A stretch of DNA of 63,943 nucleotides, counting the filler, from Folioceros fuciformis (Eukaryota), in the NCBI GenBank assembly GCA_049999805.1. It is 5 parts of 3 records of this genome, joined end to end, with 100 filler letters (N's around TTAATTAATTAA, not from the genome) between each part and the next. Parts side by side here need not be neighbours in the genome. Positions count along the whole stretch, not along the records: positions 62,327 to 63,943 come from JBNGIO010006213.1; 4 more parts are not named here. One strand, written 5' to 3'. The position numbers were made by a program, and so were the translations under genes. This document shows, one piece after another, positions 1 through 63,943 of the stretch (positions within the stretch are counted from its first letter, which is position 1; the number at the start of each line of letters is the position of its first letter). The notes under the pieces were generated by a model. That model saw only the letters and a program-made list of their open reading frames with translations. It was not told the origin of the DNA and did not search any database.

Positions 1-1074
1 TGCATAAATATATTTTTTGTTGTTGTTAGGAGACAATATGCATGAAGTTAATGTATATCATGTATTATTACTATCTTATAATACAGATGAAGATTAGGGC
101 CTAACACTTTGATCCCCAAAACCATAAGAAAGCTCAAATTGAATAAACTAAATAGTTCACCTATATATTTATTATATGTATATGTATTTTTTAATTGGGC
201 TGTATGGTTACCATACAAATTATTCGAAATAACTATTTCATATTTTTAATAAAAGTAATCAAACATAAGATACCTATAACAAGAAATTGGGATGATGTTG
301 CNNNNNNNNNNNNNNNNNNNNNNNNNNNNNNNNNNNNNNNNNNNNNNNNNNNNNNNNNNNNNNNNNNNNNNNNNNNNNNNNNNNNNNNNNNNNNNNNNNN
401 NTCATTTAGCCATGTCAAAAAAGTTGGCTTTACTTGTGGTGTAAGATAACAAGCTTGAAATCCTAAGGTGGACTTTTAGAACTCCATTAAAACTTAAGGC
501 TAACTTGGGACTTCATTAAAACATTGAACATGGCAAGGAAACCCATGATACAATTATAACTTATAGAGCGGTTTAGTTTAGTTGCACTTAAATTTAATGT
601 TTATTGCACTGCACTTAATATTTTTATTTTCACAATCCATTCACAAGAATGCATGTTGCTCAAAAAAATTGGTAAAGAGCCTCCAATTCGATTGTTGTTG
701 AACGAATTTAGAAAGACCGAGGGCCCCAAGCGAGAATGCACAATATGTTGTTTTCATATGAGTTTAGAAAGACCCAAGTGCCTAAGTGAGAAGGTATAAT
801 GTTAATGTTGAAGTTTACGTAGTACTAGCTTGAAGAAGAGAGGAATCACCACTATTAGCACAAAGAAACAAGGTTTGAGAAATTAGCAATTGTAACCTAA
901 GAAAGCCCATGTGCATGCATTTCAAACAAGACATGTCATTAAATCTTGTTTAATTTCATAATCTAGGTTTCAATACCTACTTTTTTGGGACCCAAGAACA
1001 TAAATGCCACCTTATGCATGACTCCTGCATAAGGTGGCAAGTTGACTTAAAAGGCGAGTGAAATGAAAAGTTTG

Positions 1075-1310
1075 TGCCCTTCTTCATGTTCCAAAGTTGT
1101 CATGACAGACATCGTTCCATATTCTACCCTTTATGTTCGAAAGCTTACATGACACCATTATCTCATATTGTGCCCCTCATGTTCGAAAGCTTACATGACA
1201 CCATCGTCCCATATTGTGCCCCTCATGTTTCGAAAGCTTACATGACACCATTGTACCATATTGTGCCCCTCATGTTTCGAAAGCTTACATGACACCATTA
1301 TCCAATATCG
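1075..1310. repeat. Minisatellite, ~47-48 bp unit, ~5 copies
   Basis: Repeated CATATTGTGCCCCTCATGTT(T)CGAAAGCTTACATGACACCA is visible directly; overlapping short ORFs repeat the same peptides. Confidence 0.9.
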
Positions 1311-1850
1311 CCTTCTGGTGGATAATCACATGTCTGCTCAAATGTGCAATACAGTCCTTCTTGAAAGGATTCTCAGGTGCAACCAAACTCAGAGTTACGG
1401 AGCATTGACATATATAAGGCATAGGAACTCATTGTATACGCACGGCAGTATTTGCTGATCTGTACAAAGAACAGTTGAACACGGATATCTTTTATAACAG
1501 TCCCAGTTTTGCGCCAGACTTCTCTCGTTAGTTCATGGGCTCCGAGCCTGGCGTGAGAACTCAAAAACTTTACAACGGACGGAGTCGCCCAACATGCATC
1601 TTCCACCACAAATCACAGTTCTTCCCTGGAGGCGTTGATCCTCGACGTTTTCCCTGGAAAACTTTAGCGGAGAGGAAGGTGTAGGTCTTGCATGTTTTCC
1701 CCAAAAGTCTAAACAGGTAATAAGTAGCCCTTCAAACAGGACAACACTCGTGGTACATCCCGTAACAGAGAGCACGGTAAACAAGTCATCAAGTTTGAAG
1801 GAGTAATGCGAGCCACTGTGCAAACTTACTTGGTCAGTGAAAACGGGTGC

Positions 1851-2252
1851 CTAAGTCCAGAAACCGTATGCATCATCCTCGATCTTCAGTGCAGTGGTGT
1901 TGAGAATAACTTTCTCCCCAATCCACATGGCGTTCTTGGTATGATCATCCAAGGGACGCCCTGTATTGGGATGCACAAGCACAGACATGTTCCCCCTGTT
2001 TACTTGAAGCCAGGGGACAAATCGAGAAAACTCTTCGGGGGTCTTCAGGTCCACCTCGAACATCCCTATCGGGTGTGGTCCGATTGGTTGGTCCCAGAAT
2101 TTGTACACCTTCAGCTCTGGAAACTTCTGCTGAATTTCTTCTCTAAGCTTACGTGCTTCATCTTTGTGCTTCTCCGAGGTGTGGAAAAAGTAGATATGTA
2201 CATCGTACGACCTGATGGGAGGAGAGAACTTCACAGGGCTTTCCGACGCCAT
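1851..2252 (-). CDS. DOPA 4,5-dioxygenase family protein (fungal/bacterial DOPA_dioxygen type, not the plant LigB type)
   Basis: 133-aa ORF without coding introns, with family motifs YDVHIYF, PIGPHP.GMFEV, FVPWL..NRG.MSVLVHPNTG..LDDHT..AMWIGE. A probable 5'UTR intron acceptor (TTTTTGCAG) lies just upstream of the ATG. Confidence 0.85.
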   Translation of the reverse strand: MASESPVKFSPPIRSYDVHIYFFHTSEKHKDEARKLREEIQQKFPELKVYKFWDQPIGPHPIGMFEVDLKTPEEFSRFVPWLQVNRGNMSVLVHPNTGRPLDDHTKNAMWIGEKVILNTTALKIEDDAYGFWT

Positions 2253-3167
2253 TTGCTGTCCAGCCCTGCAAAAACAAGCCGGGCGAGGCTGAAGTTAGAA
2301 CTGACAGTGGCACGGTAACCCCCTTGACAAACAACCTGTGAGCAACCAGGCGAAGTCTGTGCGCTGTTAACACCTAACAGCCGAAACCCCCAACGGACAG
2401 CTCCTGGGAAATCTTTGTCGATTCTGGTTAGTCCCAAGTGACACAGAAACAGGGGACGTGCTTGTTTGCCATCTCCAGAAGGGCATCACGGCAGTCGTCA
2501 TTCCGCTTCTCCGACCACTCTACTGTGCACTACGAAAGAGGGAGCACGGAATAACAAATCTAAGACTCGCAAATTTCATTCACCTCCACACCGTGCACAC
2601 TTTACAGAAGTATCAGCAATGCACGCATTCCTCGCACAGACATCCGCTGCAGGTTTACCCGACGACCTGACAACCAGAGTCAGCTCGTCTGTTGAACTTC
2701 TCCCGGATCCGGCAGGGGTTGAACGACCAACCAGTCGCCAACAAAGACAAGGGAGAGTATGCCACCTTTGCTAACGCACATTCAACACTGCGGAAGGCGA
2801 ACAGAGCCGGGCTACTTACAAGGAATCCCGTGAAATCCAGACCCGCGTGTCAAGCCAATGCTCCAAGACAACAATCCTGCGCCTTCATAAAACGGCACTG
2901 TTGCAGCCTTCCCCTTAAATATCAACAGCAAGCAGCTGGAGACGTCACGTAATGTCTCGGAACCTCTTACGAAAGATTTCAGATGAGGACGCTCAGGAGA
3001 AAGAGAGGCGGAAGGTTCGGCCAGCGGAGCATCACTGAGTATGCACGGAAGTACGACATTTGTATTTGTACAAACAAACTCTTGTATTTTGTCCTGGGTT
3101 AGGTGACAGAACCCGGAAGCCCTAAGCTGGGGTCACAACGACGCGGGGTGTCCGAGAGTTGCTGGTG

Positions 3168-4124
3168 ATGACTGTTGCCGACATTTCGTCTCAAGTGCCT
3201 CCGGCACTCGATCCCACCTCACCTCTTGTGGAAGACCTGATTCAGTTACCCATCGCCTTGCACTGACGCTTACAGAAGGGCAGCAACAACCAACTTTGTT
3301 TAGGACAGCCTGTTGTGGTTCTGTAGCTTACGGTGATAGTCTAACACTTGCAGGGGGGCACGGTACGGCGACTTGGAAGATGTGGAAGCTGCGCTCTCTC
3401 AAGGTGCTCTGATAAATTCTCAGAATGTGCAGGGCTGCACAGGTGGGATAGGCATTTGCCTGTTTGTTTCATTCAATTCCCTGAACAGGGATCGATTGCT
3501 GACCATTTGTTTTTCCTTTTTCTCGTGTCTCAGCTCTACACATGGCAGCTGCAAATGGACATGTCGATGTCGTGCAATACCTGATCAATCATGGAGCTGT
3601 ATTTCTCCTCCGATCCAGATTGTAGTCACTGCATATTTTACATACAACTTCAGCAGAACCTTCAGTCTGACTTGCTCTCGTCCTCACGGATTCTCAGGAT
3701 GTGGACGCGAGAAATGTCGAGCTCAATACCCCTCTTCACTGGGCAGCTTTAAACGGACAAAAGAGAGTAAGTCTTTTCCCCCATTAGCTTCGGACTCGGG
3801 GAGATTTCCTATGTGATGGTTGCTTAATCTCCAAATTACCTTCCTAAAAAAGACGATGATTTTAGGTTGTGGAGGAATTAATCGCAACAGGCGCCTCAGC
3901 AGCTATCTTGAACAGGTATGTATGTCCAGTAGCAAGCACACACTTCTTTCTACCTGCTGTGCAAGCAGAGGTGACATTTTATGTAACATTGTTCTTTGCA
4001 ATCGGATATCAGATACGACCGTACGCCTTTGGATGAAGCTCTGGGTAGAGGTCAGCAGGAGCTTGTGGACGCTATTCATGCTGCGGTCGCTGCTGCCTCT
4101 CTCGACTCGGCCCACGTTAGTTGA
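3168..4124 (+). CDS. Small ankyrin-repeat protein (YAR1-like), about 6 exons
   Basis: Manual splicing gives MTVADISSQ...EDLIQ/GARYGDLEDV...ALHMAAANGHVDVVQYLI...NTPLHWAALNG...RTPLDEA...HVS*, with GT-AG introns. Confidence 0.85.
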
Positions 4125-4701
4125 GCTCTCTAGGGATTAACCCGTTGGTAGTGGACCCCATATCAGCTAGGAGTGCAAGCACGCGCAATTTTGAGTAGGT
4201 ACTCTCGAGATACTCTGCAGGCACCGCTGGCAGCCACTGTATTTCGAAGCAGGTGTCAAGACTTTTTCTCAACCTAAACACTTTCGACTATTTGAACTAA
4301 AAGCTTTGAATTGTCTCAGCTGCGGAAATGGGGGAATGACTGTCTTGGCTAGTTAGTTCCCTTCTTGATTATCCTGGCCGACTGCCTCCAGAGTGCTACT
4401 AGGCCTGGGGGTTTTGTTTGGTCACTTCTGTCACACTCAGTGGGACTAGGGACACAAACGCTTTGACAAACGATCCTGTTAGGACTAAACCATCAACTAA
4501 TTATTGATAACCATCAGACAAACGACCCCTAAGGTCCGGTCAGGCTTCTCCCCAATTCCTCGTCACCACGTGAGGTAGGTAGCGAATGCAGGGCACACAA
4601 AAGTCGCAGGCATGGACAAGGTTTAGGAAGTACCAACGCGAAAACTAAACAAACCGACTAATTTACATGCCTTCTACTACTACTATACATTGGTAACAGG
4701 C

Positions 4702-7700
4702 TTACTTGTTCCAGACACGCTCCCTTTGGGCAGAGGCAGCCGGTTTCAATCCGACACGAAAGGGCCTGGCTCCGCTCAATACCCGCTGGGCACCAGAGCC
4801 TGCAACAGTCCTGAGTGGTCGGGTTAAGCTGACTCGCAATGTGGGAGCTGCCATCTTCCTGTCCGCGGCAGATGACAGCGAGCTAAGCCTGTGGCTGTTC
4901 GGGTCGTCTCTTCTCTTCCGCATGTCGTCCAACTTTTCCGAGACTTTACGACTCGAGGGGTCCAGAATTGGTGCAGTAAACTGCATTGTGGACCGCCGCA
5001 GGCTCGGTCTTACCACCCTGCTTGCTGTCCCTGGAGCTCTGTGAACAGGGCTGGCGGGTTCGTTCGAGAGCTCCAATGTGGTTGGTAGTGGCAAAGGAAG
5101 CTCCTCGTAGCCTGCGTGGGCCCCTGTTTTCACCACGAAAGAGCTCAGCAGCATTGAAGAGCGCCTAGGCACGCCTGCAAAAGAAGCCCGCCCTGTTCGC
5201 CTTGGAATCAGTTTCTGGGGAGTTGGAGACGCAACCCTCAGGCCCATCATTTTCAGCTTGTCACTGATGCGTTGCTCCGGGTCCACGTTCTCGTTTCGGA
5301 ACCCAGAAGAGTCGGTGGAGCATTTCAGGACATTCTCCACGCTGTCGGATTGCCGTATCTCGTACCCGAGCGCTCTTTCTAGCAGCGGTCGCCTGGGTCC
5401 TGAAGGCTCAGCAGTACCCGCAGTCTCGACAGAACCAGCGTCCTTCTGCACAGTTCTGCAGTCGGGGGTGCTCCTGTCCAGACTTGATTGCGCATTTAGG
5501 GACGCCTCCGCCAGCCGAAATCTTCTCTCCGAAGTAACCTGGAGCTCCAACTCAGTGATGGTCTTGTCCCTGTCCCTGACCTGCTGACCATCAAATCTGA
5601 GAAGCAGTGCGAGAACCAGCAGACACGGGAACATGCAGCAAACCAGAATAGCAAGACCAGATGGCGTCAGTCACCTTCTCAGTAAGAGCTTGACACAGCT
5701 GTTCTTTCATCTTAAGTTTGGTTTCTGCTGCGCGCATACCGTCTTCCAACTTCTTCAACTCCTGTTTCGCCTTCTCCGCCTACAGACATTGCTTTCGTTA
5801 GTCTGCGTACCCACCCTGTGGATGGTCACACTGTGGACGTCCACAGTGCTGATCATATATCCAGAGAAATACCTGTTGTTTGTATTTTAACATTTCCCCA
5901 GCATCTAGCTGCTTCTTGGCAGGGCCCAATTCGATGCCCCGTACTCTACTGGCAAAATTCAATGAAGACACAGTCTCTCCAGCATCGGCTTCGTTGGGGC
6001 TGATCTGTACGAACATAAGTGCCTTCGAATCTCCACCTGCAAAAGACGGATTCGTCCTTCAGTCTGGATGATCAGAGTACACTTGCTTCTACCTCGGTTG
6101 TGACCTTCAACCTTGGAAAACGCACCTAGGGAATCCTGCAAAAGGTGAGTCAATTTTGAATTCCTATAGGGGATGTGGCTACTCTTGGTTGTCAGAGCAT
6201 AAATCACATCTCCCAGGGAAGCAAGAGACTTGTTGATATTCTGAGCTTCCTTGAGACGCTCTCCTTGCACGTCACTCTTTGTCACTCGCTCGCTCCCAGC
6301 AAGATCCACCAGCCAAAGCTTGCTTCTTGTGCACTCGCACGTAAGCAGATTCTCTCCTTTCACCATAACGCACAGCATGCTGCAAAGAACAGCCAGGTTT
6401 AGACTAGAGTGACTATAAACAAACCAATCCTACGTGCCGCTGTCACATCAGAAGTCGTACAAGTGTGATCTGCTACTGTGCTCGTTCGAATTCGTTGAGC
6501 CCACAGCTCTGGCGTTGCTGCCAGATTGCAATACTTCCCACACTTCAGACATGCTGTGTACTTCAGCCTCAGTGAGCCCGGGAACATGGTGCACGCCATC
6601 AGACACTTGCTTGATTTCCAACCTAAAAACCATGAAACAACACACAGTTCAGCTAAGAGCCGCAGCACTGGAAATGTTGATTACCCAGTCTCTCGGGGCT
6701 CACTTTTTTGCACCTTGACCGGGGAGGCTGGGTGAGGTGAGCAAGTCCCGAATTTGCTCGTTATAAACCTCCAAGACGCTAACTGAAATTTCGTATCGAA
6801 ACTGTCCGCTCCTGTCTGATGCAACGCGAAATAATTCTTCGAGGGTCCGATAATTGACCCCTCTGTTGTCTGGGCTCCCCAGCATTGTAAAAGTTTTACC
6901 AGTCCCAGTCTGGCCATACGCAAAAATGCATACATTGTAGCCATCCAACACTGAGACAACTACAGGAGCAGTGTCGGCAAAAACGTCCTCTGCGATCACA
7001 GACCTTCACATCAGACAAGAGACACAAAACCTGACGCAACAATGAACAACAGTGTGAAGGTGTAGGTAGTGCCTTGGCCATCCTGCGGACTGAACACTCG
7101 ATCAAACTTGAAAACCTTTCTGCCACCAGGTCCGGTTCTTAAGGCAAGCTCATTATCTTTCTCAAAATCTACTATTGCAGATGAGCCCACCGCCCGTTCC
7201 GCCAGACTGAGCGGACGGCAACGGCAGAAAACTCTGATATTCCCTGGAGAACCAAAAGTACCAGTATCAAAATAAAACTCAGGATCTTGAGACACATGTT
7301 GCTAACTTTGACACGCAAGATGAGATGTAGCCCGTCCTCCTGCACCCACCTTTAAGCTCCAGAACTTTATTATATAACTGCCGCCTCTCAAGACTTTCTT
7401 CCAAAAACTTGGCTTTCAGGACTTGGTTCTCCTTACCTGCCATTGCTCCTGTCACGTTAGCGCCTATCGATATTACAATTGCCCTGGAAAGAAAACGAAT
7501 TGGGTAACTGAAACTCGCCCAGCTCTTGCACGGATCCTAGCAAGCTCCCAGTGTCGGGGAAAGAAGCCGTCCATTCTTTAGCCTCCTCTGACAGAGCAGC
7601 ATGCATCTCACGCAGGATCTGCACTTGGCACATCAAAAAATTAAGGACGTCAGACACGACATGGGACTCCAAGCCATGTGAGGTACCTAACACAGCCAAA

Positions 7701-10700
7701 CTGGGACAAACAAACAACAAACCTGTGCCTCTTGAAAGACCTTCTGCAAAGACTTCCCCCATCTTGTCACGTCTGTTTCACACTTCTCCTTCAATTCCTT
7801 CAGTTCATCTTGTTGCGTCTCAACTACGTTGGCTGGAAGACCAAGCGCACAGTGTCAACTCTCCTGGCTAGTAGGAAGATTTTGAAGATTCGAGTGTCCT
7901 GAGTCCAACTCACCTAAAGTGTCGATGTAGAAGGTCTTAGATGTGAGGTCATTTCGCAGCCTCTCATTTTCTGCCTGAGACTCCTCAAGTGAAATCCATG
8001 CGGCATGACATTCTTTCTTCAACTCCTCCAACTTCAGCTCGTAGTCTTTTACACACTGTCGGGCCTTTGACCGCATCTGCACTTGTCAGATTGTCAGAAA
8101 AGCTTCCTTCAACATGAGGACTATAAGAATCGATAACGGGAAGATTCACACTCAAATTTGCACCTGTTGTCGACGGACTTCATCTTCCTTCGATGGTAAA
8201 CGGATCACATCCGGCTGGCGAAGGTCAGTTACGCACTGAGCCAGGACCTCTGAGATTTCCTCTGATGCAGAGTATGTCCGAGAACTGCAAACCTCTCCAT
8301 GCTGGTCGTTCGGCTCTGCTCAAGGCAACAAACGTAAACTCTCACAGTCTTGTCAAAAGAGAAGGGCACAGTCAAGATTAGTCAGAGGTAGAATCTGAAC
8401 CTGACACTGCAGGTCGCAGTAGGCATATTGCACTGATTGTGGGACTTCCACAGACACCTTCAAAAGATATGGAAAGAGCACCAGTAGAGACAGAAGTCTG
8501 AACACTTAGTACAAGGGCTTTGTTGGAGCCGGCCAAGGAGTACACATCCAACTCAGAAACCGCCTGTTAACGCAGGCAACACTGGTTAGAGCAAAGAAAG
8601 GCAGCACATCCTACAAATACAACCCGTGGCGTGAGCTGTACCTTCTGCCCTTGGATGCTGATATCAAACACTCGCATACCAGGGGGACCCCTAGTGAAGA
8701 TGATCTCTGCGAAATGGAGGTTAACGACATACTCCCCCCTTGTCAAATTTGGGATGACATATGACACATTTCCATATCTTGCGGTCTGGTAGAGTGAGGG
8801 CTCCTGTGTTTGGTAGATCCCTTCTTCCGTTCTGAAGACATCCCCCCCATGAAAATATCGGTCCTCCACAAAGTCAAGACCAAACGTACGGCTTGATAAC
8901 TCACCCCCGCCCGCATTGATTGCTATAACCAGGTCTGGGAAAGAGATTAAAAAACCTCACTGGTTAGCAATCCCTTACCGAATCGGAGCAAACAAACAGG
9001 CGAAAGCCGTCAGGCTACTTATCCCAGAGATGAGTTGCCTCATGTGACATACCAGGTGCAAGGTTGAGAAGGTGCTCTTCCTTCAAAATCCGATAACTCA
9101 TTATGCCACTAGTGGAGTTGGAGAATGAGGGAGCCTCATACGCTAGCTTCCTTTCAGCAAGCTCTCTCTTGCCAACCATGAGCAATTGACAGTCCTGACC
9201 TTTGGACGGAACCACCTGGCCCTCCTTGACGTCAGCATTGTCACATGGACTTCCACTCATGACGGCTGCAGCTTGTGAGAATGGATGTTGCCCCCACCCA
9301 CATATCTCCGACGTTACTAAACTAGTTCTGTCCAGCATATCAGCCGCCAAATAACCTGTTATGGTTGTTGCATGGTTGACATCCTCCTCTCGGCTGATGG
9401 CTCCCATTGCATCAGTTTGAGAGAAATCCCAGCTGGAGCAAACCTTCGCACCATCTCCCTGTGTATCAGAAATCTGAACTCCATCCTGACCTACATCTGA
9501 GCACTGGGCTTCTGAGCCAGATATTCTAGGAGCTCCCATTTCCTCGAGCTGCACTGTAAAATCCTCAGGCACTGGTGAAGTTCCTAGGGGGCCCCCTTCT
9601 GGTAAACAGGAGCCATCGATGTCAGCACCACCAACAGCAGACGCTCTCTCGGTGCAGTCAAAAGCTATTGACTCAAACCTCGAAGCTGTTGAGTTTTGAT
9701 TCCATTCAGAGGCCAGCAATTGCTTCAAACTGTTTTTTGAGTCACTACTGAACCTCTCTGCAAATTCAAATATGACATTGAAGGAGGCATGTCAAGCACG
9801 CCACTGGGACACAAGGGTGGTTCCTTCACTGGTTGGTTCAACGGGTTGCAAAGATGGCACTCACCCCGCTTTGCTGAGCTCGTAGGACTCCAGGGGGAGG
9901 CGGCATCATCAACTGACGTCCGACGTTTTCCAATACTTCCTGCATAGGCCAATCAGTGGTTGAGAAATGAACAAAGCTGTAAAAAGCTACAGCGTATGCA
10001 GAGAGGAAGACGCAAGCCGTCTCCTCAGCAAAATGAACTGCCCTGAACTGATGCCTGGTTTATCTCGCACTCTCCACTGTCAACAAAGGCGTGACAAACG
10101 CTTATGCAGAACTAAGTTTTAACATTGTCCAAAACTTATATTCTATGCCTCACAGATTGCAGAGCATGAAGACCTCTATCTCAGGTTTTCTAACGTAAAA
10201 TTGTTACTGCTGTGTTCTTTGCTTCGGGTGCAATTCAGCAATTCTTACTGATTGGATAACAGCCACCGCCGTTTGACCGACAGCGTTTCCATACAGCGTG
10301 CCGTATACTTTGGGCAGCACGAAGGGCCTGTGAAAATAAGGGCCACCTAGCAAGTAAGATTGACTGCTCACACGGTTATAGACAATTATCTCCCTCGGTT
10401 CAAGATTTAGCACAGCTACAGCATCCGCATTCACTATTTCCTCCTTGGACCACACAGTGCATTTCTTTAGACGACATTGTCCTGCAAAGACAACGGCTTA
10501 AGTCGGGAGATAGACAGCTACTTCATGCCCATGGTACAGTTCGGATTAGGTAGAGAAAAGTCCCCGTCAGCCCACATGCTAAAATGTCCTTAAGAAGCAA
10601 GAGTTGCCAGCACCTACCCTTCGGTTCAGGGGAGACAATGTCATTGCAACCAGGCTCCGTTTGCAAAAGCCCTGTCAGTTGTTGAGCCTCCGCTAGTCCC

Positions 10701-10717
10701 GCCTCCAATCGCACCAT
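4702..10717 (-). CDS. Kinesin-14 with malectin domain (KIN14Q/R, MDKIN type), multi-exon; 5' exons beyond ~9940 are tentative
   Basis: Malectin exon 8567-8930 ([21 protein letters not shown]), coiled coil, and motor motifs [72 protein letters not shown]. Confidence 0.9.
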
Positions 10718-11414
10718 CGGCCAATCCTCGGAGAAACACAGGCTGAGGGCAACCTTCCTTGGCGCACGGAAAAGCAGCCGCTTGAGCTACAGGGACACGA
10801 CTTGTAGGCAGCCGAACACAGCATTGAGCGCTACGAGTGCCTGGGCGGAGCTAGCTGGAATTTGGCAGTCGACGGGGAAACGAATCCTCGCAGGAAGCGA
10901 TCACAGGAAATGCGTCTCAACAGCCAGCCAGGTGTGCACCAGGACAGGCCAACAGATATGGAGCGAGCGCAGCAGCAGCAACACCAGGGAGGGGGAGGGC
11001 AGGGGAGGGAGGAGGACAAGAATGGGTCGCACGCGGGAGACGAGCAGGATGACGGAGGAACTGCAAGGCCCCAGCCACAGGACTAGACGGGGACTATCGA
11101 CCTTGCACAGGGTGGCTTGCCAAGGGAAGCTGTAGGCCTGTCGGGACACAGGAGGCTGCCTTCTGAGGCACACGAGCGAGGCCCAACGGGCAAAAAACGC
11201 ACGATTCAAATGTGGCCGCGGATCATCATCGTACGCTCCACGTCCTCCCACCTGTCGGGTTTGAACCAGCCGGGTTGGATAGCCGTTGGGACGCATGCCC
11301 CACCTTGAAAGGAGACCGCACATCAATTACTGTAATGTGTTAACCGCGTCTTACTGGATATGTTTGAGATCGGACAATTCCAAACGTCTGCAATTTCTCA
11401 CTGGTTCCCTGCAC

Positions 11415-14400
11415 CTACCTTCCCTCCGGAAGGAGTTCCTTGAAACTCGGCTCAGAACTACCGGAGCTGAATGTCCGACTTTCACACACGACCAAGATAG
11501 CTCTCAATTCCGTCAGAACCTGGGCAATGTTTGGTCGGTTGGCTGGATGTCGATCAACGCACTTCACAATCAGAGCTGCCAACATTTCTATGCCCAAGGA
11601 TGAACCAAAACCGACCAGACTAGGATCCAAGACAATGGATAGTGAATTCGCCCGTAGTTGTGGAATCGCCTGCGTGAGCAAGGGATAACCGTCAGGTACA
11701 GGAACATGCCATTTTCATCCGCTAATCGTCGCTTGCAGATGGTGCTGGACTGGCGAGAAATACTGACCCATGCTGCTAGGCTGTATTCATCTGGAGGAAG
11801 ATGTGAAGCCAGGGGCTCCCGAGCGCAAAGCATCTCCAGGAGGACAATGCCAAAGCTATAAACGTCACTCTTTTCTGTGAGCTGCTGGGTTGAGTAATAC
11901 CTGCGACAGAAGAAAAATGTTCAATCAGGTCCCAATCTTTCTGCAAGGGAAGGTTAAGGCCTTATTCCAATCACAACTGATGGGCATCGTCAGAACCACG
12001 CAGAAAAACAAGAGGAACAAAGTTTCTGTTCTACTTACTCGGGGTCAAGGTAGCCCGCCGTACCCTTCACCAATGTTGTCACATGGGTTGCGTCTGCGTT
12101 TACAACCAGCCTAGACAAGCCAAAATCACACACTCTTGCTACCATATTAGCATCTAGGAGGATATTGCTGCTTTTGACGTCTCGGTGGATGATCCTGGGA
12201 TCACAGTGGTTATGGAGATAGTCGATACCTGCATTTCCATGCGTGCTAAGTCACATCACTTACGAAGGGTCTATTATACAGACGGACCCAAAAAAACCAT
12301 CTTGCAGGAATACCTGTTGCCGCCCCAATTGCTATTCTCAACCGTGCCTTGAAGTCCAGATGTTTTATCCTAGCTTGCGGCCCTGCCATTTCAGTCTGCT
12401 TTAGCGAATCGTTTCATAGATGAAGAATGCATGCTATACAACACCAGAGTCTTAACACTCACCATACAAGTTGTCTGCCAGCGTTCCGTTTGGAATATAC
12501 TCATAGACAAGACCCTGCTTGTCAGCTTCTTCGCAGTAGCCCAGAAGTGTCACAAGATTTGGGTGGCGGACTCGAGAGAGCAAACTCACCTTCAGATAAA
12601 GAACAGGACATATGGGAATTACCACACTGAAGGAAACTAGGTGGAGCGAAGAACAAAGTTGCACCCGTAGCACACGCATCTAGACGATCTGAAGATGAGT
12701 ACACTACCTCGTTCGCAAACGAAGTTGCCCCTAACCGAGATGAGTCTGCCCTTAGCTTTACCGCGATTTCTTGTCCTCCTGGAAGTTGGCCGTAGTATAC
12801 GGATCCAAAACCTCCCTTCCCACGGATATTTTCAAAATGTTTGGTGGCAACATTGAGTTCCTTCAAGGAGAACCGTTTGGCAGTGCCCCAGTCTTCAGGA
12901 TCACGTTCTGGCACATCTGTGTCAACCGTCAAAAGATAAGGCAAATTGAAGCACCAGACTGAAAGAACTACCAATGCACGTCTCCAAATAAACCAACCAT
13001 GAACAAAGTGGGTAGGACTTTACTCACTTTCTGAACTTTTTCTTCGCTTCCAAAAAACCATTCCAGCGCAGGATGCTCCTCCGACAAGCAAAACAGCTCC
13101 GACGGAGACGCCTACAATGACCATTGAGTTCGACTTGCCCTTGTTGCTACCACTTGGCGCCCCTGGAGCGGGCGCTGTAGCACAAACCATCTTACCCAAG
13201 CAGGCGTTCCCAAGAAAACTGCACGGGGCTATAATAAATAGTTATTCACGAGCAGTAAAAGAGGAACACAACAACATACAAGCGAGGGAACGAACGTCAA
13301 GTTCTATCTCAGCAAATCAGAAGAATACAAAACTTACTTAAACAACAGATTTTGCCGATTAGAAATTGAATCCGGTATGATTCCTGAAAGATCATTGTTC
13401 GACACATCCCTAGAGCATGGCAAGGGTCATCATCGACAACAAGCAAGCCAATCGAGTTCTTACTGCTCAAAAGCACTTTCATTAGCGCAGTTTCTTACAA
13501 TTGCGAAAGCCTGGGAAGTTCACCCAAATTTCCTGGTATGCTACCTCGAAGGCGATTGTTTGACATGTCCCTGAACATGTCCAGGACTGTTAGAGAAGAA
13601 AAAAGGCTATGCTTGCAGGGAACGCTCAAAGCACAGTGAAGTCACATAGAAAACACCGGTGCTCACAGAATCTGAAGTGCAACATCCGTGCTAAAATCCG
13701 GAATGGCGGTGAAATTGTTATGGCTCAAATTCCTGGCATGCAGCTTATAGTGAGGAATACCCATACACCAGAGGTGCAGTACAACAATGCAAACACACAT
13801 GGCTGGAATGTTGCACCGGAATCAGCATCATTTCTCCAGGCATCACTCAAGCTGGGTTGCGAATCCCTCAAGGTGTTAGAAGGAGGAGGTAACTCACAGC
13901 ACTTGAAGTAGCGGAAGTTTTGTCACGTAAGTAAGCTCAGAAGCCAGAGCATTGTATTCGAGCTCTCTGCACGACAGCGCAACGTATCAGGGTATCAGGC
14001 TCCCACCACATCCTGGAGACTTGTCCAACAGAGAAAGAAACGACAAAACAAAGAGGACTTGTAGCATCCACTCGCATGTGAAACGCAGATATCATACAAT
14101 GTAAGTAGTGCAGACATGTCCTGGATAGGAAATAGTAAAGCTGGGGCTGGGAGGTAACCAGACAAGTGCCTGAGGATATAACCAGACTCACAAAGTCAGA
14201 GTGCAGCACGTTGAAGGTCAGCGGCATCATGCAAATGAGAAAGAATACTGCACCCACAATGCTGTGATCCTGGGGGGCGCTTCAGAGGAGCAACTAACTC
14301 GTTGCCATGGAATGGGAAGGCAAGGATCCCAGTTGTCCCAGTCTCCAATGCCTTGTGCATAGATAAGTTTGATAGCGTTCAGAGCATTTGCTGCCAAAAA

Positions 14401-15455
14401 AAAAGAGAGCGACAGACAAATTAACCCTGGTTTCCTAGTGACCACGACACAAAATCTTATGTAACCAACATTGCAAAATTGGTTGGTAGTACCGACGTAC
14501 CATCTTTTGAATACGTCTGAGGAGAAGGAGAGATTTCTTCATAAACTTCAAGAGCACTCAGAAATGGAACGGCCCCTCCGGTTGCTACTACTGTGTAGAT
14601 TAACTGGTCGGATGTAAGAATCCTGAATGAGCTGTTCGTTGCCACAAAGTTCTGAGAGAAAGACAAAACTCCTTTCGAAACGCGATTCGCTATGATGAAC
14701 AAATTTCCAGAGGTACTGTTCAGATTGGCGAAGTAGGCTATCACAGAATAGTTCTTAGCTTCGGATGTCAGTCGAAGAGAATACGTCAAGTTGTTGTTAG
14801 AGACCATCTCTGTGGCTGTTTGAAGAACCGAAAGAGGAGGAGAGTCGCCAGCAACCCCAGTTAAGTCAACTGACATATTGGTACTGATAGCAACAGAGCC
14901 ATTAGGCTTGATGCTCTGGTCTGATGTCCACAGTCTGTCATACGAATCGAGTGGGAACCTGTATCAAACAGGATACAGAAGCTGGAATAAGAAGATCGAG
15001 ACTTAAAACACATTGAGGGCCTGGATGTTGAAAAAACTAAGTCCGGGATGGGACCATCAGGTCTTGCGAACAGAAAGCGCGAGGGTGCGATGGCCTGGTC
15101 TTATACCTCACAACCTCCTGAGTACCCCCGCAGTCGATGCGATAAATAGTCCGGAGAAGAACAAGAGGAGCACGAACTTCGTAAGAACCTGACAGCAAGG
15201 GGCGAACTTCGAGCAGAGAAATGACAGGAGCCCCTCTACCCGGCTGAGGTAGCAAGCAAAACGGTACAGGATTGGACTCTTCATCAATAATGATCTCTTC
15301 AACCACATTATCCGTAATGTTGAGGTCGACAAAGGCGACAGCTGTGGTCTTCAGGAACACCTGAAAGGCCGGAGGTTGCTCGTGAAAATCGTAGTTCCCA
15401 TACCGGAATGTTGCCCTGACCAAATTCCGCCCGACGCTCAGGTTCAAACTGTAGC
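11415..15455 (-). CDS. Malectin-like domain LRR receptor-like kinase (LRR-I/SYMRK-like architecture); 5' end lost in gap
   Basis: MLD ([41 protein letters not shown]), xDPC linker (WDPCLPIPW), one-LRR exons ([32 protein letters not shown]), TM segment followed by WKRRK, kinase ([23 protein letters not shown]), ending PEGR*. Confidence 0.9.
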
Positions 15456-15555
15456 NNNNNNNNNNNNNNNNNNNNNNNNNNNNNNNNNNNNNNNNNNNNT
15501 TAATTAATTAANNNNNNNNNNNNNNNNNNNNNNNNNNNNNNNNNNNNNNNNNNNN
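15456..15555. other. Assembly gap with artificial TTAATTAATTAA spacer (same at 33892-33991, 41010-41109, 62227-62326; plain N gaps at 302-401, 52370-52379, 60403-60502)
   Basis: An identical all-frame-stop linker is centred in 100-nt N blocks. Confidence 0.95.
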
Positions 15556-16299
15556 CAATTGCATACTTAGTCACCTGGCTGCCGACCAACACATGCTCAG
15601 CTTCTCTCACAGCCTTCCCTCAAAGATTTGGTCAGTTTTAGCGGTGTCCCGTAGCAGGTCCTGCAGCCCCTCCCTGTTCTCCATCTCCTCCAGTAGCTGG
15701 GGATCAGAAGCAGTTGTTGGCATCGGCCCTCCCCAATCCACTGTCAGGTTGATGTTCATCCTGAATCGACCTATGGTGATGGCCTGCCCGACATTGATCC
15801 GTTCCTCCCAGTCTCTGTCGCCAGCTGGTGGACCGAGTGTGGCAGCTTGCTGGCACGGCTCCATCTTTGGTGTACGCTTCCTAAGGTCCCGTTCGCTGCG
15901 CGCGTACGTCTTTCCGCTCCTGGTCTTCATAGTGACAAATCTGGTCAGTAATTGGATCACATGGAAGAGCACAAGTTTGAATGCAGCGATTGTGGCTGGT
16001 AGCAGCTGAGACTCCATAGTTATCGACGGTAAGCACTCGATGGCGGTGGGTGGCGATGCTGGTAGCAGGATCTCGTGGCCACTGCAAGGACTTAGCATGT
16101 AGCTCGTTGCGCTCGAGAGGGAGTGTGACGAGTTAAGGCCCCTTACGTACAGGGTATATAGTTAGGGTTACTCGCTTACTTGCTGGTTATTCATATTAAG
16201 GCTAAATATGTGAAGGGTTGCATAGTTGAAGAGGTGCATGACAATAAACACTTGAAGTGATATTTTGTACATTCATTTTTTTTAATGTAGAGAAAAACA
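15556..16299 (+). mobile_element. 3' end of a copia-type LTR element (antisense accessory ORF, PPT, probable 3' LTR); rest lies in gap
   Basis: Sequence is homologous to the 3' region of the copia at 62327-63943. PPT GAGAGGGAG is followed by TGTGAC at 16124. The LTR end is approximate. Confidence 0.55.
15607..15930 (-). CDS. Retrotransposon antisense accessory ORF (MKTRSGK family), with a probable 1-nt frameshift near the C-terminus
   Basis: Clear protein-level similarity to ORF 62418-62759. Confidence 0.55.
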   Translation of the reverse strand: MKTRSGKTYARSERDLRKRTPKMEPCQQAATLGPPAGDRDWEERINVGQAITIGRFRMNINLTVDWGGPMPTTASDPQLLEEMENREGLQDLLRDTAKTDQIFEGRL

Positions 16300-16349
16300 T
16301 AGTTGAGGCAAACATGCTAGCTCTCTACGTAAATTACACACCTGTGCTT

Positions 16350-18230
16350 ATTGTTGTTCTAAAAACCATGTTGGCCGATACTCTTTGCAAAGTAATGGAT
16401 ACGCGTTGTCGAAAGAAGGCCACCACAGAGGAAAGAGAGAGAACACTATTCTTATGACTTTAATAAACCTTAGCGCACTCCTTGATAAACCTTGGAAAGT
16501 CCTTGCCCATAGCCCCATGAGTCTCAAGAGCAAGGGGGATGAAAGTATGCTTGTCTTACAAGGGAGAATACCTATAGACTTTGGTGCTTGCACAACCCTC
16601 CGCCACCCAACCAGGGGGTTGATGATGACATGCTTGTAGATCGAATCCCTAGTGGGATCTGTAACAGCCATATCAGCGACACAAACATATTTCGCCATAG
16701 TGAAAAAAAGGTCGGTTCTAAGTGAAACCCCGTTGCACATAGTATATGCACGCTCCCTATACGAAAGAAACCCACACTTCCTAGCCATTGAGAACATGAC
16801 ATCTTAAATTGCACCATGGGTGGCAATGCAGTGCTCCCGACAGGACAACGTGCCAGATGGGACCTGTATTGACAATGGCAGCCCCACAACTGCATGTAGA
16901 GAGAAAAAGCTAAGGGGTGGGCCAAACCTAAGCGAAATCTCATCTCGGCAGCGAAAGTTGCTGGTGTGATTCAAAATGACTGGATGCAAGGTTGAGCCAA
17001 AAGCCTGTTCCTTTATCTGAAGAAGAGCAAATACGAGCCCAAGAAGACCTAGGGATGTATGGGTCCGAAAGAAGAGCTCTTAGTGCTTGGCCATATTGCT
17101 TTTCTAGGAGGGAGGCATGGAGGCCCCTCAAGCCTTCCCTAGAAAATGAGGTGAAAGGAGGCAGAGCTTCATGAGCCTCCAAAGGTAAAGAATCTCTCGT
17201 TTGCCTAAGGGATACCTGTATAGGGAAACGCCCTCCTCAACACTTGAGATAAAACCTTTAAGAAGAGTGGAATCTTGCAGCAAAAAATAAGAGGCCAAAA
17301 TTGGAGCTAAGAGAGCCCAACTATTGAGAAAGGCATATGGGGTAGAGGCGTCCATGGCCTAAAGGCCAAGCCCTCCAAAGGTGATAGGCAAGGAAGCCTA
17401 CTTTCGAGCCAAATCAATGATACATTTAAAGGTGCTAGAACCTATGATGTCCCTTAGAGCTTGCATAACTTGATTATCAAACTTCATGAGACTTGATAAG
17501 AAAACTGGAGAAGGCATAACAGTTCTAGTGAAATAACCTAGTCGACGCGGAAAACAGGAAGAAAGAATACCAAACGTACCATGAGGATCACCGATTTGTG
17601 AGAGGTCCAGGATATGAGCCAAACCTTCATCCAATGCTACATCCACAAACCTATGAACAAAATCAAGAGATCCCACAAGAACACTCAAGACTCGAAGTCC
17701 CTACGAGGGGGTGATATTGCCCCCTGAATATTGAAGGCGTGACGTGATGCTTAAAGGGGACTAAACTCTACATTTAGACAGCTTAACCCACAACCCCACC
17801 TTGGAGAGCTCTAACGAGAAGAAATCAAATGTTGTTTTGATTGTAACTCCTTGCCCAAGAATATGAGTGTTATCATCCATGGATGGGAAAGGGCATTCCC
17901 AAAATATTAAAGCAGTGAAAGACAACGCTAGAAAATGCGCCATAGCAAAAAAAAGCACCCCCCAGTGGATCCTCTTGCCTTGTGCTTGTTGCTGAACAAA
18001 AAATTAAGATCCCTCACTAGTTGGGCCATGTTGGTAGTAGAGCTTGGATGGCAAGCCATAAGAAGGAACGAACAAAAGGGATAAGACTTGCCAATTGACC
18101 TCCTGCACTCTTGAGACCCGAGAAGATGACGACCCTATAGACAGTGTTGAAAGTATTCTTAATATCAATGTGCAAAGCTACCCATTGAGGATGTAACTTG
18201 AGGGCCACTTTGATGTCGAAGGCGGTAGAT
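16350..18230 (-). mobile_element. Degenerate non-LTR retrotransposon, RT plus restriction-like endonuclease (CRE/R2-group-like)
   Basis: Collinear fragments HIDIKNTFN, TRQEDPLG, MDDNTHI, GGLGL, GFWL, a CxC...H...C knuckle and RTD...VADMAVTDP, broken by stops and frameshifts. Confidence 0.7.
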
Positions 18231-18344
18231 TTACACCCGCTTGGAGTAGCAATCCCAAATTGGTGGGGTGCAAGATGCGCTTGGAAGTGCTCTCAAAGTT
18301 GAATTGTGATACTTCAGCTGATAAGGCGTAGAAATACCTCTCAC

Positions 18345-18572
18345 AGAGCAATAGGATGCACTCATGAAGTGAGCTTTTCCAACTCTAGAGCAATGGGATG
18401 CACTCATTGGAGTGAGCTTCTCCAACTCTAGCAGCCTACTAGCCGCCAAAGTAATAGGATGCACTCATTGGAGTGAGCTTTTCCAACTCTAGCAGCCTAC
18501 TAGCCGCCAAAGCAATGGGATGCACTCATTGGAGTGAGCTTTTCCAACTCTACCAGCCTACTAGCCGCCAAA
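18345..18572. repeat. Tandem repeat, ~60-bp unit (with a shorter ~39-bp variant), ~4 copies
   Basis: Repeated GGATGCACTCATTGGAGTGAGCTTTTCCAACTCTAGCAGCCTACTAGCCGCCAAA. Confidence 0.85.
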
Positions 18573-19151
18573 ACATGAGAGATTAGATTGAAAATTTCAT
18601 CCCTAGTCATATTAGCCACTAGTATATAAAGCTTCAAAAAACCACTTGAGGATCCTAAAAAAATAATCTTTAAAAATATTCATAAATGATGATAGCCTAT
18701 ACCAAATAAACCCCACAGATCTTTAAAAATAATCATAAATGATGATAGCATGTGCTAGACAAACCCCCAAAGAAAGCTAGACAAACCCCAGAGAAAGCTA
18801 GACAAACCCCCTGAGAAAGCTCCCGCGCAAAGAGAGTGCATACAAAAAACCTATACACCACTATCTAGACTGATCAGGCTGCAAACTCCGTAAAATTGCA
18901 TAAGGTAACTCTTCTGCGATCGTAACATACCACGATGGATTAACACGCGTGAACCATAACGTCTGTCCCTTTTCCTAAATCAGGAGACTAAGACGCAGGC
19001 TTTGGTCCTCCACACGCCACCCTTCCTTCAGGAAGACATGGACAGTACTAATGGCGCGTAGCCGGTGGAGAAAAATTCCCGATTGTGAAATGCTCAAACG
19101 TACAAGGGTAGCGACCTCTCCTTCAGTAAGACATGGTGAGGGCATGGTTTA

Positions 19152-21197
19152 CTACTTCAGGCTGTACCACGTGCCCGACGGCAAGTGTACGGTCTGCTCT
19201 GCATCCATGCCACCGGGGGGCTTCTGCTTGGGTTGCTCCTCTCCGGAGTGAAAACTTCCTACCTCCGCCGGCTTCTCGCCTAGCGCTTCCTGCAGATCTT
19301 GGAAGGAGACTGTTGCGGAGCCTCTGGGCTTGGGTGTCTGTTGTGAAGCGTGAGGGGACCATCCCGCCATATATATCACCTGTCACCACCCAGGGCGGTC
19401 ACATGAGGCCAAGGTGGGTGGGGCAAAGGTGGTTGAGCAGCAAGGGTACATCACAAGAAACAACCTGAAATGTGGCTGGGACTGAGCCATCCTCAGCTCC
19501 AAACATGGCCTCGTAGATCGCTGCGGCAGCTAAGGCTGTGTCCCTCTTTAGGACCTGCAGAGAACAAAGTGAGAGGTTATTGGTCTGGGTGGAGTGGAAA
19601 GGTTTCAAGGCGTTTTCTTCCAGGGGGACAGCATTTGGGGCTCCCCAAACCTGACTTCGCTGTCGGACTGCATTCGCCTCACCCATTGCACGCAAATGAT
19701 CAATCAACTCCAGAGCTGGCATCCACATTGAAAGAGGAGACACTTGGTGAGAAAGGGAATGGAGCACACACGACAGGGATACATAGCATGGCTTCTTACC
19801 ACTGGGATATCTCACGGTGAACGTATCCACGTCGACTGCGGGTAGTGCGAGCCCGGCTCTTGTGAGGAGGTTCCCGGCATCACGCACCTGGCCATTCGCC
19901 AAAGGCGCAGTCAAGGTTCCACCACAATCTAACCAACACATTTCACCAAGGCAAATGCAGAGCAGCATCAAACCTGTGCCAGTGGTGAAATGCGAGGACT
20001 CACTCCACCCTCCCTTTCTAGCTGGGCACATGTGCATGCAATCCTCAACTCCCTGCGCTAAGGATACCACAAGTATCACCTTAAATGGGCCAAGGATATG
20101 GAAATGACGGACAGTTTTACACAGACCATGCCCAACCTAAGTGATTCGCCCCCAAAGATGGAGGCCAGAAACAGGCCATCTGGTTTGAGCGCATTCCGGC
20201 ACTGGGTCACCCACCATAAACACACTCATCAAATACATGTCACCGCATCTTCTCAGAAAGGCCATTCAACCGGTGCAGGGAAATCCATAGTTTACCTGTA
20301 TGATGGCACCAGGAAGATCATTAACCCAGTGCAAGCCAAGAGAACTGACAATCAAGTCTAAAGACCTGCCACTCAACAAGACACACCATGTTTTCGAATG
20401 GCCAAACTGAATCAGTTGTCAACATTTATGGCGCCTAGTCCCACAGGTCAAACCTGAAGGAGACAAACAGCGGCTGACCTCTCTTCCAAAGGCAAAGATT
20501 CTTCATCCCCAACCATGTGCACATTTGTGATTGCTGGTGAACCAACACGGACACATTCTGCGGCTACGTTCTGTCTGGATTTTTCTATCATGTCAGTAGA
20601 GATATCCATGTTTATCAGGGTCTCCACACCACCTGTGGAGATCCAAAGTCAGGTTCTCAAGTTCTCAAGTTGGCAAGAGGAAGAGTTGAAAGAAATGCAC
20701 ATATCAGCTCACCACGGCCATGGAGCAACCGTCTAACGTGCTCAAAAGCACCACCTAGATTGAGAGCTGTTGGAAACTTTCTTTTGCAATCCTGCAGCAC
20801 GCAGTAGGGTAAAGGTCACCGTCAGTTGCCTACAACACCAACTGCATACACCTTATTCACGTCATCATGCACGGAAGGTTTGCAATCTACAAAGTACCCA
20901 CATCAAGCCGATCCAATAGAGTCTCTGTCACCACACTCAGCACTGGATCGTCCGCCTTCATTAACCAGGCTGCCCTGTCCCGCTGTATCCAAATCAAAAC
21001 ATCAAAGAAAACTTGTAAACCCTGCACTGTACCCTAGAGCATGTCTCCAATTCACCAGACGGAACACAAACTACCTGCTTCCGCTTAACATCCCTGTCAA
21101 AGATGTCCACGTTCCGGTCGCCAACAAGCTGCGCTCTAAGCTGGTGATCTGAAGAAGAGAAAGCCCTCAACAGCGGTCTGCGTGCGAGACGAGACAT
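19152..21197 (-). CDS. NDUFAF5: Mitochondrial complex I assembly factor / SAM-dependent methyltransferase-fold protein (At1g22800-like), multi-exon
   Basis: Transit-like N-terminus, [85 protein letters not shown]. Confidence 0.9.
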
Positions 21198-23208
21198 CGC
21201 CCCTCACGCCCGACCACCCCAGTTTCGTAATGAGTCCTGAGTATCTAAGATACATGAAACCAGAAGGCTGGGACTTCGTATCAGCCAGCTGCACGCTGCA
21301 CGACAAGAGGGAGAGTCGACACGATGCAACGGCTGCAGGGCACCCGATCTGGCATGTTGGCAGCTGACTCAAATCCATCACTTGACGACAAAGTAGGGCA
21401 AACATCCAGCTCAGTTCCCCCTCGTCTAACTGCTCCAAGCTTTCCTACTCCTCTTGCGGAGAGTTTATCCCCGAAGGTGCCCAATTCGTAGCAGACAACC
21501 TCCTCCTGGCATGACAGCGCGCCCGGCCGGCAATGTCTCCTACTTATACCGCGTCTCTCAAGTTGGACTGTCATCTTCCAAGCACACTTTCAGGGTGCGA
21601 ATGTTCATCCTAAGGAATCTACCAGATGGTTACCTGGATGGTTGTCTTGCAATATTGGAAGAAGACATCTGTGTTCTGTACGGTGTGCATTAATGATGTG
21701 AGCACATACCTGCTTCCAGGGACTTGACTGGTGATGCATGCAGCGCTAATAGGCTCTGTGGCAAGGGCTTGTGGACAGATCTGACAGACATTTCCATAGT
21801 ACGTACAGCAAATTATTTGTATTTATTCCTCGAGTTAGAGGTATCAGGATCTATTGCTCGGAGGCTTGGGCTATTTTCTTCTCTTAGGGAGTGCCACACT
21901 GGTGATTTTTTCCAGTTGCTTCCCGACATTGTCTTATCAAGATATTCCAGTTGAAAAACAGCAATGACTGCGACCATTGGATTCTCATGACAAGTGCATG
22001 AATTGATCTCTCGACTTTGAAAAGAGCAAAGAGCGACAGCGTTTCTTGAGCCGATGTGAGGAGCACTGACATGCCTATCCATGTTCGTAATTGAGTGCCC
22101 ACGCCTTTATGGCAAGCTTTTGGGTATGTAAAGTACGAGAAAAGAGGTGGTCCTGTTACGCTCATCCTTGCCACGCTGGGTGAGGACTATTGTCCTGCTC
22201 AAAGAAGTGAAGGTTTTGTAGAGGAATATATTGTCCTCGTGGACAGTGTGAAGCAAGGAGCAAGGAGAACAACGTCCACCACAATGTGCACACTGTTTCC
22301 CAATCTTTCTCCAGGAGCGGGCTACAGCAAAGTCTATCATGGGAGACGTCAAACACCAACGCTTGTGCCACGTACATATATATACATGCGCACAAGTATC
22401 TCCAAATGTGTCTGTACGAGGACGAAACAAGTGGACCACCTGTCAGCAAGACATAGAAGGCTTGTCAGTGTGGGTAAGCGATGGGGCCCGTGGCCCAGGA
22501 CACGGCTCCCTCCAATCACTTATCACTAAGAACGAGAAACCAGGAGCTGCACGCATCGGGAGCAGGCATCCCTTCAGCAGTCCCCTTCGCTCATCACGTG
22601 TCTCAGACAGCAAAAGCAGCCAGAGATACAGGCCCAGCCGCCTGACCAATGCCAACTGGAGCCGAATGTGTGGGCCAGCCAGGAATACACAGAAACCCCT
22701 TCCAAGTTACCACCACAAATTCCAGCCTCTAGGGTTCAGGGCTCTCTTAGCCACAACAAGTTCTGGGGCTCCCAGAAGCCCACGTGACGGTGCAAAACAT
22801 TCATGAATGTTGTCGAGCAACACTTGTTGCTTTCAATTGGACACCCCAGGGGCCCCATATCCTCACAATTGATTATTTGTGAACGCACGCTACAACAACA
22901 TTTCACCAACTTTAGGTGACTTCCGCAATTAGTTAATGCATCATTTTTCCTGCCTGACTTTGACCAAAAGCACTTCGCTCGTGAGCATAAAAATTAACAA
23001 GAGGAAGAGCAATGCCACCATTTTGATTACAAAATTGAATAACATCTGCGCCTCCAGAGATAACTAAGCCTCGGTTTGCGTGGATAGAAAGAATTCACAT
23101 TACAGATTGCTGATACAGTGAAACATGACTAAGATTTCAAATACTGTATCATGTACAACTTGCAAAATGATCTACAGGCCGAACTACCCGAACAAACTAG
23201 CCGGTAAT

Positions 23209-24094
23209 TTAGACACCGGGAGTAAAGATAGTGGCGTAGGCCCAGGCGTTGTTGACGGCGGGGTCAGCCAAGTGATCAGACAGGTTCTCGAGGGGTCCCT
23301 TGCCAGTGACAATGGCTTGGACGAAGAAGCCGAACATGGAGAACATGGCGAGTCTGCCATTCTTGAGCTCCTTCACCTTCAACTCAGCGAAGGTGTCGGG
23401 GTCATCAGCCAGACCCAAGGGGTCGAAGGAGCCGCCGGGGTAGAGGGGGTCAGTCACCTCTCCCAGAGGACCTCCAGCAACACGGTAAGCCTCAACGGCT
23501 CCCATGAGCACCACCTGGGAGGCCCAGATGGCCAAAATGCTCTGTGCGTGCACAAGGCTGGGGTTGCCGAGGTAGTCCAAACCACCCTCAGAGAAGATTT
23601 GGCTCCCGGCCTTGAACCACACAGCCTCACCGAAGGTGACGCCGTTCTTGGACAGCAGCTCGGGGAAGATGCAGCCGAGTGTACCGAGCATGGCCCAGCG
23701 AGAGTGGATAACCTCAAGCTCCCGGTTCTTGGCGAAGGTCTCGGGGTCGGAGGAAAGTCCGGCGGTGTCCCAGCCGTAGTCGCCAGGGAACTCACCGGTG
23801 AGGTAGGACGGGGTGGCGCCGGAGAAAGGGCCCAGGTACTTGGGGCGGTCGGGGCCGTACCTGGAAGAAACACAATCAGCGTTAGAACGCCACTGCGGGC
23901 ACACAATGCAGCTCTGAGCAGTTGGCAGGAAGCCGTTGCGTTGCGAACCAGATGCTGGTCGGGGCAGACTTGGCGGTCCTCCTCATCTGAACGCGGGCCT
24001 CGACATTGCCGACACGGCGGGAGAGCTCAGAGGCCTGCTTCAGAACGGCCTGTCCGGCGAAGGAGGTCGAGGCGCAGGCGGTGGCGGAGGCCAT
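23209..24094 (-). CDS. LHCB2: Major LHCII chlorophyll a/b-binding protein, one intron (~23861-23948)
   Basis: Transit peptide followed by [57 protein letters not shown]. The intron and RRT N-terminus are Lhcb2-like. Confidence 0.95.
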
Positions 24095-24496
24095 GGCTGC
24101 CAGCGGCTCGACGCTGCGCTGCTGCAAAAGGAATGGAATGGTAGGAGGAAGCGAGAATGCGACTATACTCGCTAGCCAAGGTGCCGATATAGTGCTGCCG
24201 CTGTGAAGCCGCATCCGATTGTGCCATTTCCCATTGGCCCTCACAGATTTTACTGGCTGACGTGGTATCGGATTACGCGATGGGGGGACTGGTCATGAAG
24301 CCTGGTCAGTGTGAGGAGCACCGGCGCTTACACCCAGTAGCCCGTTCCGTCCCGTTACGATTCTCTCCGTTCCGTTATTATGGCCCCCGTCCCGTCCGAT
24401 CGTGGCTCTGGTTCCGCGTCCCGTTACCCAGTGCTCGGAGCGGCAGATAACGAGGATGAGGCTCTGAGGGTGGGGGTTTTTTTTTTTTTGTGAGCT
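24095..24496. promoter_or_regulatory. Compact divergent promoter region between LHCB and plastid RPS10
   Basis: Head-to-head ATGs ~400 bp apart; CCAAT on the minus strand (~24235), ACGTGG core (~24260) and clustered CCGTT/AACGG motifs at 24340-24430. Confidence 0.5.
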
Positions 24497-25084
24497 ATGG
24501 CGGCGATGATGGCCTGTGCGGGCGCGGGCGGGGCTGCGTCTGCGGTGTGCTTGCCGCGGGCGGGCGTGGAGAGGGAGTTCTCGGGGCTGAGGTTTGGGGT
24601 TGTGGTTGGAAGGCGCGCGGAGCAGCTGCCCGGTAGGCTTGTTGTGGATGGCGGGGCGGCCAGGGTGATGATGGCGGGGCTGGCACCTATCCCGTCCACG
24701 CCCGCGCCGGGGGCGGTCGGGGTTAGGATTGGGGCTGTCGCGGGAGTGGCTGCGCCTGAGGTGGCCAAGATGCCGAGCAAGCAGAAGATCAGGATCAAGC
24801 TGAGGTCGTACTGGGTGCCGCTCATCGAGCAGGCGTGCAAGCAGATTCTGGAGGCGGCCAGGAACTCCAACTCCAAGACTATGGGGCCGGTGCCGTTGCC
24901 TACCAAGAGGAGGCTCTACTGCTTGCTTAGGTCACCACACGTAGACAAGGACTCACGGGAGCATTTCGAGATTAGGACGCATAGGCGATTGATTGATCTG
25001 GAGAACCCTAACGCGCAGACGATAGACGCTTTGATGCAATTAGATTTGCCGGCTGGGGTAGATGTGGAGGTGAAGCTCACTTGA
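24497..25084 (+). CDS. RPS10: Plastid 30S ribosomal protein S10 with transit peptide, intronless
   Basis: [61 protein letters not shown] after an Ala/Gly/Arg-rich N-terminal extension. Confidence 0.95.
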
Positions 25085-25812
25085 GGTCTCTTGCCAGCTA
25101 TCTTAATCCTCCCCGCATTGTGTCGTGGCACACACCACGGAACTCGCTGCGGGTATCATTCTCGCCCTGCGCAAGTTCTGAGCATTTAAGAGAGGTGAGC
25201 TTGTACAACTTGTAGCGAATGCTGGATTCAGCTAGTCGTTGTGCTCTGTCGGCGCCAAGGATTGCTTCAGCAGCCTCAGGCTTCGTCGTTGCCTGATGTG
25301 GGACTCCTGAGACATGCTGCTCCCTATGAACCAGTGAAGTTTTGTGAATTTCTTCTCAACATGCTACTTACCCCTGGATAGCCTCCTGTCCACAACACTG
25401 AGTACTCTCCATGTCCAGAATGTGTGACAAGCAAGGTCAAGTCCTAAGGATTGATTATGATGTGTATTATTATTATCATGTTTTTCTTCCTAGAAAAGAA
25501 ACCAATTTATTTATGAAGTTTGCCCAACTAGGCGACAAGGAACCCCGTCGGGAAGGCCCGTGTCTTCTTTTCGAGCGGGTTCCTGGAAACCCGCCCTACT
25601 AGGAGTTATGCGCCAAGAGTTTGTGAGGGTTTAGTAACTTCTTGGGAAAATGCTCCTCACGGATAGCCAAGTGTACTAGTCCAGCACTCCCATTGCTTGC
25701 TCGTCTTGCGAAGCTGTATGTGTCCTTTGGAGGAAACAGAAAGTCACCTTTGTATTAGGTTAGCAGAGAGTAGATGAGAGTCTAAGCTGCAGCAGAGGGG
25801 AGCGACGGCAAG

Positions 25813-27450
25813 ATGGCAATTTCGGTAGCGGAGGCCTGTGCGACCGTGCTCAGCAGGGCCCAAAGGCTGGACGCTGTGGAACGGCCGCTGCAGGAGGTTC
25901 TTGACTGCGTTCTGGCACAGGATGTCTGTTCTCCGCTTGGCAATTCGATCAGGGAGCCGTCCCAGGCTCTGAGGCCAATTCCTCAAGGAGACGTCGCCGA
26001 GGATCAGGTGGAAGACACAGATACCGCTTGCAATGGGCAGACTGTGCTGGAAGCTGGACACAGGATCACGGCGTGGGACATGGGCCTGCTCCCATCCATG
26101 GGAGTGACCCAGCTTCAGGTAACTGCACTGTGACGGTGGCACGGGATACCCACCTTAGCTTTCCTTCGTCCGGCTGGCTGATCATCCGGAATTTTGTGGT
26201 ACAGATCTATCCTTTGCCCAGGGTGGCGCTCCTGTCAACAGGAGACGAGTTGGTGGATCCGTTCACGGCCTCCGCCCCGAGGAGTGGCATGGTTTGCGAC
26301 GTCCCCTTCCCAGCCCCACGTGCGATCAGCTCTGCGGGACGAGTTCACAACCATGCTGCTTGCTGCAGATCCGTGACTCCAACAAAGCTATGTTAGCGGC
26401 TGCTTGTGCCGAACTGGGATGCCGCGTGCTGGATCTTGGCATTGCACGCGACCGCCCAGAAGCAGTTACGCAAGCCCTACACACTGCCATCGCCTCGGAC
26501 GCGCATATTCTCGTCACGACCGGAGGGGTCTCCATGGGTGACAGGGACTATGTTAAGCCTTTTCTCCGGCAATTGGGCCAAGTGCACTTTGAACGGGTGC
26601 AACCCAGATCACTACCGTGCTCTTCCGTCAGCACTTGTGCCACAGGCGCATTTGGCACTTACATTCTGCATGTTCCTGTGCAGGTGCTGCTGAAGCCTGG
26701 AAAGCCCATGACCTTTGCATCCATCGAGAGGAAAGCAGAGGGTGGGGTACCGCGTTCCAGTATGTTGGTGTTTGGCCTTCCAGGAAATCCCGTCAGCAGT
26801 TTGGTCTGCTTTTACATTTTTGTTCTCCCTGCCATACGGCAGATGGCGGGCTGGTTGCATCCTCACCTATCCAGGTCCAAGGCTCCGACTCGCGGCTCTC
26901 TTCTTTGCTCACGCTCTTCAGTCACTCGTCCAACAGTTTGTCATGCATTAGAGTGTTGTCACCGCAGAGTACAAGCCACAACGTTGCATCCTATCAAGCT
27001 AGACCCCCAAAGGCCCGAGTATCACCGGGCGGTTATTCGATGGAATGCTTGCTCAGTCCCGTCTGCAGTTGGGTGCGTATTTTGATTTTCCGCTCTTGGG
27101 TGGTGTTCTTGTAATATCGCTCGAAGGACGTCACTCACCATAGGCCCTGTTCCGTTGGCTTGTGTTTCAGTAGATTCACCGCAGAGAGCACAGGGGCCCA
27201 AGCCAGCAGCCGTCTCCTGAGCATGAAAGGCGCCAACGCACTGTTGGATCTTCCTCAGTCAGATGGAATTCTTCCAGCCGGTTCACTTGTGTCTGCCCTT
27301 CTTCTTTCCGATCTTTCTAAAGTCCCTCCTCCGGCTGATTTCTCTGCCCCGGAGACTCCACACCAGACAACGTCTGTGGAGCTCAGGAATCCTGGAGTAG
27401 GAGGTATGGGGGATTTGTTCCGACCCTCAGTAATTGGTGGCTTTGTGTAG
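25813..27450 (+). CDS. CNX1: Molybdopterin biosynthesis CNX1 E-domain (MoeA)-like protein, internally shortened, no G domain detected
   Basis: ISVAEA..VLAQDV, PRVALLSTGDELV, IRDSN..ML, LGIARD, VTTGGVSMGDRDYVKP, KPGKP, FGLPGNPVS, RPEYHRA, STGAQASSRLLSM.GANALL.LP, with GT-AG introns. Confidence 0.8.
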
Positions 27451-28554
27451 ACCGCCTCCGTCGCAGGTGAGTCCCTGCAGTTCTTTCTGTATGCGCGTAC
27501 AAGTATGTGTTGTGGTCAAACCCGAATGGGCGTGGGTTTGAGGGTTATTCGTTTGACAGTAGATTGGAGACAGAGCAAAAGCTAGTTTCTTTGCGTCCTG
27601 GTTGAAGAAATGTGAAGGATTGTGGGGCCGGGGCCGGGGCCGACATAAGAGGCAGCTCATGACGTCAGGTCCTCACTGATGAAGTCTGGAGAATCCACCG
27701 TGTGAAGGACATGTTTGTCACCGTTGCTTGTAAACTGGTCTCGTGAGTGGTGTTTTCCTCTGCCATACAGACTCGCTCGGGATGCTCCGGTTGTGAATGA
27801 GATCTTGTTTTCGCTATCTGACTGGGGGTGCCGATGCTGCCCCGTGCGGGGCGTGCAATGCATTCGCAATGCGGTGGATTTGGACGTATCGCCACCCGCA
27901 CTGTGGTTAGTTTCTTCAATAGCGGCGGTAAAAATGTGGGGTATAGCTGTGAGGGATATTGCAAAGACTCAACGAACCTTGGTCTAATCATTTACCATAT
28001 TATCCACATTTCGATCGTCGTACTTGGTTGAAGTTCAATCGATACTGCGTAAGTACTAAGTAAGCAAATGTTGTAGGAAACTGCAATGTTGCACTTCCAA
28101 GATTTCTCCACTATGAAAAGTGGGATGTTTCCTATTATTCAAGAGACTTACATTCCACGACGCAACAGAATTCCCCGGACAACCAGAGATTCGAGGGATG
28201 GCATGCATCTACTGCTCCAAGAAAGGAGGCTGCCTGCAAGAAACAACACACTTCCGCTCAGATATGCCCGTAGAAGCTGTAGTAAGTGAACGGCGCTGCT
28301 AGGGAGTTGCTCCAGGTGAGGCATTGTCAGAAACACAGGATGGGATGAAAGTTCACACAACTGAACTAACACCCACGAGCTCCACAGTCGAAACCTGTTG
28401 GGAATCACCAGGAAGACTTCTGGAAACACATTTTGAAAAGAGCTGAACTCTTCCTTTTTCCTATCAAACGTCCAACAAGTGGGAGCCCCTTCCAAGCATG
28501 CTCACTGGCAATATCGCAGTCTCTCGCATAGAAATCTCTCACACCTCAAAAGCC

Positions 28555-30590
28555 TCAGAATTCATCATCATCTTCCTCAGCTATGTGCTTGGCAAGCTCT
28601 TGTTCCTGCTGTTGCCTTTCTCGTCTCTTCTCTGCACTCTCCAGCTCCTTCTTATGAGCATCTGGTGGAAACCTCAATGCCTTGACTACCTCGTTGTGTG
28701 TGTTCAGACAGAACGCAATCCGTGAGTGAAAAGCCTGTTGAGGCTCCTGGGTTGAGTAGATGTCACCTGTTTCTTTTGATTGCATCCATCCATTAGCATG
28801 ATCAACAACGGCATCAATTCCCCCATCACGAATCGCCTTCGCCACAATGCTTTCTGCATCAGCAACTGTCATTGTTGCATCAAGATGTAGCTTGGCAGCT
28901 ACGTCAACAAGAGATATCCGTGAGTATGATATGCTGATATTCCGCAGCCCAGTCCTGATCACGTTATGCCGGAGTCGCACAATCAAATTGTGAGTTTTGT
29001 CCTTCAAGAAAACACTAGCATACTTCTCTGCAGTATAGCGAAACAGCTCCAAGTCCCCGATGCGCACGGCCTTCAGATCGTGACATTCATAAGGTTATCA
29101 GATCCCAGCTTAAGACTGCAATATTAGGTAAACACACAGTGTGAAGACAATACAACGATAACAAGGCTTGAGACCATGGACATACATTTGTAAGCTCAAA
29201 GTAGGGTCTAAGAGCCCCCTTCAATCCAGGCTGCATGAATGTTGTGCGCTCTGGAATCTCTCCCAGTAGAAGCCTCACAATAGCAGCCCATTTATTGCAC
29301 TGAATCAGAAAGCCCCGTGCTGTGCTTGGTGCCTTCCTAGCAGCCTGAAGGAGGCACTCTCTGGCATCTGTATATTCCAGCTGAATAGTCCGTATCTTTC
29401 CCAGGTAATACAGGTACCGACAAAGCTGCAATTCTATGAAAGAGTTAGAAAAACCGTGCAGGCCATCCAGGAAAGCGGTATGTGACCACTGTACCCACCT
29501 GCTGATTGGAATGAGTCTCAGAACGTTGTGTTTTGGAGCGCAGCTTTTCGGCTTGGTCGTACAGGTTGTAATGCAAGTAGTTACGAAGCAGAAGATTCAA
29601 CAGGGTTTCCTGACCGGCAAATAGCAACGATCCCAAACAGCAGAAAGTCAACATCGGAGCCTTCAGTGGATGAATCCAAGACGCGAACTAAAGGGTGAAA
29701 CACTCACATTCAGCTCACAGCAAAGCATACCTGACCCAAGTCATCATGTCGCAGTGTAGCTGTGCGATGCAACGCAAGTAGTGCACTGCAGAACCAGAAC
29801 CAGGAAACAAAAATGAGCCCACAAATGGACCCTGATGGGAAACAGGAATCTAAACGAAGTTTGCCTGAATGCAACATAAAGAGATGGACTGGACATACCC
29901 CCGAATCTGCCCTAGAGCATCAGCTTGCTCAAAACTGTACGAGAAATAGAAGTACAGCTTTGCGGCTAAGACATCCATGGTCCTACGGTTGAATTGCTGT
30001 AGCCTCCTTATCCCATAGGCGGAGACCAGTTTTGCCTGCACGACAGTGCCGGCAGATTCAAAACCATCATTGCCACACAAGGAGGGCACAATGTACCCCA
30101 TCCCACCAAAAACCAAAACTGGCGAAGAGACTGACCTCATCGAACTCCTTCTGGTCAATCAGATAAAGGAGGACTACCAAATACGTGTAAATCTCCAATT
30201 CCGGAACCATGGCCTGCTTATACACAGGCTGTGTCTGCGGTGCACCGGGGGTATCGACGTCCATCACTTCATAACCGCCTTCCCTCTTCCCCCTGGCCTC
30301 CTCCTCTTCTGCCGCCTGCGACGATGGCAACATAAGACCCAGCCCCACAAACTCGAATCAGAATCGAAGGAAAGACAACACGATCTCACCTTGGCGATAG
30401 GGGGTAGCAGACGCGAAAGCGCCTCCGAACCAGGAAGCAAAGTCTGCTTGATAAAGGGAAACAAGATGGACGCCCTCAGCTGGCGCCGCCCGGCCAAAGT
30501 AAGGCGCATGGCCCGCTGCAAGAGCCTCACTTCCTTGCTTGCCACTCCCTTCTCGATCAGAATCGCAGACTTGCCGAGCACAGACGCCAT
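28555..30590 (-). CDS. RPN3: 26S proteasome regulatory subunit RPN3 (PSMD3), multi-exon; start approximate
   Basis: KEVR...[80 protein letters not shown]. Confidence 0.95.
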
Positions 30591-30945
30591 GGCTATACCC
30601 ACCGAAGATTCCCAGCTCGTACTCACCAGCTCGTCTGCTGGCTGCCAAGAGCAGAGTCGATACACTTAGCTCGAGGACGAGGCGTCAGGCTACGATGCCT
30701 TCACGACTCTCAAAGTTTCTAACGCGTCTCGAAGTTCTTCCGTACTACACGTATGTACTTGTTGCCCTTGTCGACCGACCATCAGATATGCATACAGGAC
30801 GGCGGGCACCAAAAACCCAGCTCGACATGGGGCCGTGCGGCGGGACCCCTAAACCCGACCGTTCCGTTATCCTGTGTAAATGAGGTGTGTTTAGATTAGG
30901 CCGTCACTTACGACATTTGAAGGTGCAAGTACATACATTTTAAAC

Positions 30946-33342
30946 CTACCCCGACATGCGCGTAACGCCTTGCAACAAACCGCTTTGCTTGAGGTCTGCT
31001 TGGAGGTCTAGCAACTTTCGAAGAACACGTTCCCCCTGTTTTTGATCTTTATGTTTGCTCTCCCCTAGCGTGAAGACATGCACTTCCTGGTCGTGCTCGA
31101 TCCAGCACCGTCCCTGCTCTTTCCATGCACCTGCACTCCGCCTCAGCACGTCTACATCCCTTGCTGCGTCAAACATGCCAGCATCGTGGTAGATGTGAGA
31201 CATCAGCACATACGCTGCTGCCTCTTTGGGGGCTAACCGAATGGAGCTCTCGAAACAGCGTCTTCCCAGTGCTGGGCAGCGGTGGCTGCGGCAGGCAGCG
31301 AGTAGTGACGACCACACAGCTAAGTCAGGCTCCCACGGCATCTTGAGCACCATGTCTTCTGCTTGGCTCAAAAGTCCTGAGCGCCCAAGAAGGTCTACTA
31401 TGACGGTGTAATGCTGTAAAGTAGGATCAATGCCGTGGTCTCTGCTCATGGCAGCAAAGTATTCCAGGCCTTTCTCGATCAGGCCTCCGTAGCTGCAAGC
31501 CAATAGGAGCGCAAGAAAGGTGACTCCGTTGGGAGGAACACCTGCCCGCTGCATCTGCTCAAACCACTGCAAGCTTTTTTCACATTCTGCTTGTCGTGCG
31601 TAACCTGCTATTAATGCTGTCCAAGCAAATATATCCTGCCGTGGCAACACATCGAAAACCTGCTGAGCACAGGCCATGCTGCCACACCTGCCATATGCAT
31701 GAACAAGAGCATTTCCCACCAAAATGCTGTGCTCACATCCGCCTTCCACGATATCTTGGTGTATTCGATGGCACATATTTACGGACCCTATACTACTGCA
31801 CACTCTCAGAATGCACAAGAACGTAGCCTCATCCGCTCGAAGACCTTGCATTTGCATCCGGGCATAAAGGTCGAGAGCCTTCTCATCTTGCTGTTGCTCG
31901 GCACAACCTGAAATCATTGCAGTCCATGCCACCACGTCCCTCTCAGGCAATGCTTCAAAAAGATGGTAGGCGTAGTCGAGGTTCCCACACTTTGCATACA
32001 TGCTCACTAGAGAGCTGCAAACCCACCAGTGGGAATCATGTCCACCCGAGACAGTTTCAACATGGATTGCCTTCCCCTTCTCCAACGCCTCCTTCTTCAG
32101 CCATTGCCCGTCCACGAGTGTCCCAACCTCCATTTCTGCAAGGGTAGCACACGCTTTCAGGGCACTCATAACGGTCCTCTCGTTTGGCGTGACTCCCTCG
32201 TCACGCATTCGTGCATACAGTTGCAGCGCCTTCTCACCTTGCCCTAGTTGAGAATATCCAGTGATGAGTGCAGTCCACGACACCACATCGTTTTGAGGCA
32301 ACATGTCGAACACTCTTTGCGCATCTCGCATGCTCCCGCACATGGCGTACATGTGCACCAAAGTGCTACCAACAAAACTATCCGAGCCGTATCCCATGCG
32401 AACAGCTTCAGCATGTACAGCCAGGCCCTTGTTCAACGACTCCACCTTAACTGCCAAATCATTCTGTAATGTGCTTTCCTCTACGGCTGCAAGGCTACAG
32501 CAAGCTTGCAGCACCCTGACCAAAGTCCTGTCATTGGGTGTGACGTCTTCCTCCAGCATCAGAGCATACAGTTCGAAAACCTTCTCCCCTTGTTGCAGAT
32601 GAGCATACCCCGAAATCATGGCAGTCCATACTATCACATCACGATTCACCAATTTGTCAAACACATGTTGTGCCTCAACCATGCTCCTGCACCTGGAATA
32701 CATATCAACCAACGCAGTCCCCACAAACAAATCCTGCTCGCATGCTTGCTGAACCACTTCAGAGTGAACCCGCCTGCCCTCATCCAGGTCTCCCAAGCCA
32801 CCACAAGCTCTGAGGAGAGGGACGAACGTGTATCTGTTCGGCTGCACCCCCTCCTGTTTCATACGCCGGTACCAGCCTAAAGCCTCACGGCCTTGCCCTG
32901 TATTAGTGCACCCCGTGATGATAGCCGTCCAAGCGAATGCCCTCCTGTAAGACAACCTTTCAAACACCTCAATAGCATCCACAAGGCTTCCGCACTTGAC
33001 CAGCGCGTTGACCAGCGATTCGGCCAAGAACAGGTCAGAATCCATCCCCATCTTCACCATATGGGCCTGCACTACCTTTGCATCAGCCAGAGCTTTCTTC
33101 CTCACGCACGCCTGCAGCAAATCCTTGTAAGTGCGTACCAAAGTGGCCCTCCCCTGCTGCTCCATACGAAGTAGGACATCCCCTGCTCTTCCCACCTGAC
33201 TGCAAACACAAAATCCATCACACAACAAGGTCGCTACGTCTTCTAACAGCTGCTAACCACCATCTCCAATACTTACCCGCCCACTACCCTTCCAAGAGCG
33301 AGCAGCTTCCTCAACCTCCTCCGGCCTCCCAATCCCCGCCAT
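30946..33342 (-). CDS. PLS-class pentatricopeptide repeat protein with E1/E2/E+ extension (truncated DYW); short putative first exon 33277-33342
   Basis: 760-aa ORF of P-L-S triplets (xxWTAxIxGY, LVxMYxxCG), HYTVIVDLLGRSG, WSSLLAAC, AGAWKEQGRCWIE..VHVF. No HxE/CxxC deaminase signature. Confidence 0.93.
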
Positions 33343-33544
33343 GTCATCAAACACGGTACAGGGCGAAAGCCTCGTCCTCACCTTCGATACATGTGCGAAC
33401 TTGGTGGACGAGCTAAGAAATCCACATCCCAACATGGTGTCTTGGACGGCGCTCATATCGAAGTGCGTAAGAGATCACGGACTCGCAAATAGCGTAAGGA
33501 ATCCCAAGCACAACGTGTCCAGGTCACCAGATACCTTCGTTTGA
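33341..33544 (+). pseudogene. Single degenerate PPR motif remnant, opposite in orientation to the adjacent PPR gene
   Basis: CANLVDE...PNMVSWTALISKC...G matches the S/P motif junction. Confidence 0.45.
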
Positions 33545-33991
33545 GCGAGCCCGCTTAGTGCTCGCGAGTTTGTTCAATCCAGGCAACCAGATACTTCCAC
33601 GAGCCCACGGAGTACCCGCTCGGTGGATAAATGCAAGGAGAAATCGCTTCCTCACAGAAAAAAAAAAAAAGAGGACAAAATTGAAGCCGAGTGAACCAGC
33701 TACAAAGAAAGGGAGCTAGGGCAAAGGACTCTATAAGTAATGGCATAAGTGAAATAAGGTGAAAGTTAAAAGTAGAAAGGTGAAAGCTAAATCTAGAGCT
33801 GTCTTGATGAAGAAGCAAGTATGCTTCTTACTGCCTTTGGAAACAAAATGTGTGTTCCAGGCAAAACCTCCTAAGAAGGATGGAGTTGTAANNNNNNNNN
33901 NNNNNNNNNNNNNNNNNNNNNNNNNNNNNNNNNNNTTAATTAATTAANNNNNNNNNNNNNNNNNNNNNNNNNNNNNNNNNNNNNNNNNNNN

Positions 33992-34435
33992 GAACAGACA
34001 TGCCCATGACATAGCCCGTCGATATCGTGAAGAAAAGGAGCGTCAACGAGGACGTAGCCACAACTATAACACTTCTAGAGGATCTGGGTACAACTCCCTA
34101 AATGCACCACCAAGACTCCTAAGAGAAGAATGGTTGAAGGAACTCCTTCTTACACTTGAAAATCAAGGATGAACTCAATTTATAAATGAGCCTGCATTCT
34201 CTTGCCATGGTGTCTGCACACCATGGAAGAGAGCCATGGCTCTGATACCAAATTGGAAGACTACATGTGGAAGCGTGTCTTCTACATACAAAAGTTGAAT
34301 TAAGATTAAATTGTGAAGTATAATTAATTGTCCTTTTATAGGTACCACCCGAAAGGGTGTGTCCTTTCACTAGTCTAGATAACTAACCTATCAGTTACAT
34401 TGCTAAGCTATCTAGACCTAAGGTTACATAACTCA
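33992..34435 (-). mobile_element. 5' LTR, PBS and leader of a second LTR element nested in the 3' end of the copia at 34.4-39.9 kb; body lost in gap
   Basis: tRNA-iMet PBS TGGTATCAGAGC at 34239-34250 (minus strand). The adjacent sequence does not match the LTR at 39723. LTR boundary approximate. Confidence 0.5.
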
Positions 34436-37400
34436 AGTGAACTGCTACCTCTTCTAACTTGGAGGAAGAACCAGTTGAACAAAACTTTGACCCTAACTTC
34501 CTACATAGAACAAATGAACAAGACAGTAGCTCTGGTTTAGATTCTGAGGCCTTCTAAGTGTAAAGTAGGGTAGCTTACTCCAAACACTGCACAATCAGGA
34601 CATCTACCAAACATTGCTAAGCTGTCAGGTAAGAAGAGTCAAGGACTCCTAGTGACTCCTTGAACTGCAAATGTTTTACCTTTGGTAGGGCTTTGGTCAA
34701 ACGATTAGCTGCATTAGAATATGTAGGTATGTATACCAGATATATCTGACCTGTTGATACTGCATGTCGTATGAAGTGGTGGTGCACCTCTATGTGCTTG
34801 GTTCTTGCATGAAGAACCGGGTTCTGAGCAAGTGAAAGGGCAGACTGATTATCGCAATAGATTGTTGTTGGTTGTGTCAGCTCCTGACCTAAATCCTTGA
34901 GAAGTCTTCTCAACCATATGCCCTCCTTTGCTGCTTGAGTGAGGGTAGAATACTCTGCCTCGGTCGAGGATAATGATACTGTGACTTGCTTTTTCGAAGA
35001 CCAGGTGATTACCCCTCCAGATAGCAAGAATGTGTATGTGGAGAACGAACTTTCTGGTGTCTGGATTTGCAGCCTAGTCAACATCACAATAACCCAACAA
35101 GGTTAGTGGCTCACCCTCATATGACTGCTTTGTGTAATGGATGCCATGCTTACTCGTACCCCTAAGGTACCTTAGGATCGTCTTAACAGCCGACCAATGA
35201 GCCTTACCAAGCTCCTTAAGGAACTGTGATGTCATACTTACAGGTAAAGAGATGTCGTGCCTGGTGTGATTAAAGCAGAAGATAAGTGACCCCACTGCTT
35301 GTGAATAGGGAACCCCTTCCATTTCCTGCTTATCTGCTGCTGTAACTGGTGACTGCTCCAGGCTTAGCTTATAGCCTGCTTCCATGGGTGTTGCAGCTGA
35401 CTTGACATCTGTCAACTTGTATTTATGTAACATGTCAAATATGTATTTCTCTTGATGTATGATGAGTGTGCCACTTGACAGGTCACGGAGCAGCTGTGTA
35501 CCCAAGCAATAGAACAGCTCCCCGATATCAACCATGTCAAACCTTCCAGATAAGAGAGCCTTCACTATGTTGATGCCTTCTAGGTCAGTGCCTAGTAAAA
35601 TACAGTCATCAACATACAAAGCTAACACTACGAATCCTGGTTTGTCTTGTAGAAAGTACACGTTGGAATCAGCATCCCTTTTGCAAAAACCAAGATCCAG
35701 CAGAAACTCGTCGATGCACTGGTACCAAGCTCTGGGTAACTGTTTCAACCCGTAAATAGTCTTCAACAGTTTACAAACCCAGTCCTCCTATCCTGCAGTT
35801 TCGTATCCCTCTGGCTGCACCATATAGATTTCTTCCTCCAAGTTGCTATGAAGAAAGGCTGTTTTCACATCCATCTCGTGGATGTACAGGGAGAAGAATG
35901 CTGACATGGCGAACAGGGCATGGAGGGACTATGCCTTCACCGCCGGAGAAAGGTATCATGGTAGTCTAGTCTTGGGACTTGGGAGAACCCTCTAGCTACT
36001 AAGCATGCTTTGTACCTCGCTACAGATCCATCAGCTTTATACTTCAATTTAAACACCCACTTACAACTGACTACCTTCCTCCCCTTAAGCGGGGGACAAA
36101 CCTCCCATGTGTGATTGTGAAGCAGGGAATCATATTCGGAAGTAATGGCAGCAATCCAGTGACGTGAATCAGGACCGGAAACAGCCTCCTAATAGGACTG
36201 CGGCTCATAGCCAGGTTGGACAGCAAGGTGAGAAAACTCGGCAACTGTCTCATCTGGATTTGCTCCCACTACATGAGGAACTGGTAGAGTCCTACATGCT
36301 CGCCAGTCTTCTGCCTCATAAGGTTGTTCCCACCATTGATCTCTGCCCCTATGTGTTATCTTTGATTTGCGAGGTTGAACTGCAGGAAGATCAGGTGGGG
36401 GGACAAAATATTCAACGGGGTCGTCAACATCTGGATCAGCAAGGGCAGGAAGTACGGGCAGACCTTCAACTGAGCCAACGTCATCCACAGCTAGAGGATC
36501 AGGATCAGGGTGAACTGGCACAGCAGGTGGGTCTCCAGGTTCATGTCCGTCAGGTTGAGAGGGATCGACAGCAAGAAAATCCACAATATCCATCATGTCT
36601 GGGTCCACATCCTCTACCTGACCATGAACTCATGAACTTCCAGGTCAGGAACAATGTCTGAGTCATGAGGAGTGGTAAGAACAGTGCGTTCATCGAACAC
36701 TACTGTACGAGCATGGACAACTGGACGAGAAGATGGCTCAAACAGCTTATACCCATGGATACCAAGTGTGTATCCTATGAACACGTGTCTCTTAGATTTG
36801 AAAGCAAACTTCTATCTAAGCTTATCTGGAATATGAGCATAAGCTGTGCTGCTGAAAACCCTGAAATGTGAAATGTCGGGCTTCACTCCTGTCCAGGACT
36901 CAAACGGTGTACAGTCAGGAAGAGAAGACATCACAAGCCGATTCTGGAGATAAGTAGCTGCCTGAACAGCTTCAGCCCAAAAACGAATAGGCAACCTCCC
37001 CTGAAATAGCAGAGCCCTTGCAACATCCTGGATTGTTCTATGTCGGCACTCTGCTCTTCATGTCAGGATGATAAGGAATAGTCAGCTGCCTTGTAATACC
37101 ATATCCTAACAAAACTCATGGAATGCTGTACACAGGTACTCCTTCCCATTATCCAAACGGATGCACTTAAGTTTATAACCTGTTTGACGTTCAGCATATG
37201 CCAGGTACCTCTTAAAACTGTCAAATACATCGCTTTTATGCTTCAGCAATTCAGTGACAGTGAAGTGCGTTTTGTCATCTTCGAAAACAACAAAGTATTT
37301 TGCTCCTCCCCAGCTTGGAGTCGACATTGGACCACAAATATCAGTGTGAACTCAGTCTAACACTTCTGTGGATTTTCTTGGTTTCCCAGAACCAAAGTGT

Positions 37401-39915
37401 GACTTAAACTGCTTGCCATGAATGCAAGCGAAACATAGATCAAGATCTGGTAAGTCAGACTCTGTAAAACCTGTAACCATCTTCTCCTTCAAAAGACGTC
37501 GCATTGCTTGAATATTGGGGTGACCTAACCTACAATGCCATCTGAAAGCAACCTGAGTTCTACTGACTGGAAACTTAGATACTTGAGCTGTTTGTTGTGG
37601 CAGGTCTAAGACAAAATCCAAGAGATATAGGTCATATAAGGGGGTACCTCTAGCAATAATTTCTGAAGGGGCACTCAACTTGGTAATTGCACACTCTAGT
37701 CCTTCAAACAAAATACTATACTGACCAATCTCACCTAAGACCATGGTGCTAACCAAATTTTTCTTGAGTGCTGGGACATGTAGAACATTCTCTAACTCCC
37801 ATGTTTTCCCATTGTACAGAGTCATAATAATAGATCCCATTCCCTTAATGGGTATATGTGAATTGTCCCCTAAGACGACTGCATGCTGGAGAGAAGATAC
37901 AACATACTTGACAAAGTTATTTCTAGAAGAGCACATATGATTTGACGCACCACTTTCTAGAAACCACTGATTCCTACCCTTCGAAACAGAAGATAAACAG
38001 GTAACCAGCAGTCCTGGTGTAGCAGCTCTTGTAACATTTGATTCATGTTGCTTGCCCTTTCCAGCGTCATCTTTTTGTTTCTTTCTGCAGTCTCTAACCC
38101 AATGACCTGGCTTGTGGTAGTAATTGCACACACCAGGTTTCTTGCTGGGCTGCGATGGATTGAAGCTGGAAGACTCGTAGTTGGACGCGTGTCCTCTACC
38201 TCTTCAAAAGCTTCCACGTCCTCGCCCCCTGAATATTGCGGCCTGTAAAAAGAGCTGTATCGCTCTGTTTATGGGTAGAGGTTGAACCTCCTTTGCTCAT
38301 ATGCTTTCTGTTGGCCTCTGCTTGTAAGAGAGCGCCAACAAGCTTCTGAACTGTGAGGTTTGTTACTGCAGGTGTGGTTGCTGTTGCTGGAGTGACAGTG
38401 GCAGCAGCTTGAATACTTGAGCTCCAAATTTCGTAACTTGGAGGGAGGCGTATCAGAAACTAAACAGCTGCCCTCCCTTTAGATAAGATCACTCCACAAG
38501 CTGCTAACTTGGCTCTTACAGCTCTGAACCTGGCCACATGACTCTCAACTGAGTCAGTTTCTTTCATGCGCAGGTTTTGAAAATGACTTATTGCTGCTGC
38601 CTCCGAGATGACATCCTTAGACTCGTAAGTGTCATTCAGCAAAGACCAAACCTCATGTGAGAATTTAGTCAATTTGATATGTGGTATCATCGTCTGAGAG
38701 ACTGATCCCACTAGAATTGTCCTTGCTTTGCGATCCTTGGAGAGCCAATCAAGCTCATCCTTGGCTGTCCACAGCTTCTTATTAACTCCTCCAGGAGTCA
38801 GTGTGCCAGAGTCTTGACCAGCAACACGCCGTGGAATCGAGCCATCAGCAACATCCATAAGCAATTTCTCCTCCAGAATACACCTCACCCGAAAAGACCA
38901 CGCATCAAAATTATTAGGGGTGAATCTGTCTTTTTCTTGTAAGCGGTCAGAATACTGATTTGCCGCCATGATGCCTGTGATGAGGAGAACTACATAGTAG
39001 GGGTTCTCAGGAAAGTCATCTTCTCCCTGAGTTCGTCAATCTCTGACCTATGACTTTTGATTTCTAATTCTGCCCCTACTGCAGCGACGCACTTTGACTC
39101 CCGCAATTTCTCCAGGCTATCAAGGCGGTTTGATAAAATGTCTACTCTTCGTGAACTTTCCAAGACGTAAGACTTGACATTAAAGAGAGAATTGAAGAGA
39201 GAGTCAAATTGTTTCAGATCTTGTGAACTGTAGGGTTTACAGGATCTACACTTTACATATTGTTGTTTCAGTGAGTTGTAATTTGCTAGGCAGCAGGAGG
39301 TGTCTAATCTGTCCACATTTCTGAATTGCGCACGTGAATTGGAGCCAGAATGTTCTGAATAATAAGAATCAGTAAATGCTTTCAAGAAACGCACCCGCTC
39401 TTCCTGTTGACTGGCGAAGATTTGTTTCTTGAAATACAGTTGTTCAAATTCTTCTCCAAAACTTTCCAATTCAGAAGTAGATTGATGCCGAGCCTTGCTA
39501 TTCCTAGCAGAGACTGGCCACACCTGCCTGCAAACGCCCTTCCGAGGCATCTCGCCTCCACCGCATCAAACCGCGCACATATTGTTCAATTGCCATAAAA
39601 ATATATTTTTTTTTTGTTAAAGAATCAAGAACTGAAAAAACATGTTTTTGGCAATAATGTAAGACGATTTCAAATAGCCATCAGGATGAGCAAGGCAGGA
39701 AAATTGCCTTGCTCTGATACCATGAAAACATTGTAGTGCATGGATCAAACCACACGCATGCACACACAAAAGAGTTAGTTATTTAAGAATAAGGTCCACT
39801 ATAGATATGTCCTCAGACACTAGTAGTTGTAACTGCTACAATAACCCTAACTACCTAAGGTACAACCCTAAGAGTATAGGCAATGTACTAACAACTAATA
39901 TCTACTTGTTTAACA
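34436..39915 (-). mobile_element. Ty1/copia LTR retrotransposon, degenerate (extra 5' ORF, gag, CCHC, PR, INT, RT, RNaseH)
   Basis: 5' LTR 39723-39915 (TG...CA), PBS 39711-39722, gag from 38969, CNYYHKPGHWVRDC, WFLESGASNHM, WHCRLGH, YGLKQ, LYVDD, LSSTEAEY, RTKHIE. The 3' LTR was not found. Confidence 0.92.
38990..39550 (-). CDS. Accessory 186-aa ORF between PBS and gag of the copia element; C-terminus probably coiled coil
   Basis: Open ATG-to-stop ORF ending 20 nt before the gag ATG; heptad-like ILSNRLDSLEKL...EIDELREKM. Confidence 0.55.
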   Translation of the reverse strand: MPRKGVCRQVWPVSARNSKARHQSTSELESFGEEFEQLYFKKQIFASQQEERVRFLKAFTDSYYSEHSGSNSRAQFRNVDRLDTSCCLANYNSLKQQYVKCRSCKPYSSQDLKQFDSLFNSLFNVKSYVLESSRRVDILSNRLDSLEKLRESKCVAAVGAELEIKSHRSEIDELREKMTFLRTPTM

Positions 39916-40727
39916 AATGTGGCAACATTGCAACAGCTGGATGTCTTGGGGCACTACAGAAAAGGTGCCTGAGATAGCATTGGCAGGAAGTAGTGAAGGG
40001 AATCGCTACTGTAGGTCCTAAAGGCGGAAAGCAGCAATGCATTACGCCTTGGGACAATGGTCACAATAAATGTAACGACTGACCAAGATGCCATTTAGCA
40101 AAAGGGCCTCCAGACCTGTGCAAATGCCCCCAAACAGTTCCAGCAAACTAATTCCAGAAGTGGGCGCCGTCCACGTGATGATCTGCTGGCTCATCGTGGT
40201 GGAAGATGCGTGTCCGCCCAAGGGGGAGTGTTGAAGTTGTAGAGCTTGCTGAACCAGGTCAGACACTTCAAATGATGGTGGAGTGTCTCCTAGGCAAGCT
40301 GCTGTGACCAAATGGTTGGCCTTAGGATCTGAATCCAAGTCGACAAGCTCCTACATGTCACTCAAATGCTAGCTGTCGGCGGGGAGCACCTCGGGGACAG
40401 CCTGAATGGTCGCCATAAGAACTGGAGTAGCTAGGACAGTGGGGACCTCGGTGTCCAATCCGCCATGCAGATTCAAGGGAAAGTGCGCCACTTGCTGACC
40501 TTCACTACGCCAATTGGGGTGATAATGAGCTTGGTCTGTCCAATTGTCCACGATGATGTCGGGTGGAAACAAAAACTCCTGTCGAAGAAGGACATCGTAG
40601 TTGGCGGCTGTCGTGATAAGGCAATGAATGGCCAATGTCATAGTAGCGGCTGTCTCGGGCTTGAGTGTGATGGCTAGTGGCTAAACCGTCTCTCCACACA
40701 TAGGTTCCACCGCGCCAAAGGCTGTCC
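39916..40727 (-). pseudogene. Gypsy-like retrotransposon fragment: protease C-terminus plus N-terminal half of a C5 DNA methyltransferase, cut by the copia insertion
   Basis: ANYDVLLRQEFLFP...DNW, then GISLLELFGGICTGLEALL.NG...YIYCD...RFPSLLP...VPQDI; collinear with 47050-48560. Confidence 0.75.
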
Positions 40728-41009
40728 CGCAACCAAAATGTACTGATTCTGCCGAACTCGAGTCTTTGGCTGGATCGGTCCCACAAAATCGATTCCCCAC
40801 TTCTCGAAGGGTGCCAAAGCCAAAATCGGCACCAACGGCCATTGCGTCGTCGGGGTAGGCTTCCCCACCCGCTGGCAGGCATCACATTTTTTTACGTACT
40901 GTGCTGTATCTCGGTACATTGTGGGCCACCAGTATCCTGCCTCTAGGATCTTCCTGCAAGTAATATGCGCTGCGAAATGGCCACCTGCCTCCCCGTCGTG
41001 CAGGCCCCT
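40728..41009 (-). mobile_element. Ty3/gypsy integrase fragment
   Basis: GHFAA..T.RKILEAGYWWPTMYRD...VKKCDACQR, PFEKWGIDFVGPI, YILVA. Confidence 0.85.
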
Positions 41010-41109
41010 NNNNNNNNNNNNNNNNNNNNNNNNNNNNNNNNNNNNNNNNNNNNTTAATTAATTAANNNNNNNNNNNNNNNNNNNNNNNNNNNNNNNNNNN
41101 NNNNNNNNN

Positions 41110-43696
41110 TCAAGAACATACGCTACATGTGATCCTTTATGCAAATAGTTGTCTTCTCTCTTATATAAATTATAGAGACCGTATGATCTACACAGGCACT
41201 TTAGATGATGGTCTTTATAGATTGTTAGTTCAAGTGGGAGTAACCCATTCTACTAATATTGTCATTCCAAGCTCGTCAACACCTACCCAAACCATGCTTT
41301 GGCATTGTTGCCTTGGTCATCCTAATAGTCAGAAGTTGGTCCAAATGTCTAAGGGAACCTTATACAAAACTCCTTGCCTTGCAAAGGTAACACATCCATC
41401 TTGGTGTGAGTCTTGTGTCCTCACTAAAAGACACCAAGAGCCATTCAAAAATAAATCTCTCCAAAGGGCAAAGTTACCTTTAGAGATAGTGCACATAGAC
41501 ATTTGTGGACCCTTGCCTACACCCTCCTTTAATGGTTGTTGATATTTTTTGACATTTACAGATGATTTCTCTCACTTTGTCCTTAGGGTTTAGGGTTTAG
41601 AGTGATAATTTCCAATTCTTCAAGGACTATATGAAATGGGCTAAGAGATTTACATATCATAAACTAAAGACCTTACGTTTTGACAATGGTGGAGAGATTA
41701 CATCTAATGAACTTGAGGAATTTTGTCGAGCTGAAGGTATAGCTCAACAACTTACTGTTGCATATACTCCTCAACAAAACGGCGTAAATAAGAATCTACA
41801 CCTTGAAGAGATAACAAGTTGCTTATTAGCACAAACTAAATTATCCAAAGTTTATTTGGCAAAGGCCCTCCTTACAGCAACCTATCTTCTAAATTGATTG
41901 CCTACATCAGCTGTTCAAGGTATAACTTCATATGACACGTTCACTTGCAAGAAGCCTTGTATTATGGTCAACTTCCAATATTTTGGATCACCTGCTTATG
42001 TTTTTATACCCAAAGCAGTACGCAAGAAGCTAGATCTGAAAGCTACCAAATACACTTTCATTGGCTTCACCAAAGGTATCAAAGGGTATAAATTATTTAA
42101 CCCTATTACAAGGCAGCTTTTATATGCTTGGAGTGTTACTGTTCATGAGTCTTACCTCTTTTCCAAGGGTGTGGGAACTGATCCACTTGTTTCTTCTTTT
42201 GATGAAACACATGAACCTTCTTATTTTGATGATACTAATAGTTGAGATGTCACCCCCGCCATGCTCAAAGGAGGTTAAAACAAGTTAGTTGAAGCAAGAT
42301 GCAGAATCCCAAAACTAAGAGCACTATAACAAGGCTCTTAAACTCAAATAAAAAAGGGAATTACAAAAACAACACAATACAAATGAAGAGGGAGTTAGAC
42401 TGCATATACTAAGTGGGTTCATCCCTTCTTTTATGGACCTATGGGTGGCACTCTCATTTCGTGCCCAATATGGGATAAATGACCCCAACCAAACCCTACA
42501 ATACTTCTTTTGCCCAACATAGCAAAGTCTAATAAGCTATATATATATATTAATCATAACCTTAATCACTCTTACCACTAATTAGTACAAACTCAATAAG
42601 CTGGATTAGCACTAATTAATCTCAACATTAATCATGCTTAACACTAATTCCCTTCCTCCCTTTCCTATTCCCGCCTCTCGTGTTCCTTTAGTTGGACCTA
42701 TTATGTAGGAGGAGGAGGAGTTAGCATCTATTCCACCACTTCCAACAACTCCACCAAAAGAAAATGCAATTGATGAGGAGGTGCCTCTTGACACTCATGC
42801 TGATGTGCTTGATGACTATATTGAAGATGATGTTGCAGAGCCATCAGAACCTCCCATAGCTTCCTCTCCTGTGGATGATACACCGGCACCAAGGTACTAC
42901 CTTAGAACACAATCACTGGCCCTGCAGGTTGGAAGGAACCTTCTTTAGAATACCTATCTTTTTATTCTCAAGTTGTATACAAGGCAACTATAGACCCTAA
43001 AGAACCTCTTACTTTAAAACAAGCCTTCTCCTCTCTTAAAAAAGACTTATGGAAGGTAGCTAGAGACTCTAAATACAATTCCTTCGTCAATAACACTACA
43101 TGGGAATTGGTCAAACTACTTAGGGGTAGGAAGATAATAAGCAACAAATGGGTATTCAAAATAGAAAGGAAAGGAGATGGTTCCATAGAGTAGTATAAAT
43201 CATGACTGGTATCCCTAGTCTTTACACAAATTCTTGGTTTATATTATAAACCTTGGGCTACTTATGCCCTAGTCGCCAAATTTGGTACACTTTGAATGAT
43301 ATTTGCTTTATGTGCCCAATTTGATCTTGAACTCCATACAATGGATGTTAAGAAAACATCTTTGGATGGGCGCCAACAAGAGGAAATATACATGAAGCAA
43401 CTTGAGAGTTACAAAGTTAAAGGTAAAGAAGATTGAGTATGCTATGACAGTAAGGGTTTATATGGCCTTAAGCAATCAAGCAAGAATTGGAACTTAACCA
43501 TACATGTACAACTCATTGAGAGAGGGTTCAAGCAATGCTAGGGTGATGCTTGCATGTACATCCTTATATCTGGAAAGGATGTATCCTATCTCTTGCTTTA
43601 TGTTGATAATATTTTTATGACAACTAACTCCCTTATTCTAAATGAAGTCAAGCATGGCTTAGGAATTTATTTGAAATGTTAGAGCTAAGAGAAATG
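41110..43696 (+). mobile_element. Degenerate Ty1/copia (GAG-pre-integrase, INT, RT N-terminal part)
   Basis: LWHCCLGH, VHIDICGP, LRFDNGGE, YTPQQNG, KGYKLF, KWVFK, LYGLKQS, LYVDN, with many stops. Confidence 0.85.
42240..42627. mobile_element. Probable solo LTR (~388 bp) inserted in the copia above
   Basis: Termini (A)GTTGAGAT...ATCTCAACA form an inverted repeat; flanks CTAAT/TTAAT are a near-TSD; the insert interrupts the INT-RT linker. Confidence 0.6.
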
Positions 43697-46600
43697 TGTT
43701 AGAAAGCAAGCGCCCTAATAAGATTGTGCATGCATTAGTGTATCTAGTTGGTATAGGGATACATATTGAGTTGATGTCTATCTTTATCAAGGTATTGCCA
43801 TGCATGAAGTCTATAAATGTAATCATTGGCTACCTATTCTAATGTACAGTCCTAAAGGTACTCAATGTATTGGATCAGAGTTGATCCTTGATTTCCTTTT
43901 TTTTTAACATGGTATTTGTGCAAGGGGAGTTAAGTTTTTGGTGCTATGTGACGCGGTAGTTCAACCTAGGTTTTTTGGGAATAGCCAATCTCAGGTGAAG
44001 CCAATCACCATGCGCACTAAGTGACTGTGTAGCCTATAGATGCTATAGGAGACTTCGTAGATAAAAAGTGCTTGAGCTAGGCTCTTGTGAGTGTGGCCAA
44101 AAGGAGCGCAAGGCACTGCCAAATTGAGTGCAAGAAGTTGCCGAGATAATTGCAGATAGCAGCAATGGTTGTGGGAAGTGGCACCAAACATAGGAAGCAT
44201 TGGGTAAGGAATGCAAGGAGGATTCGACAACATTTCTCAATTTTTTGGAGAGAAGCTAGACAACAAGAATTTTGCCTTGTGGAAGTTCAAGATGAAAATT
44301 TCTTTTGGTAGGCATAGGGTATTAGGACCTTTGTATATGTGATGAGATAAAACCTAAAATAAGTAGAAATCCATCACAAGAGCAATGGAGAGCTCATAAG
44401 CAATAGATAGAGGGAGCATGCAAAGTGTTATGTTCGTTCTCACTGAGCATTTCAAATGCTATGGTCATCTAGATCATGGAATGTAAGATGCCGAAAGGAT
44501 GCATGGGATATACTCATGAAGAACTAGGGGAATGTCACACATGGAAGGAACATTCATTTGAAGCAACACTTCAACAATGCGTGATGAGGTAGCAGAAGCA
44601 TACTTGTGTTCACAACTAAGGTGAAGACTTTAATAGATCAACTTGATACGATGGATTTAGAAGTGATGGAGGATGACATGATTGATGTGACATTGAATGG
44701 TCGTGATAAAATATATAGGTCCTTTGATACGTCAATTTCTGTGAGAGCTAAACCTCCAAGTTGGAATGAATTGGTAGCATTGTTGCTACACAAGGAAGTT
44801 AAGCTTGGTTTGAACTCTAGTTCTAACGTGTCTCAGGGTAGAGACATTGTTTTATTCTCTAACCAACATGGTAGAGGCAACCAAGGTCGTGGTTCATTTC
44901 GAGGTAGGGGTAATACTTGGAGTACTCATGAACAGAACCAACAAAGCAATTGGCGTGATGCAAACACACAAGCCTAGAGTGGAGTTGGAAACCTCAGGGG
45001 CAAGCGGAGAACCACAAGAAGCGAAGATGGCTCTTGGCAATCACATTACCAGTCTAATAAGGATAAAGAATGCTATTATTGCGGCAAATTTGGGCATATA
45101 GTGAAAGATTGTTATAAGAAACAAGTCATGTGACACATCATTAGTGAATGAGGACATGGCCATCTGCAACTTTATAGCTGAGGCATAAACGGAAGAAGGC
45201 ACAGGCTGGAACCTTGGAAACATGCATGACTAACAAGTCCCAGATACGACACTAGCACCTCAATCCATACCCAATCCAAAAACCCCTACTTAACGAATGG
45301 ATAAATGAGGTTGAATCCCACAAACCCAATTAACCGGCTAAGTAACTATAATTTATCCTTGTAATCATAAAACATCGATTACAAGAGGTAGAACATGCAA
45401 GTTAGCATACAGTTAGGCTTAGGCTCTTAACCTACACCCTTGCGAGCTACTTGTACTGATCTCAAGCCTTTCCAAGACAATCTATCTTTGAGAGCAAGAG
45501 ACTCCTACGCACTATGGCTAATGATTTGCTGGTGCATGCTATGACCAAGGATGTGTAGCGTATAAGAACCAATGATCCGATGCTAGGCTGGAACACCTGA
45601 GATCTGGAATGCCGGTGTGTAACAAGTAGACTCTAAAGGAAGAGAAAGACAACATGGACATTTTGCATCTTCTAGTGGTACTCAAAAGAATCAGGAGGAT
45701 AGGTTGTTTGTTGTACAACGTCTATCAAACTTGCACTTGACAAGCAAAATGATGAGAGATAATATATTGATTCAAGAACGTTTAATCACATGACTCCACA
45801 TGGTGAGTGGTTTGGCAAAATGAATGTAGGTACCCATAATCATGTGTGCACAGGAGATGGTACACAACATAACATAAGGCATAAAGGAATTGTTCCCCTT
45901 AAGATGCCAAATGGTCAGAAGAAAAGTTTGCAAGATGTGTTACATGTTCCAACTCTTACGAAAAATTGGTGAACTCTAACTTGTTGATATATACCGCAAC
46001 AAAATGGTGTTGCAGAGAGGAAAAATAGGGTGCTAATGGAATCAGAAAGGGCAATGCTGAATGAAAAATGTTGACCTACTACGTATTGGGCCAAAGTTAT
46101 TATGACTGCAGTGTAAGTGTTGAATCAAACTCCCACAGCTGAGATTCATGATGCTACACCATATGAGAGGTTGTATGGATATAAACCAGACATTCGACAC
46201 TTGAAAGTTTTTGGTTGCATTGCATTTGTGTATGTACCTAATGAAAAGCATAAGACGCTAGATCCTAAAGTGATTAAGCTTGTGTTTTTGGGGTATGCAC
46301 AAGGAAGGAAGGCATACAAGTGCTATGTGTCGTCTACACATGAAACCCTTATTAACAGGGATGTAGTGTTTTATGAGTTAGCCTCATGGTGTGGCAACTC
46401 AATTGTTGTGTGTACTTACAAACCGATAATCGAAAGTACTGTTGAGAGTACTCTTGCAAAGGTTACTAATGTAGTACCAATTGTAAGTCCATGGTATGGT
46501 AGGTTACGGAGTCTCCATCCAAAGTCCATTGACACGGATATGTGAGTGAGGGGGAGAGTAGACAATGAAGAAGGGAAGGAAGGTTGAAGCTGAAGATGTG

Positions 46601-47045
46601 GAATATAAATTGTCAAGCAATGACAATCTTAATAGTGAACTTGGAATTCCATCTATGGTAACGCTAAGTGCTAAAGAGCTTTGTTACGTACCACCTCATG
46701 AGTGGCAAGTTCAAAGTGAACCAAAATGGAGAAGATCGGGGAGGGTTAGAAAACCCATTGACAAATATAACTCTACAAGTTATAATATGCATTATTACAT
46801 GTACATGACAAGAGTTGCGGATTGTAAGGAACTGACCACATTTGCTGAGGCACTGATAGACGAAAAGTGGTTTCATGCCATGGATGAAGAATACTCAGCA
46901 CTAGTTGAGAATGGAACATGGGATTTCGTGCAGCTGCCAGTTGGTAAAGTCTCAATTGGTTCAAAATGAGTTCATAAGCTGAAGGTCAAAGTAGATGGAT
47001 TGCTGGAGCGTTTCAAGGCCAAGTTGGTTGCTAAGGGATATGCAC
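43697..47045 (+). mobile_element. Degenerate Ty1/copia (5' LTR 43697-43909, decayed PBS, gag, PR, partial INT, RT start)
   Basis: TGTTAG...TAACA then TGGTAT; KNFALWKFKM, CYYCGKFGHIVKDC, PQQNGVAERKNR, LKVFGC, AMDEEY.AL..NGTW, FKAKLVAKGY. Confidence 0.85.
45129..45624. mobile_element. Probable solo LTR (~496 bp) inserted just after the gag zinc knuckle
   Basis: Termini TGTGACACA...TGTGTAACA; imperfect flanking duplication AGTCA/AGTAG. Confidence 0.45.
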
Positions 47046-47049
47046 ACTC

Positions 47050-47850
47050 CTCAACTGTAGGCTCCTCCTGATGGCTCGTGCGAGTGTTCAATAGCAAACT
47101 TGCGCCATTGCCATGATAAGCAAAGAAGCCAAGCATGCTCACTAGAGTGGGCAAGGTGTTCCGAGGTTGTCCAAGAACATTGGTGGAATACCAAGGAGGT
47201 TTCTCTGGACCATGGATAGGGCGAGCCTCATGATCCTCATTCAATACATCTGACAAGCTCAATGTGGGATCAAAGCAAGGTCCAATAATTACGCAAGCAC
47301 TAGGCATAGCTCCCAACCTATGCAGCATCCATGAGAAAAGGGTGCCCAATGTGGTGTTGAATGATCATCATGTCCTGCTGCACTTGATCTTGCTCCAAGT
47401 GCGCAGGGGTGTTCTAAAGCAGGTAGGCACAATTGGGATAACATTGTTGTAGCCATACCAACAATTGGTGCAATTCCCAAAACAGTCCACTACGCGTGTC
47501 CTATAGACTAGCCCCTGCACCTGCCTATGAGAAGCCTTGACACTCCCATCGTGTGACAAGGATGTGCACCATGCCCAAGGCCTAAATATGGCCATGTTGT
47601 ATGTAGCATACATCCTGGGGTACAGCAAAGAAAGCACTGTGAAAGGTTGTCTAAGGCAATTGAATGGGACAACAAACACGCAGCTCTTGTAGGCAATGGG
47701 CTGCCATTGCATGTGCCTCAGGACTGCTGTCACAATACACGTAGTATTGAATGTGCAATCCAACAATGAGCACGGCCTCAAGTCCGATGCATAAGCCTCC
47801 CAAGAGCGCTAACATGGTGACTCCCTTAGTAGGGATTGTCTAATCTACCA
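47050..47850 (-). pseudogene. Retrotransposon-encoded C5 cytosine DNA methyltransferase domain (motifs I-VIII in one frame with nonsense codons; target-recognition domain and start of motif IX in a shifted frame)
   Basis: Manual translation: MLALLGGLCIGLEAVL..G...YVYCD...VPQDV...ILVTRWECQGFS*AG...DTRSGLFWEL...AYLL*N...MDAA*VGSYA*CLRNYWT, then LPTLVS...EEPTVEE. Confidence 0.8.
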
Positions 47851-48739
47851 CATGCTATTACACCATTTGTCCAGACTGCGGATGTAACAAACCTATCTCC
47901 ACCAGTGTGTTGACTTGCAACAGTTGATGACGGGCAGTTTGTAGCTGGTCATCGATTGTGGCCGGGTGATCAGCACTGTGCACAACATTCTATGCAATGC
48001 AGAAAATAGCATGCATTGTAGAGCAACTCAGCACCTCCTCACTCTCAATCTTCAGTGTGGACTCAAGATGGTCCTCATCTCGTAGTGGATCAAGTGGGAT
48101 TGTCATGCAAGCTAGCTCCATGTTGTCAAAGCAGGCTTGTCACATGACCCTGGTAGCGATGTCAACCTTTGCATTCCCATGAAGCCTAAGTGGAAGGAAA
48201 GCCACCTTCTTGCCACCGTCTAGACTGGGTGTCTAGTCTAGACGATAGTATGCTTGCTCAGTCCAATTATCAATGGTAACGCAAGGGGGAAACAAGAATT
48301 CTTGGCCCAATAAGACATCATAATTTGTGGCAGGGATGACCAAATAGGGGACACTAAGAGTCATGGCATCCTCCATCCATGGATTAAGGGTGATGTTGAC
48401 AGGGTGCACTATTTCCCCCATGACTGGCTCAATGGCTCCAAATGTTGTCCGAACATTCCAAGGAGAACTTTGCAACGTAGGCCCATGAAGCTAAAGTCTA
48501 GCAACCAAGGCTTTGCCTATGATGACAGGTTGTGCCCCCTGTGTCAAGCAGCACAACCCTTGGAGCATAACCATTAATGGTAACTACCCGGTGCCATTGT
48601 CGACAAGCGCATTGTTGACCCTCTCCGTGAGACGATTGGTACGCTGCACTCATGGCATGTCCTAAGAGATTGTTGAGGGCACCCAGCCACCAAAGTTCTT
48701 GTATCCCCCCCCCCCATTGTGAGCCAAGCCAGGGGTAAT

Positions 48740-49018
48740 GCCAGCAGCCATCATATTTGGCTCTGCCATAAGATGGGGCTGCCAGGTCATGGCTAAATGC
48801 CAACAGCCATCATATTTGGCTCTGCCATAAGATGGGGCCGCTAAGCCATGGCTAAATGCCAGCAGCCATCATATCCGGCTCTGCCATTAGATGGGGCTGC
48901 TAGGCCATGGCTGAATGCCAGCAGCCATCATATCTGGCTCTGCCATAAGATGGGGCCGCCAAGCCATGGCTAAATGCCAGCAGCCATCATATCCAGCTCT
49001 GCCATAAGATGGGGCTGC
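48740..49018. repeat. 59-bp tandem repeat, ~4.7 copies, between gag and protease of the DNMT element
   Basis: Repeated GCCAGCAGCCATCATATYYGGCTCTGCCATAAGATGGGGCYGCYAAGCCATGGCTAAAT. Confidence 0.9.
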
Positions 49019-51289
49019 GGATAACTGGCGTACAACACTATTGGATGCTGCAAATCCATGACCAAGGTTTCAAGCCCAATGCCCATGTTGCGAAGGGTAA
49101 ACAATGGCATGCTAGTGAGCTTAACAACTAGCTCCTCAATTGCTAGGGTCATGGGCAGCAAGTAGATAGAATACTGACCTACCTTGAGGGACTTGGCACC
49201 CGGTGACCTTCCCATGCTTGGCTGTTCTCCAGCTGCAACAAAAGGCTCTTGTTCTTGCATGGGGATGGCCATGCCTGGAGGCAACGGAGTGAAGGACTTG
49301 GGCATTACAACCTGTGCTCCCCGCTGCCATGTGAGTGGTCCAGGGATGCTAACAGCTTCACATTGTGCGCGGGCTTCACACATCTAACATCGCCCCAACA
49401 TCCACCACAATAGTAATTGCAACGATTCTCCTACCTACTCGCTCCATGAAATCTAATCGCTTGGGCCTCCCAATTTCATATAGCCAGCTAGTCATGGTGC
49501 ATAAGCTAAAATCACTTCACGTCAACACCTCGAGTGAGCAGCTAAGGTCATCAAGAAAGTCTCCTTGCTATCCACAATGCTCAATTGTGAAGCCAATGTC
49601 CACCGTAACAGCACTTGCAGCGATCCTCCTTCTTGCTCGCTCTAGAGAAATCCTCCTCCCCATGGATGGAGCAATGCTGCCTATGGCTTCTTATCCTCCG
49701 ATGCAAGAAGCCTACTATTACCGTGCCATCCCTTCCTGATGTCTATCTAGCTTGAGCCCCACTTGAACTCCTTGCCGAATCGAAACGAGATCAGTGTATC
49801 GGTGTCATTGAAAGGTTTGCAAGCCAGATTGATTGGAAGCACTTTGCTATATCAAGAGAATTTGTGTCTCGCCCCGCCTGCGTATCTCGCATCGCTGCCC
49901 CGTCGCTCATCTTTGGTCCCAAACTGAACCAAGGTGACAAATCTCCATGAGTGTAAGCCCTCTCCTAAGCATGCTACTCCCTCTTGTGGTAGCCATGAGC
50001 TCCACTACGGGTCTTGCAATCTCGAAATTGTCATCCCTCTCTCGATCGCTTAGCTCTAATACCATATGTAAAGAAACATTGGTCTCGCTAACAAGCCCAT
50101 AGCCATAAAGGAAAACAAGGAACCCCTCAGTTCAGCAAGCAGTCCCTTCTTGTAGCCTATGCCATGGGTCCTAGTTTGGGTTCTTGACCCTGGTTAGTTG
50201 ACTAGCTACTTGAGTTAGTTACTAACTAGAGTTCATTTAACTTGAGTTACTTCACCCGTAGGCCTAACCCTAACTATTTATCTGGTTCTCTTCTAAACTC
50301 TAGGCATGCTCTAAGCTGATATACTTGTAGCCATTGTTCGTATCCTAGCAATTGCATCTAGGCACTCATGAGGTGCCCCATCCTAGTTCTCATAAAGCTA
50401 CTATCAACTCGTTAGCTCACAACTATGGTTGGCCGTGACAGTGACAGATCAACCACAGTATCCTCTAAGTTGGCGTGTGAAACATGTTCAAACGTTCGGA
50501 TGAATGACTCTACATCCACATCCTTGCATTTGTCTCCAAATTTGATGTACGTGGAATCCACATGGTGACTGGATCCCTTGGGAAAAGTCAGTCGGCTCTG
50601 GGCAGGCAGGTGGCTTCCAGGATCAATCAAGCAAGCGGGCGCTGTCGGGATGGCAGGCCAGTCGACTCTGAGTAGGCAGGCGGGCGGATGCAAGCATGTG
50701 GCTGGCTGGCTGCCAGGCAGGCAAGCGGGTGGCAGCGCATCCAGGTAGTAGGGTGGCTGGACCGGATCAGCGGGCAGGCGGCTGGCAGGATCAAGGCAGG
50801 TTGGCAGGCTGCTGGCTGGCTGGCTGGATCGGCCAGGCGGTGGTGTTGATCAAGAAGGCTGAGTTGCGGTTGCGCAGGCAGGCGGACTGGATGGCAAGGA
50901 GGCAAGTAGGCGGCTGGCAGGCATCCGGCGGTGGCACAGACGGGCGGCAAGCTGGCTGATAAGGAAGGCTGGACCGTGGCAAGCAGGTCAGCAAGTAGGC
51001 TGGCTGATCAGGAAGGCTGAATCGCGATAAGCAGGTCAGCAGGCAGGTTGGTTGATCATAAAGGTTGGATCGTAGCAACAGCGATCTAGCCTTCCTCGAA
51101 TGGCGGCTGCAGCAGCTGCGTGTGTTTGCGGGGTGTCGGCTTTTGACCTCCGGAGCTGGGATGGTACGAATGCTGGTGCACAGGAGGGAAAGGAGAGGAT
51201 GTTCCTGCAGGAGCGAAAGACCATGGACAGTGGTGTGGATAGCAACGAGGGGAAGAACTCGGACAGTTCGTGTGAGAGTGGATATTTCC

Positions 51290-51585
51290 CCAGTGACCAG
51301 ATGAAGTTCATACACCTGCTGAATGTGGAGGTGAAAAAGTCCAGCAAGTTCTTCATCAAAAAGGAGGAGTATGTGATTCGTCTGTAGGATGTGAAGAGAA
51401 GGATAGAGATGAAGGAGGCGGCTCAGGCCAAGCCGCAGCTGTCGATGGATCATCAAAGCAAAATGAAGACCAGCTTCAGGCAGATGATTACGTTTCATGG
51501 AGAGATGGTGTTGCTAGAGATATACAGCTCGCTCAATTACGCTAGCCTGGTGAAGATCTTGAAGAAGCATGATAAGTGCAGGCGA
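51290..51585 (+). pseudogene. Captured SPX-domain gene fragment (SPX1-4 type phosphate sensor), intronless
   Basis: FIHLLNVEVKK..KFFIKKEEYVIRL*...[28 protein letters not shown] in a single frame. Confidence 0.8.
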
Positions 51586-52291
51586 GGAGAGTAGGTGGCA
51601 GGGCCTAGAAGCAACCGGCTAGAGCTGGTGGACGGACCTGGATGGGCGGGTGCATAGTTCTCTGGTTGGGGTTGAAGGTATTCCCGAATTCGAGCCTGGC
51701 CGATGCACATCAAGTTGGAAACGGAGAAGTCGGAGATCAGGTTCCATCCAAGGCCAGGTTTCAGCCTACAAGACGAATGCCAATTTGGCCACTTCGCCAA
51801 ACTCGGATGATCCGATTAATCAGCAGCAACGCAGCATGAAGTGTGCAATTTGAGGCGTGTGCGCATGTGCGGAAAGGAGGTAGGCATGGCAAATCGGGGA
51901 CAGTGGGAAGCATGTTTTTTGGGTCAATTCTTTCAAGTTCCAACACGGTGGTGGAATAACAGGCATGCTAAGAGAAGTAAGCGTTTGCTTGACGTTTGGC
52001 AAAGAGAATTCCAGGAGGGGCTCGAGCTGCACCACCTCTACAAGTCAGCCTGGGTGAAGTCGAAGCTTGCTGCTTGGGATGTGGATATGGGTCGTGAGGT
52101 CTCGAAGCCCAAATCTAGCTTGCCTGCTGGGACAATCTCAAGGCGGATGCTCTTGGCCAGTGTAGCCAACACGATGGGGGCTGGAGGCCTTGAAGAAGGT
52201 GCAGGATGATTTGAGGGAGAAGGTGGAGTAATTGCAAGGGAAGTGGCTGCAGACTGGTTCCAAAAGGCCAGCTTGGCAGTTTCTCATAGGC

Positions 52292-52476
52292 TGGCGTAAG
52301 GGTTAGGTTCTTGACAGGTGGTGTAAGGGTTAGGTTCTTGACAGGTGGCGTAAGGGTTAGGTTCTTGACNNNNNNNNNNGTAAGGGTTAGGTTCTTGACA
52401 GGTGGCGTAAGGGTTAGGTTCTTGACTGAGGGTTAGGTTCTTGACAGGTGGTGTAAGGGTTAGGTTCTTGACAGGT
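52292..52476. repeat. 27-bp tandem repeat, at least 6 copies, spanning a 10-N gap
   Basis: Repeated GGYGTAAGGGTTAGGTTCTTGACAGGT. Confidence 0.9.
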
Positions 52477-54696
52477 GTGAAAGATTTTGACCGTGTGGAT
52501 TGATGTTGACCTTGGTGGAGAGTGATGGGGGTTCTTGGCTAAGATAGTATAATGGGCCAGCTCTGCCATTTAAGAGGGGGCAGGCTTTGGTGTGATTCTC
52601 CTTGTTCCTTGTGAGCAGGTTGTCGGATTAAGACGTTGATCCGTGTGAGAGTGCACCTTGGGCTTGATCCCCTTGCCGTTAAGGGGGATGTGGTGGATCC
52701 CTAAGCTACCAAGATCTGAGTGGCCAGATCTGTGGGTGTGGACCCTTCTTGTATGTTGGTTGAGGTGCCTTGACGTCCTTGGGTGGGTTCCAAGGTAAGA
52801 GTTGCTGGGCTGTGAGCCAAGGAGGCTATCCAACTCAAGACCTCACATCTCCCTAAGCCTTAAGGTTGCAGGTGGAAAAATTGATGTGTTGCAAATTCCA
52901 AGAGCTAGAGAGTTGTGTTGTGAATTTCAGGGTATTACATTTTCAGCTGTTGAAGTAGCTTGTGTATGCATTAGGAATAAAGTTAGGAGTTAAACTTTAT
53001 TGCCCTAACTACTGTTAGGGTTGGGTAGGGGTTGACACGGTAGGATAACTTAGTTTGAAGATAACTTAGTGTGAATGCCTTGCACGAGATCACTCCCTTG
53101 GGAATGAGATTCTCCCTTGGGAATGAATCTCAGGACTGCAACAGCAAAAGGGTTAATGTGAACCTCTTGGTGATCCTTTGGTCTAGAGGGTCACTCCACA
53201 TTAGCCATTTTGTGGGTAGTATTCAAAGCTCCTCCCGCTGCATTTCCTAAAACACCAAATGAATTGGTAGCAGGCTGCACAGAAGCAAAACAAGAAAGAT
53301 CAGAAATTGGCAAATCACAAGGGAGTATATGGGACCAACTCCCCTGAGTGCGAACAGGTCCATTTATGGCACTACCCCTCGAACCGGGAAACCTGGCTAC
53401 ATAAAAATCTGGTTCCCTTAGTTGAGCACGTCTAGTTGCTTGCAAATCTCTTGTTGATGGCGTAGGTTAAGGCAGTGCGTTGTGCATCACACAAAAACAA
53501 CCTCCATTTGTTCTTGTCCACCAAAAAACAGTTTCACTCCCGACAACGGGGCCAAAAATGTGGCACTTAGGTCCTCGAAACCCCGAGGACCCTTGCAGAG
53601 TGGCCACACCCATTGTCGTTGTAGGCTTATTATCCACGGACACTTAACTGACATTGACCAACACCTGACATTTATTGTCATGTTAGACCTAGGATTTTGT
53701 TTTCCTACTACTACGGAGGACTGACAATACAACTCTACAAAACACTCACAAAAAACACCCTTGATGGCTGTAGGTAAACCTACAGAAACAAGACCAACAA
53801 TTTCACTCCTTCTTACACAAATAATAGAATAATAAAGTGAAAGCTGCTTAGACATTGACATGTCAGACTTGGGGGGGAACATGAAGACTTTATAAAAAAA
53901 GAGATGGAAGTTCCATCTACCCCGTGACAAGGGGAACAACCCACAGTGGGGAAAAGCCAAGAAAGGGGGCCTAACCCCCTCATCCATCTAGCCTGTAACT
54001 CCCTATCGCCCCTAAGATGTCATATTTAGGTATGAGGTATGGCCTACTTACCATTGGGGCCGCTAAAGCTGCATCCGCCACGTTTGATGTCGTCTGAAAA
54101 ATCGTGTTTACCAAGCACTCAAACCTATAGGATAGGAACCTATCCCATATCCAAAAATTTCACATTCCACACCCACCTTCTCCTAGCCTAGGTCTGCTTC
54201 GGGAAATTCTCAACAGGACATTCCTAGATCAAATCCAATACCGTGGTTCATCATCAGAGTCCTTAGATTGCATTCCCCATGAAAAGTGTACCCAACATAT
54301 AATAGTTGCTCCTCAATTGTCACTAACAGTCAACTAAATTGCCACCAATCAAAGCACTTGCAAAACAAAATCTGCTCCTAGAAAAATCATAGAGACTCAC
54401 ATCACTTCTTCATCACACTAACACATGAGTCCTTAAAGTCAGCATGTTGGTTCTTCTTGGCGTGAAGTTTGGGAGGCCATGCTCCCTTCTAATCTAGCCT
54501 AGTCTAGCTACACTCTGAGACTTGAATGTAACTCTAGCATATTTTCATAGCTGCAAATGGAAAAACTTGAAAAACACACTCAAGTTGTAGTTCCTGGCAT
54601 GAGCAAATGTAGCACAAGCAAAACCTTGTTGTTCTAAACTTTCAAATACAATTAGTCTCTAGATAGAACTTTAAATTGAACACAAAGCATACCAAT

Positions 54697-54850
54697 TGCT
54701 ACAAGAAAAGATGCTAGTGCACAAGTTGCATAAAATGACAATTAATTAAACTCAACCAAAAAAAAGGTATTATATACAAAGTGTCTTTTCATAACTATGG
54801 TTAATTAACCCTAAGGTAGGTTATACTAAAATAACCCCTTATTATTAACA
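54697..54850 (-). repeat. 3' LTR of the full-length copia
   Basis: TG...CA, near-identical to 61021-61174, adjacent to PPT TAAGTGGGAG. Confidence 0.95.
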
Positions 54851-55454
54851 CTCCCACTTAACCTACTCTTAGGTTAAAGGTAGAATCCCTCTCAGGTTAA
54901 AAGTAAAAAAAACTTAACCACTAGGAAAACTTTATAACGGAACGGTGTCACGCAACGGAACGGAACAGAAAAACCCCAGAGAACGTGCAGCGGGAAATTA
55001 AAGCCGCATAAACTTGCACATGCGAAAACCAACTCACGAAATCCCCACGGCGATTCGCACACGCGCGGCCGCTACACGAGAACGGACCACGACGAGAACA
55101 CACGCGCGACACATAACACAGAGCACGAAGCCAGCTTGTGATCCGCGAGTCCTCTACAAGACATCGCGATGCCGCCGCGAGGCGCCCGTCCAGCAATCCG
55201 GCGCGGGACTTGTCCTGCTGCCTCGCAAGCGCGGGGCGATCCCGCTGCTGGTTCAGCACGGGCTGATGAAATGCCAGAAGGCTCACAACCCAGCCATCCA
55301 GAGATTGAGGAACGACGCAGGCTGACCCCGTCCTCGTTCTTGCTCTGATCTCGATCTAATCACCTTTGCTTTCGGTCTTGGCAGGTCTCGCGGAGTGCTG
55401 TTGGTTCACGCTCACCATCTCATCACGTTCAGGCTCAGCACCTGCAGGGCTTCC

Positions 55455-55694
55455 ATGGCGCGGACTAAGCAGAAAAGAGGCACCAAGGCCAGCCCGCTGT
55501 GGAGGAAGAGTGTGAGGAGACCATCAACACTGAAGCATCGAGTGAGAAGTGGTGGCCGACGCAGGCGGACCGAAACTAGATTGTTCACTTGCTCCAAACC
55601 TCACAGAAGTGTGAGGAAATTGAGAACCTCCTCAAATCAGCCAGGCTGCGTGTCTTGGAGCAACTGGATGTGCAACTCCAGCATGAAACTGTGA
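55455..55694 (+). CDS. Putative antisense accessory ORF in the copia 3' region, starting MARTKQ (may be frameshifted or spliced)
   Basis: ATG in CCATGG context after a TGCAG acceptor-like site; GTGAGT donor-like site at ~55691. Confidence 0.4.
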   Translation: MARTKQKRGTKASPLWRKSVRRPSTLKHRVRSGGRRRRTETRLFTCSKPHRSVRKLRTSSNQPGCVSWSNWMCNSSMKL

Positions 55695-55901
55695 GTTCAA
55701 AAAAAAAACCACCAACACCTGCTGTCCTCTACGTTTTTCCTTTCCAAGTTCATTGTTTTTTTTTTTCTTTCCTTTTTTTTTTTTTGCCAACAACACTAAT
55801 CAGGCTTTAACTGAGTAGAAAGTCTGGCTTAGCACTTGTAGGCTCATAGTTCTCCTCCTCTTTTTTTGTGTGATCTCACTGCTGAGCTTACAGCACAGGT
55901 C

Positions 55902-58900
55902 TTAGACAGTTTTTCTAGTGACTGTAAATGCACGCAGCCCACATGCTGCACTATGTTTATAATGTTTGATCTTTGGTAGTCCTTTTGTTAGGAGATCAGC
56001 TGTGTTATCTTCAGTGTTCACATATTCAACTTTAACCAGTCCTCTCTCAGCCACATCTCTTATATAGTGATGGTATAATTCGATGTGCTTTGTTCGAGCA
56101 TGAAACCGGGGGTTGGACACAAGGGCAATAGCAGACATGTTGTCACATTTCAGCTGAGTTGATCCAACTTGTGTTTGTTGTACAGAATCAAGGAATTGGC
56201 GCTCCCACTCAGCTTCTTTACATGCATCTGTTAAGGCCTTGTATTCAGCCTCAGTGGAGGACAAAGCTAACGATGTTTGCTTTTTGCAGCTCCAGCTGAC
56301 AACACCTGAAGCCAAGATAAAGCAGTATGCTGAAAGGCTCCTTCTAGTGTCAGAATCAGCTGCCCAATCAGCATCAGCAAAAGAGGTCAGTATAAATTTA
56401 TTGTGTCCACTAGCTGTATAGTGAAGTCCCCAATTTAGTGTGCCTCTTAAATACCGATAAATTCTCTTAACCGCTGACCAGTGAGTTCTCCCAAGTGCCT
56501 TCAACAACTGGGAAACAATGCTAACAGCATAGGAAATATCTGGACGGGTCCAGTTAGCAAGGAAAATCAGGCAACCAACGGTTTCAGCATATGGAACAGC
56601 AGCCATATCAGTAAGTTCTTCAGAACTTTGAGGAGATTGCTCTGCTGTCAATTTTTCTCCCACTGCTGAAGGCGTAGTGACTGGTCTTGCTTCAGCTAAA
56701 TTAAACCGTTTGAGTATTTCCATTATATATTTGGTCTGATGTAAGATTACCACTCCCTTGTCACGATGTCTCAGAATTTGAATACCCAAGCAATATTGCA
56801 GCTCACCTTGGTCAGTCATCTCAAACTCTGCCCTCAGCATGTCTTTGACTTTAGATAGTAAAGTCATATTGTTAGTAACAAGGATGGCATCATCCACATA
56901 CAGGGCTAATATAACAAACTTGCTGTCTTCTGAAAAGAAGAAAACATTGGAGTCTGCAGGTAGTCACTGTACAAAGCCAAGCTTCTGAAGATATTTCACA
57001 ATTCGTTTGTACCAAGCTCGAGGACTTTTCTTTAATCCATAAATAGTTTTAAGTAGCTTACATACTTTATTTGGATATTTCTTACCAACAAACCCCTCTG
57101 GCTGTTGCATGTACAGGGTTTCTTCAAGCTCTCCATCAAGAAAAGCGGTACACACGTCCATTTGGTGAACTTCCAAGTTATATTCAGCTGCCATAGCAAG
57201 GAGAATTCTAACAGATGGGGGTTTAACAACAGGTGAGAAGGTATCACCATAATCCAAACCAGGTATTTGACTAAACCCTCTCGCTACAAGTCTTGATTTG
57301 TAACGTGCAACTGTGCCATCTGATTTGAGCTTTGTTTTAAAAACCCATTTACAGCTGATTGGCTTACGCCCAGGTGGCAACTCCTCTAACACCCATGTGT
57401 TGTTTTTGACTAAGGAATTAAATTCATCATCAATGGAGATTCGCCACTTATCACCATCAGGGCCATTGATAGCCTCTGAATAGGATTGGGGGTCAGGTCT
57501 CATGTCAGGTACATATATTTCAGCAATATGGGCCTGTCCGAAATTAACTGATTCATATGGTTTCTCTAACCAATTCTCACGTGTACGCCTCTCTCTCATA
57601 GGATAACGAGGTTGATCCTGGATTTGGGCTTGTGGAACTTAAGGTAAGACCTCTCGCACAATTTCAGCTGTACTGTGTGTAGAATGTTGAGAGGCTACTG
57701 ACCCTTCATCCTCAAAAGGATCATCAACTCCTTCAACTTGTGGTAAATTCTCCTCAAAGGCTTCATGAACATCTGTATTTTCAGCAACCACTTCCTCCCC
57801 ATCAGATAAAGGAAATTCAGCAAACTGATTAGGCTCAAGGTCACCCTCAGCATCTTCATCTTGTATTTGATTAAAATGCTGTTGTATATTTGAGCCATCT
57901 TCTGAATAAGACAGGTCTTCATGAGCATCTTCTACAGATGTTGAAGCTTCAGGACGTGGTGAAGACAACTCTTCAAATGTCACACTCCTAGCTAAGGTAA
58001 TAGTTGAAGTATTGGAGTCAAATAATTTATATGCCTTAGATTCTTCAGAATAGCCTAGGAAAATTAGAGCCTTTGCCCTATCATCTAACTTCCTGCGTTT
58101 CTGTTGAGGAATAAGGGCAAATGCAGGGGAACCAAAAACTCTTAGGTGAAGCAAGCTTGGTTTTCTTCCCCAGAATGATTCATAGGGAGTTTTATCAGGC
58201 ACAGACTTTGTCAACACTCTATTTAGAATGTAAGTTGTTGTGACTATGGCCTCAGCCCAGAAACGCTTTGAAAGTCCTACCCATGAAAGCATGCTTCGAG
58301 TCATTCCCATAAGTGTTTGGTTCTTGCGTTCTGCCACACCATTTTGCTGTTGCGTATATGGTATGGAAAATTGCCTTGTGATTCCAAATTGATCAAATAG
58401 GGAGTCATATTTGTGACCTACAAATTCACCTCCATTATCTGATCTCATACACTTGACTAACTTTCCAGTTTGCCTTTGTACCATAGGTATCCAGGATGAT
58501 ATCTTGTCAAAAGCATCACTTTTCTATTTAAGAGGAAAGGTCCAAGTGTACCTACTGAAATCATCAGTCAAGGTTAAGTAGTACTCCGCTCCTCCTAGCG
58601 AAGGTACCTGTATCTTCCCAGCAATGTCCATGTGAATCAATCCTAGAACGCAATCAGCTCTTGTAGCATTTTTGTTCTTGAAAGGAAGCTCCTTTTGTTT
58701 AGAGAGTACACATGACTTGCAGACTGGAAGGTGCTTAAAGCATGAAGGTAACTTTTCTTTATAATAGTCACCTGTGGACATTAAGTCTAGCTTGACCTTA
58801 TTTACATGTCCAAGTCTAGCATGCCATAGATTTGCTAGAGACTTAGATGTAGCAACATTCACAGCTGGACTATGATCTCCCACTGAAAGCTGATAGAGAT

Positions 58901-60284
58901 CATTCTTAAGTAACCCTCTAGCTAAACACACACTAGGTTGTGTTATGCTATACAAACAGCAGGAGTCCTTAACAAAGCAAAAAGCAAACTCTGACATTTG
59001 TGTAAGTGCTCTAATTGACAACAGGTTCTTTGACTTGTCAGGAACATAAAGTACATCCAGCAATTCAAGAGTGAATTCACTAGAGATAGGTACACTTACT
59101 GTTCCACTTCCTAGTACCTTCACAGCACGTGAATCTCCCACATACACTGACTATGGGAATGACTGTCTAATGAAGGTAGTGAACAGGTGGTGATTGTTAC
59201 ACACATGTGAGGTCGCCCCTGAGTCAATGAACCAAAGAGAGGGATGCTCTCTTGTTGAAGTCAAGCAGACGGTCAACACTGTTGAGCTGCTCTTTTGAGC
59301 ACTTTGGGTACTAGAAGATTTGTTGCCTCTTTCAGCAACATGAGCTTCAAGTTTTGGCTCCTTGCGAGCTTCTCCTGATTTCTTCTTACGGCACTCTCTT
59401 TCCCAGTGGCCAGGGAGCTGACACCAATTACAGTTGCCTTGCCTTTTGGGATTTCCAGGTGGGGTTTTCTTACCCTTACCCTTCCCCTTCCCAAAAGGCT
59501 TCTTCATTGCAACTAACACTTTCTCTGTTCTAACCTTTGTAGAACCAGAAGGCCGATGGCGAGTCTGCTCCTCTTGATGGAGAGCTCCCACTAGCTCATT
59601 GAAAGTGAGGGTGCCAGCACCACCTGCTTTAACTGCGGCAACAGAGGTGCGCAAGGCTACATTCTGTGTGGACACAAAGTTTGGATAGGAGGAAGGAAGA
59701 CTGGACAACAATTGTGCAACTGTGTCTATATCAGATACAGTTCCACCAAGCTGAACAATTTGTTGTCTCAAGTAGCGGAAGCGGGTAATGTGAGCACTCA
59801 TTGTATCTCCCTCCTTCATTCTTAGTCCATAGAATTCATTCCTAGCAGCAACAAGAGTCAATATATTCCTTACTTGATATGTATCATGTAGTTGTGTCCA
59901 GACATCTGCTGCAGTTGGTAGAAACTCCACCTCCATAACTGTGGCCTCATCAAGGCCTGAAAGTAGCATAGCAAATGCCAATTTGTTACCCTTTTTCCAT
60001 TTATCAATTTCAGTTTGTTGTGCTGCAGGGCCAGGTTGTTCAAAGGTGCCATCCACAAATTCCAGAACATCATGGGCATCAAGAAGGGCCTTCATTCTGG
60101 CACGCCAACTCTCAAATCGCTGTGGCTTGCCATCAAAGCGGTCCTTTTCTTTGAAGTCACCAGAGAATGCAGACGTTGTAGCAGAAGACATGTTTGCTGA
60201 CCCACTAAGTAAGCTAGAAGCAGCCAATTGTGAAATAAGCTGATCTAAAGCAGACATGTGCAGACAAAGTGGAAAAAGGAGCAA
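55902..60284 (-). pseudogene. Copia gag-pol polyprotein, single frame with four premature stops
   Basis: Gag, CNWCQLPGHWEREC, WFIDSGATSH, LWHARLGH, RSDNGGEF, QQNGVAERKN, RLVARGFSQ, LYVDD, ADWAAD, LSSTEAEY, RTKHIE; stops at 59151, 58524, 57639 and 56964. Confidence 0.95.
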
Positions 60285-60502
60285 ATATGAAGAGGCCTTG
60301 CACTACAAACACATGAAGAGGCATGTGAGGTAAGCAAAAGACCCATTCAATGTGAAAAGCTACCCTAATTTAATTAAAAATAGAATTAAATTAAATTAAA
60401 GGNNNNNNNNNNNNNNNNNNNNNNNNNNNNNNNNNNNNNNNNNNNNNNNNNNNNNNNNNNNNNNNNNNNNNNNNNNNNNNNNNNNNNNNNNNNNNNNNNN
60501 NN

Positions 60503-60880
60503 TGATTAGAAGTAGACTGTGCAGGTGCAATTTGAAATTCATACAATCTATTAACTGTTGCAGAAAAATCTTGCAAAATTAACAGCAAAAATTCCAAACG
60601 ATCCTCCAAAGCCTCAATTCTTTTAGGTACTTGATCAAGCCAAACCAGCCTGTTGTTCATTTGTTGGAGAAGACGCCTCTGAATATCTCCAGCACCTGAA
60701 TTAACCCTCTCAGCAGCAATTCTGTGGGAATTGTGTTGTGCAGGATGCAAGCGAGGAGGTGGGCACCTACTTTGTAGAGTAGAATGTAGGTGATTGTAGT
60801 GGGGATTGCTGCTCTCTCTACAATCTTTGGCCTTGTGAAGGCCTGAAGCTAGAAGAACAATAGCTTCCCCTTCTCCTCGT
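60503..60880 (-). CDS. Putative accessory coiled-coil ORF between PBS and gag of the full-length copia; runs into gap
   Basis: Open frame ...IQRRLLQQMNNRLVWLDQVPKRIEALEDRLEFLL...; same position as ORF 38990-39550. Confidence 0.4.
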
Positions 60881-61020
60881 CATCCTGCACAAAATTCACT
60901 AGCATAAATGCATTTTAACACTCTAAGTAGCACTCTATGCTAGACAATAGAAGTAGAGACAATCTTCTTCTACAATTAGCCATAGGACTACTAGATAAAA
61001 ATGCATGGGCTCTGATACCA

Positions 61021-61174
61021 TGCTAGAAGAAAAGATGCTAGTGCACAAGTTGCATAAAATGACAATTAATTAAACTCAACCAAAAAAAAGGTATTATATA
61101 CAAAGTGTCTTTTCATAACTATGGTTAATTAACCCTAAGGTAGGTTATACTAAAATAACCCCTTATTATTAACA
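61021..61174 (-). repeat. 5' LTR of the full-length copia
   Basis: Directly abuts the iMet PBS; matches 54697-54850. Confidence 0.95.
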
Positions 61175-62326
61175 CCAATAGACTTGCCTTGTCAAGGAAA
61201 GCAATTTGGTATAAAAATTAACAGCAACTAACCTATAACGCAGGCAATATGTGCCCTAAACTTTAAGGTTGAAATCCCCAAACTTGCAGGGTGAGCGTTG
61301 TTGTAGCTGCCACACTGCTGCGGCTGGCAAGATGTGGTGACGCTGCCCTGCTATAGGTGCGTGGATGCCTCCTCCAAGCTTAGCCGCACTCGGATCTTGC
61401 ATGCAATTGTTGAAGTGACAAGCAACGATGCTCACTTGCACCTTGCTGATTTTTCGAAAGAGCTGCTTGCATCAAGCAGCTATGAGTTAGGTAAGTCATG
61501 CACATAGCTCCACATGCACTACCTATCCCCATCTTGAGCACATCGATTGACAACACAACGAGATTTCTTTGACAAGAATAGGGTTCAGACAAAAGGTGTG
61601 TGTAAGAGTAGCTCTCCTTGTGCGAGACTTCAACAATTGCCCCTACAGCTACCATCTCCTGGTTTTCTTCGTCGCTATTGCCATCAGAAGCGCTACCTAC
61701 CCAAGTTGTCTTCTTCATGATCACAACCACTTCTCACACCAGCTGCATCTGTTTCCCCATGAGATGCAATTGGGCCTTCTATTTGCATTGGCAGTTGGGT
61801 GGTAAATGACCTAATGAACTAGCATTAAGGCTGGTATTTCTAGATGGATCTAACTGGCCTATATAACTAATATTAAAACTAGTATTTCTATGCTGTAATC
61901 ATTGTAGTGGTTTCTTAAATAACTTAGCATATGTAAATAACAACTCTAGTTACCCTCACATCAAGCTTACATGCATTGTAGTAGCCTGTCGCATACCAAT
62001 CAAGTGTGGTATTATAACACCTATGTGTAACATGATCTATGACAACTCATCACTTCATGTAGCCCATGTTTGCAATAGTGAAATGTGGTATTGTTGTAGG
62101 TACCATAACATATAGTTAAAATTGGTTTGCAATTATAATATGCAAGTGGTGGTTTAGTATTTAGGGTTTAAGGCCGAGCCTTAAGGTTTAGACTCACATG
62201 CACATAAGCACAATTTTCATGAGGATNNNNNNNNNNNNNNNNNNNNNNNNNNNNNNNNNNNNNNNNNNNNTTAATTAATTAANNNNNNNNNNNNNNNNNN
62301 NNNNNNNNNNNNNNNNNNNNNNNNNN

Positions 62327-63943
62327 ATCCATGGAGTCCCAGCTGCTGCCCGCTACCATTGCCACTGCTCAGCTCGTGCTCTACATACTGATCTGACTGA
62401 AATCCAGCATAATCAGAATGAAGACTCGAAGTGGGAAGCAGTATGAAAGCGGGAACAGGGGTAACGCCGAGAGAAGGGCTCCCAAGGCGGGACCCCAATT
62501 GCTCTCTTGCTGCAGCCGGGGTGAGACCAGCCATGAAGAATGGGGAGAGAGCTTTTGCGTTGGGCAGCGCCTGCAGATTGGTGATTGTCGGATCACTATC
62601 AACCTATCTGTGGAGCGGAGAGGTGCTCTCCCTACAGTTGACAACACCGACCCAGACACCCTGCGTGAGCTAGAGAGTAGAGCTGACCTGATCGGGCTGC
62701 TGGAGGACACTGCTAGACTGACTAAGACTTTGAAGGAAGGCCATGGAGCTGATGGCTAGGCTGTTGGTTGTCGGCAACCAGGTGATTTGGTATGCAATTG
62801 GCTTCATCCACCTGTTGCGGACTTGCTTGGGTTACAGTAATTACACTCACACACACGCTTCTGACGTGCAGATATCTGGCTGCCAGGGGAGTGAGGGTAG
62901 GTGACTGACTGTCATAGGTGTCTCCACAAGACAGGCTTATGGAAGACGCCTGTGATTGAAGGATGGATCCTGCCTTCCCCAACCCACCAGATAAGTTCTG
63001 CTCATTTCTCGATATGTGCTGTGAAATTACCAATCCCCAACCCCTTCATGTGCTGGTGATGCTTATACTTTGGCAGGGCCTTTGTCAGAATGTCGGCAGT
63101 ATTGTCGTCTGTCCCAATAAAACCTACCCTTGTTACACCTCTGTCCACAGCATCTCGTATATAGTGGTGTTGAATTTCGATATGTTTAGTCCTAGCGTGG
63201 AAGCGTGGATTTGCGACCAGGGCCAGAGCAGACATGTTGTCACACGAAATCAGGGTTGGCTCAATCTGCTCCTGTCCGAGATCATGTAAGAACCTCCTCT
63301 CCCACTCTGCCTCCTTTGTTGCTTCGGTTAGAGACTTGTACTCTGCCTCGGTAGATGAGAGTGATATCGATGTCTGTTTTTTGCTGCTCCAGTTGACAGC
63401 TGCAGAGGCTAACAAGAAACAATATGTGGATAGGCTTTTGCGGGAGTCCGAGTCTGATTGCCCAATCAGCATCCGTGAATCCCGACAAGACAAGTTTATC
63501 CTGCCTGCTGCTCTTGTATATCAGCCCATAATACATGGTGCCTTTGAGGTACCTGAACACCCTTTTTACTGCTACCCAGTGTATTCTGCCTGGATTTTCT
63601 AGGAATTGGGAAACCATACTTACAGCATACTGTACATCAGGTCTAGTCCAATTCGCAACAAATATCAGGCTTCCTACAGCATGCCTGTATGGAACCCCTT
63701 CCACATCCTTTTTGTCTTGGGCTGATTGGGGGCACATCAGACTAGTAAGTTTAACTCCTACTGCTGCGGGGGTAGTAGCAGGTCGACAATCCTCTAGCTT
63801 AAACTTTCTGAGTATCTCATTTATATACTTAAGCTGGTGGATTATCATCAGCCTATCAGGTCTGTTTCGGATAATCTGAATTCCCAAGCAGAATCTAAGG
63901 GCTCCAATGTCTTTCATTTCAAATCTGCTGCTCAGCATAGCTT
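62327..63943 (-). mobile_element. Ty1/copia RT-RNaseH and 3' region; continues beyond the window
   Basis: FEMKDIG, YRHAVGSL, TRPD, HW.AVKRVFRYLKGT, FTDADW (frameshift near 63465), WSSKKQ, LSSTEAEY, RTKHIEI, ADILTKAL. Confidence 0.92.
62418..62759 (+). CDS. Antisense accessory ORF (MKTRSGK family, 113 aa) downstream of copia RNaseH
   Basis: Intact ATG-to-stop ORF, homologous to 15607-15930, preceded by CTGAC...CAG intron-like signals. Confidence 0.6.
   Translation: MKTRSGKQYESGNRGNAERRAPKAGPQLLSCCSRGETSHEEWGESFCVGQRLQIGDCRITINLSVERRGALPTVDNTDPDTLRELESRADLIGLLEDTARLTKTLKEGHGADG

Follow-up and report, generated by a model that had tools for sequence, protein, structure and literature searches.

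Retrotransposons with a Dnmt3-type methyltransferase

The closest described system to the locus reported here comes from the charophyte alga Klebsormidium nitens, in which Dnmt3 lies inside a Gypsy element whose copies have Ka/Ks<0.2 (de Mendoza et al. 2018, Nat Commun 9:1341, PMC5890265). In this element, KnitGypsy-Dnmt3, an intronless Dnmt3-type methyltransferase (DNMT) is placed in the coding region of a streptophyte Ty3/gypsy-type LTR retrotransposon, with its copies under purifying selection, and the layout of the terminal repeats is reported as DIRS-like (PMC5890265). The kind has been cited as 'streptophytes (Gypsy-DNMT3)' (bioRxiv 10.64898/2026.05.21.726589) and as 'previously reported in streptophytes' (PMC12344493). 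In the available part of the text of PMC5890265, Marchantia and other land plants are not named as hosts. K. nitens was the only streptophyte case in the literature that was searched, and no report of a DNMT-bearing LTR retrotransposon from a land plant was found in it, the search having covered literature other than subscription journals and bioRxiv supplements.

A second system, SymbioDIRS-Dnmt3 of Symbiodinium, is alike in having a Dnmt3-type DNMT inside a retrotransposon polyprotein, and two domain orders coexist in it. Unlike the gypsy-type systems, it is of the DIRS type, carries a tyrosine recombinase and has a dinoflagellate as its host, and it was considered by the authors to be an independent capture; in yeast it was shown to methylate CG sites de novo (PMC5890265).

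The window analysed in this study is a stretch of 63,943 nucleotides, filler included, from the land plant Folioceros fuciformis, and it carries two copies of a protease-DNMT junction, termed copy A and copy B. Taking all the evidence below together, copy A is very probably what remains of a dead Ty3/gypsy LTR retrotransposon belonging to the streptophyte Gypsy-DNMT3 kind, and the identity of the fragment itself can be given with high confidence. Its host is a land plant, whereas that of KnitGypsy-Dnmt3 is a charophyte alga, and both A and B are dead fragments, unlike the KnitGypsy-Dnmt3 copies. The K. nitens protein KFL_013780020 (P0183) has the order zinc knuckle, protease, DNMT by Pfam, as in A and B, and is placed on copy B's side of the DNMT tree, but its identity to A and B is low, with fewer than 230 of 290 residues aligned.

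Relatives from a named land plant are six gag-protease-DNMT proteins of Marchantia polymorpha (Mp_8g17980, MARPO_0063s0090, 0204s0011, 0024s0079, 0020s0163 and 0007s0008), which are annotated as host proteins ('hypothetical protein', NCBI) and were not described as retrotransposon genes in the literature searched. They belong to the same protease-DNMT class as A and B, with 27-29% identity over the junction, and are also found on copy B's side of the DNMT tree; however, they form a tight clade of their own (support 100), away from both A and B.

Copy A, copy B and their flanks

The features referred to below are as follows, all on the minus strand, with positions counted along the window.

34620..39710, minus: internal part of a Ty1/copia element (gag, Pol_BBD protease, gag_pre-integrase, rve, SH3, RVT_2; with stops and no 3' LTR), by Pfam
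39711..39722, minus: copia primer-binding site, TGGTATCAGAGC
39723..39915, minus: 5' LTR of the Ty1/copia element by which copy A is interrupted, 193 bp, TG...CA (TGTTAAAC...TTTTCA), read from the sequence
39916..40167, minus: copy A DNMT, Dnmt3-type C5 cytosine methyltransferase, N-terminal ~85 residues (ITWTAPTSGISLLELFGGICTG...VVPQDIQLLQCCHI), three in-frame stops
40168..40512, minus: copy A linker from protease to DNMT, ~115 residues, poorly conserved by alignment to copy B, two in-frame stops
40513..40725, minus: copy A protease, retroviral-type aspartic, C-terminal half (TAFGAVEP...NYDVLLRQEFLFPP...DNWTDQAHY), 55% amino acid identity to copy B over 71 columns
40737..41009, minus: gypsy-type integrase fragment (H2C2 zinc finger and the beginning of the core), not in the frame of copy A, Integrase_H2C2 E 3.4e-13
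47047..48616, minus: copy B, with protease, linker and DNMT motifs I to about IX, by homologue alignments

Positions 40755-39916 on the minus strand could be translated in a single frame, with six in-frame stops (five TAG and one TAA) and no frameshift. The translation runs ...TAFGAVEPMCGETV*PLAITL...ANYDVLLRQEFLFPPDIIVDNWTDQAHY...ITWTAPTSGISLLELFGGICTGLEALLLNGILVSRYIYCDHCPKA*CIAAFRL*DLQ*RFPSLLP...FSVVPQDIQLLQCCHI, where asterisks are stops, and contains the peptide quoted in the initial annotation. That annotation had delimited the segment as 39916..40727; its end at 39916 was correct, but the homology begins at 40725, at the T of TAFGAVEP, and not at 40727. The protease aligned with the Pfam aspartyl-protease region of homologue P0007. 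The catalytic D-T/S-G is absent, copy A starting past that site.

After the linker, copy A reads ITWTAPTSGISLLELFGGICTGLEALLLNGILVSRYIYCD...VVPQDIQLLQCCHI, and this block aligned with the DNA_methylase-matching start of homologues P0170 and P0174. It carries LELFGG at 40143-40126, or LELFGGICTG at 40143-40114 when read further, which we take to be the SAM-binding motif I in its Dnmt3 style, F-x-G-x-x-x-G. LELFGG had been placed at 40108-40143; the motif is indeed there, but that span covers LELFGGICTGLE and is longer than LELFGG itself. Motif IV, with the P-C-Q/N catalytic cysteine, is missing, the end of copy A lying ~15 codons ahead of this cysteine in the alignment to copy B, which agrees with the earlier reading of a cut just before motif IV. 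Motifs VI (ENV) and VIII (RxR) are also missing, as copy A is truncated before them.

No Pfam family was found on copy A at E<=0.1, and the DNA_methylase match on copy B (E 0.038, 13.8 bits) was under the 22-bit cut-off; the domain calls for copy A are therefore based on its homologues. In comparison with the PDB, 22 of the 24 weak matches of copy A were to DNMT3A/B/C at its residues 201-243 (best E 0.36), which align weakly (E>=0.36) to the first ~50 residues of the DNMT3A/B catalytic domain, and the other two were to PurK. The intact homologue P0014 gave 29 matches at E<=0.01, all of them to DNMT3A/B/C (best E 1.8e-10), and the DNMT of the protease-DNMT elements is thus predicted to be of Dnmt3 type.

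The rest of copy A, from motif IV onward, was not found elsewhere in the window, either with the three frames of copy B (E<=1) or with seven outside homologues (E<=1e-3). Neither were the RT, RNase H, LTR and gag of the Gypsy-DNMT3 family found in the window, where the full-length P0170 and P0174 matched only A, B and the integrase fragment. With six stops, no DTG, no motif IV, VI or VIII and no RT, copy A is predicted to yield neither an active protease nor an active methyltransferase, and the locus is a dead fragment without function.

Copy B is longer and is also decayed. Its DTG (LLDTGG) is present at 48545-48537 but is out of frame through a frameshift in a run of G, and at least two frameshifts are carried in total, the second near 47.26-47.31 kb. 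A single-frame read gave 18 stops in 507 codons; this read runs to 46973, beyond the end of copy B at 47047, and its last few stops lie past the second frameshift. Motif I reads LALLGGLCIG and motif IV reads ECQGFS; ECQ is also found in homologues P0006, P0007 and P0098, and PCQ in P0003 and P0014. Motif VI reads LL*NTP, with a TAG stop in place of the E of ENV, which is kept in 23 of 23 homologues, and RNYWT is present in the motif VIII region. Copy B breaks off at 47046/47047, where it meets the RT of a plus-strand copia element and not an LTR edge. A PBS-like sequence, TGGTATTAGAGC, is located upstream of it at 50053-50064, and no repeat pair was found flanking either copy A or copy B. A reassignment of TAG as a sense codon was also considered, as 17 of the 24 stops are TAG, and was rejected, the homologues carrying W, E, H, Q, R, A and other residues at those columns.

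On the downstream side, 39916 is the last base of copy A that aligned with copy B or with P0174, so that the cut proposed at the copia 5' LTR (39915) proved to be exact. The interrupting element has an LTR with TG..CA ends, a primer-binding site and the gag-PR-IN-RT order. TGGTATCAGAGC, which we take to be a primer-binding site of the tRNA-Met type, had four matches in the window with at most one mismatch, compared with 0.32 expected by chance. A second copy of the 193-bp LTR, and hence a matching 3' LTR, was not found in the window, and without this second copy no target-site duplication is visible. The pentamer directly ahead of the LTR is ACATT, which on the plus strand is the AATGT of the duplication proposed earlier. 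An LTR with a primer-binding site at 34.25 kb was considered as the 3' end of the copia element and rejected, being unrelated and giving no alignment with the 193-bp LTR.

On the upstream side, copy A is abutted by the integrase fragment, for which comparison with the P0170 and P0174 integrases gave 31-34% identity. Its reading shares ~20 bases with that of copy A, which places the breakpoint within 40707-40737, and the far end of the fragment meets a linker at 41010. This join is aberrant because the integrase is far downstream of the protease in the intact design, and it is a product of rearrangement or of assembly.

The structure of the window has to be taken into account here. Each of its gaps (15456-15555, 33892-33991, 41010-41109 and 62227-62326) consists of 44 N, TTAATTAATTAA and 44 N; the TTAATTAATTAA linker is an artificial six-frame stop linker, and the window is therefore a chain of scaffolds. 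Copy A is on a 7,018-bp piece that holds repeats only and is bounded by two such linkers, and copy B is on the next piece. The earlier proposal to look for the rest of the element behind a gap at 33.9 kb is thereby undercut: that gap is an artificial linker, closing it would be the wrong test, the remainder of copy A need not lie beyond 33.9 kb, and neither the sequence found there nor the 8-kb spacing of A and B is informative about the genome.

As a 7-kb repeat-only scaffold between artificial linkers could have junctions made in assembly, both ends of copy A (near 40.72 kb, and perhaps 39915/39916) could be chimeras of a short-read, repeat-collapsed scaffold, and the copia cut would then not be a real insertion. 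The missing 3' LTR and target-site duplication fit with this, as does the different LTR and primer-binding site met by the 3' side of the copia element at 34.25 kb. However, the homology to copy B and P0174 ends one base before a canonical TG...CA LTR with its primer-binding site, as would be the case with a true insertion and not with a random misjoin, and the protease-linker-DNMT part runs without a break and in the same order as in 23 outside homologues. A chimeric origin of the junctions is therefore considered unlikely, and copy A is read as an element cut by a copia insertion.

Divergence of the two copies and the architecture of the family

When all three minus-strand frames of 39700-41009 were searched against the window by tblastn, the sole non-self match was copy B, with 102 of 300 residues identical (34%; E 1.95e-39) between 40755-39916 and 48478-47585, and the reverse search recovered the same pair. 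The collinearity with the 47-48.5 kb copy that had been noted earlier was thereby confirmed. At the nucleotide level no similarity between A and B was found by blastn (word 7, E<=1e-3), which returned the self match only; 'clearly diverged' was therefore the right description. The similarity is not confined to the protease, where identity is 55% over 71 columns, as the DNMT block is 41% identical, also over 71 columns; the outcome that the initial annotation had named as refuting its reading was thus not observed. The linker block, which includes the first DNMT residues, has 26% amino acid identity over 126 aligned columns.

The codon alignment and dN/dS estimate proposed in the initial annotation gave a clear pattern but no ratio. 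In the protease block, identity between A and B at codon positions 1/2/3 was 0.66/0.79/0.27, and in the DNMT block it was 0.51/0.70/0.28, the third positions being at the level of random identity. Low pN values (0.27 for the protease and 0.37 for the DNMT) were found against pS values of 0.93 and 0.85, respectively; as the latter are above the saturation limit of 0.75, dS is saturated and no dN/dS value is given.

It could be argued that a dead element was duplicated once, recently, to give A and B, with all of their divergence due to neutral decay, in which case they would say nothing about sublineages or about selection on the DNMT. Both copies have the many stops of pseudogenes, each is placed closest to the other in the junction tree, and they are less than 8 kb apart within the window, although this proximity spans an artificial scaffold linker. 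Neutral decay, however, hits all codon positions alike and would not have spared positions 1 and 2 while position 3 became random, and the linker is much less conserved than the protease and DNMT domains. The codon-position pattern refutes neutral decay as the main source of the divergence, and a recent duplication is very unlikely. The divergence between A and B instead arose mainly under selection on the protease and the DNMT, in working elements. This pattern agrees with the Ka/Ks<0.2 reported for the K. nitens copies (PMC5890265).

Later decay is visible in the stops, the frameshifts and the CpG values of both copies. The observed/expected CpG ratio was 0.55 for A and 0.32 for B, compared with 0.65 for a PPR gene in the window, and the TpG+CpA excess was 1.40 for A and 1.56 for B. 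Low CpG together with an excess of TpG and CpA is expected for long-methylated dead repeats.

In the tree of the junction region (25 rows), A and B were sisters with a support of 99/93, and their neighbour was P0006 (95/90); two long branches meet in this grouping, for which a long-branch warning applies. A and B are thus best placed as sublineages inside one host-side clade.

A phmmer search with copy B against 1.84 billion representatives gave 591 matches at E<=1e-3 and 285 at E<=1e-10, and many of these homologues are polyproteins of 1.5-3.4 kaa. Among the homologues retrieved, 23 span at least 230 of the 290 residues shared by the A and B junction. The domain directly before the DNMT was mapped in 196 retrieved homologues by phmmer with segments of Pfam-annotated homologues: it was the protease in 40, RNase H in 79 and RT in one, none was detected in 74, and the remaining two had no DNMT match.

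Pfam, which was run on 24 of the retrieved homologues, revealed two designs. In the first, the order is zf-CCHC (zinc knuckle), protease, DNA_methylase, RVT_1, RNase H, Integrase_H2C2 and rve, as in P0170; P0174 has the same with a PHD finger, and a shorter form ends after the DNMT (P0003, P0007, P0157, P0172 and the K. nitens P0183). A protease followed by a DNMT was called by Pfam itself in P0007, P0157, P0172, P0170, P0174 and P0183. In the second, the order is RVT_1, RNase H, DNA_methylase, integrase and PHD, as in P0012, P0013, P0021 and others. In the protease-DNMT group the named sources are Marchantia polymorpha, with the six 'hypothetical proteins', and K. nitens, with one protein; in the RNase H-DNMT group the named source is Cymbomonas, with three.

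The second design, which includes proteins of Cymbomonas tetramitiformis, is similar to the first in having a homologous DNMT (35-42% identity to copy B) within a gypsy-type pol, and its PHD finger is shared with the protease-DNMT form P0174; unlike in the first, the DNMT follows RNase H and not the protease. The Cymbomonas RNase H-DNMT proteins are also distinct from the DNMT of the Cymbomonas 'EpiLTR', whose sister is DNMT4 (bioRxiv 10.64898/2026.05.21.726589). A DNMT-domain tree of 61 rows was built from copy B, the protease-DNMT class and the first 22 rows of the RNase H-DNMT class plus the named ones, with copy A, being too short, left out. In this tree, copy B was placed with all 36 protease-DNMT rows, including K. 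nitens and the six Marchantia proteins, and a single branch separated this side from the 24 RNase H-DNMT rows (SH-aLRT 93, from a quick search, not starred).

With regard to the assignment of the window copies, protease, linker and DNMT are found in one frame in A and B, and the order is the same in P0183, P0170 and P0174. A gypsy-type pol (RVT_1, RNase H, integrase H2C2 and rve) is present in P0170 and P0174 and is not found in the truncated copies of the window.

Another explanation would be that the DNMT-like part of copy A comes from a host DNMT3 gene, a fragment of which lies beside a transposon protease by chance. The nearest solved structures are host-type DNMT3A/B/C, and host DNMT3 is reported to be kept in land plants other than flowering plants (PMC10952607). 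Against this, the same intronless one-frame order of protease, linker and DNMT recurs in copy B and in the 40 protease-DNMT homologues, the polyproteins with this order continue to RT, RNase H and integrase, and the DNMT of copy B groups with the retrotransposon class. A chance association is thus highly improbable, and the DNMT of copy A is read as part of the element.

The codon pattern and these homologues support the earlier view of protease-DNMT as a stable family architecture that has several sublineages and is not a one-off capture. The architecture itself was already described in kind as the streptophyte Gypsy-DNMT3 (de Mendoza 2018, PMC5890265). It is not a discovery of this window, since Gypsy-Dnmt3 is known from a streptophyte alga (PMC5890265).

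History of the elements and possible role of the methyltransferase

The intact polyprotein from which copy A derives would have had the order gag (zinc knuckle), protease, DNMT3-type methyltransferase, RT, RNase H and integrase, with or without a PHD finger, and the C-terminal half of the protease, the linker and the first ~85 DNMT residues would be what survives of it. Downstream, the element would have been cut by the insertion of the Ty1/copia element, whose 5' LTR runs from 39915, and upstream it would have been joined to the gypsy integrase fragment, either by rearrangement or in the assembly. Copy B would be a second, longer relic from a deeply diverged sister lineage. The lineages of A and B probably split while the protease and the DNMT were under purifying selection, and both would have died and decayed later.

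Cytosine methylation is the main weapon of the host against transposons, and a transposon with its own de novo methyltransferase therefore reverses the usual roles. In living members of the family, the DNMT3 domain could be made inside a Gag-PR-DNMT(-Pol) polyprotein and be freed by the element's own protease. The freed DNMT might then act on the new cDNA of the element or on its insertion site, so that a copy would enter the genome already carrying 5mC. Such self-methylation is a speculative proposal that we would regard as rather doubtful at present. The idea of cDNA self-methylation was published in the Discussion of PMC5890265, where the DNMT domain of KnitGypsy-Dnmt3 gave no methylation in yeast, a result that the authors call inconclusive. 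Any catalytic activity of the retrotransposon protease-DNMT class is putative.

As the kind is known, diverged and selected lineages in a land plant are at most a modest extension of it. The window and the unannotated Marchantia proteins show that the protease-DNMT design exists in land plants, and the two lineages in one genome kept the DNMT under selection before their death. DNMT3-carrying Ty3/gypsy elements could, beyond Klebsormidium, form several long-lived land-plant lineages, in the host of this window and in Marchantia, in which the protease-DNMT junction and the DNMT are selected, and the DNMT could have moved once within pol, a tentative proposal that falls somewhat short of being probable. 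The basis for one move within pol is the single branch between the two classes in the DNMT tree. If the proposal is true, plants would have had a transposon-borne de novo methyltransferase as a lasting component of their methylation landscape over hundreds of millions of years, and some bryophyte 'host' DNMT3-like genes would be transposon genes. The presence of the design in land plants is of use for annotation, since DNMT3-like 'genes' of bryophyte, lycophyte and fern genomes may be transposon ORFs. A and B can be used as a starting point for finding an intact copy.

The Pfam scan of the window covered stop-free ORFs of at least 70 aa, 141 from 28.5-63.9 kb and 150 from 1-28.7 kb, leaving aside ORFs of less than 70 aa and a few of the shorter ORFs of 22-28.7 kb among 296 listed. 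The genes on the other scaffolds are usual plant genes: DOPA dioxygenase, kinesin, a malectin receptor kinase, LHC, RPS10, a MoeA/CNX1-like gene and PSMD3. An intact PLS-type PPR gene of 768 aa on a neighbouring scaffold points to a land plant as the host, probably outside the seed plants; among named proteins its best relatives, at 35-43% identity, belong to a liverwort, ferns and a lycophyte (Calypogeia, Adiantum and Diphasiastrum).

Position of the DNMT domain and its motif IV

Two DNMT positions exist among related gypsy polyproteins: in the 196 fetched homologues (P0003-P0198) of copy B, the longer protease-DNMT relic, none of which comes from the window, the domain was found after the protease in 40 and after RNase H in 79. 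In the DNMT-domain tree, a single branch parts the after-protease from the after-RNase H group. In many of these homologues the integrase is followed by a C-terminal PHD finger, at the site where chromoviruses have a chromodomain.

Motif IV, which usually takes the form P-C-Q, is E-C-Q in copy B (47545-47528) and in homologues P0006, P0007 and P0098, and PCQ in P0003 and P0014; E-C-Q for P-C-Q is a clade-specific change adjoining the catalytic cysteine. In single-frame reads of copy B and of copy A (the shorter fragment cut by a copia LTR), 17 of the 24 in-frame stops are TAG. TAG as a recoded codon was ruled out, because homologues have varied residues at the stop columns (W, E, H, Q, R, A and others), and the TAG excess is thus a mutation bias.

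Retrotransposons and junctions around the two copies

The features below were placed around the copies.

34239-34560, - strand: second LTR-like stretch, unrelated to the LTR at copy A
48723-49031: tandem repeat with a 59-bp period, just upstream of the copy B protease
50053-50064, - strand: PBS-like word TGGTATTAGAGC
54689-61175, - strand: nearly whole Ty1/copia element
61009-61020: PBS TGGTATCAGAGC of that element

The LTR-like stretch, followed by TGGTATCAGAGC (34250-34239, - strand), comes immediately after the copia interrupting copy A, at the RNase H end; either the 3' LTR of this copia itself is gone, or a further copia lies at 34239-34560.

At copy B, a + strand copia, which runs from gag at 44588 to the start of RT, meets the - strand relic head-on at 47046/47047 (region 46970-47047), within the coding region of both; the junction stems from a deletion or rearrangement and does not mark the edge of an insertion. 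The tandem repeat consists of overlapping 118-nt copies, 86-92% alike, and its translation in the frames read gives a repeated PSYGRAKYDGCWH. The PBS-like word, with one mismatch to the primer-binding word of the copia cutting copy A, lies about 1.4 kb upstream of the copy B protease and could mark the 5' end of copy B's element; a matching LTR pair for this element was not found.

In the nearly whole copia, the two LTRs (54689-54851 and 61015-61175) are 98-99% identical, and the ORFs for gag, protease, integrase and RT are 208-383 aa long. This element looks far younger than copies A and B.

Scaffold joins and host genes

Every gap at 15456-15555, 33892-33991, 41010-41109 and 62227-62326 consists of 44 N, TTAATTAATTAA and 44 N. 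Such a gap is a six-frame stop linker and the window a chain of separate scaffolds, so adjacency across these four points is no evidence of linkage. The remaining gaps (302-401, 52370-52379 and 60403-60502) are plain N runs.

Besides a PPR gene, the first two scaffolds carry host genes within 1-30400.

1854-2294: DOPA dioxygenase
5801-7301: kinesin
8570-14963: malectin receptor kinase
23212-23982: LHC
24494-25081: RPS10
25786-27447: MoeA-like
28558-30357: PSMD3
30949-33252, - strand: PPR gene, intact, intronless, 768 aa

Follow-up and report, generated by a model that had tools for sequence, protein, structure and literature searches.

Retrotransposons with captured DNA methyltransferases (DNMTs) are stated to occur in Symbiodinium and Klebsormidium (PMC5890265), as the earlier note on this locus had said. 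In the charophyte Klebsormidium nitens, KnitGypsy-Dnmt3 is described as a Gypsy-type retrotransposon with a DNMT3-like domain (de Mendoza 2018, PMC5890265); it produced no methylation in yeast, a result that its authors called inconclusive. SymbioDIRS-Dnmt3 of the dinoflagellate Symbiodinium belongs, in the same account, to the DIRS elements and has a tyrosine recombinase; its authors regard the acquisition as independent, and its de novo CG methylation was demonstrated in yeast (PMC5890265). In the searchable literature, descriptions of DNMT-bearing retrotransposons were found only for dinoflagellates and one charophyte alga. A retrotransposon with its own DNA methyltransferase reverses the usual picture, in which the host silences the transposon.

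The stretch analyzed here, 63,943 nucleotides in total (the window), comes from Folioceros fuciformis. Its assignment to a land plant is borne out by a PPR protein of the PLS class encoded within the window, whose named matches were all embryophytes. Positions 47047 to 48604 on the minus strand (the first copy) are very probably what remains, truncated and long inactive, of a member of a Ty3/gypsy-type retrotransposon family in which a DNMT3-like C5-methyltransferase directly follows the protease.

Methyltransferase domain of the first copy

The C5-methyltransferase motif strings that had been proposed were all read as claimed. The minus-strand frame from 47839 contains, in canonical order and interrupted by stops, LALLGGLCIGLE, YVYCD, PQDV, WECQGFS, DTRSGLF, YLLxN, and DAAxVGSYAxCLRNYWT. 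WECQ is located at 47548 to 47537 and retains the catalytic Cys, and the Glu position of motif VI is a stop codon. A family profile built from 15 gag-protease-DNMT proteins matched the minus strand at 48547 to 47252 (E = 5.4e-84) and at 47268 to 47047 (E = 7e-12). The DNMT3-like domain with motifs I to VIII spans 47249 to 47830 on the same strand (DNMT profile positions 2 to 197 of 326, E = 1.5e-51). It is followed in a shifted frame, at 47047 to 47265, by a TRD-like region that reaches the first residues of motif IX (positions 207 to 279 of 326, E = 1.3e-11), consistent with the target-recognition stretch read there before; the string EEPTVEE ends at 47047. The profile match ends at position 279, and the remainder of motif IX and motif X are missing.

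A phmmer search with the window peptide against 1.84 billion representatives gave 578 matches at E ≤ 1e-3 and 276 at E ≤ 1e-10, with a best E value of 2.4e-37. Chance occurrence of the motifs was ruled out by these 578 matches and by the E value of the family profile. The closest database sequences were only 41 to 44% identical to the window peptide, and thus no close intact copy is known. In the suggested comparison with PF00145, the window peptide scored 14.9 bits (E = 0.018), below the gathering cut-off of 22 bits. Relatives of it pass, namely, P0007 (45.5 bits), ORF1 of locus L001 (51.1 bits), P0005 (42.7 bits), and P0166 and P0167 of Marchantia (28.9 and 28.1 bits). No match was obtained with phmmer against PDB. 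Because of the subthreshold PF00145 score and the lack of a PDB match, the identity of the window peptide as a DNMT is one of transitive homology. A homologous-protein search with the window peptide among longer proteins scored 0 of 1,159 candidates.

Against solved structures, the family profile matched DNMT3A, DNMT3C, and DNMT3B chains at E values of 7e-17 to 3e-14, compared with 6e-8 to 1e-4 for DRM chains and 2e-6 to 1e-4 for HaeIII and HhaI. Judged by these profile scores, the domain is DNMT3-like, nearer to DNMT3 than to DRM or HaeIII/HhaI. The motif order of the family's DNMT domain is unrearranged.

Linkage to a retrotransposon protease

A decayed retropepsin-type aspartic protease is located at 48242 to 48604 on the minus strand, as had been noticed; the protease (PR) profile matched 48547 to 48242 (E = 8.9e-22), and the tblastn alignment with P0007 begins at 48604. 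The linker to the DNMT (47831 to 48241, minus strand; about 350 bp in the relative L001) is collinear with the linkers of gag-PR-DNMT proteins within a single HSP that includes the flanking domains. Protease, linker, and DNMT form one collinear unit with P0007 and P0160 to P0165, at 31 to 32% identity over 431 to 486 residues. In the phylogeny, the window DNMT falls inside a clade of 37 rows (SH-like support, 96) that holds all 24 type A (PR-DNMT) sequences, 11 unassigned sequences, and 1 type B sequence. This placement, the collinearity, and the single gag-PR-DNMT open reading frame of L001 support the claim that the DNMT is borne by a retrotransposon.

A second, more truncated and decayed relic is located at 39928 to 40991 on the minus strand (family profile, E = 3e-50). 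It comprises an integrase H2C2 piece (40991 to 40704; PF17921, E = 2.8e-13), the C-terminal half of the protease (40749 to 40510), and, after the linker, DNMT motifs I to III (40161 to 39928), the last two from domain profile matches. It is 34% identical to the first copy over 284 residues and contains 6 stops in 274 codons. The DNMT-bearing kind is therefore represented in this one land-plant genome by at least two ancient remnants.

The DNMT stretch could instead be a pseudogene of a host DNMT3 that happens to adjoin a retrotransposon protease. Host DNMT3 genes are reported in non-angiosperm land plants (PMC6453930, PMC9516144), and the family is DNMT3-like. However, the PR-linker-DNMT order is collinear with at least 24 proteins of the same architecture and recurs in the second relic, the DNMT clusters with sequences borne by transposable elements, and Pfam scans of 13 relatives over their whole length detected neither a PWWP nor an ADD domain. 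A host pseudogene is thus extremely improbable and close to refuted.

Decay and truncation

Over 290 codons, the methyltransferase frame of the first copy is interrupted by 11 stops (7 TAG, 4 TGA, and no TAA), in agreement with the nonsense codons described before, and the domain has a frameshift. A longer count in this copy gave 15 stops in 433 codons. It holds no open reading frame able to encode the enzyme. The CpG observed/expected ratio of the copy was 0.31, with a TpG+CpA ratio of 1.56, compared with CpG ratios of 0.65 to 0.69 in two host genes. At the start of motif IX, around 47047, the copy is cut against an antisense Copia reverse transcriptase (RT) fragment that ends around 47050. 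The alignments of relatives all end at 47047, save a few that reach 47017 to 47023. Because of the stops, the frameshift, and this cut, the copy has no present function; it is long dead and methylates nothing.

The Copia fragment (46910 to 47050, plus strand) lies tail to tail with the DNMT fragment and matches the RVT_2 profile (PF07727) at positions 1 to 46 of 244 only, with an E value of 1.1e-5 and 25.6 bits against a Pfam cut-off of 31.6. A Copia integrase SH3-like domain is located upstream of it, at 46117 to 46545. Capture of the DNMT by Copia was rejected, since the abutting Copia sequence is on the other strand and is itself truncated.

No RT, RNase H (RH), or integrase (INT) was found downstream of the first copy, in line with the earlier remark that no RT is visible. 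This can be attributed to the cut inside the DNMT rather than to a family-wide absence. A lineage of nonautonomous gag-PR-DNMT elements, never equipped with RT or integrase and dependent on autonomous relatives, would also lack these domains. Many database proteins do stop after the DNMT (15 of the gag-PR-DNMT type), and RT is absent from the window for the second relic as well. In L001 and L004, however, such proteins are ORF1, and an ORF2 encoding RT-RH-INT-PHD begins 13 bases later. Moreover, both window copies are cut within the DNMT (the first at profile position 279 and the second at 79 of 326), and truncation explains the missing RT. A nonautonomous lineage is therefore very unlikely.

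Region upstream of the protease

An LTR-like repeat of the form TGTCAC...TTTACA, read directly from the sequence, is located at 50067 to 50440 on the minus strand. The LTR proposed at this position is thus present as a TG...CA repeat-like sequence, but it is single, with no second copy within the window. Two bases past it, at 50053 to 50064 on the same strand, the 12-mer TGGTATTAGAGC differs at one position from the iMet PBS motif, which we take as the yardstick. The proposed iMet-type PBS was accordingly found with one mismatch, and its tie to the DNMT element is unproven. An Rfam scan of the whole window gave no matches. Compared with the structural definition of an LTR retrotransposon (two LTRs, PBS, PPT, and TSD), the locus has one LTR-like repeat and a one-mismatch PBS-like site, and its 3' end is absent.

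The stretch between the PBS-like site and the protease (48605 to 50052, minus strand) occupies the place expected for gag and is unrecognizable; it includes a tandem array of five 59-bp units at 48723 to 49018. The gag remnants described in the earlier note were not recovered. Over 48605 to 50066, Pfam found no family in three frames, the family profile had no match, and a tblastn comparison with 175 family proteins and four Copia gag-region peptides of the window gave eight weak matches, the best with an E value of 0.002 over 21 residues.

The locus may quite possibly be a composite, in which an unrelated LTR element, such as a Copia-type remnant, contributed the LTR-like repeat, the PBS, and the adjoining 1.45 kb, and the PR-DNMT fragment is truncated at both ends. 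The absence of gag homology is consistent with this reading, as is the repeat-to-protease interval of about 1.45 kb, less than half of the expected length (about 3.4 kb in the relative L019). The PBS-like 12-mer occurs four times in the window against 0.32 expected, and the other three sites adjoin Copia elements. In the relatives, no iMet PBS comes after the 5' repeats; these repeats gave no convincing alignment with the window repeat, which they resemble in the first 7 bases only. The window is, in addition, a patchwork of truncated and nested transposable elements. However, repeat, PBS, and protease share a strand and stand in the correct order, and those 7 bases, TGTCA(C/T)G, open the repeats of the relatives and of the window alike. 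Similarity to Copia gag is likewise absent from the interval, and an internal gag deletion with expansion of the tandem repeats would explain the anatomy equally well. The upstream repeat and PBS are thus no more than candidate parts of the DNMT element.

Intact relatives

In intact relatives, ORF1 encodes gag with CCHC knuckles, protease, and DNMT, and ORF2 encodes RT, RNase H, integrase, and a PHD finger. In L001, ORF1 (1006 to 5085) has weak protease matches in addition to its PF00145 match, and ORF2 (5098 to 8229) matches RVT_1, RNase H, Integrase_H2C2, rve, and PHD. The DNMT was upstream of RT-RH-INT-PHD in all seven loci scanned, and the protease was upstream of the DNMT in six of them. 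The gypsy assignment therefore holds through the domain order of these relatives, from which that of the first copy is inferred, and not on the gag, protease, and PBS basis first given for it. Type B relatives carry the DNMT between RNase H and integrase, an arrangement seen in 81 of the best 150 matches.

A repeat pair 8.4 to 9.8 kb apart was found in five of eight long relatives and none in the other three; three of the five (L019, L023, and L064) have B-A-B at the 3' end, i.e., split direct repeats of the A-coding-B-A-B type. PCQ, ENV, HRxR, and ERERAMGF were invariant in all 15 sequences aligned, and ECQ replaces the PC-containing loop in about half of the family. The dN/dS ratio between the DNMTs of L001 and L002 was 0.13 at a dS of 0.26, indicating purifying selection in the relatives. 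A still-open DNMT domain was present in 7 of 68 environmental full-length copies. At the DNA level, comparison of the window with 80 relative loci gave only two matches, 75% identical over about 100 bp, both in the protease.

Occurrence in land plants and proposed role

No description of land-plant copies was found in the literature, and the earlier note knew of none, although such copies may be listed in supplementary figures of PMC5890265 and PMC12344493. Sequences are nevertheless already in NCBI, where two "hypothetical" proteins of Marchantia polymorpha (P0166 and P0167; loci MARPO_0204s0011 and MARPO_0020s0163) have a gag-PR-DNMT-type architecture. The family is new to the land-plant literature but not to the databases. 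We tentatively propose that land plants, at least those of bryophyte grade and the plant of the window, harbor an undescribed, partly intact Gypsy-DNMT3 lineage with gag-PR-DNMT and RT-RH-INT-PHD reading frames and split direct repeats, about half of whose members have Glu where the catalytic Pro-Cys loop almost universally has Pro. Since this lineage is related to the larger RT-RH-DNMT-INT-PHD group, the methyltransferase would have moved within the polyprotein or been captured twice.

In live members, the DNMT would be made together with gag and protease, be carried in the particle, and then carry out de novo methylation of the newly made cDNA or of the site of insertion. The idea that the family methylates its own cDNA or insertions is thus kept for live members and does not apply to the first copy, which is dead. 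The PHD finger of the integrase may read histone tails for the choice of insertion site, like the chromodomains of chromoviruses. If active, such elements would provide land-plant genomes with de novo cytosine methylation by a transposon-encoded enzyme. The lead opens a test of whether, as plants moved onto land, these elements added to de novo methylation or took advantage of it.

Comparison with known systems

Chromoviruses are Ty3/gypsy elements with a chromodomain, a chromatin reader fused to the C terminus of the integrase. This fusion is also stated in a bioRxiv preprint (10.64898/2026.05.21.726589). In the relatives of the window element, by contrast, the reader is a PHD finger, and a DNMT is aboard. 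The best solved-structure matches of the family were the host enzymes DNMT3A and DNMT3B (chains such as 8te1_A and 6kda_A), in alignments that include motifs I, IV, VI, VIII, IX, and X. The family differs from them in being embedded in a retrotransposon polyprotein, in having no PWWP or ADD domain by Pfam in those 13 relatives, and in the ECQ loop of half of its members.

The type B polyproteins (RT-RNaseH-DNMT-INT-PHD; for example, P0008, P0010, and P0027) have a homologous DNMT, 36 to 43% identical to the window peptide, and share the modules for RT, RNase H, integrase, and the PHD finger. They differ in the place of the DNMT, which in the clade of the window copy follows the protease. SymbioDIRS-Dnmt3 shares with the window family a DNMT3-like domain borne by a transposable element and, as described, the A-coding-B-A-B repeats found in family relatives.

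With a DNMT within a retrotransposon polyprotein, the window element appears by its sequence to be of the KnitGypsy-Dnmt3 kind. According to the published description (PMC5890265), both have a nonrearranged DNMT3-like C5-methyltransferase in a Gypsy coding region and a streptophyte host. Key catalytic residues of KnitGypsy-Dnmt3 are reported to be conserved, with a Ka/Ks ratio below 0.2, compared with the dN/dS ratio of 0.13 in the relatives of the window element, and its repeats are given as the "same as DIRS" (A-coding-B-A-B), as in L019, L023, and L064. Relative to that description, the window family differs in its land-plant host and in the position of its clade's DNMT after the protease, in the gag reading frame, and the copy in the window is a dead fragment.

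The protease-methyltransferase relic

A minus-strand frame starting at 47839 contained the strings LALLGGLCIGLE, YVYCD, PQDV, WECQGFS, DTRSGLF, YLLxN and DAAxVGSYAxCLRNYWT in this order, with WECQ (motif IV) at 47548-47537, and the stretch continued in a second frame, terminating with EEPTVEE. The earlier note had claimed C5-methyltransferase motifs in canonical order in one frame, followed by a shifted-frame continuation, and both were found. The frame carried 11 in-frame stops in 290 codons (7 TAG, 4 TGA and 0 TAA); Pfam gave no matches in the other two frames of the region. With its stops read through, the peptide alone matched PF00145 below threshold (residues 99-127; E = 0.018; 14.9 bits, cut-off 22), and phmmer found 0 matches among PDB sequences, so the peptide is unconvincing by itself.

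The PF00145 check proposed earlier thus failed for the peptide alone, but homology to a family was strong. When stops were entered as X, phmmer against 1.84 billion representative proteins gave 578 proteins with E ≤ 1e-3, of which 276 reached E ≤ 1e-10 and 4 reached E ≤ 1e-30; the top match had an E value of 2.4e-37 and 41% identity. A family profile, made from an alignment (A1) of 15 proteins with the order gag, protease (PR) and DNA methyltransferase (DNMT), matched the window at 48547-47252 (E = 5.4e-84) and at 47268-47047 (E = 7e-12). Judged by sequence similarity, the motifs are more than a chance resemblance. The protease was also correctly placed ahead of the DNMT: in tblastn, the protease, linker and DNMT of the database protein P0007 aligned collinearly in one piece at 48604-47255 (31% identity over 486 residues; joint E = 1e-44), and the alignment carried on frame-shifted as far as 47047.

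The window copy is a fossil. From protease to DNMT, it had 15 stops in 433 codons, and one frameshift occurred near 47250-47265. Its CpG observed/expected ratio was 0.31 and that of TpG+CpA was 1.56, compared with CpG ratios of 0.65-0.69 in two host genes; this composition is consistent with deamination of methylated cytosines, as in other transposable elements (TEs) of the window. The DNMT profile match ended at position 279 of 326 (base 47047), and a plus-strand Copia element broke off at about 47050, after positions 1-46 of 244 of the RVT_2 profile. The integrase SH3-like domain of this Copia element lies at 46117-46545. These end points indicate that two 3'-truncated elements abut tail to tail, which accounts for the lack of a visible reverse transcriptase (RT) reported earlier.

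The upstream interval

Gag remnants had been claimed in 48605-50052, and this was not borne out. Pfam found nothing there in any frame at E ≤ 1, the family profile had no match, and BLAST yielded only 8 weak matches (best E = 0.002 over 21 residues). A tandem array (59 bp x5, 89% match) occupies 48723-49018, where gag was expected. An LTR-like repeat (TG...CA) follows at 50067-50440 on the minus strand, and the site at 50053-50064 differs by one mismatch from the iMet-type primer binding site (PBS) motif. The claimed LTR and PBS therefore exist as sequence features, but no second copy of the repeat was found within the window, and none of four relatives examined had an iMet-type PBS after its 5' repeat. 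The repeat resembled those of relatives in its first bases only. Four iMet-type PBS sites were present in the window versus 0.32 expected, and the other three adjoin Copia elements. The interval is also short, about 1.45 kb versus about 3.4 kb in L019, an environmental locus of a relative. The interval, the single repeat and the PBS observations, along with the lack of a convincing gag match, make it a serious possibility, if a little short of an even chance, that the repeat and PBS belong to another element than the PR-DNMT relic.

Other repeats of the window

A second copy lies on the same strand at 40991-39928 and comprises an integrase H2C2 piece (PF17921, E = 2.8e-13; 40991-40704, minus strand), then directly the C-terminal half of the protease (40749-40510, minus strand), the linker and DNMT motifs I-III. 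It shared 34% identity with the first copy over 284 residues, had 6 stops in 274 codons and terminated just above a Copia PBS at 39711-39722. The H2C2 fragment directly precedes and overlaps the protease half. None of the intact relatives shows this order, which indicates a rearranged or chimeric copy. It borders on the N runs of 41010-41109.

The PBS at 39711-39722 belongs to a Copia at 34617-39565. Another Copia, on the minus strand at 54697-61175, has long gag, integrase and RT/RNase H frames with a few stops between (55902-60302), 155-nt repeats that are 99% identical (54697-54851 and 61021-61175) and an exact iMet-type PBS at 61009-61020. GC-rich 19-bp and 48-bp tandem repeats were found at 50776-51078; just beyond them, open frames at 51076-51594 (plus strand) resemble fragments of an SPX-domain gene. 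At each of 15456-15555, 33892-33991, 41010-41109 and 62227-62326, two 44-base N runs stand 12 bases apart, and N runs of 100 bases occur at 302-401 and 60403-60502. The N runs are probably masked or gap stretches.

Layout of the relatives

Pfam was run on five long matches. Four (P0008, P0010, P0015 and P0027) were RVT_1-RNase H-[DNMT]-Integrase_H2C2/rve-PHD polyproteins, with PF00145 above the cut-off in two, below it in one and absent from one. The fifth, P0007 (1775 aa), gave only PF00145 and a weak aspartic protease match; its sequence order is CCHC knuckles, protease and DNMT. Among 10 short top matches, PF00145 passed the cut-off in 4, fell below it in 3 and was without a match in 3. A word search from P0007 recovered 28 proteins, 16 of which had the gag-PR-DNMT layout or opened with the DNMT ahead of RT. 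Two were NCBI Marchantia polymorpha proteins annotated as "hypothetical" (MARPO_0204s0011 and MARPO_0020s0163), which were gag-PR-DNMT by our own profiles (PF00145, 28-29 bits).

In 81 of the best 150 of the 578 phmmer matches, the DNMT stood between RNase H and integrase; 10 matches were of the PR-DNMT type, and the remaining 59 showed a DNMT alone. The same modules occurred in two layouts among database proteins P0004-P0178, gag-PR-DNMT(-RT-RH-INT-PHD) and (PR-)RT-RH-DNMT-INT-PHD; the methyltransferase module has either changed its place in the polyprotein or been acquired on two occasions. A FastTree tree built on 163 DNMT domains placed the window copy in a set of 37 rows (SH-like support, 96). 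Every one of the 24 PR-DNMT-type rows fell in this set, together with 11 unassigned ones and a single row of the other type.

Metagenome contigs yielded 600 candidate stretches, of which 311 were confirmed in the scan; 80 loci were retained. In L001, ORF1 (1006-5085; 1359 aa) encodes gag, protease and a DNMT (PF00145, 51 bits), and ORF2 (5098-8229; 1043 aa), starting 13 bases after ORF1, encodes RVT_1, RNase H, Integrase_H2C2, rve and PHD. L004 had the same layout, but with its gag-PR-DNMT part split over two frames. By our own domain profiles, the DNMT lay upstream of RT-RH-INT-PHD in all seven loci scanned, the protease lay upstream of the DNMT in six, and gag was detected in six. These results indicate a Ty3/gypsy order into which the methyltransferase was inserted behind the protease, in agreement with the earlier gypsy assignment and with the position after the protease whose absence the earlier note would have taken as a refutation.

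Direct repeats of about 300 nt (124 nt in L064), 8.4-9.8 kb apart, enclosed the coding region in 5 of 8 long loci; the other 3 had no flanking direct repeats. In three of the five, a second repeat flanked the 3' copy, giving the arrangement A-coding-B-A-B (L019, 6683-16007; L023, 6183-15837; L064, 6275-14941). These three have split direct repeats despite a DDE integrase, not a tyrosine recombinase.

Enzyme class and selection

The family profile matched DNMT3A, 3C and 3B chains best (E = 7e-17 to 3e-14), ahead of plant DRM (6e-8 to 1e-4) and of HaeIII and HhaI (2e-6 to 1e-4), and motifs I, IV, VI, VIII, IX and X aligned with the structure chains in unrearranged order. Catalytic residues were conserved, with PCQ, ENV, HRxR and ERERAMGF invariant in 15/15 sequences of A1. 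Across the 163 DNMT domains, motif IV read ECQ in 82, PCQ in 56 and other variants in 15, and was unmatched in 10; the window copy reads WECQ. About half of the TE-borne family thus has glutamate in place of the near-universal proline of the catalytic Pro-Cys loop.

A full-length, single-frame DNMT domain was present in 68 of the 80 loci and was free of stops in 7 of these. The dN/dS ratio was 0.13 for L001 versus L002 (dS, 0.26), the sole unsaturated pair among the 7 stop-free domains, and 0.11 for L001 versus L004 (dS, 1.4), indicating purifying selection on the domain in live or recently live members. In such members, the DNMT would be made together with gag and protease and may act on cDNA or a new insertion, and the PHD finger of the integrase could guide target choice.

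Host and known systems

Host genes in the window encode LHCB, plastid S10, an RPN3-like protein, a malectin-type receptor kinase and a 768-aa PLS-class PPR protein. Named matches to the PPR protein (28-43% identity) were all from land plants, namely, Calypogeia, Sphagnum, Diphasiastrum, Selaginella, Adiantum, Ceratopteris, Ginkgo (assigned by "Gb_" gene ids), Cryptomeria and one angiosperm, which supports the land-plant host claimed previously.

The literature search, which covered main texts, found no paper describing land-plant copies of Gypsy-DNMT3; supplements may hold such data. "Marchantia" does not occur in the text of de Mendoza 2018 (PMC5890265), nor "methyltransferase" in the main text of a plant LTR retrotransposon reference survey (PMC6317226). 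The earlier statement that no land-plant description is known agrees with the papers searched, but the two Marchantia gag-PR-DNMT proteins were already in NCBI. The find is of moderate significance, since the element in the window is a relic and members of the family from land plants are present, unnamed, in public databases.

The window feature is real, the core reading of it is correct, and it belongs to a known kind, the Gypsy-DNMT3 retrotransposons; a 2026 preprint names "streptophytes (Gypsy-DNMT3)" (10.64898/2026.05.21.726589). TE-borne DNMTs were reported in Symbiodinium and Klebsormidium nitens (PMC5890265). According to that article, SymbioDIRS-Dnmt3 domains performed de novo CG methylation in yeast; KnitGypsy-Dnmt3 gave no methylation there, a result its authors considered inconclusive. 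The A-coding-B-A-B arrangement was described for DIRS elements and, in the legend of Fig. 4c, also for KnitGypsy-Dnmt3 (PMC5890265). In these repeats, the relatives L019, L023 and L064 resemble KnitGypsy-Dnmt3 of K. nitens.

Follow-up and report, generated by a model that had tools for sequence, protein, structure and literature searches.

A candidate antisense protein gene between pol and the 3' LTR of a short-LTR Ty1/copia lineage in Folioceros fuciformis

Two diverged copies of a small open reading frame (ORF) were found in DNA of Folioceros fuciformis (assembly GCA_049999805.1), one of them on the strand opposite the pol of an adjacent Ty1/copia element. The frame is kept at the protein level between two lineages whose DNA is about 57% identical. 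We give a little better than an even chance to the reading that the frame is a genuine coding gene on the antisense strand of a Ty1/copia lineage, carried by the element and under selection, an estimate that covers neither its promoter nor its function. The frame is probably best described as a small accessory ORF on the antisense strand, comparable to those known in Tat/Retand gypsy elements but housed in a short-LTR Ty1/copia. Support is thin overall, and consists of two full copies and one partial contig.

The window, that is, the whole stretch of 63,943 nt that was analysed, is composed of five contigs joined by artificial linkers and is not one stretch of chromosome. Copy 1 lies on the last piece (62327-63943) and copy 2 on the second (15556-33891), each at a contig end. 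Since the pieces are separate contigs, the distance of 46 kb that the sequence-only reading had placed between the copies is an artefact of the linkers and is uninformative. A 768-aa intronless PPR frame is also present in the window, at 30946-33252, and is indicative of a land plant. The linkers and the features of the two copies are as follows.

15456-15555, 33892-33991, 41010-41109 and 62227-62326, strandless: artificial linkers of the form N44-TTAATTAATTAA-N44
62331-62759, + strand: copy 1 from the shared MESQ start to the stop, interrupted by an in-frame TGA
62394-62396, + strand: the in-frame TGA in the N-terminal extension of copy 1; the same place is open in copy 2
62418-62759, + strand: ATG-to-stop ORF of copy 1 from the MKTRSGK start, 113 aa
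15607-16017, - strand: copy 2 from the MESQ start to the stop, 136 aa, uninterrupted
15607-15930, - strand: ORF of copy 2 from the MKTRSGK start, with its ATG at 15930

The ORF first reported at 62418-62759 on the + strand was present, with 113 codons, as was its homolog at 15607-15930 on the - strand. The two proteins are identical at 43/109 residues (39%) by BLASTP, with an E value of 1e-19, and the three blocks quoted as shared, among them MKTRSGKxY, were all found in the alignment of the copies. A tblastn search of copy 1 with the longer frame of copy 2 yielded 42.8% identity over 138 aa (E 3.7e-25). In copy 2 a further in-frame ATG occurs at 16098, giving 163 aa, and the frame is open from stop to stop as far as 16161. 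A degenerate codon pattern for MKTRSGK matched the window at these two places only, with 0 matches expected in 100 shuffles, and no third homolog was detected in the window by tblastn below an E value of 1.

At the DNA level the copies are identical at 266/464 positions (~57%), and blastn recognised only 106 nt between them. Across 137 codons, differences at codon positions 1, 2 and 3 numbered 65, 45 and 86 respectively (chi-square p 4.6e-6). Values of pN and pS for the two copies were 0.39 and 0.73, a pN/pS of 0.535, calculated on a codon alignment that was guided by the claimed frame and favours it; after correction dN was 0.55 and dS about 2.7, which is saturated. Different codons were used at 32 of the 59 identical residues. 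The MESQLLPATIA block differs between the copies by 7 synonymous changes and 0 replacements, and in MKTRSGK 5 letters are changed with 0 replacements, including an Arg that one copy encodes as CGA and the other as AGG. Gaps inside the protein-guided alignment always comprise whole codons.

When all six frames were scored on one alignment, the claimed frame gave a BLOSUM sum of 262 at the pN/pS stated above, and the shadow frame on the sense strand a sum of 130 at a pN/pS of 0.643. The remaining four frames, which served as a control, gave sums of 7-107 and pN/pS values of 0.99-1.52. Independent local alignments scored 233 for the claimed frame versus 128 for the shadow frame. Codon positions and frame scores together support protein-level constraint between two very diverged copies, and the proposal of a selected frame was in this respect upheld.

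The shadow frame was nevertheless weighed as the true one, in which case the gene would be a small ORF following pol on the copia sense strand, its product rich in Ser, Leu and Arg and ending in a hydrophobic tail, and the antisense frame its reflection. Third positions coincide in the shadow and claimed frames, and over the core the shadow frame is free of stops in both copies; it is itself identical at 49/127 residues (38.6%), with the pN/pS of 0.643 given above; sense ORFs after pol are moreover a known type in the SIRE lineage of copia, according to the part of the survey available to us (PMC6317226). Its BLOSUM sum is, however, half that of the claimed frame in both comparisons (130 versus 262; 128 versus 233). 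It also contains stops in both copies across the MESQ block, exactly where the + frame has synonymous changes only, and in copy 1 it lacks any ATG ahead of its final residues. The observed order of differences, with fewest at position 2, more at position 1 and most at position 3, fits the + frame, whereas a constrained sense frame would give fewer at position 1 than at position 2. Finally, the CGA/AGG change at the conserved Arg is a replacement in the sense frame. For these reasons the shadow frame is read as the mirror image of the antisense frame, and a sense-strand gene is judged very improbable.

The antisense frame may begin at either of two places. The tblastn alignment extends 29 codons upstream of the MKTRSGK ATG to an MESQ ATG common to both copies, and the order in both is ATG-ESQLLPATIA, a poorly kept hydrophobic stretch, and then MKTRSGK. 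If translation begins at MESQ, copy 1 is damaged; if it begins at MKTRSGK, the block before it is a conserved upstream peptide. The occurrence of CTGAC...CAG before both MKTRSGK ATGs had been taken to suggest a spliced antisense transcript. The motif is present in both copies, but it starts 25 nt before the ATG in copy 1 and 18 nt before it in copy 2, and the two occurrences stand at non-homologous positions and in different phase. A splice signal is unsupported, because the motifs lie inside the frame that is conserved further upstream, their positions are non-homologous, CAG directly follows CTGAC in copy 2, and the GT..AG pairs noticed there would break the frame. An intron between MESQ and MKTRSGK was considered in this connection and rejected: the GT..AG pairs found by eye would remove 32 or 41 nt and so shift the frame.

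The strongest DNA conservation between the copies occurs at the opposite end of the ORF.

62697-62800, strandless: DNA-conserved block of copy 1, 73.6% over 106 columns, spanning the last codons and the stop
15556-15657, strandless: counterpart of the block in copy 2, reaching the contig end

Beyond the residues DTA, the tails of the two copies are read in different frames, within the best-conserved DNA of the whole region, and the conservation extends past the ORF stop toward pol, up to the end of the copy 2 contig. Something besides the protein is kept in the block at 62697-62800. A hairpin was sought there by eye and set aside: copy 2 does not preserve the stem visible in copy 1.

These features bear on a second alternative, namely that no protein is made now and that the region is a decaying relic or acts in cis, as RNA or DNA, within the 3' untranslated region, where a regulatory antisense RNA like that of yeast Ty1 may also arise. 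The stop in copy 1, a C-terminal tail whose frame differs from that of copy 2, a best-conserved block (62697-62800) that ignores the reading frame, the poor fold model and the low Atlas recognition score described below would all be accommodated by it, and non-coding antisense RNAs are known in retrotransposons (PMC7264820; PMC12786077, in their available portions). Such a region would, on the other hand, not be expected to exhibit three-base periodicity (p 4.6e-6) or 32 identical residues with different codons, and an unconstrained frame of ~137 codons at such divergence would be expected to hold several stops and frame shifts. We regard this explanation as quite unlikely.

The element that carries the antisense frame is seen from two sides, with the pol side visible in copy 1 only and the polypurine tract (PPT)/LTR side in copy 2 only, each cut by a contig end.

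63002-63943, - strand: Ty1/copia pol, 3' end, comprising the last part of RT and the RNase H that follows; truncated where the window ends; stop at 63002-63004
62760-63001, strandless: spacer from the antisense ORF stop to the pol stop, 242 nt, with 12 letters missing in a second contig variant
16115-16123, + strand: PPT-like GAGAGGGAG, directly before TG (TGTGAC...), identified by eye
16124-16271, + strand: putative short 3' LTR of the copy 2 element, 148 nt, TGTGAC......TGTACA, identified by eye

In copy 1 the ORF is on the + strand and pol on the - strand, placing the coding strand of the ORF opposite gag-pol. The distance of ~240 bp to the stop of a minus-strand copia, as originally described, was confirmed, with 242 nt between the two stops. 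The pol reading frame of copy 1 shifts between 63282 and 63493, and the RVT_2 match on 63282-63941 scored 32.7 bits against a Pfam cut-off of 31.6. In the RNase H part this pol shares 64% identity with a full copia in the window (copia D) and 59% with a copia fragment (fragment C). By its predicted RVT_2-type RT followed by a C-terminal RNase H, the host element of copy 1 is assigned to Ty1/copia. A purine-rich tract at ~62972-62990 drew attention to the possibility of an LTR starting just past the pol stop of copy 1; in the sense direction this tract is followed by neither a TG start nor a TATA or AATAAA, and this candidate was rejected.

Copy 2 had been placed beside a PPT and a TG start, and a PPT-like tract and the TG are there: GAGAGGGAG at 16115-16123, then TGTGAC... 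on the + strand. The putative LTR that follows has TATATA at 16155-16160 and AATAAA at 16243-16248. It is read as facing the + direction because TATA precedes AATAAA and there is no tRNA-type primer site on the ORF side. No second copy of this putative LTR was found in the window. The description of the hosts as two copia elements accordingly stands for copy 1, in which pol is present, but is presumptive for copy 2, as the contig of the latter is without pol. The distance from the pol stop to the PPT and short 3' LTR would be roughly 0.8 kb.

Two related elements in the window offer a comparison, of which copia D is the only complete copia.

54697-54850 and 61021-61174, strand not given: the two LTRs of copia D, 99% alike

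Copia D exhibits AAGTGGGAG followed by TGT at its PPT/LTR joint, TGGTATCAGAGCC at the primer site next to the 5' LTR, and 1051 nt between the pol stop and the LTR. The PPT-LTR layout of copy 2 resembles the one in this complete element. To judge from copia D, these elements seem to be characterised by short LTRs and long spacers. Fragment C possesses RVT_2, GAG-pre-integrase and Pol_BBD domains, with a pol stop near 34617 and at least 625 nt from there to the contig end. The spacers of copia D and fragment C contained no detectable homolog of the antisense ORF. A profile HMM built from the two copies and run against all 1953 stop-to-stop frames gave a best non-self E value of 0.63, in the copia D spacer, aligning to the unconserved linker only; an antisense frame at 33993-34172 beside fragment C appeared similar by eye and was dismissed as no match at a BLASTP E value of 0.24. 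Given no homolog in either spacer, the ORF would be lineage-specific or fast-evolving.

Sequencing-read contigs provided a view of copy number. In Logan contigs from two DNA runs of one sample, the word shares of copy 1 were 0.82 and 0.79. A second contig variant ~90% alike (579 nt, differing by 50 letters and 12 gap positions) spans 62619-63209, comprising the last 141 nt of the ORF, the spacer and the end of pol. Because this variant crosses it, the junction of ORF and pol exists in at least two sequences, though the variant could be a segmental or homeologous duplicate instead of a transposed copy. The ORF region was represented by one or two contigs at a depth of 28-38 in DNA run X1, whereas the summed depth over conserved parts of pol reached 730, which indicates that the ORF-bearing family is low-copy at a likeness of at least 80%. 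In run X3, 166/205 differences were C>T or G>A, the pattern of a bisulfite-type library, and the X3 differences were excluded as variants. Run X4, guessed to be RNA, yielded one contig, covering 50 nt of pol only.

Searches for relatives of the protein were carried out in several collections. Neither copy matched any Pfam family (0 families, at E 0.1 and at E up to 10), PF04195 (Transposase_28) included. A word-indexed protein library searched with copy 1 among entries of 62-198 aa gave no homolog, and HMMER with copy 2 against 1.84 billion representatives of any length gave none beyond one rejected match, a 548-aa repeat protein at E 8.7e-4 that was matched in 5 stretches and represents repeat inflation. 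PDB sequences searched with a 2-row profile gave no match, and in the ESM Atlas the best score was 0.78, below lead level, with a low recognition score (1397). Peptide patterns gave 302 pattern matches in metagenome contigs and 59 in viral contigs, with 0 confirmed in either; a 32-letter degenerate pattern was found 0 times in metagenome DNA. In Rfam copy 2 had no match, and the two matches obtained elsewhere fell far short of the gathering score (18.4 of 46; 13.8 of 55). Neither copy matched a known host or transposable element protein family in Pfam, PDB and the libraries, and since no known family matches, the antisense protein is not a recognisable host gene.

AlphaFold2 with a 2-row alignment gave a poor model (pLDDT 44.4, pTM 0.26), which suggests a helix at residues 6-35, a hairpin at 72-97 and helices at 107-128. 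The N-terminal extension is hydrophobic, with Kyte-Doolittle values of 1.8-2.0 over 19 residues, and the first 25 residues after MKTRSGK include 7-9 Lys/Arg.

Copy number, architecture and database searches all bear on the possibility that the ORF is a host or orphan gene, or a transduced fragment, which merely lies beside copia, such that copy 1 and the ~90% variant would be segmental or homeologous duplicates, copy 2 a paralog, and the protein would be of no use to the element. No single copy has pol, ORF, PPT and LTR together, which counts against the preferred reading and for this one; the family is low-copy, with ORF depths of 28-38 versus up to 730 over pol in run X1; the related copia D is without the ORF; and LTR elements are documented to capture genes (PMC7264820, in the part available). 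By contrast, there is no homolog among the 1.84 billion representatives, bar the one repeat protein at E 8.7e-4, or in Pfam. Both copies lie at contig ends, as repeats do, the pol side of copy 1 and the PPT/LTR side of copy 2 stand at matching distances, and DNA conservation runs past the ORF stop toward pol, to the end of the copy 2 contig. On balance a host or captured gene is considered unlikely.

The element-borne antisense gene, which is the reading preferred here, has known counterparts. ORFs lying antisense between pol and the 3' LTR form a class already described, represented by Grande, RIRE2, Retand and PvRetro13, for which a regulatory role has been proposed; gene23 of maize Grande, rice RIRE2 and Silene Retand (with a TRP28 domain) are the Ty3/gypsy cases of such ORFs, designated aORF-3'R. 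In Retand, TRP28/Transposase_28 occurs in 97% of clusters, spacers measure 2.9-6.6 kb and the ORFs are mostly >600 bp (all from the accessible parts of PMC7264820 and PMC11963269). The present ORF resembles those of Grande, RIRE2 and Retand in its putative place between pol and the 3' LTR, its opposite strand, its lack of clear homologs outside elements and a presumed regulatory role. It differs in that those elements are Ty3/gypsy (Tat/Retand) with long spacers, whereas the host here is Ty1/copia, its putative LTR measuring ~150 nt and its spacer ~0.8 kb; the ORF has 110-160 codons and, unlike Retand TRP28, gives no PF04195 match.

Within copia, a survey limited to extra ORFs of at least 250 codons found them in 582 Ty1/copia elements in 45 groups and, in the part of the text available, names only the sense SIRE type (PMC6317226). 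The SIRE ORFs, designated eORF-3'F or 'env-like', are similar to the present one as extra ORFs after pol in copia, and are described in the same portion as heterogeneous and without shared domains. They are, however, in sense orientation and of at least 250 codons, while the ORF here is antisense and of 113-163 codons. Antisense promoters or RNAs of copia type have been reported for Arabidopsis AtRE1, apple Mdoryco1-1 and yeast Ty1 (PMC7264820; PMC12786077, as far as these texts were available). As antisense transcription of Ty1/copia is documented, a transcript for the antisense ORF is plausible. The cases of AtRE1, Mdoryco1-1 and Ty1 differ in that they are presented, in those portions, as promoters or regulatory RNAs without a conserved protein, whereas here the constraint is on a protein. 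The literature search, which covered sources other than the tables of extra-ORF orientation of PMC6317226, returned no conserved antisense ORF in plant Ty1/copia. The accessory gene had initially been called undescribed; this does not hold for the class, since antisense ORFs between pol and the 3' LTR are known from gypsy elements, but it does for plant Ty1/copia in the literature searched.

A more distant parallel is provided by HTLV, the antisense gene of which has its promoter in the 3' LTR (cited in PMC7264820, in the part available). HTLV and the deltaretroviruses share with the present case a minus-strand protein gene near the 3' end and an antisense promoter in or at the 3' LTR, the latter being putative here. 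No sequence or domain likeness was found, the host here is a plant, and expression of the ORF is putative.

The data can be assembled into a tentative scheme. The frame at 62331-62759 on the + strand would be a small protein gene, of about 110-160 aa depending on the start. It would be carried by a Ty1/copia element opposite gag-pol, between the pol stop and the PPT plus short 3' LTR. The antisense transcript may start at the inner edge of the 3' LTR, a step that we consider doubtful: a palindromic TATATA is found 31 nt into the LTR, and a pyrimidine tract, complementary to the PPT, would coincide with the expected site of initiation. Translation would then begin at the MESQ or the MKTRSGK ATG, and the product is predicted to have a hydrophobic helix at the N-terminus, followed by a basic stretch, a beta-hairpin and, at the C-terminus, acidic helices. 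It is a guess, and an improbable one as yet, that the protein acts on the life cycle of its own element, as the antisense proteins of Grande, RIRE2, Retand or HTLV may do; by analogy, nuclear nucleic-acid binding that modulates transcription or silencing would be one example of such a role. The fuller picture, of a short-LTR copia lineage with a selected antisense gene between pol and PPT, a bidirectional core promoter formed by the palindromic LTR TATA and the PPT complement, and a new protein family without known relatives, is given slightly less than an even chance. Copy 1 itself is no longer intact: its N-terminal extension contains a stop and its pol is frame-shifted.

Extra genes of LTR retrotransposons are candidates for tuning transcription, nuclear entry and escape from silencing. 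Nearly all antisense examples described so far come from large Ty3/gypsy elements, and a function is known for none of them. The antisense copia gene is still only a lead, with two copies of which one is damaged. If it is true, the arrangement would not be peculiar to one superfamily, and the ORF would constitute a copia counterpart of Grande gene23 or of the retroviral antisense genes. It would also make a case for lower length thresholds, since surveys at 250 codons (PMC6317226) would miss such ORFs, and would provide a short, tractable protein to test.

The linker N44-TTAATTAATTAA-N44, which carries stops in all six frames, is present at four places (15456-15555, 33892-33991, 41010-41109 and 62227-62326), and the window therefore consists of several distinct contigs strung together. 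Any distance or neighbourhood that spans one of these linkers is artificial. The remaining features considered here were as follows.

Features of the window
18389-18572: tandem repeat, period 61 nt, 3 units
26159-27085, plus strand: frame with a molybdopterin-binding (MoCF_biosynth) domain
30946-33252, minus strand: intronless frame for a PPR protein of 768 aa
34617-39565, minus strand: fragment C, a third copia fragment, with RVT_2, Pol_BBD and GAG-pre-integrase domains
48737-49031: tandem repeat, period 59 nt, approximately 5 units
54697-61174, minus strand: element D, a complete Ty1/copia element with LTRs, PBS and gag-pol frame
55455-55694, plus strand: ORF of 79 codons starting MARTKQ, in the spacer of element D
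63282-63493, minus strand: change of reading frame in the pol of copy 1

The PPR and MoCF_biosynth frames, both on the contig of copy 2 (the diverged homologue of the antisense ORF), are ordinary host genes.

The highest DNA conservation between copies 1 and 2, at 73.6%, was found between 62697-62800 and 15556-15657. This block runs across the stop of the antisense ORF, irrespective of reading frame. It is a non-coding element, still unexplained, on the pol side of the spacer, the stretch between the pol stop and the 3' LTR.

Element D has LTRs of 154 nt each that are 99% alike, a PBS of TGGTATCAGAGCC and 1051 nt between the pol stop and the 3' LTR. Its gag-pol frame is interrupted by four in-frame stops (TAG 59153, TAG 58526, TAA 57641 and TGA 56966), and an N100 gap lies inside the element at 60403-60502. 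Fragment C also has a long spacer, since at least 625 nt separate its pol stop from the contig end. The ORF in the spacer of element D is antisense to pol, 210 nt away from the pol stop, and is single copy. It opens with MARTKQ, the first residues of histone H3, and beyond this start is Arg-rich and of low complexity; a Pfam search with the ORF yielded no matches. The MARTKQ start could be due to chance or could represent a candidate tail mimic.

Comparison of related public contigs with the window revealed a one-letter indel at 63458; the frame break in the pol of copy 1 may therefore be private to that copy or an assembly error. Contigs of the public sequencing run X3 differed from 62327-63943 at 205 places, 166 of which were C>T or G>A. 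This pattern is typical of bisulfite-type libraries, here one made from the same sample, and X3 could be used for reading cytosine methylation across the element of copy 1.
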